Source: Bacteroidales bacterium
GTDB lineage: Bacteria; Bacteroidota; Bacteroidia; Bacteroidales; VadinHA17
Direction of reading: 5' to 3'
Length of the DNA: 64,000 bases
Assembly (NCBI GenBank): GCA_024762655.1
Contig: JANTHB010000005.1
Location: 403-64,402 of the forward strand
Shown here piece by piece: positions 1-64,000 of this stretch; positions within the stretch are counted from its first letter, which is position 1; each line of letters starts with the position of its first letter. Below the pieces are notes generated by a model, which was not told the DNA's origin, ran no database searches, and saw only the letters and a program-made list of their open reading frames with translations. Made by a program: the position numbers and the translations under genes.

Positions 1-1
1 A

Positions 2-1969
2 GAGAGCGGGTACAAAACGGTCCGGGGTTATGGCAATGTATATGTGGGAAACCAGGCCGGCCATGAGAACCAGACCGGTAATTATAATTCATTTCTGGGT
101 TATGAGGCCGGCTATAATAACCAGGCCGACTACAATTCTTTCTTCGGATATATGAGTGGATATAGCAATACCTCTGGTACTTTCAATGTTTTAACCGGAT
201 TTGCTTCAGGTTACAATAACACGGAAGGGAGTAATAATATTTTTATGGGAAACTGGGCCGGTTATTACAACCAGACCGGATCGAGCAATGTGATGATCGG
301 ATATCAGGTGGGGGTAATGAACAATGCTGATCAGAACGTCTTTCTCGGTTACAAAAGCGGATGGTATAATACCACGGGGATGAATAATGTTTTTATCGGT
401 TACAATGCAGGTGCAGCCGTAACACCTTCGGGAGCGGACGCCACGGGCAATGATAATGTGTTTATCGGTACGGAAAGCGGCAGAAGCAACACAACAGGAT
501 ATTCGAATATATTTATCGGGAGTGGCAGCGGTTTTGCTAACACAGAGGGTTACCTGAATACTTTTATAGGGACCCATAGCGGTTATTACAATACCGACGG
601 TCATTATAATGTGTTTGTGGGATACCTCGCAGGAGAGCATAATAATACAGGGACCTTTAACACTTTTCTGGGGTACCGGGCCGGCCGGATGAATAACACA
701 GGTGAATGGAACGTATTTGTAGGCTTCCAGGCAGGCTATTACAATACCATAGGTACGTATAATTCCTTTTTCGGGCCTAATAGTGGTTTTAACAATACCA
801 CCGGTTCCTTTAATTCCTATCTGGGGTATTGGAGCGGCTTTCACAACACCGTAGGAAACAACAATACCTATCTGGGATACCAGGCCGGATTTTCTTCGGA
901 TAATGCCAACGGGTCCAACAATGTTTTCATCGGGCTGAAAGCCGGATATTCGGACAATGCAGGCAGTGATAATGTTGCCATCGGAAACAATGCAGGCAGT
1001 GCAAACCAGAATGGAAACTACAATGTTTTTATCGGAACAGATGCCGGAAAAACCGCAGAAGCAAATTACAATACCTTTACCGGTTACAGAGCCGGAACCT
1101 CCACCACGACCGGGGGGTTCAATGCTTTTTATGGGTATGATGCCGGACGACTGAATACCACAGGGACGGAATGTGCTTATTTCGGGTATTCTGCAGGTTC
1201 CTATAATACAGGAACCGACAATACATATTTAGGCGGGGAAGCCGGGTACGATTCAGGTTCCGGTTCCGGAAACGTCTATATCGGCCTGGGTTCAGGCCGG
1301 GGCGCTAAAGGCAGCGGGAATGTTTTTATCGGCAGATATGCCGGATATCTGGAAGGAGGAAGTAATAAACTGGTGATTGAAAATAATTATTTGGAAACGG
1401 ATAATTATCATAATGCTTTGATTTATGGTGATTTCGAGAATAATTATTTGAAGTTTAACGGAACCTTAACCCTTGATGTTTCAAGAACCGGGTATGCAGC
1501 GGGATTTAATAATTCCGGAGGAACATTAAATAATTCTGGAATATATATTAAATCAGGGAGTAACGACGGTAGTGGTACGAATTATATGATAGGCTTTTTT
1601 GACGGAGGATCGCATTATCAGGGAGCTATTCAGTTGATAAACGGAACCTTATCACTTGTTCAGAATTCCGATAGAAGACTTAAAACCAACATTTCCAAAT
1701 CTAGTGTTAATGCCCTTAGTATCATTAATAAACTACAGGTTGTTAATTACAGTTTTAACCAGGTGCCGAATGTGAAGCATATCGGATATATTGCCCAGGA
1801 TGCCCGGAAAGTCTATCCTGATATGGTTGTTTATGATAAGAAAAATGACAGATACGGCGTGGCGTTAACGGAATTGATTCCATTACTGAACAAGGCCATT
1901 CAGGAGCAACAAAAAGAAATCGAACAACTGAAACAGGAAATTGAGAAGCTGAAAAAACAGCAGAAATAA
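2..1969 (+). CDS. Tail-fibre-like repeat protein with C-terminal peptidase S74 (intramolecular chaperone) domain; 5' end runs off the window
   Basis: The frame stays open back to position 2, and the upstream codons continue the repeat (..NVYVGNQAGH), so the listed start at 44 is internal. About 27 copies of a 16-17-aa N-x-F-x-G-Y-x-A-G-x-x-N-T-x-G repeat. The C-terminus (SDRRLKTNI...IGYIAQDARKVYPDMV...LIPLLNKAIQEQQKEIEQLK) looks like the S74 autoproteolytic chaperone followed by a coiled coil. Confidence 0.7.
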   Translation, partial: ESGYKTVRGYGNVYVGNQAGHENQTGNYNSFLGYEAGYNNQADYNSFFGYMSGYSNTSGTFNVLTGFASGYNNTEGSNNIFMGNWAGYYNQTGSSNVMIGYQVGVMNNADQNVFLGYKSGWYNTTGMNNVFIGYNAGAAVTPSGADATGNDNVFIGTESGRSNTTGYSNIFIGSGSGFANTEGYLNTFIGTHSGYYNTDGHYNVFVGYLAGEHNNTGTFNTFLGYRAGRMNNTGEWNVFVGFQAGYYNTIGTYNSFFGPNSGFNNTTGSFNSYLGYWSGFHNTVGNNNTYLGYQAGFSSDNANGSNNVFIGLKAGYSDNAGSDNVAIGNNAGSANQNGNYNVFIGTDAGKTAEANYNTFTGYRAGTSTTTGGFNAFYGYDAGRLNTTGTECAYFGYSAGSYNTGTDNTYLGGEAGYDSGSGSGNVYIGLGSGRGAKGSGNVFIGRYAGYLEGGSNKLVIENNYLETDNYHNALIYGDFENNYLKFNGTLTLDVSRTGYAAGFNNSGGTLNNSGIYIKSGSNDGSGTNYMIGFFDGGSHYQGAIQLINGTLSLVQNSDRRLKTNISKSSVNALSIINKLQVVNYSFNQVPNVKHIGYIAQDARKVYPDMVVYDKKNDRYGVALTELIPLLNKAIQEQQKEIEQLKQEIEKLKKQQK

Positions 1970-2027
1970 AAGGAGAGAGGTTTTGTGTTTTTCTGAAAAT
2001 AATGTAAATTGTAAAAAAATCGTACAA

Positions 2028-2540
2028 ATGAAGCAGATCATGAAAAAGATAATCGCAATATTCCTCCTGGTTTCCGGTGCCATGCTGGCACAGGGCCAGA
2101 TTCTTTCACCTACGGTTGTCTCTACGGCCGGAGGATACTTTGACAACGGTACGGTAAGCCTGTCATTTACAGTGGGCGAAGTGGCAGTGACCACCCTGAC
2201 GGGTGGCGATATGATCCTGACCCAGGGATTTCAACAGCCTTTTGAACTGGATGTAACGGGTGTGGACGACAACAAACCCGTCAACTGGTCGGTGAAGACA
2301 TACCCGAACCCTGTGCAGGATAATCTGAACATCCGTTTCACCATACGGAATCCACAGGATTTTACCGTAGTGATCATGGATATTACCGGGAAAAAGGTAC
2401 TTGTCAAAAAATATATGCAGGTACAGCCGGGTGAGGTGAAAGAGATTGACATGCAGAATTATCATGCAGGTATTTACATGATCTCGGTAATCAGCCGGGA
2501 CCAGAAAGTCAGAAGGGTATATAAGATCAGTAAGAAATAA
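2028..2540 (+). CDS. Small secreted protein with T9SS type-A C-terminal sorting domain
   Basis: The ATG at 2028 gives the signal peptide MKQIMKKIIAIFLLVSGAMLAQ. The C-terminal ~80 aa (KTYPNPVQDNLNIRF...ITGKKV...AGIYMISV...KISKK) fit the Por/T9SS CTD pattern. The listed start at 1983 is a non-ATG extension. Confidence 0.7.
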   Translation: MKQIMKKIIAIFLLVSGAMLAQGQILSPTVVSTAGGYFDNGTVSLSFTVGEVAVTTLTGGDMILTQGFQQPFELDVTGVDDNKPVNWSVKTYPNPVQDNLNIRFTIRNPQDFTVVIMDITGKKVLVKKYMQVQPGEVKEIDMQNYHAGIYMISVISRDQKVRRVYKISKK

Positions 2541-2827
2541 ACGGTTCTGACGATCATGATTTTTACTGAATGGGGGGCTTACAAAGTCTCCCGTTCGGTT
2601 TTCAAGCCTGCCGTATCAGGACAAAGAGGGCAGGATCCCTACGTAGGGCACTACGTAGAATATCCAAAAAAGACAGATACACTGGTAATTACAAGAACCA
2701 ATAAAACCGGGTTGTATAACCTGATGGGATACGGTTGGTTATATCTGCAATGCTGCCGGTAGGACTGCACCACGCTAACAGGTGTTTCCTCAGGACCACT
2801 GTACCGGTAAGCCGGAGGCAGCGTTGG

Positions 2828-3307
2828 TTAAGAAAGTTCCTTATCCTCCCTAGCGGAAATATATCCTGTATCTTCTTTCAGATGCTTCCCTTGGGAGGCC
2901 TTCACGGCCAGTTGATCACACCTTTCGTTTTCCGTCGTGTTGTTATGTCCTTTGATCCAAACCAGTTTAACATCATGCTTGCGGTAAAGCCCGAGGAACC
3001 GTTTCCAGAGATCCGGGTTCTTTTTCTTTTTGAATCCTTTTTGTTCCCACTGAAACACCCATCCCTTGTTTACGGCATCGGCCACATATTTTGAGTCGGT
3101 ATATATGGTTACACTACTTTTGGGGATTTTCAGGGCTTCCAGCGCCTTGATCACCGCCAGCAATTCCATCCTGTTATTGGTGGTGAGGCGGAATCCTTCA
3201 GAGAGTTCTTTACGGTGTTTGCCCGACATCAGAACAACCCCGTATCCGCCCGGCCCCGGATTGCCGCGAGCCGCTCCGTCGGTGTATATGATAATATCAG
3301 GGGGCAT
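2828..3307 (-). CDS. rnhA: Ribonuclease HI
   Basis: IYTDGAARGNPGPGGYGVVL..TNNRMELLAVIKALEAL..IYTDSKYV..WIKGH..NERCDQLA is the canonical RNase H1 fold with the DEDD residues. Confidence 0.9.
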   Translation of the reverse strand: MPPDIIIYTDGAARGNPGPGGYGVVLMSGKHRKELSEGFRLTTNNRMELLAVIKALEALKIPKSSVTIYTDSKYVADAVNKGWVFQWEQKGFKKKKNPDLWKRFLGLYRKHDVKLVWIKGHNNTTENERCDQLAVKASQGKHLKEDTGYISAREDKELS

Positions 3308-3881
3308 TGTTCAGATGGATTCCGGTGTTGCTGATAAACAGGCGGATGGCAATGGCCAGGAGGATAATGCCGAAGAATTTCTGCAGAATGTATAAGCCGG
3401 TGGGCCCCAGGATTTTTTCAAACCATCTTGTAGCTTTTAGGACCAGGTAAACGATGATCATATTCAGCAACAAGCCGATCAGAATGTTAATGGTGCTGTA
3501 ACTGGCCCGCAGCGAAAGCAGGGTGGTGATCGATCCGGCGCCGGCGATCAGGGGGAAGGCTATGGGGACGATGGATCCTCCGCCTTCGGCATCATGTTTA
3601 AAAAATGGAATTCCCAGAACCATTTCCAACGCCAGGAAAAGCAGCACGAAAGAGCCGGCGATGGCAAAAGAGGATATGTCCACGCCGAAAAACCCCAGGA
3701 GCGGCTCTCCGATCATCAGAAAAGCAAACATGATGATAAAAGACACCAGCGTGGCTTTCTCGGCCTCTATCTTTCCCACCTTGCTCTTGATATCTACAAT
3801 GATCGGTATCGAACCGGTGATGTCAATGACGGCAAACAACACCATGAAGGTAGCTAAGATCTCTTTAAGACTGATTTCCAT
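3297..3881 (-). CDS. MarC family (UPF0056) integral membrane protein
   Basis: 194 aa and about six TM segments, with a typical MarC N-terminus (FMVLFAVIDITGSIPI) and PIAFPLIAGAGSITT. Its 3' end overlaps the rnhA start by 11 nt. Confidence 0.8.
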   Translation of the reverse strand: MEISLKEILATFMVLFAVIDITGSIPIIVDIKSKVGKIEAEKATLVSFIIMFAFLMIGEPLLGFFGVDISSFAIAGSFVLLFLALEMVLGIPFFKHDAEGGGSIVPIAFPLIAGAGSITTLLSLRASYSTINILIGLLLNMIIVYLVLKATRWFEKILGPTGLYILQKFFGIILLAIAIRLFISNTGIHLNNAP

Positions 3882-3913
3882 ATAATAATATCTGAAAGGT
3901 ATCTAAGGTAATG

Positions 3914-3947
3914 CTGTCGGGCTGACTGCATGCAGGCAGCCCGACAG
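3914..3947. terminator. Strong hairpin between the S46 peptidase and MarC genes (terminator-like)
   Basis: Perfect 11-bp stem: CTGTCGGGCTG (3914-3924) pairs with CAGCCCGACAG (3937-3947). The loop contains the palindrome CTGCATGCAG. A T-run follows on the + strand only. Confidence 0.4.
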
Positions 3948-3956
3948 TTTGTTTTC

Positions 3957-6113
3957 CTATTCCATGATGGTCATTTCATCCACCAAATGACGGGCCCCGG
4001 AAAACTTATCCATAATGAAGAGTACATAACGGATATCCACGACGATACAGCGCTGCAGGCTGTTCTCGAAAGCGATGTCTCCGCTCATGGCTTCCCAGTT
4101 GCCGTCAAAAGCCAGTCCGATGAGTTCACCGTTGCCATTCATCACAGGACTGCCTGAATTGCCGCCCGTAATGTCATTATTGGTGATAAAACATACGTGC
4201 ATGATGCCGTCTTCCCCGTACCGGCCAAAATCTTTGGATTGATAGAGCTCTTTGAGCTTTTCAGGGACAATGAACTCGTAATTATCCGGATCTTCTTTTT
4301 CCATAACCCCTTTCAGAGTGGTGAAATATTTGTAGTGAACGGCATCCCGCGGTTCATAACCTTCCACCGTACCGTAAGTAAGACGCATGGTGAAGTTGGC
4401 ATCCGGATAAAAGATCTTATGGGGGAACATCTCCATCAGGCCGGCCATATACAGGCGGTGCCCTTTGCTGAGTTCTTCATCAAACTGAGACTCCTGGCTC
4501 ATGAGATAGAAATACTCGTTGATGATGGACTGGGCCGCATCGTAGGCCGGATCTTTTTGCAGGGTCTTGAGTTTGGGATTCTGCAGGAAAGCATCAAACC
4601 GCTGTTCATTGGTAAAGATTGATTTGGCAAACAGATGATCAATGTATTTATCGTAATGGCTTTTGTATTTCTTCCGGATCATTGCGAATATATCCGGCTG
4701 AAACTCCGGTTTGACGTTTTCGGCATATAATTTGAACATCGCTTTGGACGCCGCTTTGTCGGTGGGAGGGTTGTAATCTTTGAAAAATCCCTCGGCTGTC
4801 TTTTTTGCGGTTTCCACGGCTTTACTGATCTGTTGGGGATCGCCGGATTGCAGGGCTTTCTCCAGTCCACGGATGCGGTAGGCAAAAAGGATCACCTCGC
4901 TGCCCCGGATCAAAGCCTCGCTGAGGTACTGGGAGGCATAGCGGTAATCGGCCCTGCCTTCAATGGCATCTTTGATCAGGTCCAGTGCCTGACCGTATTT
5001 CTTTTCTCTTTCCGGATCCCGGGATACCCAGTTACGGAATTCTTTTTCCAGGGACAGTTTCTGGGCTTTCACATTGAGTTTCTTAAGATCCTGATTCTGA
5101 CCGATAGAAAATTTCCAGTAGTTGCTCGACATGGAATATTTTTCGGCATACTGGATCCTGACCTTTTCGCTGGCCATCATATCTTTCCAGAGGATTTCCT
5201 GGCGTGTACCCCTTATTTTAACCCGGTTAGGGTTGGTGATTTTCATCACCTCGTCGATCTCCCAGGAAGTCATGTAGCGGGTGGTTCCTCCGGGGTAGCC
5301 TATGACCATGGTGAAATCGCCGGGATGTACCCCCTTCAGGGAGACAGGCAGGTAATGCTTGGGCTTCAGGGGTACATTGTCGGGAGAATATTCGGCAGGC
5401 TTTCCGTCGGGTGACATATAGACACGGAAAACACTGAAGTCTCCGGTATGCCTGGGCCACATCCAGTTATCGGTGTCTCCGCCGTATTTTCCGATGGAAG
5501 AAGGCGGCGTTCCGACAAAACGGACATCCTTGTAAATCTCATAAACCAGAAGATAATACCGGTTGCCTGAAAAGAACGAACGGACGGAGGCCTGATAATC
5601 CGTACTGTCTGTCGCCTTTTTAACAATCTTTTTGCTGAGATCACTGATCACCTTTGTACGGGTGTCTTCGGACATGGTGTCGTTCAGCGCTGAAACGATC
5701 TGATCCGTAACATCTTCCATACGAACAAGAAAAGTAACCCGCAGCCCGGGATTTGGAAGTTCATCCTTTTGAGTGGGCGCCCAGAAACCGTCTTCCAGAT
5801 AATTATGTTCCGTAGAGCTGTGTTCCTGGATAGCTCCGTAGCCACAATGGTGGTTTGTCAGCAGGAGACCCTGGTCGGAGACGATCTCCCCGGTACATCC
5901 GCCGCCAAAAATGACAACGGCATCTTTCAGACTGGAATGGTTGATGCTGTAAATGTCTTCGGCAGACAGCTTAAGCCCCATACGGGTCATGGTGCCGATA
6001 TTCAGCTTTTCCAGCAAAGGCAAAAGCCACATCCCCTCATCGGCCCGGAGCAACGGACTGACCAGGAGAAATAATCCTAAAATTAATGTTCCTGTACGTT
6101 TCATAATGTGCAT
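3957..6113 (-). CDS. S46 family dipeptidyl-peptidase (DPP7/DPP11-like)
   Basis: A signal peptide is followed by the DEGMWL motif. TNHHCGY carries the catalytic His and GGNSGSPV the catalytic Ser. ~718 aa is typical for S46. Confidence 0.9.
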   Translation of the reverse strand: MHIMKRTGTLILGLFLLVSPLLRADEGMWLLPLLEKLNIGTMTRMGLKLSAEDIYSINHSSLKDAVVIFGGGCTGEIVSDQGLLLTNHHCGYGAIQEHSSTEHNYLEDGFWAPTQKDELPNPGLRVTFLVRMEDVTDQIVSALNDTMSEDTRTKVISDLSKKIVKKATDSTDYQASVRSFFSGNRYYLLVYEIYKDVRFVGTPPSSIGKYGGDTDNWMWPRHTGDFSVFRVYMSPDGKPAEYSPDNVPLKPKHYLPVSLKGVHPGDFTMVIGYPGGTTRYMTSWEIDEVMKITNPNRVKIRGTRQEILWKDMMASEKVRIQYAEKYSMSSNYWKFSIGQNQDLKKLNVKAQKLSLEKEFRNWVSRDPEREKKYGQALDLIKDAIEGRADYRYASQYLSEALIRGSEVILFAYRIRGLEKALQSGDPQQISKAVETAKKTAEGFFKDYNPPTDKAASKAMFKLYAENVKPEFQPDIFAMIRKKYKSHYDKYIDHLFAKSIFTNEQRFDAFLQNPKLKTLQKDPAYDAAQSIINEYFYLMSQESQFDEELSKGHRLYMAGLMEMFPHKIFYPDANFTMRLTYGTVEGYEPRDAVHYKYFTTLKGVMEKEDPDNYEFIVPEKLKELYQSKDFGRYGEDGIMHVCFITNNDITGGNSGSPVMNGNGELIGLAFDGNWEAMSGDIAFENSLQRCIVVDIRYVLFIMDKFSGARHLVDEMTIME

Positions 6114-6204
6114 GAGTTAAAATAGTATTTAGCTGTTGGTATTTATGTTATTCCGGCGGTAAAATAAGGAAAAATGAGTGAGTTTATTTGCATAACAGGC
6201 AATT

Positions 6205-6885
6205 TTATTTTTGTTTACGTTGTATGTTCTTAACCATATTTTTGAAGGGTATTTCCGTTTGTTCATCCGTCAGACGGAAAGAGCGGCGGTGATAAGGCGT
6301 TATGCCGTGTTCGCGGATGGCTTTGCGATGGCTTTTGGTAGGGTATCCTTTGTTCTTGTCCCACTGATAAACGGGATACGCCTTATGTAATCGAAGCATA
6401 TACTCGTCACGGTGGGTCTTGGCCAGGACAGAGGCAGCGGCAATGGACGCATATTTTCCGTCGCCTTTGATAATGCATGTATAAGGGATGGTCTCGTAAG
6501 GGATGAAGAACTTCCCGTCAACAAGCAGGAAATCCGGGGTCTTGCCCAGTTTGCGTACGGCTTCATGCATGGCGGCATACGACGCCCTGAATATGTTAAG
6601 CTTGTCAATCTGTGTGTTGTCAATCATAGCTACAGCCCAGGCCAGCGCCTGACGTTCAATCTCTGTTCGTAAAGCATCCCGTTTTTTTGCGGAGAGTTTT
6701 TTTGAGTCGTTCAGGCCCGGAAGATCAAAGTCCCGGGGCAGAATCACGGCGGCTGCCGCCACAGGCCCTGCCAGACAACCCCTGCCCGCTTCGTCCAGCC
6801 CTGCTTCTGTTTCCGGAGTATGAAAATAAGGCTCAAGCATGGTTGCTGAGGATTCATGGTTCGGGATTTGTGGTTCCGGATTCAT
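6205..6885 (-). CDS. rnhB: Ribonuclease HII
   Basis: GLDEAGRGCLAGPVAAAAV, DSKKLS and ASIAAASVLAK motifs. The true start may be the internal Met at 6840. Confidence 0.9.
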   Translation of the reverse strand: MNPEPQIPNHESSATMLEPYFHTPETEAGLDEAGRGCLAGPVAAAAVILPRDFDLPGLNDSKKLSAKKRDALRTEIERQALAWAVAMIDNTQIDKLNIFRASYAAMHEAVRKLGKTPDFLLVDGKFFIPYETIPYTCIIKGDGKYASIAAASVLAKTHRDEYMLRLHKAYPVYQWDKNKGYPTKSHRKAIREHGITPYHRRSFRLTDEQTEIPFKNMVKNIQRKQK

Positions 6886-6900
6886 AGTCAGTGGTGCATG

Positions 6901-8046
6901 TTAAGGATTGGTTCGTGTAGTTTTTTGTAGCGTTTCTTCCATTACCTTCCATACGGTGGCGGCGGTGTGATCCCAACTGAAAAGGGTTGCTCTCCGCGAG
7001 CCTTTTTCGATAAGTTGTTTCCGCAAGGAGCGGTCTTTTTGTATCCTCAGCATGGCCCGGCTGATGCTTTCTACAGAGAAAGGATCTACATAAAGGGCTG
7101 CATCCCCGCATACTTCGGGAATAGCCGCTGCCTGTGCGGCGATTACGGGAACGTTGCAGGCCATGGCTTCCACCGGAGGGATGCCGAAACCCTCAAAATA
7201 AGAGGCAAAAATCAAGGCATCGGCAGAACCCAGGATCCTGTGGGCTTCTCCGCGGGACAGGTTCCCGGCCATAATGACATCTGCCGTATATTTCATATTT
7301 TGCAGTGTCTTCTTTATCTCACTCATTCCAAACATGGGCCGGCCGGCGATCACCAGCTTACAGGGGCCGGATGAAGAGGCCCGAAACAGGTCGAAAGCCT
7401 GAAGGAGCCGGGGTATGTTTTTACGGGGCAGCAAAGATCCTATATGGACAAAATAAGGATCACCATACGAAAATTGTTTCCTGGTTTCTTCCTTCGTTTT
7501 TTCGGAGAGCGGGCTGAAAACTTCATGAATTCCGTTCCAGGCTACACTGATCTTTTCAGGAGGGATCCCGAACTGCCGGGTGATATCTTGTTTTGAAAAT
7601 TCCGAAACGGTGAGGATCTGAGCCGCTTTTTCTGCAAACCGGGGGAAATAACGGCGATAATACCGGCTGACACTTTTGGGAAGCTCTCCGGGATAATGCA
7701 TAAAGTTCAGGTCGTGAATGACCGGGATAGACGGGATCCCGGCGTGAAGGGGGATAAAACCGTCCGGCGAAAAAAACAGGTCGAAGGGATGTTTTTTCAG
7801 GTATCTCGTTAAGCTATGCTGAAACCAGATGTGCCACAGGACCGGGTGCCGGGCTGGCGGACGCAGGACCACAGCATGGACATTATCGGAAAAAAGAAAT
7901 TCGGGCGCATACGGCCGGTCAAAGAAAAAACAGAAAGTGTGTTCAGGATGATCCCGGGCAAGACGGCGAACCACTTCAAAACTATACCAACCGATGCCAT
8001 CCAGCTTGCCGGGGATCAAAAAACGGGTATTTAGGGCAATATTCAT
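6901..8046 (-). CDS. Glycosyltransferase family 4 (GT-B, group 1)
   Basis: 381 aa. The C-terminal half carries the EGFGIPPVEAMACNVPVI (E-x7-E-like) GT1/GT4 signature. Confidence 0.8.
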   Translation of the reverse strand: MNIALNTRFLIPGKLDGIGWYSFEVVRRLARDHPEHTFCFFFDRPYAPEFLFSDNVHAVVLRPPARHPVLWHIWFQHSLTRYLKKHPFDLFFSPDGFIPLHAGIPSIPVIHDLNFMHYPGELPKSVSRYYRRYFPRFAEKAAQILTVSEFSKQDITRQFGIPPEKISVAWNGIHEVFSPLSEKTKEETRKQFSYGDPYFVHIGSLLPRKNIPRLLQAFDLFRASSSGPCKLVIAGRPMFGMSEIKKTLQNMKYTADVIMAGNLSRGEAHRILGSADALIFASYFEGFGIPPVEAMACNVPVIAAQAAAIPEVCGDAALYVDPFSVESISRAMLRIQKDRSLRKQLIEKGSRRATLFSWDHTAATVWKVMEETLQKTTRTNP

Positions 8047-8077
8047 GAAAGGCTCTTTTCTGTTTACAGGGCTTTAT

Positions 8078-8085
8078 TACTTTTG
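8078..8085 (+). promoter_or_regulatory. Bacteroidota -7 promoter box TACTTTTG upstream of the flippase gene
   Basis: Exact TAnnTTTG match 28 nt upstream of the TTG start at 8113. Confidence 0.55.
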
Positions 8086-8112
8086 CATGTAAAATAAACC
8101 AAAATATCAGGA

Positions 8113-9558
8113 TTGAAAAAAAAGTTTTTTTCGAATCTTATTTTACTGGTTTCATTAAACCTGGTGGTCAAACCTTTCTGGATATTCGGAATCGACCGCA
8201 CGGTTCAGAATGTTACGGGATCGGAGGCGTATGGGTTTTATTTTTCCCTGTTCAGCTTTTCCCTTTTGCTGAATATTTTACTGGATGCCGGGACCACCAA
8301 TTACAATAACCGGGTTATCTCGCGTGAACCTGAGAAACTGTCTGTATGGTTTTCCCAGTTGTTTCTGATCCGGTTGCTGTTGGCGGTAGTTTATGTCCTG
8401 GTCTCTGTGGGTCTTGCCATAGTACTGGGATATTCGCCCCGTCAGCTGCACCTGCTGTGGTTCCTGATATTGAACCAGTTTCTGGCTTCTCTTATCTTGT
8501 TTTTCCGTTCCAATATTACAGGGCTTCATCTATTTAAAACAGATAGTGTGCTATCCGTCGCCGACCGCATACTGATGATTCTTCTGGTAGGCATTGTATT
8601 ATGGGGGCATGTGACCGACGAGCCTTTCCGGATAGAGTGGTATGTCTATCTGCAGTCGCTGGCATATGGGCTGGTTGCCGTGGGGGCGTTTGTTCTGGTG
8701 CTCACCAAAACATCCTTTTTCCGTCCCCGTTTTGATAAGGTTTTTTTCTTCAGGATCCTTCGCGAGAGTTTTCCTTTTGCCATGCTCACCCTCTTAATGG
8801 CTTTGTACTACCGGGTTGATTCGGTCATGCTGGAGCGTATGTTGCCGGACGGGGCCCGCCAGGCGGGGATATACGCACAGGCTTTCAGATTGTTGGATGC
8901 TTTTGTTATGTATGCGTACCTTTTTTCCGTAATCTTACTGCCTTTATTTTCCAGGATGATCAAAGAAGATAAGCCCGTAACCGGGCTGGTAAAGTTTGCT
9001 TTTCTGCTTATGATGATCCCGGTGCTGATCCTGGGCATAACCACCATCATTTACCGGGATCCGGTGATGCATCTTCTCTACCTGAGTTGCACAGAGGCTT
9101 CCTCCGGTGTATTGGGTTTATTGATGGGGGCCCTGATCTTCGCCTCTTCCGGATATTTGTTCGGAACGTTGCTTACGGCCCGTGGAGATATCAAACCTTT
9201 AAGCCGGTTGGCGGCAGGAGGATTTTTGTTGAATATTTTTTTGAATTTTATCCTCATACCCCGTTTTCAGACTCTCGGCGCTGCCTGGGCCAGTCTGGTT
9301 ACCCAGGCAGGAATTGGAATGGTACAGATTCTGATGGTCAGCCGCCGGTTCCGGATACCCTTAAGCCGTATGGTCCCGTTTCAGACCTATATTTTTGCCG
9401 GGATGATTACACTTACCGGCCTGATCTTATATGGCTCGGGATTGAATCCCCTGACCGGTTACCTCGTTCAGATTTCGCTATCCCTGCTGCTGGCAGTGAT
9501 GATAAAACTTATCCCGCTGAGACAGATGATTTCCATCCTTGTTTCCGAGGAAGAGTAA
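8113..9558 (+). CDS. Polysaccharide biosynthesis / MOP-superfamily flippase (Wzx-like)
   Basis: 481 aa and about 12-14 TM helices. It is divergent from a GT4 gene. It uses a TTG start, and there is no in-frame ATG near the 5' end. Confidence 0.65.
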   Translation: MKKKFFSNLILLVSLNLVVKPFWIFGIDRTVQNVTGSEAYGFYFSLFSFSLLLNILLDAGTTNYNNRVISREPEKLSVWFSQLFLIRLLLAVVYVLVSVGLAIVLGYSPRQLHLLWFLILNQFLASLILFFRSNITGLHLFKTDSVLSVADRILMILLVGIVLWGHVTDEPFRIEWYVYLQSLAYGLVAVGAFVLVLTKTSFFRPRFDKVFFFRILRESFPFAMLTLLMALYYRVDSVMLERMLPDGARQAGIYAQAFRLLDAFVMYAYLFSVILLPLFSRMIKEDKPVTGLVKFAFLLMMIPVLILGITTIIYRDPVMHLLYLSCTEASSGVLGLLMGALIFASSGYLFGTLLTARGDIKPLSRLAAGGFLLNIFLNFILIPRFQTLGAAWASLVTQAGIGMVQILMVSRRFRIPLSRMVPFQTYIFAGMITLTGLILYGSGLNPLTGYLVQISLSLLLAVMIKLIPLRQMISILVSEEE

Positions 9559-9562
9559 GGGG

Positions 9563-10006
9563 TTATAACTCCGTTTTCCCGTTCTTCTGCAGTTTCCCTT
9601 TTGTGGCTAATCCCCAGAGCAACCCCGCCAGAAAAACACCTGTAATAACTCCCAGCGTATTGGAGAGCATATCCATATAGGAAAAGGATCGGCCGGGAAT
9701 CAGAAGTTGGTGATATTCATCCCCTACTGCAATGGCAATACCTATAACCAGCGTGTAAAAAATTATTTTCCGGAGGAATGAAGGAGCTTTTTTGAACTGC
9801 CAGGAGACCATTAGAAATGCAAGGGTCATGTACTGAAACCAATGTATCAGATGATCCACCCGTATCTCGCGTCCGGAAACCGTAACATCCGGATTGGGCA
9901 AATCGGGGAGTGAAGAGACAAAAAGGATCAGGGAAAGCCAGATCCAGAAAAAATTCCGGTAATAACGGGCATCTCGTGATATGAAATATAAAAAAAGTTT
10001 TGCCAT
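9563..10006 (-). CDS. VanZ family membrane protein
   Basis: 147 aa, four TM segments, with a GDEYHQLLIPGRSFSYMDMLSNTLGV VanZ-like motif. Confidence 0.65.
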   Translation of the reverse strand: MAKLFLYFISRDARYYRNFFWIWLSLILFVSSLPDLPNPDVTVSGREIRVDHLIHWFQYMTLAFLMVSWQFKKAPSFLRKIIFYTLVIGIAIAVGDEYHQLLIPGRSFSYMDMLSNTLGVITGVFLAGLLWGLATKGKLQKNGKTEL

Positions 10007-10121
10007 CTCCTTTCTGTCATTGTATTAGCGTAACACCGGCATAGGTCTGAATGCTGAAAAGAAACGGGGACAAAACTACATAATTTTACGGCTCTCTGTT
10101 ATACCCGTGAAATAAAAAGAA

Positions 10122-10161
10122 CAAAAACAGCCCGGTTAGATAAACCGGGCTGTTTTGCTTT
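10122..10161 (-). terminator. Intrinsic terminator downstream of the beta-helix lipoprotein gene
   Basis: CAGCCCGG (10128-10135) pairs with CCGGGCTG (10145-10152). A and T runs flank both sides, so it could act in both directions. Confidence 0.6.
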
Positions 10162-10181
10162 TTCTAATCAGAATCTGTTTA

Positions 10182-11261
10182 TTAATGACTGTCATACATT
10201 ATATTGCTCCAGTTCATCCAGATGCTGGCATTATCGTCATATATTCCACCCCAGTCTCCGTTTCCGGGAGTGGTTGCATCCCCGTCGCCATTGGTGTCTC
10301 CTTTTTTGGAATCGTCTTTGTAAGAGGTGAAAAAGACACCCGTACCGCCATGATTGTTCAATTGCGAACCTTGTGCCAGGACCAGGGTGCCTTCAGGCTT
10401 GAATTTCAAAACCACGTTGTCTCCCAGTGTGAGGGAGCCTCCCGAGTAGATCCACCAGTCATTATCGTCTATGACAAAGGCTACTTCCGTTTCAGCCCAG
10501 GAAAGAGCCGAAGCAAGGTCATCCGTATATACATATATTCCGTTATATTTATTGGTTTCACTGGCATTGTCAGGATTATGGAATACGTTGGAATTGTCAA
10601 TATTCATATACACACTAACCGACAAAGGACGAATGTTGTCATAGAAAATATTGTTTTGTACGATGCTGCCCGAAGTAGCATCAACCATGGCCAGCGCTCC
10701 GTACCATCCCGTATTGTCGCTACCGTCGTTATGCGCAAAAACACAGTTTTTTACAGTAGCTCTTCCATAGATTGTCAGGGTGGATGAGTAGGTGCTGTTT
10801 CCTCCGTACAGGAAATGACAGTATTCAAAATCCGACCCGTTCAGTCCGTTGGTGTTAATCTCTCCCCAGTCTTTTGATGCCGGAGAGGTGGCGTTTCCGT
10901 CACCATTGGTATCTCCTCCGTGGTCATCATCTTTGTATGAGGTGAAAATAATCGGTTTTGCAGCGGAACCCTTGGCAATAACGGTTCCCGTCCCTCCCAG
11001 CATCATGTAAGGACCTTCGGTGGGATGAAACTTGATGATAGCTCCGGGTTTGATGGTCAGTGTGTTGTTGACATAAAAATCCCAGGCCTCAATGACGTAA
11101 ATAGAATCACCGGACCAGGTAGTGGGCTGGTCGATGTCGTGGGTGATGATCACAACATTGGATTGGCTGGCCGGGGGTTCGGTTTTGTCTTTTTTACAGG
11201 ACACCCCGAAAAGCACAAGACTTGCGGTAAAAAGAAAAACAAGAAACTTTGTTTTTTTCAT
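10182..11261 (-). CDS. Lipoprotein, predicted right-handed beta-helix with duplicated GDTNGDG Ca-binding-like motifs
   Basis: Lipobox (LVLFGVSCKK). Two copies of the module (I/V)FFTSYKDD..GDTNGDG.AT.P...DWG.I. NxxFxxN-type beta-helix rungs. Confidence 0.55.
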   Translation of the reverse strand: MKKTKFLVFLFTASLVLFGVSCKKDKTEPPASQSNVVIITHDIDQPTTWSGDSIYVIEAWDFYVNNTLTIKPGAIIKFHPTEGPYMMLGGTGTVIAKGSAAKPIIFTSYKDDDHGGDTNGDGNATSPASKDWGEINTNGLNGSDFEYCHFLYGGNSTYSSTLTIYGRATVKNCVFAHNDGSDNTGWYGALAMVDATSGSIVQNNIFYDNIRPLSVSVYMNIDNSNVFHNPDNASETNKYNGIYVYTDDLASALSWAETEVAFVIDDNDWWIYSGGSLTLGDNVVLKFKPEGTLVLAQGSQLNNHGGTGVFFTSYKDDSKKGDTNGDGDATTPGNGDWGGIYDDNASIWMNWSNIMYDSH

Positions 11262-11412
11262 TTTTTAGTGTTTTTGATTTTGAACTAAATCTGAATGTTT
11301 TTTATAACATAAAAATTAATACGTAGAAAGAAAACTAAAGTTTCTGTTAAACGTGGAATTTTTCCCGGGAAATATTATTTTTAAAAGGTTTGTAATGCAA
11401 GGGTAATTCGTG

Positions 11413-11420
11413 TATTTTTG
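11413..11420 (+). promoter_or_regulatory. -7 promoter box TATTTTTG for the glycogen operon
   Basis: Exact TAnnTTTG match 19 nt upstream of the ATG at 11439. It overlaps the listed (non-ATG) start at 11418, which argues for the 11439 start. Confidence 0.55.
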
Positions 11421-11438
11421 CATCAAAATATTTTGAAC

Positions 11439-13403
11439 ATGAGTTATTTGCAATTTGATAAAAAACAACTGGTAAATCTTGAATATTCCCTGAGCAAGGA
11501 AATCCTGCGTTCCAACCGTGCCGGATCATATGCTTCTTTTACCATCATCGGATGCAACACACGTAAGTATCATGGCCTGTTAATATGTCCCATAGAAGCT
11601 TTCGGAGGCGAGCAGCATGTGTTGTTATCCAGCCTGGATACCACCGTCATACAGCGGGGGAAAGAATTCAACCTTGGGATCCATAAGTTTGAGGGAGATT
11701 TATACGAGCCCAGGGGGCATAAGTATATTCGTGAGTTTTATGCCGAGACCATCCCTCAGCTTTATCGCCGGGTAGGCGGGGTGGTATTGCTCGAAGAAAA
11801 GTTATTGGTCGAAAAAAAAGAACAACTACTGGTTAAATTCACTTTACTGGAAGCACATTCCGATACATGGTTGCGTTTTAGGCCTTTTTTGGCCTTCCGG
11901 AACAAACACGCCCTGACGCATGCCAATATGTATGCCAATACCAAAGTGCAGTTTATTGAAAACGGCGTGCGCATAAGGATGTATGAAGGCTTTCCCTACT
12001 TGCATATGCAGTTTAACAAACCGGCAGATTTCATACCGGTACCTCATTGGTTTTACAATATTGAATATATCCGCGAGCAGGAACGGGGCTATGATTACAA
12101 GGAGGATCTTTTTGTTCCGGGTTATTTTGAAGTGCCCATACGCAAAGGAGAGAGTGTGATCTTTTCTGCTTCGACGCAGGCCGAGGCCACTGCCAATCTG
12201 AAAAGAACTTTTACTTATGAGTTGAAGAAACGTACTCCGCGCAATTCTTTCCGGAACTGTCTGATCAATTCCGCACAACAATTTATCAAACATTATAAGA
12301 GAAAAACAGAGGTTATCGCAGGTTTTCCATGGTTTGACAGTTGGGGCCGGGATACATTTATCTCCCTGCCCGGGCTTACGCTTACAATGGGGAACATTAA
12401 GGATTTTAAGGCGGTAATGAAAACGGAGATTTCAAAAATGAGCGATAAGGGGCTTTTCCCAAATATGGGAAAAGACGGCAATTACGCTTTTAATTCGGTG
12501 GATGCCCCATTGTGGTTTTTCTGGGATGTTCAGCAATACATTTACTTTACCGGAGACAAAAAAGGAGCGTGGGAACTCTATGGGAAGGTGATGAAGAGAA
12601 TTCTCGAAACTTACCGGCACGGTACGGATTATAATATCGGTATGCGCGAGAATGCCCTGATATGGGCCGGAGAACAGGGGAAAGCCCTTACATGGATGGA
12701 TGCTGTGGTAGAAGGGGTCCCTGTTACGCCGCGAACCGGTTTTCCGGTGGAGATCAACGCCCTGTGGTTCAATGCCGTTTCTTTTGTTCTTTCCCTGGCA
12801 GAAGAATTCGGAGATTATGAATTTACGGAAAAATGGAAGGATCTCCCCGGGAAAATAAAAAATTCATTTATGGATATGTTCTGGGATGAAGAGCGGAAAT
12901 ACCTGGCTGATTTTGTATCGGATAAGGGACCGAACTGGCAGGTCCGGCCCAACCAGGTGATCGCAACATCCCTGCCGTACAGTCCTCTGGATGATGAAAA
13001 AAAACAACGGGTGTTGCGGAAGGCGGAAAAACAACTGCTCACCCCCCGGGGCCTGCGGACCCTTTCGCCGGAAGATCCGGAATACAAAGGCCGCTATCAT
13101 GGCGACCAGGCGAAAAGAGACCGGGCTTATCACCAGGGTACGGTATGGCCCTGGTTACTGGGGCCTTATTGTGAAGGAGTGCTCAAACTGTACAAGAGAA
13201 GTGCGGTTTCAAAGATTCGTAATCTGATCTGGGGTTTTGAAGAGGAAATGATGCAACACGGTATAGGGAGTATCTCAGAGATCTATGACGGGGATCCTCC
13301 CCACGAAGGAAAAGGAGCTATATCCCAGGCCTGGAGTGTCTCGGAGGTGCTGAGAGTACTTGATTTGCTGGATAAAACAGAGTCGGAAAATGACATTGTC
13401 TAA
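11439..13403 (+). CDS. Glycogen debranching enzyme (amylo-alpha-1,6-glucosidase, GDE_N + GDE_C type)
   Basis: NTRKYHGLL N-terminal motif. The C-terminal (alpha/alpha)6 region has GFPWFDSWGRDTFISL, DAPLWF, TWMDA and AISQAWSVSEVLR. Confidence 0.85.
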   Translation: MSYLQFDKKQLVNLEYSLSKEILRSNRAGSYASFTIIGCNTRKYHGLLICPIEAFGGEQHVLLSSLDTTVIQRGKEFNLGIHKFEGDLYEPRGHKYIREFYAETIPQLYRRVGGVVLLEEKLLVEKKEQLLVKFTLLEAHSDTWLRFRPFLAFRNKHALTHANMYANTKVQFIENGVRIRMYEGFPYLHMQFNKPADFIPVPHWFYNIEYIREQERGYDYKEDLFVPGYFEVPIRKGESVIFSASTQAEATANLKRTFTYELKKRTPRNSFRNCLINSAQQFIKHYKRKTEVIAGFPWFDSWGRDTFISLPGLTLTMGNIKDFKAVMKTEISKMSDKGLFPNMGKDGNYAFNSVDAPLWFFWDVQQYIYFTGDKKGAWELYGKVMKRILETYRHGTDYNIGMRENALIWAGEQGKALTWMDAVVEGVPVTPRTGFPVEINALWFNAVSFVLSLAEEFGDYEFTEKWKDLPGKIKNSFMDMFWDEERKYLADFVSDKGPNWQVRPNQVIATSLPYSPLDDEKKQRVLRKAEKQLLTPRGLRTLSPEDPEYKGRYHGDQAKRDRAYHQGTVWPWLLGPYCEGVLKLYKRSAVSKIRNLIWGFEEEMMQHGIGSISEIYDGDPPHEGKGAISQAWSVSEVLRVLDLLDKTESENDIV

Positions 13404-13418
13404 AATAATATCGAAATT

Positions 13419-14708
13419 ATGAAAGTCCTGATGTTTGGCTGGGAATTTCCTCCGCATATTTCCGGGGGCCTGGGTACGGCCAGTTATGGTTTGACAAAAG
13501 GGCTGTATGCCGCTGGCGGGGTGGATATCCTTTTTGTTGTGCCGAAGGCCTATGGCGATGAAGATCAGTCGAAAGTGAAGGTGCTGGGAGCCTCTGAGGT
13601 GAATGTCAGGAAACATTTTTATCATTTTGATGAATTGAGAGCGCAGATGTCTTACCTGGAGGTGCATTCCGATATTGTTCCTTATACCGATCCGGATGAA
13701 TTCTGGCAGTTGAAGAAAAAAGAAGTGAGCTCCCGGAGGTGGTATGTTCAGACCGACGAGGAAGGAAGATTGCCCTTTTCCGGAAAATATGGCAGCGATC
13801 TGCTGGATGAAATCGCCCGCTATGCGCTGGTGGCTTCGGCCATTGCTGCCGAGTATGATTTTGATGTGATCCATGCCCACGATTGGTTGGCTTATCCTGC
13901 CGGTATGGCGGCCAAGGAGGTTTCAGGAAAACCGCTGGTCATTCATGTGCACGCCACCGATTTTGACCGTAGTCGCGGAAACGTGAATCCCCAGGTGTAC
14001 GAAATAGAAAAAAGAGGAATGGATGCGGCGGATAAGATCATTGCCGTGAGCAACCTGACGCGAAATACCATTATTGAAAAATATCATATCCCGCCGGAGA
14101 AAGTGGTTACCGTCTATAATGCCGTAGAACCCCTGCAACTGAACAAAGAAAATTTCAGTCAACGGAGTATCCCGGATAAGATTGTGACTTTCCTGGGCCG
14201 CATCACCATGCAAAAAGGACCGGAATATTTTGTGGAGGCAGCCGTACGCGTTTTGCAGAAGATGAACGGGGTGCGTTTTGTGATGGCCGGCAGTGGAGAT
14301 ATGATGTATAAAATGATATCCCTGGTGGCTTCCGAAAAAATTGCCGACCACTTTCATTTTACCGGGTTCTTAAAAGGGGATGATGTTTATAATATGTTGC
14401 TGCAGAGTGACGTCTATGTTATGCCCTCCGTTTCGGAACCTTTCGGCATATCCCCCCTGGAAGCGCTTCAGTCGGATGTGCCGGTGATTATCTCCCACCA
14501 GTCGGGTGTGGCAGAAATACTCACCCATGCCCTGAAGGTGAATTACTGGGACATCGATGCGATGGCCGACGCTATTTACGGCGTGTTGAATTATCCCGCA
14601 TTGACCACCATGTTCCGTAAATACGGAAAAGAAGAAGTGAATCAATTGAAATGGGAAAACTCGGCACGGAAAGTGAAAGAAATATATGAATCCCTGACAC
14701 AGGTTTAA
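13419..14708 (+). CDS. GT4 glycosyltransferase, glycogen-synthase-like
   Basis: The MKVLMFGWEFPPHISGGLGTA N-terminus and SEPFGISPLEALQSDVPVI are typical. It sits between the debranching enzyme and GH57, a gene trio I recall as conserved in Bacteroidales. Confidence 0.75.
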   Translation: MKVLMFGWEFPPHISGGLGTASYGLTKGLYAAGGVDILFVVPKAYGDEDQSKVKVLGASEVNVRKHFYHFDELRAQMSYLEVHSDIVPYTDPDEFWQLKKKEVSSRRWYVQTDEEGRLPFSGKYGSDLLDEIARYALVASAIAAEYDFDVIHAHDWLAYPAGMAAKEVSGKPLVIHVHATDFDRSRGNVNPQVYEIEKRGMDAADKIIAVSNLTRNTIIEKYHIPPEKVVTVYNAVEPLQLNKENFSQRSIPDKIVTFLGRITMQKGPEYFVEAAVRVLQKMNGVRFVMAGSGDMMYKMISLVASEKIADHFHFTGFLKGDDVYNMLLQSDVYVMPSVSEPFGISPLEALQSDVPVIISHQSGVAEILTHALKVNYWDIDAMADAIYGVLNYPALTTMFRKYGKEEVNQLKWENSARKVKEIYESLTQV

Positions 14709-14720
14709 TACTACAGGAAT

Positions 14721-16154
14721 ATGAGGAAATTATGTTTGTATTTTCAGGTTCATCAACCGTTCAGGTTGCGCAGATACCGTTTTTTTGATATTGGCAACGA
14801 TCATTACTATTATGATGATTATCTGAATGAAAGCGTGATGAAGAAAGTGGCGGAGCGTTCTTATCTGCCTACCAATAAAATTATGATCGATTTACTTAAT
14901 AAATATAAGGATTTTAAAGTGGCTTTTTCCATATCGGGAATGGCCCTTGAGCAGTTTGAGCTGTATGCTCCCGAAGTGCTGGATTCTTTCCGTGCCCTGG
15001 CAGCCCATCCGAATGTTGAATTACTGGATGAGACGTATAACCATTCTTTGGCTTCTTTGGCGAACAAGGATGAGTTTATCCGGCAGGTTAAAGAACACCG
15101 GGCGGCAATGAAAAAATATTTCGGGGTTACGCCCCGTGTTTTCAGAAATACCGAGTTGATCTATTCGGATGAGATTGGAGCCACGGTGGCGGAGATGGGT
15201 TATGAAGGGCTGCTTACCGAAGGAGCCAAACATGTGCTGGGATGGAAAAGCCCCAATTACCTTTATTGTAATGCCATCAATCCCCGGCTGAAAGTGCTGC
15301 TGAAAAATTTTACGCTTAGTGATGATATCGCTTTTCGTTTTTCTGACCAAAACTGGGCCGAGTGGCCCCTGACTGCTGAAAAATTTGCAGGGTGGTTGCG
15401 GGAAATCCCGGCCCGGGAGGAAGTGGTCGGACTCTTCATGGATTATGAAACATTCGGAGAACATCAGTGGAAAGAAACCGGTATTTTTGAGTTCCTGGAG
15501 GCACTCCCTGAAAAAGTTCTGGGAACAACGGATTTTGTTTTTTCCACACCCATTGAGGCCATTGAAGAATTGCAGCCTGTCTCCGATATCTCCGTGCCCC
15601 ATCCGATATCGTGGGCGGACGAAGAACGGGATCTTACAGCCTGGCTCGGCAATGAACTGCAGGATGAGGCTTTCGGGAAACTCTATGCTTTGCATGAGGA
15701 AATACGAAAAATTAAAGATCCGGGGATACTCAAGGATTGGTGTTATCTCCAGGCCAGCGACCATTTTTATTATATGTGTACGAAATTCTTCTCAGACGGT
15801 GCCGTACATTCTTACTTCAATCCGTATGACACGCCGTATGATGCTTTTATTAATTTTATGAATGTGATGAGTGACTTTGAGATCAGGGTGCATACTGCTG
15901 TGCCGGCCCGGGAAAAATCCCCCGAGCTTGCCAGACTCACAAAATTACTGAAGGAAAAGGAGAATGAAGTAAAAAAATATCAGGATGAGTTGATAAAATA
16001 TAAAGGGGGAGACAAACTTACGACAGAAAAAACCGCCTCAAAGAAAAAGAAGGCATCTGTCTCTTCACGAAAAAAAACCACTGTGAAAAAGAAAACCACA
16101 GCGAAAAAATCCTCCCCCGGAAGTCGTAAAAAAACCTCTTCTTCCGGAAAATAA
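14721..16154 (+). CDS. GH57 family alpha-amylase / glucanotransferase with Lys-rich C-terminal tail
   Basis: LYFQVHQPFRLRRY N-terminus, FRNTELIYSD and MDYETFGEH (GH57 catalytic Glu region). The last 50 aa are K/S/T-rich. Confidence 0.85.
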   Translation: MRKLCLYFQVHQPFRLRRYRFFDIGNDHYYYDDYLNESVMKKVAERSYLPTNKIMIDLLNKYKDFKVAFSISGMALEQFELYAPEVLDSFRALAAHPNVELLDETYNHSLASLANKDEFIRQVKEHRAAMKKYFGVTPRVFRNTELIYSDEIGATVAEMGYEGLLTEGAKHVLGWKSPNYLYCNAINPRLKVLLKNFTLSDDIAFRFSDQNWAEWPLTAEKFAGWLREIPAREEVVGLFMDYETFGEHQWKETGIFEFLEALPEKVLGTTDFVFSTPIEAIEELQPVSDISVPHPISWADEERDLTAWLGNELQDEAFGKLYALHEEIRKIKDPGILKDWCYLQASDHFYYMCTKFFSDGAVHSYFNPYDTPYDAFINFMNVMSDFEIRVHTAVPAREKSPELARLTKLLKEKENEVKKYQDELIKYKGGDKLTTEKTASKKKKASVSSRKKTTVKKKTTAKKSSPGSRKKTSSSGK

Positions 16155-16257
16155 AGAGCAATATATCAGGGACCGAAATGTTACCGGCTGCAGCCAGGAG
16201 AGGAGGATCGTTTAAAAAATTTAAGAACATAAAAACATTAAAACATAAAATAAAACT

Positions 16258-19200
16258 ATGAAGCCGAATTCATTATTTGAAGTAAGTTGGGAAGTATGTA
16301 ATAAAGTAGGAGGGATATATACGGTCATTACCACGAAAGTGCCTTCGATGGTTAAAGAATTTGGGGAACAGTATTTTTTGATCGGGCCCGATATCATTAA
16401 GGAAAACGGAGACCGCGGAGAATTTATCGAAGACGATACATTATATCAGGCCTGGAGAGAACAGGCTACTGCTGAAGGACTGAACGTCCGCATGGGACGC
16501 TGGAATATCCCCGGCACCCCGGTGGTTCTTTTACTTGATTTCTATTCTTTTATAATGCAAAAGGATGAAATTTTTAAAAAATTATGGGAAGATTTCAAGC
16601 TGGATTCCCTCTCCGGACAATGGGATTACATTGAGCCGGCATTGTTCGGATATGCCGCCGGCAGGGTGATTGAAAGCTTTACCAATTTTAATCTGGGATT
16701 TCAGGAGAATGTCATTGCTCAGTTTCATGAGTGGATGACCGGGGCCGGGGTATTGTACCTGAAAAGCTCGGCGCCTCATATAGGTACAGCTTTTACGACC
16801 CATGCCACGGCATTGGGCCGGGCTATAGCAGGCAACAACAGAAAGCTGTATAAGAACCTGGAAAACTATAATCCTTATCAGGTAGCCCGTGAATTTGGAA
16901 TTGTTTCCAAACACTCTCTCGAGTCACTGTCCGGTCAGGAAGCGGATGTATTTACCACCGTCAGCTCTATTACCGCACGCGAGTGTGAATATTTCCTGGG
17001 GAAAAAGGTGGATCTGGTTACACCGAATGGTTTTGATAACGCCATTGTTCCGGACCGGCAACATTTCGGCTCAAAACGGAAGAATGCCCGGAAAGCCTTG
17101 CTGACGACAGCCGGCAGATTACATCACAGGACCTATGCGGAAGACACTTTTCTGGTGGCAATAAGCGGAAGGTATGAGTTTAAGAATAAAGGGATAGATG
17201 TCTTTATTAAATCTTTGTCCCGGCTGCGGGAGCTGAAAGGGAGCCGTGAGATGATCGCTTTTATTCTGATACCGGCAGATCATGCCGGCCCACGTCAGGA
17301 TCTGCTGGAGGCATTAAGGAATAACAAAGAATTTGAATCGTCCGATACAACTCTGACACACGAGCTTCGTAATAAAGATCATGATGCGATCATACAACTG
17401 TTGCGTCAAAAGGAACTTGACCGTGAGAAGGATGATTCCATACATGTGGTTTTTGTTCCTTCCTACCTGAACGGAGATGATGGGATCTTCAACATCCCCT
17501 ATTATGACCTTTTGATAGGCTTTGATCTTACGGCTTTCCCGTCTTATTACGAACCCTGGGGTTATACTCCGCTGGAGAGTTTGGCCTTTCATGTTCCTAC
17601 CGTGACAACAACCCTGGCGGGTTTCGGAGCCTGGGTAAAAGAGCACTTTGAAGTTGAGCACCACGGGACCCATATTATTGACAGGAATGATGATAATGAT
17701 GATGAAGTCATTCATGCCCTGGCAGAAGCCATGGCTTTATACCGGGAAATGAAGCAGGAAGAAATGGAAGAAACCCGTGAAGAAGCATGGCGGATATCCC
17801 AGATCGCCTTGTGGAAAAATCTGGTTTCTTACTACCAGGATGCCTATAACATTGCGATAGAGAAAGTGGGGGAACGTTTCAAATCGCTCGAACTTGTTTC
17901 TCAGACCACCCAGGCCCCTTTAATTATGCCCAGAACGCTGCTTACCGTACCTCAGTGGAAACCTTTCTTTATTGACTCCCGCCTACCGGCCCGGTTGGTC
18001 GTTCTGGAAGAGCTTGCTAAAAACCTTTGGTGGTCCTGGAATGAAGACGCCAGGAATATTTGGAAGTTCATGGATCCGGTAAAATGGGTGGAATGCGATT
18101 ACAATCCGTTGTTACTCCTGGAAACGCTGGATTATAAAAAGCTTCTGATTTTATCTCGCGACAAGGTGTTTTTAAGCCGTCTGGACAACGTGGTGGAAAA
18201 GTTCAGAAATTATATGCAGGAGAAGCCCGACGCTTCGCTGCCGCATATCGCTTATTTTAGTATGGAGTTCGGATTGCACAATGCCCTGAAAATATATTCC
18301 GGGGGGCTCGGGATACTGGCCGGAGATTATCTGAAGGAAGCCAGTGATGAAAACAAATCCATGACAGGCATCTCCTTATTATACCGGTTCGGTTATTTCA
18401 AACAGGTGTTGAGCATTAACGGAGAGCAGATGGAGTCTTATGAAGCCGAGCAATTTTCAAAACTTCCGGTAACCCCGGTGAAAGACGAGGAAGGAAACTG
18501 GAAAACGGTAGAGGTGGGTTTTCCGGGACGTACGGTGAAAGCCAGAATATGGGAAGCAAAAGTAGGCCGTGTTTCCCTGTATCTTCTGGATACCGATATG
18601 GAGGAGAATCAGGAGCGCGACCGTTCCATCACCCATCATCTGTATGGCGGAGACAGGGAAAACAGGTTGAAACAGGAATTGCTTTTAGGGGTAGGAGGTA
18701 TAAGGGCTCTTAAAACCTTAGGAATCCGGCCGGATTTATACCACAGCAATGAGGGCCATTCTGCCTTTATCGGTTTGGAAAGGATCAACCATCTTATCCA
18801 CGATCATCACCTCTCCTTCGCCGAAGCGCGCGAGGTAGTGCGTGCTTCCACCCTCTTTACCACCCATACCCCTGTACCGGCAGGACACGATCAGTTCGAA
18901 GAGAGTTTGTTGAGGACGTATCTGTCGCATTATCCCGACCGCCTGAAGATATCATGGGACGAAATGATGAACCTGGGAAGAAAACAGCCGGGGAACACCC
19001 ATGAAAAGTTCAATATGAGCTTTCTGGCTGCCAATCTTTCAGGGGAGATGAATGGCGTGAGTAAGCTGCACGGCGAAGTGAGCAAGGATATCTTTAAAGA
19101 TCTCTGGCCCGGTTTTCTGAAAGAAGAATTAAAGATCGGATATGTCACCAATGGCGTTCATTTTAAAACCTGGGCTTCAGGATACTGGGAAAACTTTCTG

Positions 19201-20481
19201 ATGGAGAAAACAGGAAGCGAAGAGGTGTTAACGCCCTGTTCCGACAAGTGGAAAAGAATAGAGGATATTGATGAAGCCGGGATTTGGGAGGTAAAGCAAC
19301 ACCTGAAAGGAGATATGATCCGTTTTATTCGCGAGAGGTTCACGCGCAATGGAACCCGGCGGCATGAATCTCCGAAAAAATTGATCGAGATTAATCAGAA
19401 ACTTAACGAAAAGGCTTTGACCATTGGCTTTGCCAGACGTTTTGCTTCCTACAAAAGAGGAACGCTGCTTTTCAAGGATATCGAAAGATTGAAAAAAATC
19501 GTGAACGACACGCAACGACCGGTTCAGTTTATTTTTGCAGGGAAAGCCCATCCTCAGGATACGGAAGGGAAAAATCTGATCAAAGAGATATTCAGGATCT
19601 CCCATCTCCCTGAATTTAAGGGGAGAGTTCTTTTTCTGGAAGATTATGATATGGAACTGGCGACAAAACTGGTGCAGGGGGTGGATATCTGGATGAATAC
19701 TCCCACGCGTCCCCTGGAAGCTTCCGGTACCAGCGGAGAAAAAGCCGTTATGAACGGGACCTTGCACTTCAGCGTGCTGGACGGTTGGTGGGTGGAGGGC
19801 TATGTGAAAGGGGCCGGATGGGCTCTGCCTCAGGAAAAAACATACGAGAATCAGGACTTCCAGGACGAACTGGATGCTGAAATGATCTACAACCTGCTGG
19901 AGACAGAGATCATACCGCTCTATTATAAACGCGACGCCAACGGTGTTCCCTCCAAATGGGTGAAAGCCATCAAGAAAAACCTGCTGGAAATAGCTCCGGG
20001 ATTTACCATGCAACGGATGATCAGGGATTACTATGACAGGTATTACCTGAAAATGTTTGAAAGAAGTAAAAAACTGCAGGAGAAAAGGTTTGAGAATGCC
20101 CGGCTGATTGCTCTCTGGAAGTACGAGGTATACAGTAACATAGAAAAAATTGATGTTGTTTCCGTTCAGTTTTCCGAAGATGGCAAACAGGAATACCGGG
20201 TAGGGGAAGAATATACCGGGACCGTAGTGTTGGACCTGAAGGAGATCCTGCCGCAATGGATCGATCTGGAACTGGTCATCACCGATCTGGACAGAAACGG
20301 GAATCTGGTTCTTGCGTTCAAACAGGCCTTCGATTTTGTTAAGCAGGAGGGGTCTAAAGCGTATTATTCCATCCGGATTACCCCTACGGTTCCGGGGTAT
20401 TTCTACTATAACCTGCGTATTGTGCCGAAACATGAACTGTTACCCCACCCCCAGGATTTTAACCTGGTGAGATGGATATAA
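16258..20481 (+). CDS. Bimodular GT3 glycogen synthase (N-terminal) fused to a GT35 alpha-glucan phosphorylase (C-terminal)
   Basis: The N-terminus LFEVSWEVCNKVGGIYTVI, HEWMTG and YYEPWGYTPLES are eukaryote-type GT3 motifs. From about aa 570 come WWSWNEDA (the N-terminal extension of alpha-glucan phosphorylases), YFSMEFG, GGLGILAGD, TNGVH and LEASGTSGEKAVMNG (PLP-lysine region). It is one uninterrupted 1407-codon frame. Confidence 0.85.
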   Translation: MKPNSLFEVSWEVCNKVGGIYTVITTKVPSMVKEFGEQYFLIGPDIIKENGDRGEFIEDDTLYQAWREQATAEGLNVRMGRWNIPGTPVVLLLDFYSFIMQKDEIFKKLWEDFKLDSLSGQWDYIEPALFGYAAGRVIESFTNFNLGFQENVIAQFHEWMTGAGVLYLKSSAPHIGTAFTTHATALGRAIAGNNRKLYKNLENYNPYQVAREFGIVSKHSLESLSGQEADVFTTVSSITARECEYFLGKKVDLVTPNGFDNAIVPDRQHFGSKRKNARKALLTTAGRLHHRTYAEDTFLVAISGRYEFKNKGIDVFIKSLSRLRELKGSREMIAFILIPADHAGPRQDLLEALRNNKEFESSDTTLTHELRNKDHDAIIQLLRQKELDREKDDSIHVVFVPSYLNGDDGIFNIPYYDLLIGFDLTAFPSYYEPWGYTPLESLAFHVPTVTTTLAGFGAWVKEHFEVEHHGTHIIDRNDDNDDEVIHALAEAMALYREMKQEEMEETREEAWRISQIALWKNLVSYYQDAYNIAIEKVGERFKSLELVSQTTQAPLIMPRTLLTVPQWKPFFIDSRLPARLVVLEELAKNLWWSWNEDARNIWKFMDPVKWVECDYNPLLLLETLDYKKLLILSRDKVFLSRLDNVVEKFRNYMQEKPDASLPHIAYFSMEFGLHNALKIYSGGLGILAGDYLKEASDENKSMTGISLLYRFGYFKQVLSINGEQMESYEAEQFSKLPVTPVKDEEGNWKTVEVGFPGRTVKARIWEAKVGRVSLYLLDTDMEENQERDRSITHHLYGGDRENRLKQELLLGVGGIRALKTLGIRPDLYHSNEGHSAFIGLERINHLIHDHHLSFAEAREVVRASTLFTTHTPVPAGHDQFEESLLRTYLSHYPDRLKISWDEMMNLGRKQPGNTHEKFNMSFLAANLSGEMNGVSKLHGEVSKDIFKDLWPGFLKEELKIGYVTNGVHFKTWASGYWENFLMEKTGSEEVLTPCSDKWKRIEDIDEAGIWEVKQHLKGDMIRFIRERFTRNGTRRHESPKKLIEINQKLNEKALTIGFARRFASYKRGTLLFKDIERLKKIVNDTQRPVQFIFAGKAHPQDTEGKNLIKEIFRISHLPEFKGRVLFLEDYDMELATKLVQGVDIWMNTPTRPLEASGTSGEKAVMNGTLHFSVLDGWWVEGYVKGAGWALPQEKTYENQDFQDELDAEMIYNLLETEIIPLYYKRDANGVPSKWVKAIKKNLLEIAPGFTMQRMIRDYYDRYYLKMFERSKKLQEKRFENARLIALWKYEVYSNIEKIDVVSVQFSEDGKQEYRVGEEYTGTVVLDLKEILPQWIDLELVITDLDRNGNLVLAFKQAFDFVKQEGSKAYYSIRITPTVPGYFYYNLRIVPKHELLPHPQDFNLVRWI

Positions 20482-20548
20482 TGTTCAAAGGCTAAAGTAA
20501 TCCACCTTCGCTGAAGCTTCGGTGGACAAGGAAGGCAGAAGGAATAAA

Positions 20549-20576
20549 ATGTAGAATGTAGAATGTAGAATGTAAA
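20549..20576. repeat. 7-bp tandem repeat (ATGTAGA) x3 plus one degenerate copy
   Basis: ATGTAGA at 20549, 20556 and 20563, then ATGTAAA at 20570. Confidence 0.9.
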
Positions 20577-20593
20577 ACCGTTATATTACAATT

Positions 20594-20670
20594 GCATGAC
20601 CATTGTATGACTATCGTATGACCACTTAATTTCGTTGCGAGCTTGCGAGCAGCTAATTTCTACTTAATTA
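20594..20670. repeat. Composite repeat unit, copy 1: three 11-bp (G)TATGACYAYY repeats followed by a CACTTAATTTCGTTGCGAGCTTGCGAGCAGCTAATT..TACTTAATTA module
   Basis: ATGAC at 20596, 20607 and 20618 (exact 11-bp spacing). The following module recurs at 20836-20907. Confidence 0.9.
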
Positions 20671-20672
20671 TC

Positions 20673-20739
20673 CCTTCCTCCCGGCCCCTCGATACAGCTC
20701 TCGCTTTGCTCCAGCCACTCGGGGACCGGGCACGGAAGG
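20673..20739. repeat. GC-rich imperfect hairpin between the two composite repeat units
   Basis: CCTTCC (20673-78) pairs with GGAAGG (20734-39). The inner stem is CCGGCCCC with GGGG(A)CCGG, and the loop is ~32 nt. Confidence 0.6.
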
Positions 20740-20774
20740 CCAGGTCGGCGCAAATGCCGTTCGCGTTAGCGAAT

Positions 20775-20907
20775 GAATGACTATTGTATGACTACCGTAT
20801 GACTACCATATGACTACCGTATGACCATTGTATGACCACTTAATTTCGCTGCGAGCTTGCGAGCAGCTAATTACCGCGAGCGAAGCGAGCAAATTACTAC
20901 TTAATTA
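20775..20907. repeat. Composite repeat unit, copy 2: six 11-bp TATGACYAYY repeats followed by the same tail module with a 22-bp GCGAGC-rich insertion
   Basis: ATGAC at 20777, 20788, 20799, 20810, 20821 and 20832 (exact 11-bp spacing). This is followed by CACTTAATTTCGCTGCGAGCTTGCGAGCAGCTAATT, then ACCGCGAGCGAAGCGAGCAAAT, then TACTACTTAATTA. Confidence 0.9.
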
Positions 20908-20926
20908 CGGTTGCCGGGAAAAAGGT

Positions 20927-22945
20927 TTACCGGACGGGCTTAGGCAGTTTCCGTTTAAAAACCAGTCCGGTGCGGGCCGGCAGGTACAGTTTTATAAAAA
21001 AGGGGTCGGAAGAGTACCATTTGCCATACTTTATCGCCGGATACAGCAGGGTCTCGTCAATCCTGCCCTGGCCTCCGTAGGCCGGCGCATCGGTGTTGAG
21101 GACAATACGGTAATTGCCGCTTCCTACCGGTATTCCGTAGTCGGTGAAGGAACGAACGGGATTGAAATTAAAGACGAATAATAAGTCCATCCTGGAGAAC
21201 GCCACAACCTGGTCGACTTCATTGGCCGAGATAAAGAAAGGGGAGAGTACATCATAGATATGTTCTTTTCTCAGGAGCATAATCATATCTCTGTCGAAAG
21301 CTCCCAGTTCGCAGTAATGAAGATGCTCATCGTACACCAGATGCCATTGGCGGCGGGCATATTTGTAAGACCAGTTGTTCCCTTCACGGGGGAAGTCAAT
21401 CCATTCGGGGTGGCCGAACTCATTGCCCATGAAATTCAGGTATCCCCCGCCGGCTGTGGCTGCCGTAATCAAACGAATCATTTTATGCAGGGCGATCCCC
21501 CGGTCGACCACAATATTCCGGTCTTCTTTGGACATGTGGAAATACATCTCTTTGTCCATCAGACGGAAGGCGATGGTCTTGTCTCCTACCAGCGCCTGGT
21601 CATGGGATTCGGCATATCCGATGGTTTTTTCATCTTCCCGGTGATTGCTTAGTTCATGATACATCTCATTTACATTCCATTGCTCATCCGGATATTCCTT
21701 GATCAGCTTGATCCAGTAATCCGGAACGCCCATCGCCAGCCGGTAATCAAATCCGAAACCTCCGTCCTGGTTGGAAACAGCCAGTCCCGGCATGCCACTC
21801 ATCTCTTCGGCAACGGTAAGGGATTGCGGATTGATACGGTGTATTAACTCGTTGGCAAGCGTAAGGTAAATAATGGCGTCTTCATCCTGTTCCCCGTTGT
21901 AGTAGTTATCGTAAGAGGTAAAATCCCTGCCCAGACCATGATCCGAATACAGCATGGAAGTGACACCGTCGAAACGGAATCCGTCGAAATGATATTCTTC
22001 CAGCCAATACCGGCAGTTGGAGAGCAGGAAGTGCAGCACTTCATGTTTCCCGTAATTAAAACAAAGAGAGTTCCAGGCGGGATGTTGGCCCCGGGGTCCA
22101 GGATGAAAGTACTGCTCACGGGTCCCGTCGAAGAGCGCCAGCCCTTCCACTTCATTGCGTACGGCATGGGAGTGAACAATGTCCATGATGACCCGTATGC
22201 CGTTCTCGTGGGCAGTGTCAATCAGCGATTTGAGCTCGTCCGGTGTGCCGAAACGGGAAGAAGCCGCAAAAAAACTGGATACATGATATCCGAAAGAGCC
22301 ATAATACGGGTGCTCCTGAATGGCCATGAGCTGAATGGTATTGTACCCGGCTTTGATAATATAGGGAAGGAGGTGATCCCTGAATTCGGCATAGGAAGCC
22401 ACCTTCTCTTCTTCACTGCTCATGCCGATATGCGCTTCATAGATAAAAGGAGCTTTCTCGGCAGGCCTGAAGTTTTTTACTTTGAAGAGATAAGGATCGG
22501 AAGGATCCCAGACCTGGGCATTGAAAAGTTTGGTGTTTTCATCCTGTACCACCCTGGTGGCATAAGAGGGGATTCGTTCTCCCTGACCCCCTTCCCAGTG
22601 AACGGAGAGGTGATACAGATCTCCATGATGAAGCTTATCCAAAGGAATGCGAAACTCCCACACCCCGTTTTTTTGAGCACGCAGAGAAAAATTTTCGGAC
22701 TCTTTCCACCCGGATGATTCGCACAGAAAATAAATCCTTGAAGCATTGGGTGCCCATTCCCTGAAAACCCAGTATTTTTTTTTCTTGTGCAGGCCAAAAT
22801 AATGATGCCCTTGTGCAAAGTCAACCAGACTTTTCGGACCGGTCAGTTCCTCTCTGACCAAATGGTATTTTTTTTGACGGCCCGCAATAACCTCAGCGTA
22901 GGGCTGTAACCAGGGATCCTTTTTCACATATTCGGGTAGGTTCAT
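20927..22945 (-). CDS. glgB: 1,4-alpha-glucan branching enzyme (GH13, eukaryote-like subfamily)
   Basis: 672 aa with the GH13 conserved regions DIVHSH, GFRFDGVTSM, AEEMSG and YAESHDQ, plus an N-terminal CBM48-like region. Confidence 0.85.
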   Translation of the reverse strand: MNLPEYVKKDPWLQPYAEVIAGRQKKYHLVREELTGPKSLVDFAQGHHYFGLHKKKKYWVFREWAPNASRIYFLCESSGWKESENFSLRAQKNGVWEFRIPLDKLHHGDLYHLSVHWEGGQGERIPSYATRVVQDENTKLFNAQVWDPSDPYLFKVKNFRPAEKAPFIYEAHIGMSSEEEKVASYAEFRDHLLPYIIKAGYNTIQLMAIQEHPYYGSFGYHVSSFFAASSRFGTPDELKSLIDTAHENGIRVIMDIVHSHAVRNEVEGLALFDGTREQYFHPGPRGQHPAWNSLCFNYGKHEVLHFLLSNCRYWLEEYHFDGFRFDGVTSMLYSDHGLGRDFTSYDNYYNGEQDEDAIIYLTLANELIHRINPQSLTVAEEMSGMPGLAVSNQDGGFGFDYRLAMGVPDYWIKLIKEYPDEQWNVNEMYHELSNHREDEKTIGYAESHDQALVGDKTIAFRLMDKEMYFHMSKEDRNIVVDRGIALHKMIRLITAATAGGGYLNFMGNEFGHPEWIDFPREGNNWSYKYARRQWHLVYDEHLHYCELGAFDRDMIMLLRKEHIYDVLSPFFISANEVDQVVAFSRMDLLFVFNFNPVRSFTDYGIPVGSGNYRIVLNTDAPAYGGQGRIDETLLYPAIKYGKWYSSDPFFIKLYLPARTGLVFKRKLPKPVR

Positions 22946-23058
22946 AAGGCAGACTTATCAGAAGTTATACGAAGTTAACAAAAAAAATGAGCTTATCCGG
23001 TTTCATCCTGATAAAACGCTTTTACAGGGAAGACAGGCATAACATACACATCTTTTTT

Positions 23059-23066
23059 TAACTTTG
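23059..23066 (+). promoter_or_regulatory. -7 promoter box TAACTTTG upstream of ribF
   Basis: Exact TAnnTTTG match 23 nt upstream of the ATG at 23089. Confidence 0.55.
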
Positions 23067-23088
23067 CAGCTAAAACAGTAATGCCGGC

Positions 23089-24027
23089 ATGAACGTTTAT
23101 TATTCTCTTGAGCAGTTGAAAATAAAAAATCCGGTGGTGAGCCTCGGGATCTTCGACGGGGTGCACCTGGGACACCGGCATCTCTTTGACAGGATGAAGA
23201 AAATAGCCGCCGGCAGCGGGGGAGAAACGGTGATCCTGACGTTCTGGCCTCATCCCAGGTTTGTACTGAATCATCAGACGGAAAAACTGAAATATCTTTC
23301 TACCCTGAAAGGAAAGCAGGAGCTATTGGAAGCCTGCGGGATAGATCATATGATTATTCTTCCTTTTTCCGAGGATATCCGGAACCTGTCTGCCTGTGAA
23401 TTTGTGGAAAAGATCCTGGTAGAGACCTTGCATGTTCACACCCTGGTTATGGGATTTAATCATGTTTTCGGAAAAAACAGGGAAGGAAATTTTGAGAAAA
23501 TCAAAGAATGTGCAGGGAAGCTGGGTTTTAAGGTTGTGAGGGTGGAAGCGATGAAGATAGAGGGCCGGGAAGTGAGCTCATCCTTGATACGGGAAGTTCT
23601 GTGGTCCGGGGATGTGCGTCATGCCGAGAAGTTGCTCGGTTATCCTTATTTTATCTTCGGACGGATTGTGGGAGGTAAAAGGATCGGCCGCAGTCTGGGT
23701 TTCCCTACGGCCAATATCCGTCCGGATGATGAGCACAAGCTGATTCCCGGCGACGGGGTCTATGCGGTGCAGGTCTTCCTTTCGGGGCGACCCTATGGCG
23801 GAATGCTGAATATAGGAATACGCCCTACCGTCAATCATGGCGTGCAGGATAAAACCATCGAAGTGCATATTTTCGATTTTCACGGAGATCTCTACGGCCA
23901 GGATGTAACCGTGACCTTCGTCGACCGTATCCGCGACGAACAAAAATTTGAAGGAGTGGAAGAACTGGCACGGCAACTGGAAAAGGATAAACAGATTGCC
24001 ATGAAGTTGCTGCAGGACAAAAAATAA
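23089..24027 (+). CDS. ribF: Bifunctional riboflavin kinase / FAD synthetase
   Basis: [13 protein letters not shown] (nucleotidyltransferase HxGH), and the C-terminal riboflavin kinase region GFPTANI...GMLNIG.RPT. Confidence 0.9.
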
Positions 24028-24030
24028 TAT

Positions 24031-24038
24031 TACTTTTG
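24031..24038 (+). promoter_or_regulatory. -7 promoter box TACTTTTG upstream of ahcY
   Basis: Exact TAnnTTTG match just after the ribF stop and 27 nt upstream of the ATG at 24065. Confidence 0.5.
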
Positions 24039-24064
24039 CACCACAAATAAAAACAGATAATCAA

Positions 24065-25489
24065 ATGAACATTACAGATTCTATTGTATCAACGTTACCT
24101 TATAAGATAAAAGATATTTCCCTGGCTTCTTTTGGCCGGAAAGAAATTGAACTGGCAGAAAAGGAAATGCCCGGACTGATGGCCGTGCGTGAGAAATATG
24201 CTGCCGAAAAGCCCCTGAAAGGAGCCCGTATTACCGGATCTCTCCACATGACCATTCAAACGGCCGTGCTGATAGAGACCCTGGTGGAACTGGGGGCGGA
24301 TGTACGATGGGCCAGTTGTAACATTTTCTCTACACAGGATCATGCTGCAGCAGCGATCGCTGAAAAGGGGATCCCTGTCTTTGCCTGGAAAGGAGAGTCT
24401 CTGGAGGAATACTGGTGGAGCACCACGCAGGCCCTTTCTTTCCCGGACGGTAAAGGTCCTAACCTGGTGGTGGACGATGGCGGAGATGCTACCCTGATCA
24501 TACACAAAGGCTATAAAATCGAAGAAAATCCCGACTTGCTGAATGAAAAACCTTCCAACAGGGAAGAACAGATCATCCTGAATACCCTGCGGAGGATCTA
24601 TGAAGAAGACCCTACCAAATGGCACCGCCTGGTAGCTGAATGGAAAGGGGTTTCCGAAGAGACAACTACCGGCGTGCACCGGCTGTATCAGATGCAGGAA
24701 AAAAATGAACTGCTGGTGCCGGCCATTAATGTGAATGATTCTGTGACCAAGTCGAAGTTTGACAATCTGTACGGTTGCCGGGAATCCCTGGCCGACGGGA
24801 TCAAACGTGCTACCGATATCATGCTTGCCGGCAAGGTGGTGGTCGTATGCGGATATGGCGACGTGGGGAAAGGTTCGGCTCATTCGATGCGGAATTTCGG
24901 AGCCCGTGTGATCGTTACCGAGATTGACCCGATCTGTGCCCTACAGGCTGCCATGGAAGGATTTGAGGTGAGAACGGTCGAAGAAGCCCTGGAAATCGGA
25001 AACATCTATGTTACAGCTACCGGAAACAGGGACGTGATCACCATTGACCATATGGCCCAAATGAAAGACCAGGCTATTGTCTGTAATATTGGCCATTTTG
25101 ACAACGAGATACAGGTGGATGAACTGGAGAATTTCCCGGGCATTAAAAAAGTCAATATCAAACCGCAGGTAGATCAATATATCTTTCCGGACGGACACTC
25201 CATTATCCTTTTGGCCGAAGGACGCCTGGTAAACCTGGGTTGTGCCACCGGTCATCCCTCTTTTGTGATGAGCAACTCTTTCTCTAATCAGACACTGGCA
25301 CAGATAGAACTGTGGAAAAGAGATTATAAAACCGGCGTTTACCGCCTGCCCAAGCACCTGGATGAAGAGGTGGCAAGATTACACCTGCCTCAACTGGGGG
25401 TGCATCTTACCAAGATGACGAAAGAACAGGCCGATTATATCGGAGTTCCACAGGAAGGTCCCTACAAGCCCGAACATTACAGGTATTAA
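24065..25489 (+). CDS. ahcY: Adenosylhomocysteinase
   Basis: [46 protein letters not shown] (NAD fold), and a C-terminal KPEHYRY. Confidence 0.95.
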
Positions 25490-25603
25490 AAATTAAAGAT
25501 TACAGGGAAACCACGCGTGGCTTTAAGGGTTTCGGAAATTTGCATTCCATTCCATATCCGAACCGGTCGTTACCTGGAGAAATGATAAAGCGAACAAGGC
25601 AGA

Positions 25604-25652
25604 AAATAAATATTTAAATAAATAATTAAATATTTATTTAAATACATATATT
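25604..25652. repeat. AT-only palindrome between convergent genes; shares a 19-mer with the one at 45229-45263
   Basis: AAATAAATATTTAA (25604-17) pairs with TTAAATATTTATTT (25626-39). TTAAATATTTATTTAAATA (25626-44) is identical to 45241-45259. Confidence 0.7.
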
Positions 25653-25752
25653 TTTAATCCGGGTATGTAAAATACCGCATATCCCGGTATTGAGTTCACC
25701 TGCCTGCAGGAACCATAGACCGGGAGCCAAGAACCATAAACGCGGAACTGAT

Positions 25753-26238
25753 TTAGTTGTACACATGTACGAACCTTCCGTCGAAGGAGGTTTTGTATTG
25801 TTTCAGGGGGTAGCGGGCCGGCCCTTTATCGGTCGGGTAACCGTAACTTGGCAGGACATATTCGGAATGGCATGCGGGACATTCGGCAGTTACATCTCCC
25901 GTATTATCGATCACTACCGCCTGATCTTTGGCTTCTTCAAAGGTACAGGTGCGGTCAAAAGCATAAAACTCACTCTCGGAAGCCCGATACACCAGTATAC
26001 CGTGGTTGTTGTATCCGGCTGACTGGCTCCCTGCATAACTGCTGGTAATGACCACGGTATTTCCAATGGCTTTCAGATCGTTGAACATCGGATCGTTAAG
26101 ATCAAGAGTGAAATTGACAAACACATCCGGAATGATATTGTTATTCTTGTTTTTGCAACCCGAAAGGAAAAGAAAGGGAATAGCGGTTAAGAAAAAAATA
26201 ATTACCTTTGAATGAAGGATACGGACTATTTTATGCAT
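25753..26238 (-). CDS. Hypothetical lipoprotein, degenerate Rieske-like fold with a CPACH motif
   Basis: Lipobox FLFLSGCKNK. The C-terminal half (FYAFDRTCTF...AECPACHSEY) resembles the Rieske boxes but lacks the first-box His. Confidence 0.5.
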   Translation of the reverse strand: MHKIVRILHSKVIIFFLTAIPFLFLSGCKNKNNNIIPDVFVNFTLDLNDPMFNDLKAIGNTVVITSSYAGSQSAGYNNHGILVYRASESEFYAFDRTCTFEEAKDQAVVIDNTGDVTAECPACHSEYVLPSYGYPTDKGPARYPLKQYKTSFDGRFVHVYN

Positions 26239-26271
26239 GAGGAGACCCCTTTAATTTAGAACGCAAAACTA

Positions 26272-26658
26272 ATGAAATTTCGTGTAAATAAATGGATTTT
26301 GCTGGGATTGCTGATGCTGATCCCGGTGGCTGCACCGGCCCAGAAAACAAAACATAGTTTGTTTGGGAAAAAGAAAACGGTAGCTACTACCGGGCCTGTT
26401 GCCAAAAAGGGTAAAAAACAAAAAGATGGGGAAAAAGTAAAAGAGAAGCAGAAGAAGGCCTATGAGAAAGCCCGCAAGAAAGAAGTAAAACGCCGTTTTA
26501 ATATGCAGACCAAAGAGACTCAGGCCCGTATGAAGCAGACAAAAAAGGAGGCGAATCAGTTTAATAAAGGAAAGCAAGATTCTTTTTTTGTAAAGCTCTT
26601 TTCGGGAAAAGGAAAAAAGAAAAAAAAACATAAGAAACCTAAAAAAAATAAGTCATGA
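26272..26658 (+). CDS. Hypothetical secreted, extremely Lys-rich protein
   Basis: A signal peptide (MKFRVNKWILLGLLMLIPVAAPAQ) is followed by ~100 aa dominated by K/E/Q/G. The stop overlaps the next start (ATGA). Confidence 0.5.
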   Translation: MKFRVNKWILLGLLMLIPVAAPAQKTKHSLFGKKKTVATTGPVAKKGKKQKDGEKVKEKQKKAYEKARKKEVKRRFNMQTKETQARMKQTKKEANQFNKGKQDSFFVKLFSGKGKKKKKHKKPKKNKS

Positions 26659-27203
26659 ATGATAAATGGGGTACCTTAATATATCTTATTATTCTGGCAG
26701 TTATCGGCGTGGCCGGGGCCTTAAAGAAGAAGCGGCAACAGCAGGGGGATAACGTATCTTCCGGGAAAAAAGAAACTGCATCTGTTTTTGAAAAACTCAT
26801 TACGGGAACCGGTATTACGGATGTGTTGCCGGAGGAGGAGAAAAAACCGGACATGATGAATCCTCAGGTTCTGGCGAGAGAACCGGACATGACAGAAGAG
26901 ATGGAGGAGGTCGAAAGGGAGATGAAGTACGGATCTGAACCTGCAAAAAAGGAAATACCTGTAAAAGAAGGAGAAAGTTTTAGCTGGAATACGGAGGGGT
27001 ATTTTTTGTCCCCTGAACAAGAGGGGGTCACTGTCTTTAATCAAATGGATAAAAAAAATGATACGGCTTATGCCACGCAAAGGCCTAACGATAGCAATTA
27101 TGAACAAGAGGAAAAGACATCCTTTCTGGATGAGATCATGGAAGATTTTGATCCTGTAAAAGCGATTATATATTCTGAGATATTGGATCGTAAATATTTC
27201 TGA
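26655..27203 (+). CDS. Hypothetical N-terminally membrane-anchored acidic protein
   Basis: Single TM segment (GTLIYLIILAVIGVAGAL) followed by an E/D-rich soluble region. Translationally coupled to the upstream basic protein. Confidence 0.5.
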   Translation: MNDKWGTLIYLIILAVIGVAGALKKKRQQQGDNVSSGKKETASVFEKLITGTGITDVLPEEEKKPDMMNPQVLAREPDMTEEMEEVEREMKYGSEPAKKEIPVKEGESFSWNTEGYFLSPEQEGVTVFNQMDKKNDTAYATQRPNDSNYEQEEKTSFLDEIMEDFDPVKAIIYSEILDRKYF

Positions 27204-27234
27204 TACAAATTTTTAATAATCAAAAAAAAGTTTT

Positions 27235-27242
27235 TATCTTTG
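27235..27242 (+). promoter_or_regulatory. -7 promoter box TATCTTTG, 266 nt upstream of greA
   Basis: This is the only exact TAnnTTTG match in the 27204-27507 gap. Confidence 0.4.
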
Positions 27243-27294
27243 TGACGCAGGAAAAAATTTTATGGCTTTAGAAACATAAAGAGTTCCAGGAAAC

Positions 27295-27466
27295 CGGAAT
27301 TCTTTTTGTTTTTATTCGTAAAACACATATTTCAAAAGAGAAGAAGTATGAAATATGTAATGAGGAGAAATTCCGATAGCAAGGCTTCGGGATAAATAAG
27401 CAGAAAATAGCGCTGCGTGCAGCGATTTATAATGACTTTTTGAAAGCTATCCCGGCAGCTTGCTGC
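27295..27466 (+). ncRNA. Candidate structured leader / small RNA upstream of greA
   Basis: There are two nested helix sets. In the first, CGGAATT (27295-301) pairs with AATTCCG (27369-75) and encloses ACATATTTCA (27325-34) paired with TGAAATATGT (27349-58). In the second, CGGGATA (27388-94) pairs with TATCCCG (27448-54) and encloses CGCTG-CGTG-CAGCG (27411-24). A GCAG-CTTG-CTGC hairpin follows at 27455-66. Confidence 0.3.
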
Positions 27467-27507
27467 GAGGTAGCTCAATTTGTTGGTACGAACTAAAAAG
27501 TTAGCAT

Positions 27508-27981
27508 ATGGCAGAAGTTTCTTATATAACGGAGGAGGGGTTGCGAAAGCTTCGGGAGGAGTTGGAACATCTGAAGAAGGTGGAACGTCCGGCCATTTCC
27601 CGGCAGATCGCCGAAGCACGGGACAAAGGGGATTTGTCTGAGAATGCTGAGTATGCTGCAGCCAAAGAAGCACAGGGGATGCTGGAGCTGAAAATAGCCA
27701 AACTGGAGGAAACCATCATTAATTCCAGGGTGATCGATGAGTCGAAGATCGATACTTCGAGCGTGCAAATCATGAACCGGATCAAGATAAAAAACCTGGC
27801 CAGCGGCCAGTTGATGGAGTATATGCTGGTTTCCGAAAGTGAAGCGGATCTGAAAACAGGAAAACTGTCTGTGAAGACTCCTATTGCCAAAGCCCTGATC
27901 GGGAAAAAAGTGGGAGACCAGGTGGAGGTTACCGTTCCTTCGGGAAGGATATCTTTGGAGATCGTTGAAATATCCTTATAA
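27508..27981 (+). CDS. greA: Transcription elongation factor GreA
   Basis: 157 aa. The N-terminal coiled coil has RPAISRQIAEARDKGDLSENAEYAAAKE, followed by a C-terminal FKBP-like domain. Confidence 0.9.
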   Translation: MAEVSYITEEGLRKLREELEHLKKVERPAISRQIAEARDKGDLSENAEYAAAKEAQGMLELKIAKLEETIINSRVIDESKIDTSSVQIMNRIKIKNLASGQLMEYMLVSESEADLKTGKLSVKTPIAKALIGKKVGDQVEVTVPSGRISLEIVEISL

Positions 27982-27992
27982 AACACAAGGCC

Positions 27993-28385
27993 ATGAGCTC
28001 TATATTTACTAAAATCGTTCAGGGGGAGATTCCTTCCTATAAGATCGCCGAGGATGATCGCTACTATGCTTTTCTGGATATTCATCCGCTGGCCGAAGGG
28101 CATACCCTGGTGATCCCTAAACAGGAAACAGATTATTTGTTCGATCTGGATGATGATCTGTTGGCAGGGATGATGGTCTTTTCCAAAAAAGTGGCCCGGG
28201 CCATTGAGAAGGTGGTTCCGTGCAAACGTATCGGGGTGGCTGTCCTGGGGCTTGAAGTCCCTCATGCACACATTCATCTGATCCCGATCAACTCGGAAGC
28301 CGACATCAGCTTCTCCCGCCCCAAGCTCCAGCTCACAGATGAGCAGTTCCGGGAAATAGCCCGGAAGATCAGGGAAGAGCTGTGA
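27993..28385 (+). CDS. HIT family (histidine triad) protein
   Basis: IFTKIVQGEIPSYKI, and the HAHIHLIP histidine triad. Confidence 0.85.
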   Translation: MSSIFTKIVQGEIPSYKIAEDDRYYAFLDIHPLAEGHTLVIPKQETDYLFDLDDDLLAGMMVFSKKVARAIEKVVPCKRIGVAVLGLEVPHAHIHLIPINSEADISFSRPKLQLTDEQFREIARKIREEL

Positions 28386-28388
28386 CGA

Positions 28389-28946
28389 TCAGTCGGAGAT
28401 TCTGTCTTTATTCTGTCGTATAAAATCTTTCCAGCTTTTGGCATGTCCTTCCTGCCGGAGGCTCTGGTGTTGAAAATGGTGACAGACGGCTGCGGCCAGT
28501 GCATCGGTAGCATCCAGTTTGTCGGGCGCCTCGCTGAAATGGAGAATATGCATGAGCATGGCTGATACTTGCTCTTTCGAAGCATCTCCTTTGCCGGTGA
28601 TAGCCATCTTGATTTTTCGCGGCGCATATTCAAAGACGGGCAGCTCCCGGTGTAAGCCGGCAGCAATGGCTGCTCCCTGGGCTCTCCCCAGTTTCAACAT
28701 GGATTGTACATTTTTGCCGTAAAAAGGGGCTTCGATAGCTAACTCATCGGGATGGTAGGCATCAATGAGGGAAAGGACCCTGTCGAAAATCCTCTTGAGC
28801 TTCAGAAAATGTGAAGGGTCTTTGCGCAGATCGATCACTCCCAGGGCGACGACAGCCATCCGGTTGTCCCTGATCTCCAGGATACCGTATCCGGTGAAAG
28901 TGGTGCCCGGGTCCACTCCGAGAATGATTTTTTCTTTTACGGTCAT
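28389..28946 (-). CDS. ruvC: Crossover junction endodeoxyribonuclease RuvC
   Basis: ILGVDPGTTFTGYGI N-terminus, EAPFYGKNVQS, DATDALAAAVCH. Confidence 0.9.
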   Translation of the reverse strand: MTVKEKIILGVDPGTTFTGYGILEIRDNRMAVVALGVIDLRKDPSHFLKLKRIFDRVLSLIDAYHPDELAIEAPFYGKNVQSMLKLGRAQGAAIAAGLHRELPVFEYAPRKIKMAITGKGDASKEQVSAMLMHILHFSEAPDKLDATDALAAAVCHHFQHQSLRQEGHAKSWKDFIRQNKDRISD

Positions 28947-28955
28947 AAAAAGTGT

Positions 28956-30251
28956 TTACAAGGCGCCGATCTCAGCCTGTATCCCTTTCCATTGCGGAAT
29001 AATGGTCAGGGACTTTTTCTGTCCCGGATTCGGATATACCCCCGTTTCGATATATTCAATGGCATCGTGCAGACGCGGTTCGTTCCGGTCGGAAAAAGCA
29101 TACTGTAAACCGTCGGGAGCGAAGTCATCCGCCGGCAGGCCGTCGAAATAATCTCCCTGACCGGATGCATTGACCAGCCGGAAACTGACGGGAACGAATA
29201 CATAATCGGCATAGATCCATGAGTGCATGCCTACGGGTTTGCCATAGGTGTTATCCCCGATCAGAGATACATTCATGTAAGGACGAAGTCCGTTGATCAC
29301 GGCTTCGCTGGCCGAGGCGCTCCCCCGGCTGGTGATGAAGACCGCACGGTCGAGGGAGAGGGCATACGTTTCGTTGGTAAAGTTCAGGTCTACATCCTGA
29401 TCCTTTCGCTTGTCATTATGTTTCAGAGAGATAAAGTTTTTTCCGTTTTGGCTTGTTCCGGCAATCAGGCTCGCCAGCTTGACCGCCACATCCATGCTCC
29501 CCCCCCCGTTATAACGGAGATCCACGATCAGATCATTAACGCCCACCGACTGGAAATACCGGAAGACCGAATCCAGTTCGGCATTGGCGGTCTGCACAAA
29601 GGTTTGAAAGACCAGATGACCGACGATACGGCTTCCCAGATGCAGGGTGTCCTGCACCAGGACGGCATTGATCTTGATGGTATCTTTTGTGACCGTAAAA
29701 GAAGTGCTGGTCTGGTCTGGTTTCTGAAAGGTCAGGGTCTTGGTGACGCCCGCCTGGTTATCTCCCATCAGGGGCTGGATGTCTTCATAAGGAGTGATGG
29801 CATGCCCGTCTATGGCTGTGATCTTCCAACCGCGCCTGACCCCGTCAGGATACAGCGGAGAATCCTTGAAAACAAAGGTGATGAAAATGTCCCCGTTTTC
29901 ATCATAGGAGTACCCGTACCCGAAACCCAGATATTCGCCTGCCTGAAAATAACTCTCAAAAAGCGACTTGTCCGCAATAAAGCTCCATTTGTCCAGAGGC
30001 TTATACATTAAGGTATCCAGAAGTTCCTGGGGGTTCTTAAAGTCTTTGGGATTGACTTCCGGCATTTTATCGTACCACAGATACCAGTCCTGCATGATTT
30101 TGTAAAGTTCGTCCCGTGCTTTTTCCTCAACGGAAGGTTCGGGGGGCAAAGGTTTTTCTTTTTTACAGGAGGTGATGAAAAAAGACCCTCCTGCAACCAG
30201 GAGGATAAGAAATAAACTGATTTTTCCGAAAAAATATCTCATTCGTTTCAT
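28956..30251 (-). CDS. S41 family peptidase (C-terminal processing protease-like) lipoprotein
   Basis: Lipobox FFITSCKK. DLRYNGGGS and SRGSASASE carry the S41 Ser, and KPVG the Lys region. Confidence 0.8.
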   Translation of the reverse strand: MKRMRYFFGKISLFLILLVAGGSFFITSCKKEKPLPPEPSVEEKARDELYKIMQDWYLWYDKMPEVNPKDFKNPQELLDTLMYKPLDKWSFIADKSLFESYFQAGEYLGFGYGYSYDENGDIFITFVFKDSPLYPDGVRRGWKITAIDGHAITPYEDIQPLMGDNQAGVTKTLTFQKPDQTSTSFTVTKDTIKINAVLVQDTLHLGSRIVGHLVFQTFVQTANAELDSVFRYFQSVGVNDLIVDLRYNGGGSMDVAVKLASLIAGTSQNGKNFISLKHNDKRKDQDVDLNFTNETYALSLDRAVFITSRGSASASEAVINGLRPYMNVSLIGDNTYGKPVGMHSWIYADYVFVPVSFRLVNASGQGDYFDGLPADDFAPDGLQYAFSDRNEPRLHDAIEYIETGVYPNPGQKKSLTIIPQWKGIQAEIGAL

Positions 30252-31156
30252 GTGGTTTTTGCGTTGAATGTTTTTTTATTAAACGAATAGTTTTGAAAAA
30301 TGATACCCAGTGTTATTAAAATCAAACCCGGCAGGGTCGTGACAAATATTTTTTCCCCGACAAGATAATGAATAAAAACAAGCGACAAAAAAGGTGCCAG
30401 ATAAACCAGGTTGCTGACAGAGGCTGTGGTCCGGGACAGTTTCAGGGCTTTCAGCCAGAAAAAAAAGGTAAATCCCATTTCAAAGAGACCGGCGTATATC
30501 CCGGCCAGTATTGCTTCTTTGGGAGGGAATATTTCTTTTCCGCTGATAAGAACAAACAGAAGTATATAAAAGAAAGAAAACAGGAAATTGGTGAACAGTT
30601 TGATCTCTTCCCTGCGCGGATCTTTCATGTGAAAGATCCAGAAAAAGGCCCAGATCACGGAGCTGCCTGCAGCCAGGGATACGCCTGTGACGTCGGTATG
30701 CCTGAAACCGGTGAGGTCTCCCTGGGCGGAGACCAGTAATATGCCTAAAAAGCTGATAAATAAGGCAATGTAACTCTTTATCCGGATAGGTTGTTTGAGG
30801 ATAAGGCCGGAGAGAAAAACCAGGACGATGGGCCAGATCATATTCAGCGGTTGCGCTACCTGCCCCGGCAGACGTGAGTAGGCTTCAAAAAGGATCAGGT
30901 AATATCCGAAGGGCATAAACAGCCCCAGCAAGGCCGATCTGAGATAATCTTTTCCGGACTGGGCTCTCACGGCGGACCATTCTTTCCTGTACAGGATAAT
31001 TCCCAGAAAGACAAAGAAGGATACGGCATTGGCCCATAAAAGCAGGGAGGAAGGACGTGTGTAGCGGAGACCCAGCTTGAAGGCCGAGGCTATGGTCGCC
31101 CAGAAAAAGATAGCCGCAGAAGCATAGAGATACGCTTTTTTCTGGTTTTTTTCCAT
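30248..31156 (-). CDS. DMT superfamily (EamA-type) transporter
   Basis: 302 aa, ten TM helices in two EamA-like halves. Overlaps the downstream gene by 4 nt. Confidence 0.75.
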   Translation of the reverse strand: MEKNQKKAYLYASAAIFFWATIASAFKLGLRYTRPSSLLLWANAVSFFVFLGIILYRKEWSAVRAQSGKDYLRSALLGLFMPFGYYLILFEAYSRLPGQVAQPLNMIWPIVLVFLSGLILKQPIRIKSYIALFISFLGILLVSAQGDLTGFRHTDVTGVSLAAGSSVIWAFFWIFHMKDPRREEIKLFTNFLFSFFYILLFVLISGKEIFPPKEAILAGIYAGLFEMGFTFFFWLKALKLSRTTASVSNLVYLAPFLSLVFIHYLVGEKIFVTTLPGLILITLGIIFQNYSFNKKTFNAKTT

Positions 31157-31179
31157 TCGGGGAATACCTTCAGGAGAGA

Positions 31180-32454
31180 TTACGGTATGATCTCATAATG
31201 CGTATAGGGAACCAGTATCTCCGGGATCTTAATCCCTTCGGGCGTCTGATAGTTTTCCAGCAAAGCTGCGATAATCCTGGGCAGCGCCAGCGCGCTCCCG
31301 TTGAGGGTGTGAGCCAGATGTGTCTTCTTGCTTCCCGCTTCGCGATATCGCAATCGAAGACGGTTGGCCTGGTAGGATTCGAAATTGGAGACAGAACTTA
31401 CCTCCAGCCATTTTTTCTGCGCCGCTGCATAAACCTCGAAATCGTACGTGAGTGCCGAGGTAAAGGAAAGATCTCCTCCGCAGAGTTGCAGGATACGATA
31501 AGGCAGACCCAGTTTCCGGACCAGTTGTTCCACATGACGGACCATTTCTTCCAGCGTAGCGTACGATCTGTCAGGATGCTGTATCTGCACGATCTCCACT
31601 TTATCAAACTGGTGAACCCGGTTCAGCCCTCTTACATCTTTTCCGTAAGAGCCTGCTTCGCGCCTGAAACAAGGGGTATAAGCCGTATTTTTTACAGGCA
31701 GCTGGCCGGCATCCAGAATAACGTCGCGGTAAATATTTGTGACGGGCACCTCGGCGGTGGGGATCAGATAATAAGGATCGGTAGATAGCTGGTACATCTG
31801 TCCTTCCTTGTCAGGCAGCTGTCCTGTTCCGTACGCCGAAGCTTCGTTGACCATCAAAGGAGGCAGTACTTCCCGGTAGCCTGCTTTTTCAGCTTCATCC
31901 AGGAAAAACCCGATCAGGGCGCGTACCAGCTTTGCCCCTTTTCCCGTAAAAACAGGAAATCCGGCGCCGGTAAGCTTGTTGCCCAGATCAAAGTCAATAA
32001 GCCCGTACTTTTTACCCAGCTCCCAGTGAGGCAATGCGTTAGGATGAAGTTCCGGGACGGTCCCTCCGTGCCTGACCTCTACATTGTCGGTGTCTCCTTT
32101 TCCGGGAGGTACCGAAGGATGAGGGATGTTGGGGATAAGCACGAGTAAATCATTCAGCTTGTTTTCCAACAGGTGGAGTTCCTGATTAAGTTGTTTGAGG
32201 TCTTCTTTCAGCACAGCAACCTCCTGCTTGGCCCGGTTGGCTTCTTCCACCTTCTGTTGCTTGAATAAGGCTCCGATTTCTTTGGATTTCAGATTCAGTT
32301 CGGCTTGTCTGGCATCCGTTTCCGTTTGTATACGCCTGCGTTCCGCGTCGGCTTCCAACACCTGACGAAGCAGGCCGGAGGCATCAAAATTTTTGATTTT
32401 CAATCTTTTTATAACCTCTTCCGGGTTTTCACGGATCTGTTTCAGGGTGAGCAT
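31180..32454 (-). CDS. serS: Serine--tRNA ligase
   Basis: MLTLKQIRENPEEV is the usual SerS N-terminus, so the start is set at the ATG at 32454 rather than the listed 32478. Class II motifs FRRE and GSALA..R are present. Confidence 0.9.
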   Translation of the reverse strand: MLTLKQIRENPEEVIKRLKIKNFDASGLLRQVLEADAERRRIQTETDARQAELNLKSKEIGALFKQQKVEEANRAKQEVAVLKEDLKQLNQELHLLENKLNDLLVLIPNIPHPSVPPGKGDTDNVEVRHGGTVPELHPNALPHWELGKKYGLIDFDLGNKLTGAGFPVFTGKGAKLVRALIGFFLDEAEKAGYREVLPPLMVNEASAYGTGQLPDKEGQMYQLSTDPYYLIPTAEVPVTNIYRDVILDAGQLPVKNTAYTPCFRREAGSYGKDVRGLNRVHQFDKVEIVQIQHPDRSYATLEEMVRHVEQLVRKLGLPYRILQLCGGDLSFTSALTYDFEVYAAAQKKWLEVSSVSNFESYQANRLRLRYREAGSKKTHLAHTLNGSALALPRIIAALLENYQTPEGIKIPEILVPYTHYEIIP

Positions 32455-32545
32455 GACAATGATATTTTTGGACGGCACAAAATAAAAAACTCCCGGAACA
32501 TATACTATGATTCAGCAATGCCCCGGGAGAAAAAAAAGAAAAAAA

Positions 32546-32815
32546 CTACTTCTTTATATCTTCCACCGGTAAAACGGAGACATAAGACCGGTCGTTTTTT
32601 CTTTTCCTGAATTCTACCACACCGTCAATAAGAGCGAACAGGGTATGGTCATTTCCGATCCCTACGTTCAGCCCGGGATGATGACGTGTTCCTCTCTGTC
32701 TTACGATAATATTTCCGGCTTTGGCAAATTGTCCTCCGTAGAGTTTAACGCCCAGCCGTTTGCTTTCTGATTCGCGGCCGTTTCTGGAACTACCGGCTCC
32801 TTTTTTATGTGCCAT
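32546..32815 (-). CDS. rpmA: 50S ribosomal protein L27
   Basis: [37 protein letters not shown]. Confidence 0.95.
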
Positions 32816-32836
32816 AGCAGTATGTTTTTAATTTTA

Positions 32837-33493
32837 TTATTTCTCTTCTTTGGGGGTGTCACCACTGCTTTTTTTAGGAGCAGTTTTTTTCTTTGTTTCC
32901 GTTTTTTTAGCGGTTGCTTTGGGTTTTGCTGCAGCCTTGGCCCCGGAAGCTCCTGCCTTTTTGGTGGCGGTGGCTTTTTCAACTTTGGGTTTTGTCGTTT
33001 TGGCGGTTGTACTCCCGGCTTTGGTTTCTTTTTTTACCGGGGCGGTCTTTTTTGCGGCGGGTTTGGCGGTGGCTTTGGCCTTGGCTTCCGTCTTTTTTGC
33101 CGGAGCAGCAGCTTTCTCTGTTTTTACGCTCTTTGCTGCGGCGGTCTCTCCCTTGTCAGCAGCTTTTTTCGCCGGGGTTTTGCCTTTTTCGATGCCATCA
33201 ATATGAATTTCCGTGAAATACTGACGGTGACCGTTCATCACCTGATACCCTTTCCTTCGTTTTTTCTTGAAGACTTTGACCTTGTCCCCTTTCACATGGG
33301 TAAGAACCGTAGCTTTGATGATATATCCTTCTACTGTCGGTGTTCCGACAAGGGCGGTGCCTTTCTCTTCTACCAGCAACACTTTGTCCAAAACGATCTT
33401 ATCCCCTTCTTTTTCATCCAGGCGGTGAACAAAAATATTTTGATCTTTCTCAACCTTAAACTGTTGCCCTGCAACCTCAACAATTGCAAACAT
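32837..33493 (-). CDS. rplU: 50S ribosomal protein L21 with a 117-aa Lys/Ala/Thr-rich C-terminal extension
   Basis: MFAIVEVAGQQFKV...GHRQYFTEIHIDGI is a full L21 core (~101 aa), and the frame then continues through AKK/TAK repeats to 32837. The start is set at the ATG at 33493, because the -7 box lies at 33534-41, inside the longer listed ORF. Confidence 0.85.
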   Translation of the reverse strand: MFAIVEVAGQQFKVEKDQNIFVHRLDEKEGDKIVLDKVLLVEEKGTALVGTPTVEGYIIKATVLTHVKGDKVKVFKKKRRKGYQVMNGHRQYFTEIHIDGIEKGKTPAKKAADKGETAAAKSVKTEKAAAPAKKTEAKAKATAKPAAKKTAPVKKETKAGSTTAKTTKPKVEKATATKKAGASGAKAAAKPKATAKKTETKKKTAPKKSSGDTPKEEK

Positions 33494-33533
33494 ATTTTTT
33501 TGCTTTATATAAATGTAACTTATTTTGGGACTG

Positions 33534-33541
33534 CAAAAATA
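33534..33541 (-). promoter_or_regulatory. -7 promoter box TATTTTTG for rplU-rpmA
   Basis: Exact TAnnTTTG match on the minus strand, 41 nt upstream of the ATG at 33493. Confidence 0.55.
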
Positions 33542-33724
33542 TAAAAAATCAGTTAGATTCAAATATTTTCAAATAAATATTTCCGGTTTGTTGGCAGGAT
33601 TCGTGTTTTTTGGAATAAAAAAATTAATGCCCGGGGCAAAGGATGCATGGTTTTCGTTGAATTCCGGGTACCCATTCCCCCTCTTGAAGGTACCCGCAAG
33701 GTAGCGTAATGCCCTCCGCATGAT

Positions 33725-33732
33725 TATCTTTG
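33725..33732 (+). promoter_or_regulatory. Orphan -7 promoter box TATCTTTG inside the gene-free gap
   Basis: Exact TAnnTTTG match with no plausible ORF within 700 nt downstream. Confidence 0.3.
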
Positions 33733-34216
33733 GTATTAATTTTAATGATTGTCATATAGATATCCCTAAAACCAGAAGGACCATCCGGGCCGGGTGACAC
33801 CGTTCTTCTTCTTTTTGCTTTGGCGTTTTGCCACAAAGCGGCTAAATTTAAATAATTGTCCGGTGACGGATGGTATAAAACGACTCTCAAGCCGGTCCCC
33901 GAGGGGGGGGACAACCAGTAATAATGGCAGCTATTATCAGATTCTCTAACCTCTTAATATCCGGGCCAATAACAGCATAAAAACAATACCGCTACAAACG
34001 TCAGATAAACTTTATGCTCTTGATACAGGTGTTTTTTTAAGGCGATATAGGGTTTATTATTAAAAAACACTGGTGTCCGGGATAAATATCACTACCATGT
34101 ATATAACAGTGTATAACATTGTGCTAGATGGATGTAATACAAAGAGGCGCTATATATTCAAATATTGATATTCAGTTATTAAAGAATACCGGTCCCTGTC
34201 CACTGATTTTTGTTTA

Positions 34217-34299
34217 ACCCCCTCCCCAACCCTCCTCCGCCAGCTGGCGGAGAGGGAGTCTTCCCCGGTGCTATTTTTCTACTGATGGCAGGAGGGGGT
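34217..34299. repeat. GC-rich nested palindrome (REP-like hairpin)
   Basis: The outer stem ACCCCCTCC (34217-25) pairs with GGAGGGGGT (34291-99). It encloses the perfect 18-bp palindrome CTCCGCCAGCTGGCGGAG (34235-52). Confidence 0.7.
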
Positions 34300-34448
34300 A
34301 ATACATAAAAAATGCTTTATTCCCTAAATTATTCAATCATTTATCTTTTTTACCGGACACTACTGATTATAAAAACTATTCATTTACGGAAGAACCAAAA
34401 ATTATATTTCATACGTTTATTGAACATTTTCAATGAGAAAATTTTATG

Positions 34449-34456
34449 TACATTTG
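34449..34456 (+). promoter_or_regulatory. -7 promoter box TACATTTG upstream of the bifunctional nuclease gene
   Basis: Exact TAnnTTTG match 45 nt upstream of the ATG at 34501. Confidence 0.5.
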
Positions 34457-34500
34457 TACTTCACGCAAAGGGGATACCCCTTTATATATATATGTAAGGT

Positions 34501-35106
34501 ATGGCGAAGATTAAGTTAAACGTACTTGGAATTTCCTACAGTCAGACGCAATCGGGAGCGTATGCTTTGGTGTTGACGGAGGAGAATGGAGAACGGCGGA
34601 TCCCTATCATCATAGGGGCTTTTGAGGCACAGGCTATTGCGATTCAATTGGAAGGCCTGCAACCGCCTCGGCCGTTGACGCACGATCTCTTTCATAACTT
34701 TGCCAGAGCTTTTCACATAGACCTCCGGGAAGTGGAGATTTATAAGCTGGAAGAGGGGGTGTTTTACAGCAAGCTGGTGTGTACTGACGGAGAAAAGGAG
34801 ATTATTGTGGATGCCAGAACCTCTGACGCGATTGCCCTGGCTCTCCGGTTCAAATGCCCTGTCTATACCACGGAAGAGATTCTTGCACAAGCGGGGATTG
34901 TGCTGGATATTAAAGAGTCCGGCGAAGAGGATATTGATCTGGGGGTCGAAGAAAATGTATCCCAACCGTCCGAAACAGACCAGTTCAGGGAAATGACCAT
35001 TCGTGAACTGAAAGATTTGCTCGATCAGGCCGTGCGTTCGGAGAATTATGAAAAAGCTTCCATGATCCGTGACGAAATCAAACGCCGTGAGCAACAAAAT
35101 CAGTAA
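34501..35106 (+). CDS. Bifunctional nuclease (BFN/DUF151) with C-terminal UVR motif
   Basis: RIPIIIGAFEAQAIAIQLEG...PRPLTHDL is the BFN core. The C-terminal segment IRELKDLLDQAVRSENYEKASMIRDEI is UvrB/C-like. Confidence 0.75.
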   Translation: MAKIKLNVLGISYSQTQSGAYALVLTEENGERRIPIIIGAFEAQAIAIQLEGLQPPRPLTHDLFHNFARAFHIDLREVEIYKLEEGVFYSKLVCTDGEKEIIVDARTSDAIALALRFKCPVYTTEEILAQAGIVLDIKESGEEDIDLGVEENVSQPSETDQFREMTIRELKDLLDQAVRSENYEKASMIRDEIKRREQQNQ

Positions 35107-35179
35107 CCGGATATTGACCATGCCACGATGGGTCTGTGGTTCCCCGTATGTTATTTTTTACCTGATAAACTTCTGATAC

Positions 35180-36670
35180 ATGAAGGTATTGATATTGCTT
35201 TTTTCCCTGACGATGGTTTCTTTTTCTTTTCCTGCTGTGAGCATGGCCCAGCAGAAAACAACCCCGGACACTATGGTACGGCAGGATACCCCGCCAGCCT
35301 CTCCTTCCCCGGCACAAAATGCCAAAGGGCTGCTGTCAGGGTCATCACAGGTGGTCTCTACCGATATGGGCGGAGGCTTTACCGTGATCTCCTTTTTACG
35401 GGGGATCCTGGGCATGACGGTGCTGATATTGATCACCTGGCTTTTCAGTGCAAACCGAAAAGCCATTTCATGGAAAGTGGTGTTTACCGGCTTGATTATC
35501 CAGATCCTGCTGGCGGTCAGCATCCTTTATATTCCGGTTGTCCGTATGGCGTTTGAATATACGGGAAAGATTTTTGTCAAGATCCTGGACTTTACCAATG
35601 AAGGCAGTGCTTTTCTGTTCGGGAGTTTACTGGACACTTCACGTTTCGGGTCTATCTTTGCCTTTCAGATACTGCCCACGATCATTTTCTTTTCGGCGCT
35701 CACGTCCCTTTTGTTTTACTGGGGTATTATTCAGATTATTGTCTACGGACTGGCCTGGGCGATGACCAAGGCGCTGAAGCTCTCCGGCGCCGAGAGCCTG
35801 TCGGTGGCCGGAAATATTTTTCTCGGGCAAACCGAATCGCCGTTGATGATCAAGGAATATATACCCTTCATGAACAAATCGGAGATATTGCTGGTGATGA
35901 TCGGAGGCATGGCTACGCTGGCCGGAGGCGTACTGGCTGCTTATATTGGCTTTCTGGGGGGGAGCGACCCGGCACAACGGCTTATTTTTGCCAAACACCT
36001 GCTGGCAGCCTCTGTGATGGCAGCACCGGGGGCTGTTGTCGTATCCAAGATCCTGGTTCCCCAAACCGAGGAGATCAGTTCCAACATCAGCATTACAAAA
36101 GAAAAAGTCGGCAATAACGTTCTTGATGCCATTTCAAACGGTACCATACAGGGACTGAAACTGGCGGCCAATGTCGCTGCGATGCTGCTGGTCTTTCTCG
36201 CCTTTATTGCATTTATCAATTACATTCTTATCAAACTGGGACAGTGGACCGACCTGAATGCCGTGATAGATCATATTACCCGGCATCGGTATCACGAATT
36301 GTCCCTGCAGTTTATTCTAGGATACTTACTCGCTCCCTTAATGTGGTTGATCGGTGTGGCTAAACAGGATATTGCCCTGGTGGGGCAGTTGCTGGGTGAA
36401 AAGATTATTATGACCGAGTTTGTCGGTTATATCAGCCTGGCAAAAATGAAAGCGGATGCTGTCTTTCAGGATCCCAAATCGGTGATCATGGCTACGTATA
36501 TGTTGTGCGGCTTTGCTAATTTTGCTTCCATCGGCATTCAGATCGGCGGGATAGGATCCCTGGCTCCCAACAAACGCTCTTTGTTGGCACGTTACGGGAT
36601 GAAAGCCCTGCTGGGGGGTACCGTAGCTTCCCTGCTGTCTGCCACCATTATTGGTATGATTTTGGGATAA
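35180..36670 (+). CDS. NupC/NupG-type concentrative nucleoside transporter
   Basis: CNT family motifs (GNIFLGQTESPL, GGMATLAGGVLAAY, GFANFASIGIQIGG). The extra N-terminal ~60 aa leave the start uncertain. Confidence 0.8.
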   Translation: MKVLILLFSLTMVSFSFPAVSMAQQKTTPDTMVRQDTPPASPSPAQNAKGLLSGSSQVVSTDMGGGFTVISFLRGILGMTVLILITWLFSANRKAISWKVVFTGLIIQILLAVSILYIPVVRMAFEYTGKIFVKILDFTNEGSAFLFGSLLDTSRFGSIFAFQILPTIIFFSALTSLLFYWGIIQIIVYGLAWAMTKALKLSGAESLSVAGNIFLGQTESPLMIKEYIPFMNKSEILLVMIGGMATLAGGVLAAYIGFLGGSDPAQRLIFAKHLLAASVMAAPGAVVVSKILVPQTEEISSNISITKEKVGNNVLDAISNGTIQGLKLAANVAAMLLVFLAFIAFINYILIKLGQWTDLNAVIDHITRHRYHELSLQFILGYLLAPLMWLIGVAKQDIALVGQLLGEKIIMTEFVGYISLAKMKADAVFQDPKSVIMATYMLCGFANFASIGIQIGGIGSLAPNKRSLLARYGMKALLGGTVASLLSATIIGMILG

Positions 36671-36701
36671 TGCCCTGATAACTATGTAAAACCCCGCTGT
36701 T

Positions 36702-37829
36702 ATGAAAAGAAAAAACATTGTGGTTCTGGGAGCCGGGATGGTGGGTAGCGCCATTGCCAAAGACCTGGCAACAAATCATGAGGTGACCTCCGTGGACGTC
36801 AATGAAGAAGCCCTCCGGGAACTTGAAAAAGAAGATGGGATCCGCACACGTTCTGCCGATCTGTCCGAACCGGGCGTGGTTGAGAAGATCGTGAAAAACT
36901 CCGATCTCGTAGTGGGGGCCGTTCCGGGATTTATGGGATACCGGATCGTACAGCAGGTAATACGCTCAGGGAAAAATATGGTGGATATCTCTTTTTTCCC
37001 GCAGGATCCTTTCAGTCTGGACGAAGAAGCAAGGAAAAACAATGTTTCCATCGTGGTGGACGCAGGCGTAGCACCCGGCATGAGCAATATCTTTCTGGGG
37101 TATTATGCTGCGTACATGGAGGTGGAAAAATATACCTGTTACGTGGGAGGTTTGCCGGTGATCAGGGAATGGCCGTTTGAGTATAAGGCGGTCTTTTCTC
37201 CCATTGATGTGATTGAAGAATACATCCGGCCTGCCAGGTATGTGGAGAACGGGAAACCTGTTGTGAAACCCGCATTATCGGACACCGAACTCCTGGATTT
37301 TCAGGGACTCGGTACCCTGGAGGCCTGGAATTCTGACGGACTGCGTACCTTGCTGAAAACCATGAAGGTGCCGGATATGATCGAGAAGACATTGAGGTAC
37401 CCCGGCACGGTGGAATACCTTAAAGTATTGCGTGAAAGCGGCTTTTTTTCCTATGATGAAATCGACGTGAACGGTAAAAAGATACGTCCTGTGGATGTTA
37501 CGGCCCGCTTGTTGTTCCCGAAATGGAAACTCAAACCCGGCGAGGAAGATTTTACGGTGATGCGGGTGGAGATATCCGGGAAACAAAACGGCCGGAAGAA
37601 AAAATTTGTATACACGCTGCTGGATCGCTATGACCGGGAGAAAAAAATCACCTCTATGGCGCGTACAACAGGATATACCTGTACAGCGCTTGTCAACCTT
37701 ATGCTGAATGGAAAGGTGGAAGGGACCGGAATAATACCGCCTGAAACGGTGGCGGAAAAAGAAGAAAATTTCACGTTTATTCTTCAATATCTGAAAGAGA
37801 GAAACGTTGATTATGTGCCTGGCAATTAA
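36702..37829 (+). CDS. Saccharopine dehydrogenase family oxidoreductase
   Basis: VVLGAGMVGSAIAKDL Rossmann motif, with length and C-terminal domain typical of the Sacchrp_dh family. Confidence 0.7.
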   Translation: MKRKNIVVLGAGMVGSAIAKDLATNHEVTSVDVNEEALRELEKEDGIRTRSADLSEPGVVEKIVKNSDLVVGAVPGFMGYRIVQQVIRSGKNMVDISFFPQDPFSLDEEARKNNVSIVVDAGVAPGMSNIFLGYYAAYMEVEKYTCYVGGLPVIREWPFEYKAVFSPIDVIEEYIRPARYVENGKPVVKPALSDTELLDFQGLGTLEAWNSDGLRTLLKTMKVPDMIEKTLRYPGTVEYLKVLRESGFFSYDEIDVNGKKIRPVDVTARLLFPKWKLKPGEEDFTVMRVEISGKQNGRKKKFVYTLLDRYDREKKITSMARTTGYTCTALVNLMLNGKVEGTGIIPPETVAEKEENFTFILQYLKERNVDYVPGN

Positions 37830-37848
37830 TTAAAACAGTATATTAAAA

Positions 37849-39807
37849 ATGAAACGATTGAAAAAGATAATCCTTCTTCCCGGATTGTTCCTTCTGGTGA
37901 GCTGGCTGGCTCCAGCAAAAGAATATACCCTGCTTTCACCGGATCACCGGATCACTGTGAAAATTCAGGTGAACAACAGGGTAACCTTCGGGGTTTTCAG
38001 AAACGGGAAACAAGTGGTTTCTTCCCCCGGCATATCCATGACGGTGGACGGGGTGGTGATTCCGGTGGAACATGCCCGCGTGAAAAAAGTGTTGCATGCC
38101 CAAAGGGATGAGATCCTGCATCCGGCAGTGCCTGTGAAAAATGCGGCAATACGGAATCAATATAATGAGATCACCTTCAAATTCAGAGGGATTTACGATA
38201 TTATCTTCCGGGTATATAATGACGGGGTTGCCTACCGGTTTGCCATCCATCAACCCGGGTCGGTGGAGGTGGACGATGAGACAGCCCGCCTGGTCTTTCC
38301 CGAAGGAACATCTGCTTTTTATCCGCGCGAGGAGAGTTTTTTCTCACACAATGAACGCAGCTATATCCATTTGGATCTGAAGGATATCCAGTCCGGCGAT
38401 CTGGCCAGCCTGCCTGCCTTGTTCGAAGTGCCGGACGGGCCTGATGTCCTGCTGACAGAATCGGACCTGAACGATTACCCGGGTATGTGGATCATGGGTA
38501 CCGGGAAGAATGAGATCACGGCAACTTTTCCGAAATATCCGGAGAAAACCCAACAGACCTCTGACCGCAATGTGAAACCGGTGGAACGGGCTGATTATCT
38601 GGCTAAAACAATGGGTGAAAGGACTTTTCCCTGGAGGGTGATGATTATTGCGCCCGAAGCCAAAGATCTGCTTGAAAACGAAATGGTATATAAGCTGGCG
38701 GCCCCTCTGAAACTTAAAGATCCTTCCTGGATAAAGCCCGGCCTGGTGGCCTGGGACTGGTGGAACGCCCTGAATGTTTACGGGGTGGACTTCAAATCGG
38801 GGGTGAATACGGAAACCTATAAATATTTTATCGATTTTGCTTCGGCGAATGGCATTCCTTATATCATCTTGGATGAGGGCTGGTACAAACAGGGCAATCT
38901 TCTGGATATTAACCCGGATGTGAACATGGAAGAATTGGTGCGTTATGCCAAAGAAAAACAGGTGGGGATCATTCTGTGGGTGGTGTGGAAGACCCTGGAT
39001 GATCAGATGGAAAAGGCGCTGGATCAGTTTGAGAAATGGGGGATAAAAGGAATCAAGGTGGATTTTATGCAACGGGATGATCAGTGGATGGTGAACTTTT
39101 ATCGCAAAGTAGCGCGTGAAACGGCCAAACGTCATATGCTGGTGGATTTTCACGGGGCCTATAAACCCAGTGGCCTGCGGCGCGAATATCCCAATGTGAT
39201 CAGCCGTGAAGGGGTGAAAGGCATGGAATGGAACAAATGGAGCGAGGAAATCACCCCGGCACATAATGTGACGATCCCCTTTATCCGGATGACGGCAGGC
39301 CCCATGGATTATACCCCGGGTGCCATGGTGAATGCCCATAAAAAAAACTTCTTTGTCTCCTTTGACCGTCCCATGAGCATGACTACCCGGGTTCACCAAC
39401 TGGCTATGTATGTTGTGTATGAAAGCCCTTTGCAGATGCTGGCGGATAATCCTTCCAACTATCTGCGTGAACCGGTGTGCCTGGAGGTTCTGTCACACAT
39501 GCCTGTTACCTGGGATGAAACGCATGCCCTGGCAGGAGAAGTCGGTAAATTTGTCGTGGTGGCCCGCAGAAAAGGAGATACCTGGTATATCGGTGCGATG
39601 AACGGCGACGGCAACCGAACCGTGGAGCTCGATCTCTCTTTCCTGCCGCAAGGAACGTATCAGGCGGAGATATTCAGGGACGGAGTGAATGCAGACCGCT
39701 ATGCCCAGGATTATAAGAAAATAGTGACGACGATTCAAAGCGACCGGAAACTGGCGATTCATATGGCAGACGGTGGCGGTTGGGTAAGCATATTGAAAAA
39801 GAAGTAG
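37849..39807 (+). CDS. GH97 family glycoside hydrolase (alpha-glucosidase-like)
   Basis: A signal peptide, then ILDEGWY, KGIKVDFMQRDDQ, VDFHGAYKPSG, SREGVKGMEW and DYTPGAM, which are GH97 hallmarks. Confidence 0.85.
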   Translation: MKRLKKIILLPGLFLLVSWLAPAKEYTLLSPDHRITVKIQVNNRVTFGVFRNGKQVVSSPGISMTVDGVVIPVEHARVKKVLHAQRDEILHPAVPVKNAAIRNQYNEITFKFRGIYDIIFRVYNDGVAYRFAIHQPGSVEVDDETARLVFPEGTSAFYPREESFFSHNERSYIHLDLKDIQSGDLASLPALFEVPDGPDVLLTESDLNDYPGMWIMGTGKNEITATFPKYPEKTQQTSDRNVKPVERADYLAKTMGERTFPWRVMIIAPEAKDLLENEMVYKLAAPLKLKDPSWIKPGLVAWDWWNALNVYGVDFKSGVNTETYKYFIDFASANGIPYIILDEGWYKQGNLLDINPDVNMEELVRYAKEKQVGIILWVVWKTLDDQMEKALDQFEKWGIKGIKVDFMQRDDQWMVNFYRKVARETAKRHMLVDFHGAYKPSGLRREYPNVISREGVKGMEWNKWSEEITPAHNVTIPFIRMTAGPMDYTPGAMVNAHKKNFFVSFDRPMSMTTRVHQLAMYVVYESPLQMLADNPSNYLREPVCLEVLSHMPVTWDETHALAGEVGKFVVVARRKGDTWYIGAMNGDGNRTVELDLSFLPQGTYQAEIFRDGVNADRYAQDYKKIVTTIQSDRKLAIHMADGGGWVSILKKK

Positions 39808-39812
39808 AATAA

Positions 39813-40080
39813 CTAAAGTTTTGCACTGGATTAAAAAAATTATTTGTCTGGAATATATTATGTTAGTAGAATATAATACTTTGCGGTTCTTTGCGACATC
39901 TTTGCGAATCTTGGCGGAATAGCTGTTACGCGAAGTTACGCAGAGAAAACGCAAAGTTGCGCCAAGTTGCTGTTAATAAAAAAAGGAATCTGCAAAACAT
40001 AGATAATCAATAAAATATAAAGTTGACAAGTTGTTTAGTAAAGTCATTATTAATCAAAAAGCAGAATGTGCGAAACTTTA
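39813..40080 (+). mobile_element. 268-bp MITE-like element, copy A
   Basis: It aligns full-length (by eye ~85 percent in the flanks and 70/70 in the core at 39900-39969) with the reverse complement of 55761-56028. The 13-bp terminal inverted repeats TAAAGTTTTGCAC and GTGCGAAACTTTA match at 12/13. It starts 6 nt after the GH97 stop. Confidence 0.75.
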
Positions 40081-40099
40081 ATAAAATAAAATTTCAGGT

Positions 40100-41437
40100 A
40101 TGAAACGACATGGGTTATGGAGCGGGTTGTTACCGCTCGTGTTTCTGATCTCATGGGCGGAGGCATGGGGTCAGATCCCGGATCCCCGGGTGCGACTGGC
40201 TGAGGATTTTCTGCATCAACTGGCGACGGAGCAATATGACTCGGCGGTGCAACAGTTCGATTCCGTATTAACAGCCAGACTCCCGGCACCCACCCTCCGG
40301 GTGGTGTGGGAAGCCTTGCAGAAACAAGTGGGTTCGTTTCAGCAATATGAGAAATATTTTACCGAGACGCGTGCTCCCTGGTTCACGGTTTTTCTGACCT
40401 GTCGTTTTGAGAAGGCCCTGCTGGACATGAAGCTGGTGTACAACAAGGATCAGAAAATAGCGGGATTGTTTTTTCTTCCTGCAAGGCACCTGGCCTGGCA
40501 TACTCCTCCCTATGCGGATACGGCAAAATTTCATGTCGAACCGGTAGAAATAAGGACAGACAGTGTCGTTTTGCAGGGGGAGCTGACCACCCCGGCAGAT
40601 AAACAGATCTACCCGGTGGTGGTGCTGGTGCATGGTTCCGGGCCCAATGACCGCGATGAGACCGTCGGGCGAGACAAAGTGTTCCGGGATATTGCTTACG
40701 GGCTTTCATCCAACGGTATTGCTGTGTTGCGTTATGATAAACGTACCCTTGTTTACGGACAGAAAATGGACCCGGAACATGTGACGGTATGGGAAGAGAC
40801 CATTGAGGATGCCGTGTCTGCCGTGCGACTGGCTGAAAAAATCCCGGGGGCTTCCGCCGTCTTCCTGCTGGGACATTCACTGGGGGCTTACCTGGCGCCC
40901 CGGATCGCGGAAAAAATCCCGGACCTGACCGGGATGATCCTCCTGGCCGGAAATACACGGCCCCTGGAAGATCTTCTCCTTGAACAAACGACCTATATCC
41001 TGTCGCTGGATGGCTTGTCGGCAGAAGACAGCGCCCGGCTTCAAACATTGAAAGAAAAGATTAACAGGGTGAAAAGCAAATCGCTGAAACCGGATACCCC
41101 CCGTTCCGGACTGCCGTTACAGCTAAATGCCTCCTATTGGCTTGACCTGCGGAATTATGACCCGGTAGCTACGGCTCAGAAATTGAATAAACCCATGCTG
41201 ATCATGCAGGGTGGAAGGGATTATCAGGTGACAAAGAAAGATTTTGAGGGATGGAAAAAAGGCCTGGAAAACCGGGAAAATGTTACTTTCAGATTTTACC
41301 CCGGTCTGAATCACTTGTTTGTAACCGGTGAAGGTAAAAGTACCCCTGATGAATATATGCAGGAAGGCCATGTGTCCGGAAAAGTGATCATGGATATAAC
41401 CGGATGGATAACAAAGTACGATAATGCGATGAAGTGA
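40100..41437 (+). CDS. Secreted alpha/beta hydrolase (Ser nucleophile GHSLG)
   Basis: A signal peptide and an N-terminal ~110-aa accessory domain, then VVVLVHGSGPNDRDE, LLGHSLGA and a C-terminal GLNHLF (His). Confidence 0.7.
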   Translation: MKRHGLWSGLLPLVFLISWAEAWGQIPDPRVRLAEDFLHQLATEQYDSAVQQFDSVLTARLPAPTLRVVWEALQKQVGSFQQYEKYFTETRAPWFTVFLTCRFEKALLDMKLVYNKDQKIAGLFFLPARHLAWHTPPYADTAKFHVEPVEIRTDSVVLQGELTTPADKQIYPVVVLVHGSGPNDRDETVGRDKVFRDIAYGLSSNGIAVLRYDKRTLVYGQKMDPEHVTVWEETIEDAVSAVRLAEKIPGASAVFLLGHSLGAYLAPRIAEKIPDLTGMILLAGNTRPLEDLLLEQTTYILSLDGLSAEDSARLQTLKEKINRVKSKSLKPDTPRSGLPLQLNASYWLDLRNYDPVATAQKLNKPMLIMQGGRDYQVTKKDFEGWKKGLENRENVTFRFYPGLNHLFVTGEGKSTPDEYMQEGHVSGKVIMDITGWITKYDNAMK

Positions 41438-41572
41438 TGAAGCGATGATGCGGTTCCGAAAGACAGTACATGGAAGATTTGCAGATTCACTGTCTGAGGT
41501 GTGGTTTCAGCCTCCATCGGACATCTTGATTTTTTGTTAATAACTATCTTTTTCCGCGAGGGTTGATTTTTT

Positions 41573-41580
41573 TACCTTTG
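41573..41580 (+). promoter_or_regulatory. -7 promoter box TACCTTTG upstream of thyA
   Basis: Exact TAnnTTTG match 47 nt upstream of the ATG at 41627. Confidence 0.5.
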
Positions 41581-41626
41581 TTCCCGGATGATTTTATCCT
41601 GTAATGCAAACCTTAAGGATAAAAAG

Positions 41627-42421
41627 ATGAAGCAATACCTTGCCTTGTGTGATCATGTGCTGAAAAACGGAGTCCGGAAACAGGACCGTACCGGTACCGG
41701 GACCATCAGCGTGTTCGGGTACCAGATGCGTTTTGATCTGGCAGACGGCTTTCCCCTGCTGACCACCAAAAAACTGCATTATAAATCGATACTGTATGAA
41801 CTGCTGTGGTTCCTCCGGGGAGATACCAACATTAAATACCTGAATGAACACGGGGTGAGGATTTGGAATGAATGGGCGGATGAGAATGGTGATCTGGGAC
41901 ATATTTACGGATATCAGTGGCGGTCATGGCCTGCTGCCGGCGGGAAGCATATCGATCAGATTTCACAGGTGGTTGAATCCCTGAAAAACAACCAGGACTC
42001 GCGCAGGCATATTGTCAGCGCCTGGAATGTGAGTGAGCTGGACAACATGGCCCTGCCGCCCTGTCATATTCTTTTTCAGTTTTATGTGGCTGGCGGAAAA
42101 CTCTCCTGCCAGCTATACCAGCGTAGTGCGGATATCTTTTTAGGGGTGCCTTTCAACATTGCTTCTTATTCCCTGTTGCTCCTGATGATGGCACAGGTGA
42201 CCGGATTGAAACCGGGAGAATTTGTCCATACCCTCGGGGATGCACACATTTACCTGAATCATATAGAACAGGTGAAACTGCAGTTGACGCGCAAGCCTTA
42301 TCCGTTGCCATCCATGAAGATCAACCCGGAAAGAAAAAGCATCTTCGATTTTGAATACGAAGACTTTGTGCTGGAAAACTATACCGCCCACCCCCATATT
42401 AAAGGAGAGATATCGGTTTAG
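41627..42421 (+). CDS. thyA: Thymidylate synthase
   Basis: [51 protein letters not shown]; 264 aa from the ATG at 41627. Confidence 0.95.
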
Positions 42422-42449
42422 GAACGATGAACGACGAACGATGAACGAC
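42422..42449 (+). repeat. Perfect 14-bp tandem duplication (GAACGATGAACGAC x2) spanning the folA start
   Basis: 42422-35 equals 42436-49. The first ATG (42427) opens a 5-codon ORF, MNDER-stop. The second (42441) opens folA. Confidence 0.9.
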
Positions 42450-42950
42450 GAACCAAGGAATACCATATCCATTATTGTGGCGGTGGCTGAAAATCATGCC
42501 ATAGGAAAAGACAATAAATTGCTGTGGCATATCTCCAATGATCTTAAACGCTTTAAGAAAATCACTTCCGGTCATCCGGTGATCATGGGGAAGAAAACGT
42601 ACGAGTCGCTGCCCGTACGGCCTTTGCCCGGCAGGATGAATATCGTGCTCACCGACGTCCCGGGCGAAAAGATCGAGGGTTGCGAGATGGCTTATTCTCT
42701 TCCCGAAGCAATCGAAAAATGCCCGGAGGGGGAGGAGTGCTTTGTCATGGGGGGAGGGTCTGTGTACCGGCAGTTCCTGCCCATGGCCGATAAGCTTTAC
42801 ATTACAAAAGTTCATCAGACGTTTGAGGCGGATACCTTTTTCCCGGAGATAGATAAAAAACAATGGGAGCTGATTTCCCGAGAAGCGGTACCTGACGATG
42901 ACACGGTACCCTTCGACTATGAATACCTGGTGTACCGGAAAAGAGGCTAA
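42441..42950 (+). CDS. folA: Dihydrofolate reductase
   Basis: ISIIVAVAENHAIGKDNKLLWH...DLKRFKKITSGHPVIMGKKTYES...GGGSVY. The start is at the second copy of the duplicated ATG. Confidence 0.9.
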   Translation: MNDEPRNTISIIVAVAENHAIGKDNKLLWHISNDLKRFKKITSGHPVIMGKKTYESLPVRPLPGRMNIVLTDVPGEKIEGCEMAYSLPEAIEKCPEGEECFVMGGGSVYRQFLPMADKLYITKVHQTFEADTFFPEIDKKQWELISREAVPDDDTVPFDYEYLVYRKRG

Positions 42951-43145
42951 TCCTGTTCACGACGGGAAAACGGGATCAGGTACCGGCCGTCCCGGGAAAA
43001 ACAGTGCCGGATAATCCCCCTGAATCAGGGAAGAACTTTTATCAGGAGCCAATATTGACAATCCTAAAACCCATCCGGAAACTGGCAAAAAAAGTTGGTG
43101 AAGTACCGATATGAGTTTTTTTATACTTCTTCTCTGTAAGCCTCA

Positions 43146-43200
43146 CGCTGATTTCGCTGATCATCGCAGATATTTTCTGCGGAGATCTTCGTAATCTACG
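43146..43200. repeat. Palindromic array of six phased heptamers (CGCWGAT x3, then ATCTNCG x3)
   Basis: CGCTGAT at 43146, CGCTGAT at 43155 and CGCAGAT at 43165. The inverted TTCTGCG at 43175, ATCTTCG at 43185 and ATCTACG at 43194. Spacings are 9, 10 | 10, 9. Confidence 0.75.
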
Positions 43201-43441
43201 TGAAATTCTTGTGCACCGTTGGTGCTTTTGGGAAATATTTCCGGAATGAATGACACAATTTAGATCGGTTTATCCAATAGAAATCACCGATGAGAGGTAA
43301 AATAAATCACTTTTGCATCCTGGCTTCAACTCCAAAAGAATTTTCTTTTTTTAAACCTTTTGCAGAATATGAAATCTAACCAATGAAGTTGAGAAAACTT
43401 TTTTAGATTCGTATGAACAAACAAATTAAAACCGAAAAATT

Positions 43442-44347
43442 ATGAAAACGAGAAAATGGATTTTTATTTTATCAGCGATGGTGGCAGGAGCATTTATATT
43501 CTCTTCCTGTCAGAAAAACAGCACCGCTCCCGGTGTGATAACGCCGGATGATGAGGCTACCGTTTCGGATAATGCCTTGATGGAGAACTTGCTGGATGAC
43601 GCCATGGATGCGGCCGATCAGGCTACCCTGTTGGTGGATGCTTTTATCTTTGATAACGGGGGCAGTACGCTGAAGTCGGCTTCGGGCGTGGTGGTGTCCG
43701 ATTCGTGCCCTACCATAACGGTAGATCATCCCGACTCAACACGCTGGCCCAAAGTTATCACCATCGATTATGGGGATCTGTGTACCGGTTTTTGGGGACA
43801 TACCCGCAGCGGGAAGATTGTGATTACGATCACGGACCGTTATATGAAACCCGGCTCGGAAAGAACGGTTGAACTGGTGAACTATTATTGTAACGGGATT
43901 CATATCGAAGGAACCCGGACGGTTAAAAATGAAGGAAGAAATGAAAATAACAACCTTGTTTTCCGGGTGGAGCTGTCCGGCGGAAAGATCAGCAAGAATG
44001 ATACGGTTTTCATGACCAGGGATTTTGTAAGATACCGTGAATGGGCTGCCGGCGAAGATACCCGGAACCGTTGGGACGACGTATTCTTTATCACCGGAGA
44101 AGCCAATGGGGTTAATTTCAGAGGCCATAGTTATCACAAGGTGATCACTTCCCCGCTGGAATGGGCAAGAAGCTGCCGTTTTGTAAAGAGCGGCACGGTA
44201 TCCATCACCATTGATGACCGTCCTCCGGTGATCCTGGATTACGGCGATGGCACCTGTGACAACCTTGCCACCCTGACCCGGGGAGATAACACCAAGGAAA
44301 TAGAACTGGGATATCACCGCAAAACGTGCAGTAAATGCAGTAATTAG
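43442..44347 (+). CDS. Hypothetical lipoprotein
   Basis: Signal peptide plus lipobox (FIFSSCQKN). 301 aa, several Cys, and no family I recognise. Confidence 0.55.
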   Translation: MKTRKWIFILSAMVAGAFIFSSCQKNSTAPGVITPDDEATVSDNALMENLLDDAMDAADQATLLVDAFIFDNGGSTLKSASGVVVSDSCPTITVDHPDSTRWPKVITIDYGDLCTGFWGHTRSGKIVITITDRYMKPGSERTVELVNYYCNGIHIEGTRTVKNEGRNENNNLVFRVELSGGKISKNDTVFMTRDFVRYREWAAGEDTRNRWDDVFFITGEANGVNFRGHSYHKVITSPLEWARSCRFVKSGTVSITIDDRPPVILDYGDGTCDNLATLTRGDNTKEIELGYHRKTCSKCSN

Positions 44348-44365
44348 TACTTAACCAGGTTTGAA

Positions 44366-44399
44366 GAAACCCGCCCGGAATTCAGGGCGGGTTTTTTTA
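44366..44399. terminator. Bidirectional intrinsic terminator between the lipoprotein gene and trpA
   Basis: AAACCCGCCC (44367-76) pairs with GGGCGGGTTT (44385-94). The loop is GGAATTCA, with a T-run after and an A-run before. Confidence 0.8.
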
Positions 44400-45185
44400 T
44401 CCGGTAATATTTTCCCCTTTCATGTTGTGGATAAACTCCCGTGTTACCCGGGCAGGATCATCCTCTTTTTCGAGGGCCTTAATGTAGGCGCTGCCTGTTA
44501 TGGCTCCGTTGAGATAACGGCAGGCCTGATCAAATGTTTTCCGGTTGGATATGCCGAAGCCCGCCAGCAGTTTGTTGGAAAGGTTCATTTCCCGCAGACG
44601 CATGAAGTAGCCGGTTTGTTTTTCTGAAAAAGAATTTTTCATCCCGGTGGTGGAGCGGGAAGATACCACATACAGAAAGCCTTCCCCTTCCCGGTCGAGA
44701 AAGCGGATGCGCTCCTCCGTAGTCTGGGGCGTAATGAGAAAAATATTTTTCAGATTATGAGCCGTAAAAAGCGTTTTGTACTCTTTAATATATTCTTCCG
44801 GCGGCAGATCAGGTATGATAACCCCGTCGATCCCCTGCGTGGCAAAATCCCGGCAGAAAGCTTCCATCCCATATCTAAGTACAGGGTTCAGATAGCTCAT
44901 CAGCAAAAGGGGAGTCCCGGTGTTTTGCCGGATACCTTTGAGTTGTTCCATCAGCTTTTTAAGGGTCATGCCGTTTTTCAGGGCCACTGCGTCGCTGTGT
45001 TGTATCACCGGGCCGTCGGCCACCGGATCGGAAAAAGGCACCCCGATCTCGATCATGTCGGCTCCCTGCTCCGAAAGGGCTTTGATGACCGGTACCGTAT
45101 CGGCAAGACGGGGATAACCGGCGGTGAAATATACCGAGAGGACGCTGTGTGGTTTGTTTTTGAAAAGATAATCTATGCGGTTCAT
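44397..45185 (-). CDS. trpA: Tryptophan synthase alpha chain
   Basis: YFTAGYP, ADMIEIGVPFSDPVADGPVIQ, GFGIS. Confidence 0.9.
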   Translation of the reverse strand: MNRIDYLFKNKPHSVLSVYFTAGYPRLADTVPVIKALSEQGADMIEIGVPFSDPVADGPVIQHSDAVALKNGMTLKKLMEQLKGIRQNTGTPLLLMSYLNPVLRYGMEAFCRDFATQGIDGVIIPDLPPEEYIKEYKTLFTAHNLKNIFLITPQTTEERIRFLDREGEGFLYVVSSRSTTGMKNSFSEKQTGYFMRLREMNLSNKLLAGFGISNRKTFDQACRYLNGAITGSAYIKALEKEDDPARVTREFIHNMKGENITG

Positions 45186-45228
45186 AAGAGCGTATGTGTT
45201 TTGCGTGTGAGATTTTTTAAATATGTAT

Positions 45229-45263
45229 TTAAATAAGCATTTAAATATTTATTTAAATAAATA
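45229..45263. repeat. AT-only palindrome in the trpB-trpA spacer
   Basis: Perfect 18-bp palindrome TATTTATTTAAATAAATA (45246-63). The 19-mer at 45241-59 is identical to 25626-44, and ATATGTATTTAAATAA (45231-46) matches 25636-51 in inverse orientation. Confidence 0.7.
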
Positions 45264-45280
45264 TATCTGTTCAACGGTCG

Positions 45281-46471
45281 TCATTCATTCTTCCAATTTA
45301 GAATGGTTTCCAGGTCTTTGTCTCCTCTGCCCGACAGGTTAATGACGATATGCCGGTCGGGAGGGAAAGTCATCTTATCGAGAAGGGCGAGGGCGTGAGC
45401 TGATTCCAGGGCGGGGATGATCCCTTCGTGCCGGGCAAGAAAACGGGTGGCACGGAGTGCTTCCTCATCATTGACGGCATAAAATTCAACCCGTTTTTCC
45501 CGGAAAAGATGACTCAGCAGGGGGCCTATGCCCGGATAATCCAGTCCGGCCGAGACAGAGTAGGGCTCTGTGATCTGGCCGTCTTCATCCTGGATGACAT
45601 AAGTCTTGCTGCCGTGCAGGATGCCTGTAAGTCCCAGGGCAATGGTAGCGGCCGTCTTGCCCGTGTCCACCCCTTTTCCGCCGGCTTCCACGGCGATCAG
45701 GCGTACGGCAGGTTTGTCAAGATAGTGGTAAAAAATGCCGGCAGCGTTACTGCCTCCGCCCACGCAGGCAATAATCGTATCGGGTTCTTCGCGTCCTGTT
45801 TTTTCTTTCATTTGCCACATCAGTTCTTCACTGATGACCGACTGCAGGCGGGCCACCAGATCGGGGTAGGGATGCGGTCCCACCACCGAACCGATGAGGT
45901 AATAGGTCTCTGCAGGGTGTGAGATCCAGTCGCGCAGGGCTTCGTTTACCGCATCTTTCAGGGTGCGGTTTCCCTGTTCTACCGGGACAACTTCTGCGCC
46001 CAGCAGTTTCATCCGCTCTACGTTGGGCCGTTGCCGGACCACGTCCAGCGCTCCCATATATACGGTGCACTGCATACCCATGCGGGCACATACCGTAGCG
46101 GTGGCCACACCGTGCTGGCCGGCTCCTGTCTCGGCAATGATACGTTTTTTCCCCAGTTTACGGGCCAGCAGGATCTGACCGAGGGCGTTGTTTATTTTAT
46201 GCGCTCCGGTATGGGTCAGATCTTCTCGTTTCAGATAAATGTGCGTATGGTAGTGCTCCGAGAGCCGTGCGGCATAATACAGCGGGGTGGGACGCCCCGC
46301 ATAATCCTTCAGCAGGGAAGAAAGCTCTTTCCTGAAACCGGCGCTCTCAAGGATGGCGAGGTAGCGTTCCTGTAATTCCCGGGTATTGGGATACAGCATT
46401 TCCGGGATGTAGGCGCCTCCGAATTCTCCGTAATATCCTTCGCGGGGTGCTTTCAGCGATGTAGTGTTCAT
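45281..46471 (-). CDS. trpB: Tryptophan synthase beta chain
   Basis: [25 protein letters not shown] (PLP Lys), GGGSNAAG. Confidence 0.95.
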
Positions 46472-47103
46472 GATCTTATTTTTTTTATAAAGTGTTGAAT
46501 GCGAGGGATGTCTTTGATGCCCGGGGTGCGCTCAAAACGGCTGTTGATGTCCAGCGCATACAAACGGGGCAGCTTCAGGGACCCCGGTTCGTCAAGGATG
46601 CTTTCATTTATTCCCCCGCTCAGGAAAAACGGTACTTTAAGGTCGTATCCGGTGAGGACTTCCCTGTTGAAGGTTTTGCCGCTGCCTCCGTGCAGAGGGG
46701 TGTACGTGTCAAACAGAAAGAAATCGGCCTCTTCCGCATACGCTTCCAGAAAGCTATTGTCCGGCGGATCCTTGATCCCGAAAGCCTTAATGATTTTTAT
46801 CCCGGGGACCTCTTCCCTGATGCGCCTGCAGTATTCCGGGGTTTCATCCCCGTGCAACTGAACATAATCCAGACGGAACTTTTTGGAGAGACTTTCCACA
46901 AGACAGGGGTTTTCATCGACAAATACACCGACTTTCCGGATATTTTCCGGAATGGTTTCTGTGATATTGCGGGGCAGTTTCCCGGCATAGCGGGGGGATT
47001 CCCTGTAAAAGATAAACCCGATAAAGTCGATATCCAGGGTGGTCAGCGCCCTGATGTTGTCCGGGTCTTTCATTCCGCATACTTTGATTTTAATGTTTTT
47101 CAT
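46468..47103 (-). CDS. trpF: Phosphoribosylanthranilate isomerase
   Basis: KIKVCGM, DFIGFIF...[16 protein letters not shown]. Overlaps trpB by 4 nt. Confidence 0.9.
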
Positions 47104-47113
47104 GTTCCTGACA

Positions 47114-47902
47114 TTAGATCTTTTTTATTTTATCAATGAATTGTCTGCATGTTTTTCCGGGATCGGAGGTCTTCATGAATGTTTCGCCGATCAGGAAGCC
47201 CTGATAGCCTGCTTCTTTCAGCACAGCTACGTCTCCCGGCTCGCTGAGGCCGCTTTCCGATATTTTCACTGCATTCGGCGGGAGCAAAGGCGCTATTTCC
47301 AATGCCTGCCGGATGTCCACCGCAAAAGTGGTCAGGTTCCGGTTGTTGACGCCGATCAGATCCGCTTCTTCCGGTATTTTACGGATTTCATCCCTGTGGT
47401 GGATTTCAAAAAGGACCTCCATCTCCAGCTCTTTGGCCAGAGAGGCAAGCGCTTTGATCTGTTCAGGCTCCAGTACGGTTGCGATCAGGAGAATCGCATC
47501 GGCGCCGAGGGCACGTGCTTCGATCACCTGATACGCATCAAGGGTAAAGTCTTTGCGGAGAACAGGCAGAGAGGTGACACTTCGAACTTTTTGCAGGTCT
47601 TCATTGCTGCCCCCGAAGAACGTTTCATCGGTGAGTACCGAGAGACCTGCGGCTTCACAGCTTTCATATCCTTTTGCGATGTCTTCGGGAGAAGCCCCGG
47701 GATGAATAGTCCCTCTTGAAGGAGAGGATCTTTTGAATTCGGCGATGATCCCGGAACTGCCCGACACCGTAAGCGCTTGTGATAGCGAAATTGTCCGGCG
47801 GGAAAACCAGCGACTGTTTTCGAGAACAGAAACCGGCACCGCTGTTTTGCGGTGATCTGTTTCTTTTTGTTTGTGGGCAATGATTTTTTCCAGGATACTC
47901 AT
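47114..47902 (-). CDS. trpC: Indole-3-glycerol phosphate synthase
   Basis: IIAEFKRSSPS.G, LSVLTD..FFGGS, LRKDF, INNRNL, SESG. Confidence 0.9.
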   Translation of the reverse strand: MSILEKIIAHKQKETDHRKTAVPVSVLENSRWFSRRTISLSQALTVSGSSGIIAEFKRSSPSRGTIHPGASPEDIAKGYESCEAAGLSVLTDETFFGGSNEDLQKVRSVTSLPVLRKDFTLDAYQVIEARALGADAILLIATVLEPEQIKALASLAKELEMEVLFEIHHRDEIRKIPEEADLIGVNNRNLTTFAVDIRQALEIAPLLPPNAVKISESGLSEPGDVAVLKEAGYQGFLIGETFMKTSDPGKTCRQFIDKIKKI

Positions 47903-48894
47903 GACTGCATATTCATCAGGGTGTGAAAAACTTCTTTGGCCCTGCCTGACAGCAGAGACGCTTCAGCCATGGCCGTAGTTTCTTCCAGTGATTTTTCCGG
48001 AAAATAACACAGCAAAGCGTAAGCAGCATTGGCCACGACAACTTTGTTTTGCCCGGCAGTCCCCTGTCCTTCGAGGATATTCCCGAACAATACGGCATTC
48101 TCCCGAAGGGTTTGTCCTCCCCTGAGGGCAGCGGGAGGTACATATCCGAAAGAAAGCACACCGGGGGAAACGGTTTGCTGTGTGTCATTGGTTACCAGCC
48201 GGAAGTCGGAGGTCAGACTTACCTCGTCGTATCCATCCAGTGAATGAACGATAAAATAACGGACGGGTGTCGAAGCATATACGCCGGCATACAGATCCTG
48301 GACATCCCGGTTAAAGACGCCGATCAATTGCCGGGAGGGACGGGCAGGGTTGACCATCGGACCGAGGATATTAAAAAATGTTTTCAGCCGGAGTGTTTTT
48401 CTCACCGGGGCCACATTTTTTAAGGCCGGGTGAAACAAAGGGGCATGCAGATAGCAGATACCTGTTTGCTCCAGTTCTTTTTTCAACTTGTCATTGCTGT
48501 TGGAAAAAGAATAGCCGAAATACTGCATAATATCCGAAGAGCCGGAGGCTGAGGAGGCGGCTGCATTGCCATGTTTCACCACTTTTGCTCCGGCGCCGGC
48601 GGCGACGAAAGCCGTCAGGGTGGAAATGTTGAAGGTGTTTTTCCCGTCGCCGCCGGTACCGCAGACATCCAGGGTCTCATAACCGTTCAGATCTACCGGT
48701 ACGGCCAGTTCCAGCAAAGCTTCCCTGAAACCGGCCAGTTCGCCGGCAGTGACCGGCCGCATCATATAAGCGGTGAGAAAAGAAGATATCTCGATATCCG
48801 AATACATGCCGCTGGCAACGTTTTTCAGTACTTCCCTGGCTTCATTACGATTGAGAATTACTTTCTGAGTCAGTTTTTCCAGAATTTCTTTCAT
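47899..48894 (-). CDS. trpD: Anthranilate phosphoribosyltransferase
   Basis: DVCGTGGDGKNTFNIST, KHGN.AASS.SGS.D. The start is set at MKEILEKL (48894) rather than the listed 48972, which would overlap trpG by 26 nt. Confidence 0.85.
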   Translation of the reverse strand: MKEILEKLTQKVILNRNEAREVLKNVASGMYSDIEISSFLTAYMMRPVTAGELAGFREALLELAVPVDLNGYETLDVCGTGGDGKNTFNISTLTAFVAAGAGAKVVKHGNAAASSASGSSDIMQYFGYSFSNSNDKLKKELEQTGICYLHAPLFHPALKNVAPVRKTLRLKTFFNILGPMVNPARPSRQLIGVFNRDVQDLYAGVYASTPVRYFIVHSLDGYDEVSLTSDFRLVTNDTQQTVSPGVLSFGYVPPAALRGGQTLRENAVLFGNILEGQGTAGQNKVVVANAAYALLCYFPEKSLEETTAMAEASLLSGRAKEVFHTLMNMQS

Positions 48895-48946
48895 GAGGAT
48901 CGGTTTTTTAAGAGACAAGGCATGCCTTGTCGTTACAATTTCAATA

Positions 48947-49516
48947 TCAGTAAGTATGTAACCAGTTTTCAATCATCTGGTATCCGTATTGTGTCATGAT
49001 GGATTCGGGATGGAATTGTACCCCTCTGACATCATATGTTCTATGGGTTACTCCCATGATCTGTCCTGCTTCGTCCACACTGTTGACCACCAGGTCGCCG
49101 GGTAGCGATTCGGGGTCGATCACCCAGGAATGATACCGGCCGGCCAGAATGGTTTCAGGCAGATTGCGGAACAGAGGATCGGCGGTTACCAGGTGAATAT
49201 GGGTCTTGACACCGTGAAAGGGCTGTTCCAGGTTGATCAGGGATCCTCCGAAAATTTCGGCGATAGCCTGGTGTCCGAGACATACCCCCAGGATGCTTTT
49301 TGTTGACGCATATTCCCGGATGACTTCCAACGACCGCCCTGCCTCGGAGGGGATGCCGGGACCGGGCGAGATTACGATCTTGTCATATTCCCAGAGCTTT
49401 TCCGGAGAAAACGCATCGTTGCGAAACACATCCACCGGAGCCCCGCTGATGGTGCCGAGGTAGTTTACCAGATTATAGGTAAACGAGTCATAATTGTCGA
49501 TCACTGCAATTTTCAT
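48947..49516 (-). CDS. trpG: Anthranilate synthase component II (glutamine amidotransferase)
   Basis: MKIAVIDNYDSFTYNL, GVCLGHQ (Cys nucleophile), GVQFHPES. The listed start at 49543 adds 9 aa. Confidence 0.9.
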   Translation of the reverse strand: MKIAVIDNYDSFTYNLVNYLGTISGAPVDVFRNDAFSPEKLWEYDKIVISPGPGIPSEAGRSLEVIREYASTKSILGVCLGHQAIAEIFGGSLINLEQPFHGVKTHIHLVTADPLFRNLPETILAGRYHSWVIDPESLPGDLVVNSVDEAGQIMGVTHRTYDVRGVQFHPESIMTQYGYQMIENWLHTY

Positions 49517-49598
49517 TTTCCGGATATTGAGCATTGGCTTCATACTATGGGCAGGTTTTTACTTATTCGTCATTCATCTCTCATCGATTCTCTTTTCA

Positions 49599-51014
49599 TT
49601 AAATTTCCTGTGCCATCAGGATGGCTTTTTTCAGGGCGGCCAGCTTGTTGTTCACTTCCTGCAGTTCGTTTTCTTCCACCGATCTGGATACGATGCCTGC
49701 TCCGGCCTGGTAAAAGAGGGTATTCTTCTTGCTGAGGAATGAGCGGATCATAATGGCATGGTTGAGGTTTCCGTCCGGATGAATATATCCGATGGCGCCG
49801 CCGTAGAACCCACGTGCCTGGTTTTCAATCCGGTCTATCAGCTCCATGGCTTTGTATTTTGGAGCGCCGGTGAGGGTTCCTGCGGGAAAAGTGGCGCCCA
49901 GCATGCTGACAGAGTCTTCCGCGTGGTTGAGTCTGGCAGACACGGTAGAGACCATGTGGATAACATGGGAATAAAACTGTATCTCCTGAAACTTTTCTAC
50001 CCGGATGTCACTGCCATAGCGGCTCAGGTCGTTGCGTGCCAGGTCCACCAGCATGACATGCTCTGCATTTTCTTTTTCGTCTTTGGTCAGTTCGGAAGCC
50101 TTTTTTTTATCCTCTTCGTCATTTCCTGTTCGTTTGAAGGTTCCTGCAATAGGGTTGATGTATGCACGGCGGTTTATAATTTTCAGATGCGTCTCCGGGG
50201 ACGAACCGAAAATCCGGTAATCGCCATAATCAAAATAAAAAAGATAGGGAGAAGGGTTTATAGACCGCAGAGAGCGGTAGAGGTTGAAGTCGTCCCCCTG
50301 AAAATCCTGTTCGAACTGACGGGACAGGACGATCTGGAAGACATCGCCGCGAAAACAATGCTTTTTCCCGGTTCTGACCATCCCGAGATAGTCTTCATCG
50401 GTGATATTGGACCGTTCCTCACCGGTAACTGAAAAACGGCCGGTGGCAACGGCCATCTTCCGGATGAACATCTCTATCTTCCCGATTTCCGGCGATTCTC
50501 CGTCGAAAAGATTCTCGGTGATGAACATGGTATTGTTAAAATGGTTAATGGCGATGATATACTTGTAAAGGCTGTACCGGATATCGGGGATGGCATACGA
50601 TTCCTGTTGTTTAGCTGTCAGGGAAATGGTTTCAAAATAACGGATGGCGTCGTAGCCCAGATACCCGAAGAAACCGTTCGGGGCCTCCGGGTTTTTCTGC
50701 GTGAATGAAAAGCGGTTCATAAACTCCGTGAGAACGGGGGCAAAAGAGCCTTCCAGGGGGTATTCTTTTGTAATTTGTTCTTTGATGTTTTCTTCCACCT
50801 GGTGATCCCTGACGGAAATGGTGGCGACAGGTTGCAGGCAAATGATCGAAAGACTGTCTTCGCTGCTGTGGTAATCGGAGCTCTCCAGCAGAACGGACCG
50901 GGGGAAAATCTCCCGCATTTTCAGGTATATGGCTACCGGGGTGAAGGTGTCGGAGAGTATCTTTTGGGTTGTGGAACGGATTCTGATCTTTTTCATTTCA
51001 TCGTGTTTTATCAT
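49599..51014 (-). CDS. trpE: Anthranilate synthase component I
   Basis: LLESS, chorismate-binding C-terminus (GTLTGAPK, GGAIGY, AGAGIV.DS). Confidence 0.9.
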   Translation of the reverse strand: MIKHDEMKKIRIRSTTQKILSDTFTPVAIYLKMREIFPRSVLLESSDYHSSEDSLSIICLQPVATISVRDHQVEENIKEQITKEYPLEGSFAPVLTEFMNRFSFTQKNPEAPNGFFGYLGYDAIRYFETISLTAKQQESYAIPDIRYSLYKYIIAINHFNNTMFITENLFDGESPEIGKIEMFIRKMAVATGRFSVTGEERSNITDEDYLGMVRTGKKHCFRGDVFQIVLSRQFEQDFQGDDFNLYRSLRSINPSPYLFYFDYGDYRIFGSSPETHLKIINRRAYINPIAGTFKRTGNDEEDKKKASELTKDEKENAEHVMLVDLARNDLSRYGSDIRVEKFQEIQFYSHVIHMVSTVSARLNHAEDSVSMLGATFPAGTLTGAPKYKAMELIDRIENQARGFYGGAIGYIHPDGNLNHAIMIRSFLSKKNTLFYQAGAGIVSRSVEENELQEVNNKLAALKKAILMAQEI

Positions 51015-51047
51015 AAAAAAAGGGCTTACCGTAAACGATAAGCCCTT
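51014..51047 (-). terminator. trp attenuator terminator abutting the trpE start codon
   Basis: The minus strand reads AAGGGCTTATCG-TTTA-CGGTAAGCCCTT followed by TTTTTTT and then directly the trpE ATG (51014). Confidence 0.8.
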
Positions 51048-51068
51048 GATGAGGTTATAGCGATCGCC

Positions 51069-51125
51069 TTACGATAACATTCTGTTTTCGTTAAGCCACC
51101 ACCAACATGTATGGGTTCTGTTCAT
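51069..51125 (-). CDS. trpL: trp operon leader peptide MNRTHTCWWWLNENRMLS
   Basis: An 18-codon ORF with three consecutive TGG codons (51096-51104). It lies between a -7 box and a rho-independent terminator, directly upstream of trpE. Confidence 0.8.
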   Translation of the reverse strand: MNRTHTCWWWLNENRMLS

Positions 51126-51144
51126 TTTCTTTTCAGTTACGGAG

Positions 51145-51152
51145 CAAAAATA
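51145..51152 (-). promoter_or_regulatory. -7 promoter box TATTTTTG for the trp operon
   Basis: Exact TAnnTTTG match on the minus strand, 20 nt upstream of the leader ATG at 51125. Confidence 0.6.
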
Positions 51153-51178
51153 GAAAAAAAATATTAAAAGCAAATCAA

Positions 51179-52411
51179 TCAGGCTACTTTTAATTTTTGC
51201 AGGTTAACGCCTTCCAGTTTTTCTTTTGCGTATTTCAGGGTTATGGTCAGTTTTTTGCGTTTGCTGCCCGGGGTATGAAACATAGCGTCGGTCATGATTG
51301 TTTCGCAGATTGATCTGAGCCCGCGGGCTCCCAATTTAAACTCAACCGCTTTATCAACAATATAATCCAGCACTTCTTTCTGGAACGTCAGCTCTATGCC
51401 ATCCATTTCGAACAGTTTGGTATATTGTTTTATAATGGCATTTTTAGGTTCGGTAAGGATCCGGCGCAGGGCGGTTCTGTCGAGAGGGTGCAGATAGGTA
51501 AGCACCGGGAGCCGTCCGATAATCTCAGGGATCAGTCCGTATGATTTCAGGTCCTGGGGAGCGATATATTGCAGCAGGTTGTTTTTGTCGATCTTATCCC
51601 GGTTTTTGGAAGCGCCGAAGCCTACAACCTGGGTGTTCAGGCGGTTGGCGATTTTCTTTTCAATACCGTCAAATGCTCCGCCACAGATAAAAAGAATATT
51701 TTTTGTATCTACGGGGATCATTTTTTGTTCGGGATGCTTTCTCCCACCCTGCGGAGGCACGTTTACAATGGATCCTTCCAGCAGTTTCAGCAGTCCCTGC
51801 TGGACTCCTTCGCCCGAAACGTCACGTGTTATGGAGGGATTGTCTCCCTTACGGGCGATCTTATCTATCTCGTCGACAAAAACAATTCCTTTTTCTGCCG
51901 CTGCCACATCGTAGTCGGCTGCCTGCAACAGGCGTGTCAGGAGGCTTTCAATATCTTCCCCCACATAACCTGCTTCCGTCAGGACGGTAGCATCCACAAT
52001 GGTGAAAGGAACATGGAGCATTTTGGCAATGGTACGCGCCAGCAGGGTTTTGCCCGTGCCTGTTTCCCCAACCATAATGATGTTTGATTTCTCTATCTCC
52101 ACATCATCTTGTGTGGAAGGTTGCATAAGCCGTTTGTAATGATTGTAAACGGCTACGGAGATATATTTTTTGGCCTCTTCCTGGCCGATGACATACTGAT
52201 CAAGAAATTTCTTGATCTCGGTGGGTTTCATCAACTGGATATCGTTCACGTTGAGGCTGCTCTTGCCCTTCAGCTCTTCCTTCATGATCCCGTAGGCCTG
52301 CTCTATACAATGATCGCAGATATATCCGCTGATGCCCGAGATGAGCAGGTTGGTATCCTTTTTTTCACGTCCGCAAAACGAACAACGTTCCATATGTTCG
52401 GTATTTTTCAT
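51179..52411 (-). CDS. clpX: ATP-dependent Clp protease ATP-binding subunit ClpX
   Basis: CSFCG...C..C zinc ribbon, GETGTGKT Walker A, IVFVDEIDK Walker B. The listed start at 52438 runs through a terminator T-run. The true start is the ATG at 52411 or 52393. Confidence 0.9.
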   Translation of the reverse strand: MKNTEHMERCSFCGREKKDTNLLISGISGYICDHCIEQAYGIMKEELKGKSSLNVNDIQLMKPTEIKKFLDQYVIGQEEAKKYISVAVYNHYKRLMQPSTQDDVEIEKSNIIMVGETGTGKTLLARTIAKMLHVPFTIVDATVLTEAGYVGEDIESLLTRLLQAADYDVAAAEKGIVFVDEIDKIARKGDNPSITRDVSGEGVQQGLLKLLEGSIVNVPPQGGRKHPEQKMIPVDTKNILFICGGAFDGIEKKIANRLNTQVVGFGASKNRDKIDKNNLLQYIAPQDLKSYGLIPEIIGRLPVLTYLHPLDRTALRRILTEPKNAIIKQYTKLFEMDGIELTFQKEVLDYIVDKAVEFKLGARGLRSICETIMTDAMFHTPGSKRKKLTITLKYAKEKLEGVNLQKLKVA

Positions 52412-52416
52412 CACTG

Positions 52417-52424
52417 CAAAGTTA
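52417..52424 (-). promoter_or_regulatory. -7 promoter box TAACTTTG immediately upstream of clpX
   Basis: Exact TAnnTTTG match on the minus strand, only 6 nt before the ATG at 52411 and 24 nt before the ATG at 52393. Confidence 0.45.
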
Positions 52425-52427
52425 ACG

Positions 52428-52461
52428 AAAAAAAACAAAAGGGGCTTTTTATGCCCCCTTT
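52428..52461 (-). terminator. Intrinsic terminator between clpP and clpX
   Basis: The minus strand reads GAAAGGGGGCATAAAAAGCCCCTTTT followed by GTTTTTTTT. The stem is GGGGC/GCCCC plus flanking A-T pairs. Confidence 0.65.
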
Positions 52462-52485
52462 CAGTTTTTTCAGGGATTACAATCT

Positions 52486-53172
52486 TTATTTTTTGGGTGT
52501 GTGATTTCTTTCCAGGATTTCATCGATCATCCCGTAGGCTTTGGCTTCTTCTGCCGTCATCCAGAAATCACGGTCCGAGTCTTTGGAAACTTTCTTTAGC
52601 GGGTTTCCGGAGTGTTCAGCGACAATGGAGTAAAGTTCGTGTCTGAGTTTGACAATTTCACGGGTCGTGATCTCAATATCGGAAGCGGGTCCCTGTACGC
52701 CGCCCATGGGCTGGTGAATCATCACCCTGGAGTGCTTGAGGGCCGATCTTTTTCCTTTGGTTCCGGCACAGAGCAGGACGGCTCCCATCGAAGCGGCAAT
52801 GCCTGTGCAGATGGTGGCGACATCACAGCCAATGTATTGCATGGTGTCATAGATCCCAAGTCCGGCATATACGGAACCTCCCGGGGTGTTGAGGTAGATC
52901 TGGATGTCTTTGCCCGGTTCGGAAGATTCAAGATACAACAGCTGGGCTTCTACAATGTTGGCGACATAGTCGTCAATCGCCAGACCGATAAAAATGATGC
53001 GGTCCATCATCAGCCGCGAAAAAACATCCATCGAGGCAACATTCAACTGCCGTTCTTCAATGATCGTAGGTGAGATGTAGTTGTTATAAACCGACATATA
53101 CTGGTCCAGCCCCAGCGGGTTTATTCCGATATGCTTTGTGGCAAATTTTTTAAAATCGTCCTGTGTTTTCAT
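52486..53172 (-). CDS. clpP: ATP-dependent Clp protease proteolytic subunit
   Basis: RIIFIGLAIDD, TICTGIAASMGAVLL (Ser), MIHQP (His). Confidence 0.95.
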   Translation of the reverse strand: MKTQDDFKKFATKHIGINPLGLDQYMSVYNNYISPTIIEERQLNVASMDVFSRLMMDRIIFIGLAIDDYVANIVEAQLLYLESSEPGKDIQIYLNTPGGSVYAGLGIYDTMQYIGCDVATICTGIAASMGAVLLCAGTKGKRSALKHSRVMIHQPMGGVQGPASDIEITTREIVKLRHELYSIVAEHSGNPLKKVSKDSDRDFWMTAEEAKAYGMIDEILERNHTPKK

Positions 53173-53209
53173 GATATAAATATTTTAATTTAGGACCTAA
53201 AAGTACTAA

Positions 53210-54592
53210 CTATTTTTTTTCTTCTTTGGCTTTTTCTTCTTTCTCGATCATGTCGAAGAAATCTTTTCGTGCGATTTCTTTTTCATCCAGTTTAATCATG
53301 GTCTTCAGGTAATCAAAGACCTTGTTGTTGAGTACGCCCGATACAAAACGGTTGTAATCTTCTTCTTTTTTAAGTCTTTCTTCGGCATATTGTGCGATCT
53401 GTTCATCGGGAAGATAACCCAGTCCGTATTGTCTGAACTGTTCCCGGGTCACGGCCATGGCATATTCACGCAATTCTTCCTCGGCAACTTTTATCTCGGC
53501 CATTTCTGCGATCTTATCCCGTATCAATTGCCATTTCAAATCGTCCAGGAAGAGATCGAATTCTTTTTCTATCTGTTCGGGGGTGAATTTCTCTTTATTG
53601 GTAGCGATCAGCCATCGCTTCAGAAAGGCCTCGGGCAGCGGCGGGTTGATCAGGGATATCAGTTTCCGGCGTACGTCAGTCTGGTAACGCACGTTGCTTT
53701 CACTATCCAGCTGATGACGAAGCAGGTCGTCGATCTTTTCTATAAATTCTTCGTGTGTTTTCACAACGTCTTTTCCGAAGAGCTTGTCGTAAAACTCCTG
53801 ATTTTCTTCCGCATCCTGAAAACGCCTGATATCTTTTATCTCAAACAGGAAATGCGGTTTAACTTCTTCCAGGTTTTCCTGTTTTATCTTCAGGGCTGCG
53901 GCTCTTTCTTCCTCGCCGGGATAAATATGTTTGATCTCAAGAATGACCTGGTCTCCTTTGTGTTTGCCAAGCAGTGATTTTTTGGTCTCTTCATCCTTGA
54001 TATCCGGCATGTTGATTACGGCTTCTTCGATATGAATGCCGTTTTCCACGGGGTTTCCGTCGGGATCTGTTTCGGTCAGTTTCCCGTCCAGCATGTCCTT
54101 TTCCCCAACTTCATCGACACTCTTCATCTCTCCGAGCTGAGCCAGATAGCTGTTTATGGTTTCTTCCCTGAGCTCATCGTCAATTTTTATCTTGTAGTAA
54201 GGAACTTTGATTTTCTTTGTAAGGTTGATCTCCGGTTCAGGGGACAGTCCCAGATCAACATAAAAGCGGAAAGTGTCCTGTTTTTCCCAGTCAAATTCTT
54301 CTTTTTTCTCCTCATTGGGGAGCGGTTCGCCAAGAATGTCCAGCTTGTTTTCCTGTACATAGCCTGTAATAGCCTCGTTCAGAATTTTGTTGACCTCATC
54401 CACCAAAACGGGGACCCGGTGGAGTTTTTTAATCAGGCCGAAAGGTACTTTTCCCGGGCGGAAGCCGTCCATAACGGCTTTTTTTCTGTAGTCTCTCAAT
54501 ATTTTATCCACCCTTTCTTCATAATCCTCCGGGGTGATCTCCACTGCCAGCGTGATATTCAGATCATCTACTTGTTCCTGCGTAATGTTCAT
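53210..54592 (-). CDS. tig: Trigger factor
   Basis: An N-terminal ribosome-binding region with GFRPGKVP. ~460 aa, acidic, with the usual tig-clpP-clpX synteny. Confidence 0.85.
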   Translation of the reverse strand: MNITQEQVDDLNITLAVEITPEDYEERVDKILRDYRKKAVMDGFRPGKVPFGLIKKLHRVPVLVDEVNKILNEAITGYVQENKLDILGEPLPNEEKKEEFDWEKQDTFRFYVDLGLSPEPEINLTKKIKVPYYKIKIDDELREETINSYLAQLGEMKSVDEVGEKDMLDGKLTETDPDGNPVENGIHIEEAVINMPDIKDEETKKSLLGKHKGDQVILEIKHIYPGEEERAAALKIKQENLEEVKPHFLFEIKDIRRFQDAEENQEFYDKLFGKDVVKTHEEFIEKIDDLLRHQLDSESNVRYQTDVRRKLISLINPPLPEAFLKRWLIATNKEKFTPEQIEKEFDLFLDDLKWQLIRDKIAEMAEIKVAEEELREYAMAVTREQFRQYGLGYLPDEQIAQYAEERLKKEEDYNRFVSGVLNNKVFDYLKTMIKLDEKEIARKDFFDMIEKEEKAKEEKK

Positions 54593-54612
54593 CTTATAAT
54601 CGTTAAATTGTT

Positions 54613-54634
54613 AAAAAAACCGCTTTTAAGCGGC
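54613..54634 (-). terminator. Intrinsic terminator after tRNA-Leu
   Basis: The minus strand reads CAGCCGCTTAAAAGCGG followed by TTTTTTT. It ends 20 nt before the tig ATG. Confidence 0.55.
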
Positions 54635-54647
54635 TGTATTGTTTTTG

Positions 54648-54729
54648 TGCGGATGAAGGGACTCGAACCCCCACGCCCGAAGGCACCAGATCCTAAGTCT
54701 GACGCGTCTACCAATTCCGCCACATCCGC
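54648..54729 (-). tRNA. tRNA-Leu (anticodon UAG)
   Basis: The minus strand reads GCGGATGTGGCGGAATTGGTAGACGCGTCAGACTTAGGATCTGGTGCCTTCGGGCGTGGGGGTTCGAGTCCCTTCATCCGCA. It has a 7-bp acceptor stem, anticodon loop CTTAGGA, a long variable arm and a GGTTCGAGTCC T-loop. CCA is not encoded. Confidence 0.9.
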
Positions 54730-54740
54730 AAAATTTTCCG

Positions 54741-54748
54741 CAAAGATA
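54741..54748 (-). promoter_or_regulatory. -7 promoter box TATCTTTG for tRNA-Leu
   Basis: Exact TAnnTTTG match on the minus strand, 12 nt upstream of the tRNA 5' end. Confidence 0.55.
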
Positions 54749-54862
54749 GGAATTTTTTCCCACCTGAAAATTAAAAGAAAAATATACCCGGGTTATTCGT
54801 ATAATAATCTCCGAACAACTATTTTTTTTAACTTTAGCAGGTAAACGAAAAAACCAGGAAAG

Positions 54863-55756
54863 ATGAAAAGAGGAAAATGTTTTTTTATTCTGGCCGGTCT
54901 GATTGTTTTATATACAACAGGTTGTCAGAACCCGGCGGCCAAAAAGGAAAGGGAAGCGGGGAAAAAGGTGTATATCAACGGCGACAAACTTGAAAAAATA
55001 TGGGTAACGCAACCTGCATTGCTTACCCCCGAGAGCGTATTGTACGATGCGCAGCGTAACATGATCTATGTTTCCAATATCAACGGAAAGCCTTCTGAAA
55101 AAGACGGGAACGGTTTTATCTCTTTGATAAATTCCGAAGGGAAGGTGGTTGAGAAGAAGTGGGTGGCCGGTCTGGATGCTCCCAAGGGGCTTGGCATCCG
55201 GGGGGATACGTTGTATGTGTCGGATATACAGTCGTTGGTTGAGATCAGTATTCCGGAGCGAAAAATCCTGAATCGTTATACGGATTCACTCGCTGTCTTC
55301 CTGAATGATGTAGCCGTAGATCCTGCAGGAAACGTTTATGTATCGGATATGGGCGGATCGGCTGTTTATCGCCTGCATAACGGGGTTTTTGAAAAATGGG
55401 TCCGGGACAAGCGATTAAAAGGGCCGAACGGCTTATATATTGAAGGCGGCCGGTTGCTGGCAGGATTGAAGGACCGGATTGTGAGCATCGACCTGCAAAG
55501 CGGGAAAATAAGTGATTACATCCTCCATACCGGGAGCATTGACGGATTGGAAAGCGACGGTCACGGAATTTATGTGATCAGCGACTGGGCAGGACATGTT
55601 TACCTGGCTGCTCCGGGAAAAAAGAAGATCCTTTTACTGGATACCACACCCATCAGGATGCAGGCGGCCGATATTGATTTCGTCAAGACGTCCGGTATGC
55701 TCCTGGTGCCCACTTTTGGGAACAACCGTGTGGTAGCTTACAGATATAAATATTAA
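54863..55756 (+). CDS. Lipoprotein, beta-propeller (SMP-30/gluconolactonase/LRE-like) candidate
   Basis: Lipobox (LYTTGCQN). Repeated ..G..YVSD.. / GPNGLYIEGGRLL blades. The family assignment is tentative. Confidence 0.45.
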   Translation: MKRGKCFFILAGLIVLYTTGCQNPAAKKEREAGKKVYINGDKLEKIWVTQPALLTPESVLYDAQRNMIYVSNINGKPSEKDGNGFISLINSEGKVVEKKWVAGLDAPKGLGIRGDTLYVSDIQSLVEISIPERKILNRYTDSLAVFLNDVAVDPAGNVYVSDMGGSAVYRLHNGVFEKWVRDKRLKGPNGLYIEGGRLLAGLKDRIVSIDLQSGKISDYILHTGSIDGLESDGHGIYVISDWAGHVYLAAPGKKKILLLDTTPIRMQAADIDFVKTSGMLLVPTFGNNRVVAYRYKY

Positions 55757-55760
55757 TGAT
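55753..55760. repeat. Target-site duplication TTAATGAT, left copy (contains the stop codon of the upstream gene)
   Basis: Identical to 56029-56036 on the other side of MITE copy B. Confidence 0.75.
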
Positions 55761-56028
55761 TAAAGTTTCGCACATTCTGCTATTTGATTAAGAGTGATTT
55801 TATCAAACAAAGTGCCAATTTAATATTTCATTGATTATCTTTGTTTTGCAGATTCCTTTTGTTATTAACACCAACTTGGCGCAACTTTGCGTTTTCTCTG
55901 CGTAACTTCGCGTAACAGCTATTCCGCCAAGATTCGCAAAGAAGTCGCGAAGAACCGCAAAGCTTTATATTGTACTAACATAATATATTCCAAACAAATA
56001 AATTTTTTAATCCAGTACGAAGCTTTAG
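55761..56028 (-). mobile_element. 268-bp MITE-like element, copy B (inverted relative to copy A)
   Basis: The reverse complement aligns end-to-end with 39813-40080, with an identical 70-nt core at 55872-55941. The ends are TAAAGTTTCGCAC and GTACGAAGCTTTAG, and the element is flanked by a perfect 8-bp direct repeat. Confidence 0.8.
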
Positions 56029-56036
56029 TTAATGAT
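56029..56036. repeat. Target-site duplication TTAATGAT, right copy
   Basis: Identical to 55753-55760. Confidence 0.75.
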
Positions 56037-56059
56037 CGTTTTTGTCTTAAGGACAGGGA

Positions 56060-56443
56060 TTATTTTATGAAGGGGAGTGTCAGAGGATACGTCCACAGCT
56101 CTCCATTAGCGGCCTTAATGGCTCCGATAACGGGAAAGATTATCATCAGCAAACCCAGGGCAATCAGCAGGGGTATGCCAATAAGAACCAACGTAAACAG
56201 ACCCGCTATCATTCCATAGATCAGGGCGCTGATCAGCCAATTGATGATCATTTTTCCGTGCCGGTCCACCTCCGGAAATTTTTCATTGTTTGTCAGCCAC
56301 ATGATCAAAGGCATCACCAGCCCTGCAAAGGGAACAATGACTCCGGCAAATTGGCTTAGGTGCATTAGCATAAGATAATTGTTCATTTCCATGCCCCAGG
56401 GTTTTTCCGCGGGGTTTGTGGGTGTGTCGTCAAGTATTTCCAT
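56060..56443 (-). CDS. DUF4870-like small membrane protein
   Basis: 127 aa, three or four TM helices, with the pattern HLSQFAG...P..G...PLI.W......F...HGK...N. typical of this family as I recall it. Confidence 0.55.
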   Translation of the reverse strand: MEILDDTPTNPAEKPWGMEMNNYLMLMHLSQFAGVIVPFAGLVMPLIMWLTNNEKFPEVDRHGKMIINWLISALIYGMIAGLFTLVLIGIPLLIALGLLMIIFPVIGAIKAANGELWTYPLTLPFIK

Positions 56444-56454
56444 AAAAATAAATC

Positions 56455-57180
56455 TTATCTTCTCAGTTCAAAGTTTTTTCCTAAATACACCCTCCGCACA
56501 TGTTCGTCTTCGGCCAGTTCTTCACTGGTGCCCGATTTCATGATCTTTCCCTCATACAGCAGGTAGGCCCTGTTGGTGATCGAGAGGGTTTCATGTACGT
56601 TGTGGTCGGTGATAAGAATGCCGATGTTTTTATCTTTCAGGTGGGCTACGATCTCCTGGATATCTTCCACGGCAATGGGGTCCACACCGGCAAAGGGTTC
56701 ATCCAGCAGGATAAAACGGGGTTTGAGGGCCAGGGCACGGGCAATCTCCGTACGTCTGCGTTCGCCACCAGAAAGCTGATTCCCTTTGTTTTTACGTATT
56801 TTTTCCAGGCCAAATTCGGCAATCAGCGATTCCAGCCTCTCGTATTGTTCGGGACGGGGAATGTCTGACATCTCCAGTACCGCAAGGATATTGTCCTCGA
56901 CACTCAGTCCGCGGAAGACAGAAGCTTCCTGGGCCAGATAGCCGATGCCACGGCGGGCTCTTTTGTACACCGGCAGGTTCGTAATGTCTTCCTCATCCAG
57001 ATAGATCTTTCCCATCAGTGGCCTGATTAATCCCACGATCATATAAAAGGTGGTCGTCTTCCCGGCACCGTTGGGTCCGAGCAATCCTACAATCTCGCCT
57101 TGTTCAACTTCTATGGAAACATGGTCGACAACCGTACGCTTCCGGTATTTTTTGACAAGATTGTGGGTTCTGAGCTTCAT
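56455..57180 (-). CDS. lptB: LPS export ABC transporter ATP-binding protein
   Basis: [32 protein letters not shown]. 241 aa with the LptB-type C-terminus. Confidence 0.85.
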
Positions 57181-57235
57181 GCTAATTATGCCTTTGTTTT
57201 AGAAACGAATATACGAAGAATTCATTGTGAGAGGT

Positions 57236-58285
57236 CTATTCGGGTTTTTCCGGTTGATCATCCCCTTCATCCGCTTCAGGCTTGTCAGGAGTTTTTCCTT
57301 CACCGGTTTGTTCGGCACCGCCGGTGGATTCTTCTTCCGGGGTAGATTCTTCTCCGGTTTGTTCGGTTTCCGGAGGTGTTTCCCCGGCGGCATCTTCCTG
57401 ATCCTGAACCGATGCTTCAGACTCCTCTTGTGTGCTTTCGGATTTGCCGTAGCCCTTTTCTTCAAAAGCGGCATCTTGTTGCCGTTTTATCTTTTTGGAG
57501 ATTAAAATACTTGCTTCATAGAGGATTACCAACGGAATAAAAACCAAAATCTGGCTGAAGATATCGGGCGGAGTAATGATGGCGGCAAGGATAAGAATAA
57601 TGACATAAGCATGCCTGCGATACCTTTTCAGGAAAGCAGGGGTCACCAGACCTGCTTTGGTAAGGAAATAAACCAGTACAGGCAACTCAAAAGTAATGCC
57701 ACCGGCCAGGGCTACCGTAGTCACGGTGGAAATATAGGAACGCAGGTTGATACGGTTGATGATCTGACCACTAACCGAGTAAGAACCCAGAAAATTTATG
57801 GACAGGGGTGCAATGATGTAATATCCGAAAAGAATACCCAGAAAAAATAACAGCGAACTGTAAAATACCGATCCGCGTGCATATTTTCTTTCATTCTCAT
57901 ACAAAGCCGGCTTCATAAATTTCCAGAATTCAAAGAAAACATAGGGAAAGCCTACGATCAGTCCTGCGATGAGAGAGACCATAATGTGCGTGGTAAACTG
58001 TCCGGCCATGTTGATGTTTATGATCTCCAGCGGTTTGGAGTTGATACACAGTTTTGCCACATGAACAAGGTCTCCCAGACGGCATAACAACCGGTTGGTT
58101 AAGAAGTCCGGGCTTTTAGGGGCCAGAATGATATTGTCGAAAATGAAGTTGTGAAAGACAAAAGCAACAATGGCCATAAGGAAAACCACCACTGTCGAGC
58201 GGATCAGATGCCACCGCAATTCTTCCAGATGCTCCAGGAAAGACATCTCATCCGCTTTTTTTCTTCTTCTTTTCTTCTTCGCCAT
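57236..58285 (-). CDS. tatC: Twin-arginine translocase subunit TatC with an 82-aa acidic C-terminal tail
   Basis: SFLEHLEELR N-terminus and six TM helices, then an E/T/G/P-rich tail. Confidence 0.85.
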   Translation of the reverse strand: MAKKKRRRKKADEMSFLEHLEELRWHLIRSTVVVFLMAIVAFVFHNFIFDNIILAPKSPDFLTNRLLCRLGDLVHVAKLCINSKPLEIININMAGQFTTHIMVSLIAGLIVGFPYVFFEFWKFMKPALYENERKYARGSVFYSSLLFFLGILFGYYIIAPLSINFLGSYSVSGQIINRINLRSYISTVTTVALAGGITFELPVLVYFLTKAGLVTPAFLKRYRRHAYVIILILAAIITPPDIFSQILVFIPLVILYEASILISKKIKRQQDAAFEEKGYGKSESTQEESEASVQDQEDAAGETPPETEQTGEESTPEEESTGGAEQTGEGKTPDKPEADEGDDQPEKPE

Positions 58286-58454
58286 GATCTGTTATGAATT
58301 CAATAATAACGTGTGTTCGCAAAAAATTTTGTGCCGGTTGGTCCGAAAAGTTTCAGGATACAAATAAAATAAACTTATCAGAGAAAAGTTTTATTTATGA
58401 AAAAATAATTGTATATTAGTAAACATTGAAAAATGCTGTCAATGATAAATTTAT

Positions 58455-58462
58455 TATTTTTG
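58455..58462 (+). promoter_or_regulatory. -7 promoter box TATTTTTG upstream of recQ
   Basis: Exact TAnnTTTG match 37 nt upstream of the ATG at 58499. Confidence 0.5.
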
Positions 58463-58498
58463 CAGACTTTTTAAAAAATTGGAGAATTTTTGTCAGAG

Positions 58499-60691
58499 AT
58501 GAGTGTAAGTACGGATATTTCGTTAGCGGGGTACCTTAAGAAGTATTTTGGTTTTGATACCTTTAAGGGGAACCAGGAAGTAATCATCAGGAATTTACTG
58601 GATGGGGAAGATACTTTTGTTTTAATGCCCACGGGGGGTGGAAAATCGTTGTGTTACCAATTGCCGTCCCTTATCCTGCCGGGCACGGCCATCGTGATAT
58701 CTCCCTTGATTGCGTTAATGAAAAACCAGGTAGATGCCATGCGCAACTTTGTGAGTACGGATGACGGCATTGCGCATTTTTTGAATTCCTCCCTTTCCAA
58801 AGCGGCCATTCAGCAGGTGAAAAAAGATGTGACAGAGCAAAGGACCAAGTTGTTGTATGTAGCTCCCGAATCCCTGACCAAAGAGGAAAATATTGAGTTT
58901 TTAAAACAGATCAATATTTCGTTCTTCGCCATTGACGAAGCGCACTGTATCTCCGAATGGGGCCATGATTTCAGACCTGAATACAGGCGCATCCGGCCGA
59001 TTGTCGACAAAATCGGGCGGGCGCCGATCATTGCACTGACGGCGACAGCCACTCCCAAGGTTCAGCATGATATCCTTAAAAATCTGGGGATGCCGGATGC
59101 CAGTGTTTTCAAGTCTTCTTTTAACAGGCCCAATCTCTACTATGAGGTACGGCCCAAAGTGAATGCCACCAGAGAAATCATTAAATATATCAAAGCAAAC
59201 CCCGGGAAATCGGGGATTATTTATTGTCTTAGCCGCAAGAAAGTGGAAGAGCTGGCAGAGACCCTGCAGGTTAACGGGATCAAGGCATTGGCTTATCATG
59301 CCGGCATGGATTCGGCAACGCGATCGGAGAATCAGGATAAGTTCCTGATGGAAGATGTGGATGTCATTGTTGCCACCATAGCCTTCGGGATGGGGATTGA
59401 TAAACCCGATGTGCGGTTTGTTATCCATTACGATATCCCCAAAAGCCTGGAAGGATATTATCAGGAAACCGGCAGGGCGGGTCGTGACGGTGGCGAAGGA
59501 CGGTGTATCGCTTTTTACAGCTACAAGGACATCCAGAAACTGGAAAAGTTTATGCAGGGCAAACCGGTAGCGGAGCAGGAGATAGGAAAACAACTGCTGC
59601 TGGAAACCACCGCCTACGCCGAGTCGGCTGTGTGCCGCCGGAAAATGCTGTTGCATTACTTTGGGGAGGATTATGCGGAGGAGAACTGTGGCACCTGTGA
59701 CAACTGTACCCACCCGAAGAAACAATTTGAAGGGAAAGACTATGTGGTAAAAGCGCTGAAAGTGATCCTGGCCGTGCACGAAAAGTTCAAGGCCGAGCAT
59801 GTGGCCCAGGTACTCAGCGGTCATGCTACCTCCGGAGTGAAATCCTATAAACATCACCTGCTTGAGGTCTTTGGCCTGGGGAAAGAAAAAGATGAGAAAT
59901 TCTGGGCCGCCGTGCTGAGACAGATGCTGGTGCATTATCTTATCGAAAAAGAAATAGAAAACTATGGGCTGCTGAAGGTGACCCCCAAAGGGCATGCCTT
60001 TATTGAAAAACCCTATTCGTTCATGATGGTGGAGAATCATGATTACGAATCTTTGGATGAGGATAATGCTGCCGCCTCAGGGAGGACGGCTGCTGTGGAT
60101 GAAGAACTTCTCAGTATCCTGAAAGATCTGCGCAGAGAGATTGCCCGGAAGAAAAACCTGCCCCCTTTTGTTATCTTCCAGGATCCTTCGCTTGAAGATA
60201 TGGCCATACAATATCCGGTATCTCTTGAAGAGCTTAATAATATCACCGGTGTCGGACAGGGGAAGGCCTTACGCTACGGCAAAGAGTTCGTGGAGGTGAT
60301 TAAAAAATATGTGGAAGAAAAAGAGATCATCAGACCGGCTGAGATGGTGGTGAAATCGGTGGTCAATAAATCGGGGCTGAAAGTTTATATTATCCAGAGC
60401 ATCGACCGTAAGATATCCCTTGAAGACATCGCTAATTCCAAGAATATCGGGATGAATGAGTTACTGGATGAGATCGAGTCTATCGTTCACTCGGGAACCC
60501 GGTTGAATCTGGATTATTACATCGATCAGGTGATGGACGAAGATCATCAGCAGGAAGTTTTTGACTATTTCAGGGAAGATGCTGAGGATGAGTCTGTCCA
60601 GGCTGCGCTGGAGGAGCTGGGAGAAGATGAATACAGCGAAGAAGATATCCGGCTGATGCGGATCAAGTTCTTCTCCGAGATGGGAAATTGA
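58499..60691 (+). CDS. recQ: ATP-dependent DNA helicase RecQ
   Basis: FGFDTFKGNQEVI, MPTGGGKSLCYQLP, DEAHCISEWGHDFRP, TIAFGMGIDKPDVRFV, a zinc-binding CRR..LL.YFGE..C..CDNC, and a C-terminal HRDC. Confidence 0.9.
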   Translation: MSVSTDISLAGYLKKYFGFDTFKGNQEVIIRNLLDGEDTFVLMPTGGGKSLCYQLPSLILPGTAIVISPLIALMKNQVDAMRNFVSTDDGIAHFLNSSLSKAAIQQVKKDVTEQRTKLLYVAPESLTKEENIEFLKQINISFFAIDEAHCISEWGHDFRPEYRRIRPIVDKIGRAPIIALTATATPKVQHDILKNLGMPDASVFKSSFNRPNLYYEVRPKVNATREIIKYIKANPGKSGIIYCLSRKKVEELAETLQVNGIKALAYHAGMDSATRSENQDKFLMEDVDVIVATIAFGMGIDKPDVRFVIHYDIPKSLEGYYQETGRAGRDGGEGRCIAFYSYKDIQKLEKFMQGKPVAEQEIGKQLLLETTAYAESAVCRRKMLLHYFGEDYAEENCGTCDNCTHPKKQFEGKDYVVKALKVILAVHEKFKAEHVAQVLSGHATSGVKSYKHHLLEVFGLGKEKDEKFWAAVLRQMLVHYLIEKEIENYGLLKVTPKGHAFIEKPYSFMMVENHDYESLDEDNAAASGRTAAVDEELLSILKDLRREIARKKNLPPFVIFQDPSLEDMAIQYPVSLEELNNITGVGQGKALRYGKEFVEVIKKYVEEKEIIRPAEMVVKSVVNKSGLKVYIIQSIDRKISLEDIANSKNIGMNELLDEIESIVHSGTRLNLDYYIDQVMDEDHQQEVFDYFREDAEDESVQAALEELGEDEYSEEDIRLMRIKFFSEMGN

Positions 60692-60766
60692 TTTTTTTTT
60701 CGTCCTTGCCTGCAATGTTTTTCCTGTTTTATCGTCTGTTTAATACACACACCTTAATATCATCGT

Positions 60767-61669
60767 ATGTCTGTAATTTTATCGGTACGGGATCTGACCC
60801 GCTATTATGGCAGGATCAGGGCCGTTGACGGGATTTCCTTTGAGGTGCCTTCAGGGTCGGTGTACGGTCTGCTGGGGCCTAACGGCAGCGGTAAGACAAC
60901 CTCCCTCTCCATGATCATGGGTTCGGTGATCCCCCAATCCGGCACGTTTCAATGGTTTGGCAATGATAAGTACACCCCTCATGATAATATGAGAATAGGA
61001 GCGCTGGTGGAAGCCCCGCGTTTTTATCCGTATCTCACGCTGGAGCAGAATCTGTTGATTCTGGCCAGGATCAAAGGCGTTGCTCCGGAAGATATTCGGC
61101 GGGTGCTGGAGATAACGCAATTATGGCCGCGGCGTTTATCCCGTTATTTCACCCTCTCGCTGGGCATGAAACAACGTCTGGGCATTGCCGCAGCGTTGCT
61201 CGGAGACCCGGAGGTGCTGGTGCTGGACGAACCGGCCAACGCCCTCGACCCGGAAGGGATCGCCGATATACGGCATATCATACAGGAAGAAGCCTCAAAA
61301 GGGAAAACCATCCTTATGGCCAGCCATATTCTGGATGAGGTCGAGAAAGTATGTTCCCACGCAGCCATACTCAAAAAAGGCAAGATCATTGCCGACGGCC
61401 CGGTAGGGGAGCTGCTTTCGGAAGGCGATTCCCTGGTGGTGGAAGCTTTTGAAACGGAAAAACTTTTTAAAGTGCTTGAAGAAAGCCCGATGGTCACTTC
61501 CGTACGCCGGGAAAATAACACGCTGGTGCTTGTCCTGAAAAAAGATGTATCCCCGGCAGACATTAACCAACTTGCTTACAGCCGGGGCATCGTGCTGACA
61601 CGGCTGGAAAAAAGAAAAAAATCTCTCGAGACACAATTCCTGGAACTGGTGAAAGAGGAAAAAGGGTAA
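60767..61669 (+). CDS. ABC transporter ATP-binding protein (ABC-2 exporter type)
   Basis: GLLGPNGSGKTT, LSLGMKQRL, LVLDEPANALDP. Confidence 0.85.
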   Translation: MSVILSVRDLTRYYGRIRAVDGISFEVPSGSVYGLLGPNGSGKTTSLSMIMGSVIPQSGTFQWFGNDKYTPHDNMRIGALVEAPRFYPYLTLEQNLLILARIKGVAPEDIRRVLEITQLWPRRLSRYFTLSLGMKQRLGIAAALLGDPEVLVLDEPANALDPEGIADIRHIIQEEASKGKTILMASHILDEVEKVCSHAAILKKGKIIADGPVGELLSEGDSLVVEAFETEKLFKVLEESPMVTSVRRENNTLVLVLKKDVSPADINQLAYSRGIVLTRLEKRKKSLETQFLELVKEEKG

Positions 61670-61749
61670 GGAGCCGCCAGGAAATTTAACGGGAAAATGC
61701 ATCCCTATACATAGAATAAAGAAATCATACGGAACTTAAATAGCAGGAA

Positions 61750-62580
61750 ATGAAAAAATTGTTACAGATCGAATGGATCAAGGCGAAGGACTATTCCTCC
61801 TTCCGGTTGTTTGTGTTGATGCATTTTATTTTGTTTCTCCTCGTCCTTTTTATTGGCAGTCGCATTGATATCTCCATTCCCGGTTTCAGTGTTCGCAAAG
61901 TGTATCAGTTTCCCTATGTATGGGAATCCTTCTCATGGCTGGCGGGAACGGGCTTTTTCAATCTTTTGCTGGCGATCCCCGTGCTTGTGCTCACGGGAAA
62001 CGAATATGCCTTTCAGACCAACCGGACACAATTGTATGCCGGTCTGGGGCGGAATGAATTGTTTTCCGGTAAGCTGATCCTGATAGGGGTGCTGGCGTTA
62101 TATGGTTTTCTGCTGGTGTTGGTTTCCTCGTTGGTATCGGGTTTTATATTTACGGGCGATCTTTCTTTTCCGGTCGTCTTTGACGGCGTCTGGAGAGATC
62201 TTCTCTATTTTCTGAAGGCAGTGGCGGTTATGCTGTTTGCTTATCTTATCTCTGTCACCTTCCGTAACAATGCCTTGTCCATTGTAATGTTTTTGTTGTA
62301 CTTTATTATGATAGAACCCATCATCCGGCGATTTTTTCCGGCGGATGCCCGTTTATGGTTTCCGGCGCGTGTGATCGGTCATTTGACCCCGTTGCCTGAA
62401 TTTCTTTCTATTACGTCGGCGAAGGCCGGCAGCAGCCCGGGAGACCAAAACCTCACCTTTGAGGCCATGGGCCTGGCGGGTAAGAACCTGTCGTTATGGG
62501 TGAATACGCTGATGGCCACGCTCTATGCGCTGGTTTTCGGGTTCCTCACATGGTGGCAGATTAGGAAAAAAGACCTGTAA
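61750..62580 (+). CDS. ABC-2 type transporter permease
   Basis: 276 aa, six TM helices, immediately downstream of the ATPase. Confidence 0.7.
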   Translation: MKKLLQIEWIKAKDYSSFRLFVLMHFILFLLVLFIGSRIDISIPGFSVRKVYQFPYVWESFSWLAGTGFFNLLLAIPVLVLTGNEYAFQTNRTQLYAGLGRNELFSGKLILIGVLALYGFLLVLVSSLVSGFIFTGDLSFPVVFDGVWRDLLYFLKAVAVMLFAYLISVTFRNNALSIVMFLLYFIMIEPIIRRFFPADARLWFPARVIGHLTPLPEFLSITSAKAGSSPGDQNLTFEAMGLAGKNLSLWVNTLMATLYALVFGFLTWWQIRKKDL

Positions 62581-62961
62581 AGGCAGGAAGGAGATCTTGA
62601 GGTTTTAAAATGTATGATATTTTACGCAGAAAAGTGAAAAACAAACATGTGCGCAGTTTGCTGAAGCTTGCAGGCGTTACGGGCTACGGCGGCAGTCTTC
62701 CCATGGAAGAGATTGCCGAACCGGGTTGGAAGGATGAGAAGAGGTAGGGGGCAGGGCTATCTATAGATCATAAGTGTCTGATAATCAAATTGAAAATGTC
62801 AGCAATAACAACATGTATTTTAAGTAAGAGTCAACAAGGTATTGATGGGAATAAAAAATAAATCATTAAATATTTTATAAAATTAGTAGTATAACTACCT
62901 ATATAACAAAATATTTAAAGAAAAATAGTGGCGTAAATTTTGTAATTCATTAAATATGTTC

Positions 62962-62969
62962 TATTTTTG
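62962..62969 (+). promoter_or_regulatory. -7 promoter box TATTTTTG upstream of abiEi
   Basis: Exact TAnnTTTG match, 5 nt before the listed ATG at 62975 and 33 nt before the ATG at 63002. This favours 63002 as the start. Confidence 0.45.
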
Positions 62970-62974
62970 GTAGT

Positions 62975-63739
62975 ATGACTACTAATTCAAATAAAAAATT
63001 AATGAAACTGCTGACCAATCATGTGCCGGGAACAGTACTTCTAGCATCATGGCTGGAAAAGAATGGTATCTCACGGGATTTGCAGCAATATTACCTGAAA
63101 AGCGGCTGGCTTGAATCATACGGATTCGGAGCATTCAAACGTCCAAATGAAAATATTCAATGGACAGGAGCTTTGAACTCGTTACAAAGACAAACCGATT
63201 TGCCCGTACATGCAGGTGGGTTGACATCTATATCCCTTCAGGGATTATCCCATTACGTCCGAATGGAGAGGGAGCCTCTGTTTTTGTTCTCACCCCATTA
63301 TGTAAAACTACCTAAATGGTTTATTAACCAGGAATGGAGCGACCAAATAGTGCATGTGAGAACTAGGTTTTTGCCTGCAAAATCCGCTTTATTTGATTAT
63401 TCCCGGGATGGTATAAAAGTTCAATTGTCATCTCCTGAACGTGCAATACTCGAATGTTTGTATCTGACTCCCAATAGATTTGATATGGTGGAATGTTATC
63501 AGATATTTGAAGGTCTTGTGAATCTTCGTCCCAAAGTTCTGCAGGAATTACTTGAGAGCTGTAACTCCATAAAAGTAAAACGTCTGTTTCTGTTTATGGC
63601 ATCAAAAGCTGAGCATCGATGGTTGCACTTTCTTGACCAATCCAGAATAGAATTGGGATCCGGTGACAGGGCTATTGTAAAAGGAGGGGTTTATATATCA
63701 AAGTACAGAATATCGGTACCGAAGGAATTAACTACATGA
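62975..63739 (+). CDS. abiEi: AbiEi-family type IV toxin-antitoxin / abortive infection antitoxin (transcriptional regulator)
   Basis: The N-terminal wHTH-like segment (LLASWLEKNGISRDLQQYYLKSGWLESYGFGAFKR) and ~250-aa length match AbiEi_3-type proteins. It overlaps the downstream AbiEii gene by 4 nt (ATGA). The start may be 63002. Confidence 0.7.
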   Translation: MTTNSNKKLMKLLTNHVPGTVLLASWLEKNGISRDLQQYYLKSGWLESYGFGAFKRPNENIQWTGALNSLQRQTDLPVHAGGLTSISLQGLSHYVRMEREPLFLFSPHYVKLPKWFINQEWSDQIVHVRTRFLPAKSALFDYSRDGIKVQLSSPERAILECLYLTPNRFDMVECYQIFEGLVNLRPKVLQELLESCNSIKVKRLFLFMASKAEHRWLHFLDQSRIELGSGDRAIVKGGVYISKYRISVPKELTT

Positions 63740-64000
63740 TGATCAATCAGACATATATAAATCAGGCCGACCTCTTGCTGCAGGTAATACCCCATATAGC
63801 AACTGAGAAGACCCTGGCATTGAAGGGTGGGACAGCTATAAATCTTTTCTTACGGAATATGCCCCGGTTGTCAGTGGATATTGACCTTACATACCTGCTG
63901 TTTGATAACAGGGAAAAAGCACTGGCCAATATTTCTGATTCAATTGGAAGGATAAAGGAACAGATAATAAAATTTGTTCCAGGAACTAAGGTTAACAGCC
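63736..64000 (+). CDS. abiEii: AbiEii/AbiGii-family nucleotidyltransferase toxin (3' end runs off the window)
   Basis: My own translation is MMINQTYINQADLLLQVIPHIATEKTLALKGGTAINLFLRNMPRLSVDIDLTYL... The LKGGTA...RLS.DIDL motif is the DUF1814/AbiEii signature. Confidence 0.75.
   Translation, partial: MMINQTYINQADLLLQVIPHIATEKTLALKGGTAINLFLRNMPRLSVDIDLTYLLFDNREKALANISDSIGRIKEQIIKFVPGTKVNS

Follow-up and report, generated by a model that had tools for sequence, protein, structure and literature searches.

The window analysed here, a stretch of 64,000 nucleotides from a Bacteroidales bacterium, carries in two of its intergenic regions a palindrome built of short, helically spaced heptamers, and the locus raises the question of what this palindrome belongs to and whether it is read as duplex DNA, as a folded single strand or not at all. 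The first-pass annotation had described it as eight phased CTTNGCG heptamers arranged as a palindrome, and both direct reading of the sequence and pattern searches bear this out, including the 10/11/10 spacing. In copy A, four CTTNGCG units, a 12-nt centre and four CGCNAAG units occupy positions 39879-39966 of the plus strand. The features of the two cores are the following:

39879-39916, plus strand: left arm of four CTTNGCG heptamers, starting at 39879, 39889, 39900 and 39910 (sequence reading, pattern search)
39917-39928, plus strand: centre GAATAGCTGTTA, 12 nt, near-palindromic AYAGCTRT, with a mean of 1.15 bits in the alignment of module copies (A4, see below)
39929-39966, plus strand: right arm CGCGAAG, CGCAGAG, CGCAAAG, CGCCAAG, starting at 39929, 39939, 39950 and 39960
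55875-55962, minus strand: heptamer core of copy B (sequence reading, pattern search, spacing analysis)
39899-39969, plus strand: 71-nt block identical between copies A and B, lying at 55872-55942 in copy B

Left of the centre the array reads CTTTGCG-GTT-CTTTGCG-ACAT-CTTTGCG-AAT-CTTGGCG, and right of it CGCGAAG-TTA-CGCAGAG-AAAA-CGCAAAG-TTG-CGCCAAG, which gives start-to-start distances of 10, 11 and 10 on the left arm, 19 across the centre and again 10, 11 and 10 on the right arm. Exact CTTNGCG or its complement is found in seven of the eight units of copy A, those on the minus strand lying at 39929-39935, 39950-39956 and 39960-39966, while the eighth unit, CGCAGAG at 39939-39945, indeed departs from CGCNAAG by one base, as had been pointed out earlier. 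The heptamer as such is not enriched in the window (29 matches versus 25.3 expected), and 14 of these 29 matches fall within the two 88-nt cores. The heptamers of copies A and B differ only once, by a T/C change at 39892 that affects an N position and, in agreement with the earlier reading, is uncompensated. The identity of 70 of 70 nucleotides previously reported between the copies also holds, the identical stretch actually being 71 nt long (39899-39969); by our own arithmetic, a run of this length at 9% divergence has a chance probability of about 0.02-0.03. With two or three near-identical copies, selection and gene conversion are inseparable as causes of the identity of the A and B cores.

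Each core is embedded in one of two copies of a 268-bp non-coding element, hereafter the long form, whose parts and immediate surroundings are listed here:

39813-40080, plus strand: copy A of the 268-bp element, an inverted repeat of copy B
55761-56028, minus strand: copy B of the 268-bp element, an inverted repeat of copy A
39813-39826, plus strand: left terminal inverted repeat CTAAAGTTTTGCAC; 12 of 13 bases can pair with 40068-40080
40068-40080, plus strand: right terminal inverted repeat GTGCGAAACTTTA, pairing with the left end
39804-39812: left target duplication of copy A, GTAGAATAA, agreeing with the right one at 7 of 9 positions and containing the GH97 stop codon (39805-39807)
40081-40089: right target duplication of copy A, ATAAAATAA, the same as the single 9-mer at the empty site of L019 and L020
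55753-55760: target duplication of copy B, TTAATGAT (given for the plus strand), agreeing with 56029-56036 at 8 of 8 positions and containing a stop codon (55754-55756)
56029-56036: second target duplication of copy B, TTAATGAT, an 8 of 8 match

Copies A and B are 90.7% identical over 268 nt (25 mismatches), copy B lying within a 288-nt inverted repeat of copy A, and their similarity starts and stops abruptly at both sides. The boundaries of copy A were fixed by the empty sites of three loci in relatives (L019, L022 and L025), and the insertion boundaries coincide with the terminal repeats CTAAAGTTTYGCAC and GTGCGAAACTTTA, which match in 12-13 of their 13 bases. The element ends are CTAAAGTTTCGCAC, flanked by 8-9-bp duplications, and the terminal inverted repeats are common to four copies, namely A, B and two full-length copies from other genomes (L008 and L006). 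All six reading frames of the element are interrupted; the only long ORF is antisense and runs into the neighbouring gene, and a protein search with this antisense ORF across the element returned zero candidates. Beyond the elements themselves, the terminal repeats had no match in ~360 kb of sequence, in which no parent insertion sequence with the same ends was found. Short-read contigs from the sample carrying this genome break inside the identical core. The earlier description of an element was right about the core array but missed its MITE-like insertion context, i.e., the ends, the duplications and the empty sites, as well as the occurrence of the array by itself, as an older module, in distant Bacteroidota.

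The right terminal repeat (40068-40077) contains TGCGAAACTT, a 9 of 10 match to the heptamer junction TGCGAATCTT at 39902-39911, and a segment of the L004 core matches the terminal repeat with two mismatches. In shuffling tests this likeness falls short of significance (p about 0.2); it would be understandable were the ends and the core recognised by a single protein. The idea that the element flanks are themselves decayed arrays was rejected, local alignments of flank against core giving p values of 0.16-0.56.

The insertion history of the two sites can be read from relatives, i.e., the orthologous regions of the nearest matches in a protein collection, at 79-86% protein identity. The genes on either side of copy A encode a GH97 glycosidase and a DUF3887 hydrolase. 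In three relatives (L019-L025; hydrolase identity 86, 81 and 79%) the gene order GH97-hydrolase-thyA-folA is preserved throughout, and the gap between the GH97 and hydrolase genes measures 13, 15 and 33 nt as against 292 nt in the window. The empty site of L019 reads GAAAGAA-ATAAAATAA-AATTAGTCATG, and the window reads AAAAGAA-GTAGAATAA-(element, 39813-40080)-ATAAAATAA-AATTTCAGGTATG. As L019 has a single 9-mer where the window has two, the 9-mer at site A, including the GH97 stop codon, is duplicated. The two mismatches of GTAGAATAA fall on synonymous or stop-codon positions, which are variable among the relatives too, and the sequence to the right of ATAAAATAA (AATT...) is collinear with L019. 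Copy B separates the convergent ends of a gene for a ~297-aa beta-propeller-like protein (ORF 54863-55756) and a DUF4870 gene, and the site B relative (80% identity, in four contigs, L026-L029) has a 23-nt intergenic spacer there as against 303 nt in the window. At both sites, deletion of the element and one duplication restores collinearity with the empty sites, and no copy of the element was found in ~200 kb of Bacteroidales sequence from the relatives. Given that syntenic relatives lack it at both sites, the 268-bp element is a MITE-like insertion that arose by two independent intergenic events in this genome. Indeed, the long form has the properties of a MITE in each respect assessed, that is, in size, non-coding nature, terminal repeats, target duplication and presence or absence among relatives.

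In all three insertions that could be assessed (39804-39812, 55753-55760 and 7660-7667 of L006), the stop codon of a flanking gene lies inside one target duplication. AT-rich 8-9-mers at the very ends of genes seem to be the targets of the element, and the genes are left undisrupted. Copies A and B form inverted repeats that bracket 15.7 kb (40081-55760) containing thyA, folA, the trp operon, clpX, clpP, tig and a tRNA-Leu gene; a composite transposon or an inversion of this interval was considered and rejected, as the relatives share both gene order and orientation.

The window also contains other repeats. Two arrays of an unrelated 11-nt unit, ATTGTATGACC / ATGACTACCGT, with 3.1 and 5.5 copies, lie in the region 20548-20900 (at 20591-20624 and 20777-20836). 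One block of ~36 nt, CACTTAATTTCGYTGCGAGCTTGCGAGCAGCTAATT, recurs behind each of them, and they represent another helically phased, intergenic repeat. Additionally, AT-rich arrays with a 12-nt period, AAATAAATATTT, of about 3.8 copies each, are found at 25604-25649 and 45216-45259, in inverted orientation and 19.6 kb apart.

Two further full-length copies of the long form were recovered, one from a Lentimicrobiaceae MAG (L006; 77% identical, with a 7 of 8 target duplication overlapping a stop codon) and one at a contig end of a Bacteroidales MAG (L008; 88-90% identical). The earlier proposal that the core is better conserved than the flanks is borne out in every pair among the four full-length copies, with 86-100% identity in the core versus 70-91% in the flanks. 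Copy A and L006 differ at 12 sites in the core, and all but one of these are N, spacer or centre positions. This sets the long form apart from the bacterial MITEs that it otherwise resembles, such as the Correia/NEMIS elements of Neisseria, the pneumococcal RUP and the MITEs of Porphyromonas gingivalis. With these it shares small size (here 268 bp), a non-coding and intergenic nature, terminal repeats, target duplication, multiple copies, presence or absence at orthologous sites and insertion beside gene ends. However, its best-conserved part is the internal phased heptamer array rather than the termini, and members of other classes of the phylum carry this internal module free of MITE ends.

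The latter point emerges from a scan of one genome per species (596 Gb) with the pattern CTTNGCG-N3-CTTNGCG-N12-CGCNAAG-N3-CGC, in which 21 bases are specified. It yielded eight loci versus about 0.3 expected by chance according to our own arithmetic, and seven of them belong to Bacteroidota: Flavobacterium reichenbachii, two Flavobacteriaceae MAGs, a Lentimicrobiaceae MAG, two Bacteroidales MAGs and a 'Bacteroidetes' MAG. The outer heptamers, which are absent from the search pattern, are present in all seven. The eighth locus, from Polaromonas, lies in GC-rich coding sequence and was dismissed as a chance match. In five of the seven loci the module, of ~95 nt, stands alone and occupies most of an intergenic gap of 126-153 nt, and a profile search of the retrieved loci disclosed second copies in L004 and L009 and three tandem modules in L007. 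A metagenome scan anchored on the centre yielded a single copy (L018), given which the module family may be rare. Searches of plasmid and phage collections (blastn in distant mode) gave no match, and the matches of an 18-base pattern in viral contigs were rejected as chance hits in GC-rich coding sequence.

The neighbours of the modules are mutually unrelated, comprising an efflux pump operon and genes for a subtilase, purT, an aminotransferase and a cytochrome c assembly protein. The module of L010 lies between divergent genes; several stand-alone modules lie 10-35 nt from same-strand genes, one of them in L004 between acrB-like and outer-membrane efflux genes, and such operon-internal modules are almost certainly transcribed. 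No target duplications were found around the stand-alone modules, which may simply be old; they may be immobile or rely on another way of moving. In short, the module of four units, centre and four units is older than the MITE and also occurs alone in intergenic gaps of Flavobacteriia and Bacteroidia.

Some of these loci show additional arrangements. In L007, from a Flavobacteriaceae MAG, three head-to-tail modules of ~90 nt (3721-4000) lie directly downstream of two tRNA genes (4123-4297, minus strand), a run from which it follows that the module can amplify in tandem. In L004, diverged modules at 2008-2108 and 6720-6818 bracket the gene of a 1280-aa AcrB-type transporter, and in L009 diverged modules at 2121-2217 and 6452-6554 bracket that of a 1404-aa subtilase. 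Given a high copy density, this bracketing of large genes in unrelated genomes may be due to chance.

To resolve which parts of the module are conserved, 14 copies from about eight lineages were oriented by their centre in one alignment (A4). In this small sample, in which the search patterns and the HMM had in part preselected for the inner heptamers, the mean information content over all seven heptamer columns is 1.57 bits, as compared with 0.66 bits for the spacers and 1.15 bits for the centre. Within the heptamer the values are 1.78 (C), 1.86 (T), 1.51 (T), 0.93 (N), 1.86 (G), 1.44 (C) and 1.61 (G). The centre GAATAGCTGTTA is kept among the Bacteroidia copies and sets the polarity of the module. 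Further, the phasing first noticed in copies A and B is retained elsewhere: the distance within each pair of heptamers (H1-H2, H3-H4, H5-H6, H7-H8) is 10 in 13-14 of the 14 copies, and the H4-H5 distance is 19 in 13 of them. The linkers between pairs, in contrast, vary in length and do so asymmetrically between the arms (8-12 for H2-H3, 10-13 for H6-H7). The combination of near-fixed 10-bp pairs with variable linkers indicates that the actual unit is a 17-bp double heptamer, which occurs four times with two-fold symmetry. Copies from the same genome that have diverged by ~25% (L009a/b and L004a/b) nevertheless retain the fixed heptamer positions and the 10-bp spacing. As judged from these sequence comparisons, the central module is under constraint on both the heptamers and their phasing.

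This bears on the view that the array has no present function, being a frozen relic of a 10-11-nt unit that was first duplicated in tandem and then in inverted form, with the likeness of the copies maintained by recent amplification of a master copy and by gene conversion. In its favour are the 71-nt identity of copies A and B, 16 kb apart, which is what gene conversion would be expected to produce, the tandem amplification of the module seen in L007, and a patchy distribution, as exemplified by the lack of a copy in about 200 kb of related Bacteroidales. Yet ~25%-diverged copies within a genome keep the heptamer positions and the exact 10-bp spacing, and the same architecture is seen in Flavobacteriia and Bacteroidia, with substitutions avoiding the fixed positions. 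We consider this explanation improbable.

A more substantial alternative stems from the symmetry of the module, on account of which its arms can fold as had been noted earlier. A four-helix hairpin is predicted on both strands, with -38 kcal/mol (z -3.7) for the RNA of one strand, -29.7 (z -3.2) for that of the opposite strand and -22 (z -3.9) with DNA parameters. Hence, the module could act as a single-stranded hairpin, either transcribed, like REP and ERIC sequences, or as ssDNA read by an HUH (Y1, RAYT-like) transposase. In mRNA it would stabilise the transcript, serve as a site for RNase III or act in polarity; as ssDNA it would permit a transposase to spread stand-alone copies without target duplication. 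Besides the strength of the predicted folds, the almost certain transcription of several stand-alone copies points in this direction, as does the fact that either orientation yields the same RNA, 5'-CUUNGCG x4 ... CGCNAAG x4-3'. The stand-alone copies are without visible target duplication, and the Bacteroidetes possess a RAYT subclass with atypical hairpins (PMC6006769). However, the published repeats of this subclass (2.6; PMC6006769, Table S1) are different sequences without the heptamer array.

The alignment also speaks against a selected helix. In A4, 86.5% of the hairpin cells are standard pairs, as opposed to 87.3% when the partners are shuffled among sequences, and the number of compensatory cells is three where 3.0 are expected, with a covariation score below the shuffle mean; compensatory changes of the kind that would betray an RNA hairpin are thus not in excess. 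At the central helix position about half of the cells deviate from standard pairing, and the lengths of the internal loops vary asymmetrically. Cells of the G.U type (21) and of the A.C type (19) are equally frequent, so that neither strand is favoured, unlike in RNA. Neither a GTAG foot nor a U-run is present, and Rfam searches of the window, the element and eight related loci, at gathering as well as permissive thresholds, returned only tRNAs and chance microRNA-like hairpins. The presence of one motif in both arms fully accounts for the hairpin potential. At the same time, arms that share one consensus rarely show covariation, and with few sequences and a single consensus a hairpin read sequence-specifically, as REPs are by their transposase, would look alike, which makes the covariation result weak evidence against this particular version. 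On balance we regard the single-stranded hairpin as rather unlikely. The comparison of the sequences favours a sequence-specific array in duplex DNA over a selected RNA helix. The earlier preference for an array bound by protein on one face thus stands with respect to the motif array, as supported by conservation and the lack of covariation, and remains a proposal with respect to protein binding.

Several other RNA- or transcription-related candidates were considered for the element. A structured RNA comprising the whole element and closed by the terminal repeats was rejected, as it is without covariation support, the covariation term for the full 268 nt being +1.81 (positive values are unfavourable). 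An intrinsic terminator was likewise discounted, as none is predicted in the element and the hairpin has no U-run following it. The reverse of CGCAAAG-TTA-CGC, TAACTTTG, resembles the Bacteroidetes -7 box; it was rejected as a promoter on spacing, the distance from TAACTTTG to the next upstream TTTG being outside the 19-21-nt range by hand count, and neither copy A nor copy B contains a match to TTTG-N17-23-TAnnTTTG.

The duplex array might be thought of as a classical operator or enhancer for neighbouring genes, occupied for example by a response regulator on phased direct repeats. Four direct repeats at 10-11-bp spacing do resemble boxes of the OmpR/PhoB type, and the L010 copy is placed between divergent genes, as an operator might be. 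But the neighbours at every locus are unrelated housekeeping genes (GH97, hydrolase, efflux pump, subtilase, purT, aminotransferase, cytochrome c assembly), the copies in the window were inserted downstream of stop codons, in one case between convergent genes, and no promoter of the Bacteroidetes type (TTTG ... TAnnTTTG) occurs in the element. This makes local regulation a very improbable role.

Taken as a whole, the explanation that we prefer, at somewhat better than even confidence, is that the 88-nt palindrome is the constrained centre of a MITE and probably a docking platform for a putative DNA-binding protein. The MITE duplicates 8-9 bp of AT-rich target including the stop codon of a gene. 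Its module would comprise four double sites of 17 bp each (CTTNGCG-NNN-CTTNGCG), arranged in two pairs that flank a dyad axis running through the AGCT of the centre, and the phasing would bring them all to the same side of the double helix. A protein acting in trans, as a dimer or a larger oligomer, could then read the heptamers in the duplex and load cooperatively on both arms, and such binding would keep the module conserved, with the hairpin potential as a by-product of two-fold symmetry. Candidate readers include the mobilising transposase or recombinase, an accessory factor and a nucleoid protein of the host. Transposase sites normally lie at element ends, and the position of the array in the middle of the MITE rather than at its ends is a point against this explanation. 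A broader reading, which we put forward tentatively and think doubtful, is that the CTTNGCG array is the cis element of a phylum-wide Bacteroidota system comparable to REP/BIME-RAYT, with a dedicated, conserved DNA-binding protein. This protein, perhaps a nucleoid protein or else a transposase or recombinase that has been domesticated, would read the double heptamers on one helix face.

Comparison with known systems helps to place the docking platform. BIMEs are known protein-binding platforms (for IHF and gyrase). With REP, BIME and REPIN sequences the module shares the nature of a dispersed, intergenic, imperfect palindrome of ~100 nt that is multicopy and often operon-internal, and its stand-alone copies show no target duplication, although they may simply be old. 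In contrast to REPs and REPINs, it has no GTAG or CGTC foot, its arms begin with CTTNGCG, and these arms are arrays of 7-mers at helical spacing rather than a continuous stem; further, Y1 transposition makes no target duplication, whereas the long form makes duplications of 8-9 bp. Iterons, parC of R1 as bound by ParR, the heptad arrays of the omega protein and the OmpR/PhoB boxes also present short motifs at about one helical turn, in direct and inverted blocks, a likeness that implies cooperative one-face binding by an oligomeric protein. Unlike these arrays, the present one is chromosomal, dispersed and on a mobile element, and does not lie beside rep, par or a regulated gene. An origin as a plasmid or phage iteron or as a partition site was rejected in view of the housekeeping neighbours and the lack of any plasmid, phage or viral-contig match. 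Tn3-derived TIMEs with an internal res site are likewise miniature elements with an internal multi-site protein-binding module, which here is putative; they differ in having 38-bp ends and 5-bp duplications, as against ends of 13-14 bp and duplications of 8-9 bp.

Within the literature searchable, a search for the motif and for REP or MITE elements of Bacteroidetes turned up no relevant work. In Proteobacteria, REP, BIME, ERIC and Correia elements influence how stable mRNAs are, how DNA is supercoiled and how genomes rearrange, and, to our knowledge, no comparable dispersed repeats are well described for Bacteroidota. What is new, then, is that the conserved part of a MITE is an internal phased array which also forms an independent dispersed repeat across Bacteroidota. 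In this genome, each insertion places a strong palindrome into gene junctions that are tight in relatives, and the two inverted copies, 15.7 kb apart, are a substrate for inversion. Beyond it, an explicit architecture, consisting of a 7-mer, four double sites at 10 bp and two-fold symmetry, has been kept from Flavobacterium to Bacteroidales, and the module offers a concrete 88-bp bait for finding its reader protein. If the phylum-wide reading is true, the module would persist over class-level divergence, both standing alone and as the cargo of a MITE.

Follow-up and report, generated by a model that had tools for sequence, protein, structure and literature searches.

The analysed stretch of DNA, 64 kb in length and below called the window, is a chromosomal housekeeping stretch. 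It carries genes for GH97, an alpha/beta hydrolase with DUF3887, thyA, folA, trpA/B and clpX/P, and also for trigger factor (tig), tRNA-Leu, a DUF4870 protein, an ABC ATPase, tatC and recQ. Between these genes one 268-bp sequence is found twice, and the question raised by the locus is how the two copies came to be there and what kind of sequence they represent. The initial annotation described the sequence as MITE-like, and this reading was supported by the ends of the element, the duplications flanking it, the empty sites of relatives and the presence of a third copy at a locus unrelated to these two. We consider the element, with a probability of about 0.8, to be a MITE (non-autonomous DNA transposon) of an undescribed family from an uncultured Bacteroidales lineage, with 13-bp ends and without a gene.

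Copies, ends and insertion sites

Copy B (55761..56028, + strand) is situated between two convergent genes, 54863-55756 (+) and 56060-56443 (−, DUF4870). Copy A (39813..40080, − strand) lies between the stop codon of the GH97 gene (39807) and the start codon of the alpha/beta-hydrolase gene (40100), two genes that share the same strand. The copies are 15.7 kb apart and inverted relative to each other. The reverse-complement pair without indels that had been proposed by eye was recovered by both alignment and BLASTN, in which window positions 55759-56031 were the reverse complement of 39810-40082 with 90.8% identity and no indels over 273 nt. Also the repeat finder reported a single long inverted pair, with arms at 39795-40082 and 55759-56046 and 89% complementarity. 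Sensitive BLASTN using both copies as queries detected no copies in the window beyond A and B. The element is AT-rich, with a G+C content of 32-34%.

TAAAGTTTCGCAC opens both copies; the opposite end reads GTACGAAGCTTTA-G in copy B and GTGCAAAACTTTA-G in copy A. The left terminal inverted repeat of copy B, TAAAGTTTCGCAC as read from the sequence, covers positions 55761..55773 (+) and the right one, GTACGAAGCTTTA, positions 56015..56027 (+), the latter with two differences from the consensus GTGCGAAACTTTA. In copy A the left repeat (40068..40080) reads TAAAGTTTCGCAC and the right repeat (39814..39826) reads GTGCAAAACTTTA, both on the − strand. When the copy found in another genome (L003, see below) was included, the consensus of the three copies had the ends TAAAGTTTCGCAC...GTGCGAAACTTTA, which form a perfect 13/13 inverted repeat. 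Within the single copies the ends pair imperfectly (Watson-Crick pairs: 11/13 in copy B, 12/13 in copy A and 12/13 in L003), the values for A and B being those given in the initial annotation. Terminal complementarity of at least 11/13 was found by chance at 1.5e-5 of positions when measured on the window. Each copy has one or two private changes in the consensus inverted repeat, none of them compensated at the opposite end. From the pattern of the substitutions, we interpret these changes as decay after insertion and not as selection for pairing.

Copy B is flanked on the left by TTAATGAT (55753..55760), an octamer spanning the TAA stop codon (55754-55756) of the ORF 54863-55756, and on the right by the same TTAATGAT (56029..56036). 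The match is exact at 8/8 positions, and the perfect 8-bp duplication with the stop codon in its left octamer was thereby confirmed. In the window an exact 8/8 flank match at the spacing of the element is expected by chance at 4e-5 of positions, or at 6e-4 if both 8-mers are AT-rich.

Matches of 100% identity to the proteins of the window were obtained only from one MAG contig and from the Logan assembly of SRR19843167. The nearest relatives are uncultured Bacteroidales/Bacteroidetes MAGs with 79-86% protein identity, in which the gene order has been kept. Site B is empty in six contigs (L009-L014) that have a 296-aa orthologue, 80% identical, of the 297-aa gene of the window, in the order trigger factor, 296-aa gene, DUF4870, ABC, TatC and RecQ. 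The gap between the convergent genes at this site is 23 nt in these contigs versus 303 nt in the window. The L009 sequence, ...GGTATAAATGATCTTCTG..., has a single TAAATGAT in place of the TTAATGAT-element-TTAATGAT arrangement of the window, and a tandem TTAATGAT pair that could have mimicked a duplication is thus not what the empty orthologous site holds. After removal of the element and one 8-mer, site B of the window aligns with L009, save for a separate indel of 6 nt where the coding region ends. Site B is likewise empty in L015, a 78% relative.

At site A, the gap between the GH97 and hydrolase genes is 292 nt in the window, 13 nt in L017-L020 (86%), 15 nt in L027 (81%) and 33 nt in L021-L023 (79%). 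Copy A had initially been taken to lack a clean duplication, which requires a correction: its flanks form a degenerate 9-bp pair, consisting of the decayed GTAGAATAA on the GH97 side (39804..39812, including the TAG stop codon) and ATAAAATAA on the hydrolase side (40081..40089). L017 and L027, whose sites are empty, have a single ATAAAATAA identical to the latter. Seven of nine positions agree between the two flanks, and the two A-to-G differences of GTAGAATAA from ATAAAATAA are both silent (AAA to AAG and TAA to TAG). A 7/9 match would be weak alone, its chance rate in the window being 2e-3 overall and 3e-2 if the 9-mers are AT-rich; the duplication is convincing because site A, once the 268-bp element has been subtracted, still exceeds L017 by exactly 9 nt at the point of insertion. 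Dropping these 9 nt produced a collinear alignment with L017, GAAAAAGAAATAAAATAAAATT... The duplication is therefore not confined to copy B, its length being 8 bp at site B versus 9 bp at site A. Judged from the flanks and the empty sites, copies A and B are both insertions with target-site duplication. No copies of the element were found in the approximately 100 kb of syntenic DNA of the relatives.

Dispersal and coding capacity

The third copy was found by scanning 185,579 species genomes with the core 21-mer, which returned one true copy (L003) and two hairpin relatives. L003 is full length and located at positions 4040-4308 of contig JANTGF010000109.1 of the Bacteroidales MAG bin1005, with 91% identity to copy B and 88% to copy A. 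Its neighbours, an NAD-dependent epimerase-like ORF and DUF4440, are unrelated to any gene of the window, and the element is accordingly not restricted to the two loci in which it was noticed. The known copies amount to three, two in the 64-kb window and one in this other MAG. The left flank of L003 is TTAATTAT, which agrees with the copy B target at 7/8 positions. Taken together, the targets TTAATGAT, TTATTTTAT and probably TTAATTAT suggest a preference for TTA(A/T)T..AT. The contigs closest to the DUF4440 neighbourhood of L003 (L024 and L025) end in a 22-nt tandem repeat short of the site. The LytTR gene adjoining the L003 copy is truncated when judged against L026.

The core loop-specific 20-mer had no matches in the JGI metagenomes, and a second metagenome scan with a degenerate 21-mer returned only hairpin relatives, plus one probable chance match. 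In Logan, the short-read contigs of SRR19843167 break exactly 30 nt into the block that is identical between copies A and B. Such break points fit a repeated sequence, but they are the outcome of two copies alone at k = 31 and consequently give no evidence for further copies.

All six reading frames of the element are either broken or without ATG, and the differences between the copies in the longest frame are non-synonymous. Homologues of this frame were searched among 1.84 billion representative proteins, and only chance matches of low-complexity, satellite-like sequence were obtained. The frame check and the protein search together bear out the earlier statement that the element has no coding capacity. 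A transposase was not found among the ten ORFs around copies A and B that were scanned against Pfam. BLASTN against PLSDB plasmids and GenBank phages gave no matches, nor did four exact patterns (core, end, right arm and shared 18-mer) in IMG/VR viral contigs. One of these four, the end pattern, was also the search for a partner element.

The features by which the element was assigned to MITEs are its small size without a transposase gene, its inverted repeats, the nearly fixed length of the duplications and the empty sites with a single target. As to the mechanism, a putative DDE-type transposase encoded elsewhere would bind both 13-bp ends and excise or copy the element. Insertion would then take place into AT-rich intergenic DNA, presumably preferred as a target, by a staggered cut of probably 8-9 bp, and repair of the cut would give rise to the flanking duplication. 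Among IS families, duplications of 8-9 bp have been reported in IS256, IS1, IS66, IS1595 and part of IS4. The end sequence TAAAGTTTCGCAC does not, to our knowledge, correspond to the ends of any IS family.

The hairpin core and the alternative readings

The central part of the element differs from the rest. In copy B it is a 91-nt imperfect hairpin (55872..55962), identical to that of L003 and with two differences in copy A, where alignment, conservation and folding place it at 39879..39969. The core includes GCG/GC motifs at 10-11-nt spacing, and its G+C content is 49% versus 21-28% in the arms. Across the three copies, 2 of the 91 columns are variable in the core versus 39 of the 178 in the arms and ends (Fisher p = 4e-6). 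As the core is nearly invariant while the arms and ends decay, it appears to be under a constraint of its own. The predicted folding energies of the copy B core are -29.3 kcal/mol on the + strand (z -2.6) and -38.9 kcal/mol on the − strand (z -3.2), the hairpin being stronger on the complement of the copy B + strand owing to G.U pairs. In all three copies the strand with the more stable hairpin is the sense strand of the co-directional neighbours, an agreement that with n = 3 could be due to chance.

Related hairpins are present also outside the element: a tandem array of three 90-nt units in a Flavobacteriaceae MAG (L002, the same as L008), a single unit in a Saprospiraceae MAG (L001), and a metagenome hairpin (L007) in which the common word is placed on the opposite hairpin arm. 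An 18-21-nt word is common to the core and these relatives, and L001 and L002 have the same stem layout as well. Outside the search seed, the core and the related hairpins are still approximately 70-78% identical. These comparisons suggest that the hairpin module carried by the element is more widely distributed.

The mobile unit might be the central hairpin itself, either REP/BIME-like or of the IS200/IS605 type and moved by an HUH (tyrosine) transposase, with the ends and the flank matches being incidental. Such a reading fits with the core being the best conserved part of the element, with a long imperfect hairpin in which one strand is stronger because of G.U/G.T pairs, and with similar hairpins standing alone or in tandem in other Bacteroidota. 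Furthermore, T(G/T)AT is found directly to the left of all three copies and can be read as a target tetranucleotide, although similar AT-rich targets account for this common word. We nevertheless regard this explanation as improbable, since the copies have the whole 268 bp in common and the whole 268 bp is missing from the empty sites. HUH elements are without inverted terminal repeats or duplications, but here both are present, with 8 and 9 nt duplicated. Moreover, a tandem TTAATGAT would have to have existed beforehand at site B, where the relative has one copy.

Quite improbable is also the explanation that the sequence is a host RNA element, that is, a small RNA gene or a 3'-end or intercistronic stem-loop acting as a terminator or mRNA stabiliser, which was duplicated and retained because of its function, while being immobile or mobile only secondarily. 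The apparent constraint on the core and the folding z-scores, ranging from -2.6 to -3.8, would be in line with this, as would the agreement of the stabler strand with the sense of the co-directional flanking genes in 3/3 copies. In copy B, which lies downstream of a gene, CUUUAUAUU follows the hairpin on the + strand. However, Rfam 15 yielded no family at either gathering or permissive thresholds: the area of the element had only sub-threshold chance matches (E ≥ 0.5), and the sole match in the window reaching a gathering score was a tRNA. Scans for sigma-70 and Bacteroidetes -7/-33 motifs identified no promoter conserved across the copies, a lone TAnnTTTG motif being present in copy B only. 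Compensatory pairs were not seen among the core and related hairpins, which number only five sequences. The relatives lack the element at both sites, and a host RNA would leave the terminal repeats and the duplications unexplained.

The boundaries of the element can also be drawn differently. Copies A and B are both readable as TA-[AAG...CTT]-TA, which would correspond to a TA-duplicating MITE of the IS630/mariner type or a Correia-like one, with the ends AAGTTTCGCAC...GTGCGAAACTT, TA flanks and a TTAATGAT match produced by chance. This is very improbable, as beyond the 268 bp site A exceeds the empty sites by 9 nt and site B by at least 8 nt, where 2 nt would be expected, and a TA-only duplication was rejected by this accounting of lengths. 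The G following CTTTA, common to the copies, would be left unexplained, the left side of L003 is TG and not TA, and the chance rate of the exact 8/8 match is at most 6e-4.

A composite transposon of 15.7 kb with A and B at its ends, or an origin of the pair by segmental duplication or inversion, is suggested by their inverted orientation and distance but is refuted to the point of being hardly conceivable, since each copy has its own duplication and the housekeeping genes thyA, folA, trpAB, clpXP and tig have the same order and orientation in relatives without the copies.

Relation to known repeats and significance

As a MITE, the element resembles the bacterial type I (IS-derived) MITEs in its size (50-800 bp in these) and AT-richness, in having inverted repeats no shorter than 10 bp and a duplication that falls between 2 and 10 bp, and in being intergenic and without a transposase gene. 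It differs from them by a centre that is much better conserved than the ends; this is the reverse of a textbook MITE and was counted against the MITE reading. Counted in the same way were the small number of copies, only three, the single true copy and the absence of matches in the genome and JGI metagenome scans with core words, the failure to find a transposase with matching ends, the difference between 8-bp and 9-bp duplications, and the 6-nt indel at site B.

Within the same order, the element can be compared with BrickBuilt, MITE239 and MITE464/PgRS of Porphyromonas gingivalis (PMC4596501), which are likewise intergenic and enclose an internal repeat module between unrelated arms, a leader and a tail. 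BrickBuilt has been described as having 'trapped' a 23-nt repeat (PMC4596501), and the hairpin module carried by the present element would parallel the BrickBuilt minisatellite. The P. gingivalis MITEs have IS5-like ends (GAGACCTTTGCA), whereas the ends found here are TAAAGTTTCGCAC; their module is a tandem minisatellite instead of a single long hairpin, and they have short irregular duplications and occur in 10-20 copies per genome, in comparison to two copies in 64 kb here.

The Correia/NEMIS elements of Neisseria and the ERIC/IRU elements share with the present one the small size, the terminal inverted repeats and the long hairpin formed when transcribed. They adjoin genes and can affect mRNA processing or termination, and also the element described here is located beside genes. 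They have, however, a TA duplication, 26-bp ends and hundreds of copies, in contrast to the duplication of 8-9 bp detected here.

With REP/BIME sequences and their RAYT transposases (PMC3733652), the core has in common an imperfect extragenic palindrome with strand asymmetry, and the tandem arrangement of the core-related units in the Flavobacteriaceae MAG is a further likeness. REPs are 20-40 bp in length, have GTAG or CGTC tags, and reach high copy numbers without terminal repeats or duplications (PMC3733652), none of which was seen here. Membership in REP/BIME was rejected, the unit being 268 bp with terminal repeats and duplications and the core 91 nt without a tag. Also membership among the IS200/IS605-derived palindromes was rejected, given the terminal repeats and the 8-9-bp duplications.

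The highly conserved hairpin core is the sole feature that goes beyond an ordinary MITE. It may be kept for mobilisation or by the host, and in the latter case it may, for instance, form a stem-loop at RNA 3' ends or between cistrons, or serve as an array of protein-binding sites phased at 10-11 nt. A wider proposal, which we put forward tentatively and consider rather unlikely, is that the core is a functional module of an undescribed, phylum-wide family of extragenic hairpins in Bacteroidota, characterised by the GCG phasing and the TGCGTAACTTCGCGTAAC word, which has been captured and spread by the MITE. Its near-invariance would then reflect selection for a strand-specific RNA or ssDNA structure or for a protein-binding array, and not transposition.

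For the genome itself, the element accounts for two enlarged intergenic gaps and for assembly breaks in the lineage. The insertions are recent and set the source MAG apart from relatives at 80-86% protein identity. The genes on either side of site A are probably co-transcribed, and copy A puts a strong hairpin between genes separated by only 13-15 nt in the two closest relatives and by 33 nt in the third. MITEs are plentiful in Bacteroidota, where automated screens have catalogued tens of thousands of them (81,380 unique ones from 46,051 genomes; bioRxiv 10.1101/2024.01.18.576219). As a MITE, the present element extends an already very large catalogue by one family, and its practical value is local. 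The invariant centre, together with the hairpin repeats in other orders of Bacteroidota, gives a hint of an uncharacterised REP-like class of repeats in the phylum.

Assembly breaks and surroundings of the element copies

The Logan short-read contigs of SRR19843167 end exactly 30 nt inside the stretch over which copies A and B of the 268-bp MITE do not differ, one (L004) at window position 55901 and the other (L005) at 39913. These ends are a clean case of a repeat break at k = 31. The NCBI MAG contig, unlike the Logan contigs, runs through both copies.

At the site corresponding to that of copy B, a 78% relative (L015) has an (AAGGCT)n microsatellite immediately past the stop codon (1030-1056). 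Also a tRNA-Leu gene (anticodon TAG; window 54647-54729, minus strand) is present between the trigger-factor gene and a gene for a 297-aa beta-propeller-like protein, and it has no association with the element.

In the Bacteroidales MAG bin1005 (L003), which bears the third copy, a LytTR response-regulator gene beside the element is cut to its last ~11 codons, as a comparison of L003 3787-4039 with 2800-3000 of the relative L026, where the gene is present, shows. The remnant is separated from the element by ~75 nt of unrelated sequence. The truncation of the gene in L003 could reflect a deletion or rearrangement adjoining the insertion, or it could be an assembly chimera. Upstream of the DUF4440 gene of the same region there are tandem units of 21-22 nt (AATAGGAAATAACCCCCTGCG, 2-3 copies), located at 3880-3935 in L003, at 1-50 in both L024 and L025, and at 2868-2915 in L026. 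The number of these units differs among the relatives, and the two ENA contigs L024 and L025 end within the tandem repeat.

Other repeats in the window

The gap separating the convergent ORFs 16258-20481 (plus strand) and 20927-22945 (minus strand), window 20480-20930, is full of short-word tandem repeats, including AATGTAG four times, many GTATGACYAYYG units and TTGCGAGC twice. The same gap includes two direct copies of 98 nt (20561-20658 and 20775-20872) with 77% identity. The repeats of this gap are a second repeat type, unrelated to the MITE.

A 44-nt AT-only sequence, TTTAAATA...ATTTAAATATTTATTTAAATA, is present as two inverted copies with 89% complementarity (window 25606-25649 and 45221-45264), one located between convergent genes and the other between trpA-like and trpB-like ORFs. 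The pair could represent either a small repeat family or a chance product of low complexity.

Hairpin repeats of other Bacteroidota

The sequence TGCGTAACTTCGCGTAAC is common to the MITE core, the 91-nt central hairpin, and to hairpin repeats that occur elsewhere among MAGs and metagenomes of Bacteroidota: a Flavobacteriaceae MAG (L002 3725-3990, the same as L008 6570-6835), a Saprospiraceae MAG (L001 1917-1963) and a metagenome locus (L007 11085-11185). At the Flavobacteriaceae locus (L002 3725-3990) 90-nt units are repeated three times in tandem, and the stem layout of the MITE core is found also in these units. The hairpin repeats sharing TGCGTAACTTCGCGTAAC are possibly an undescribed class of extragenic repeats of the phylum Bacteroidota.
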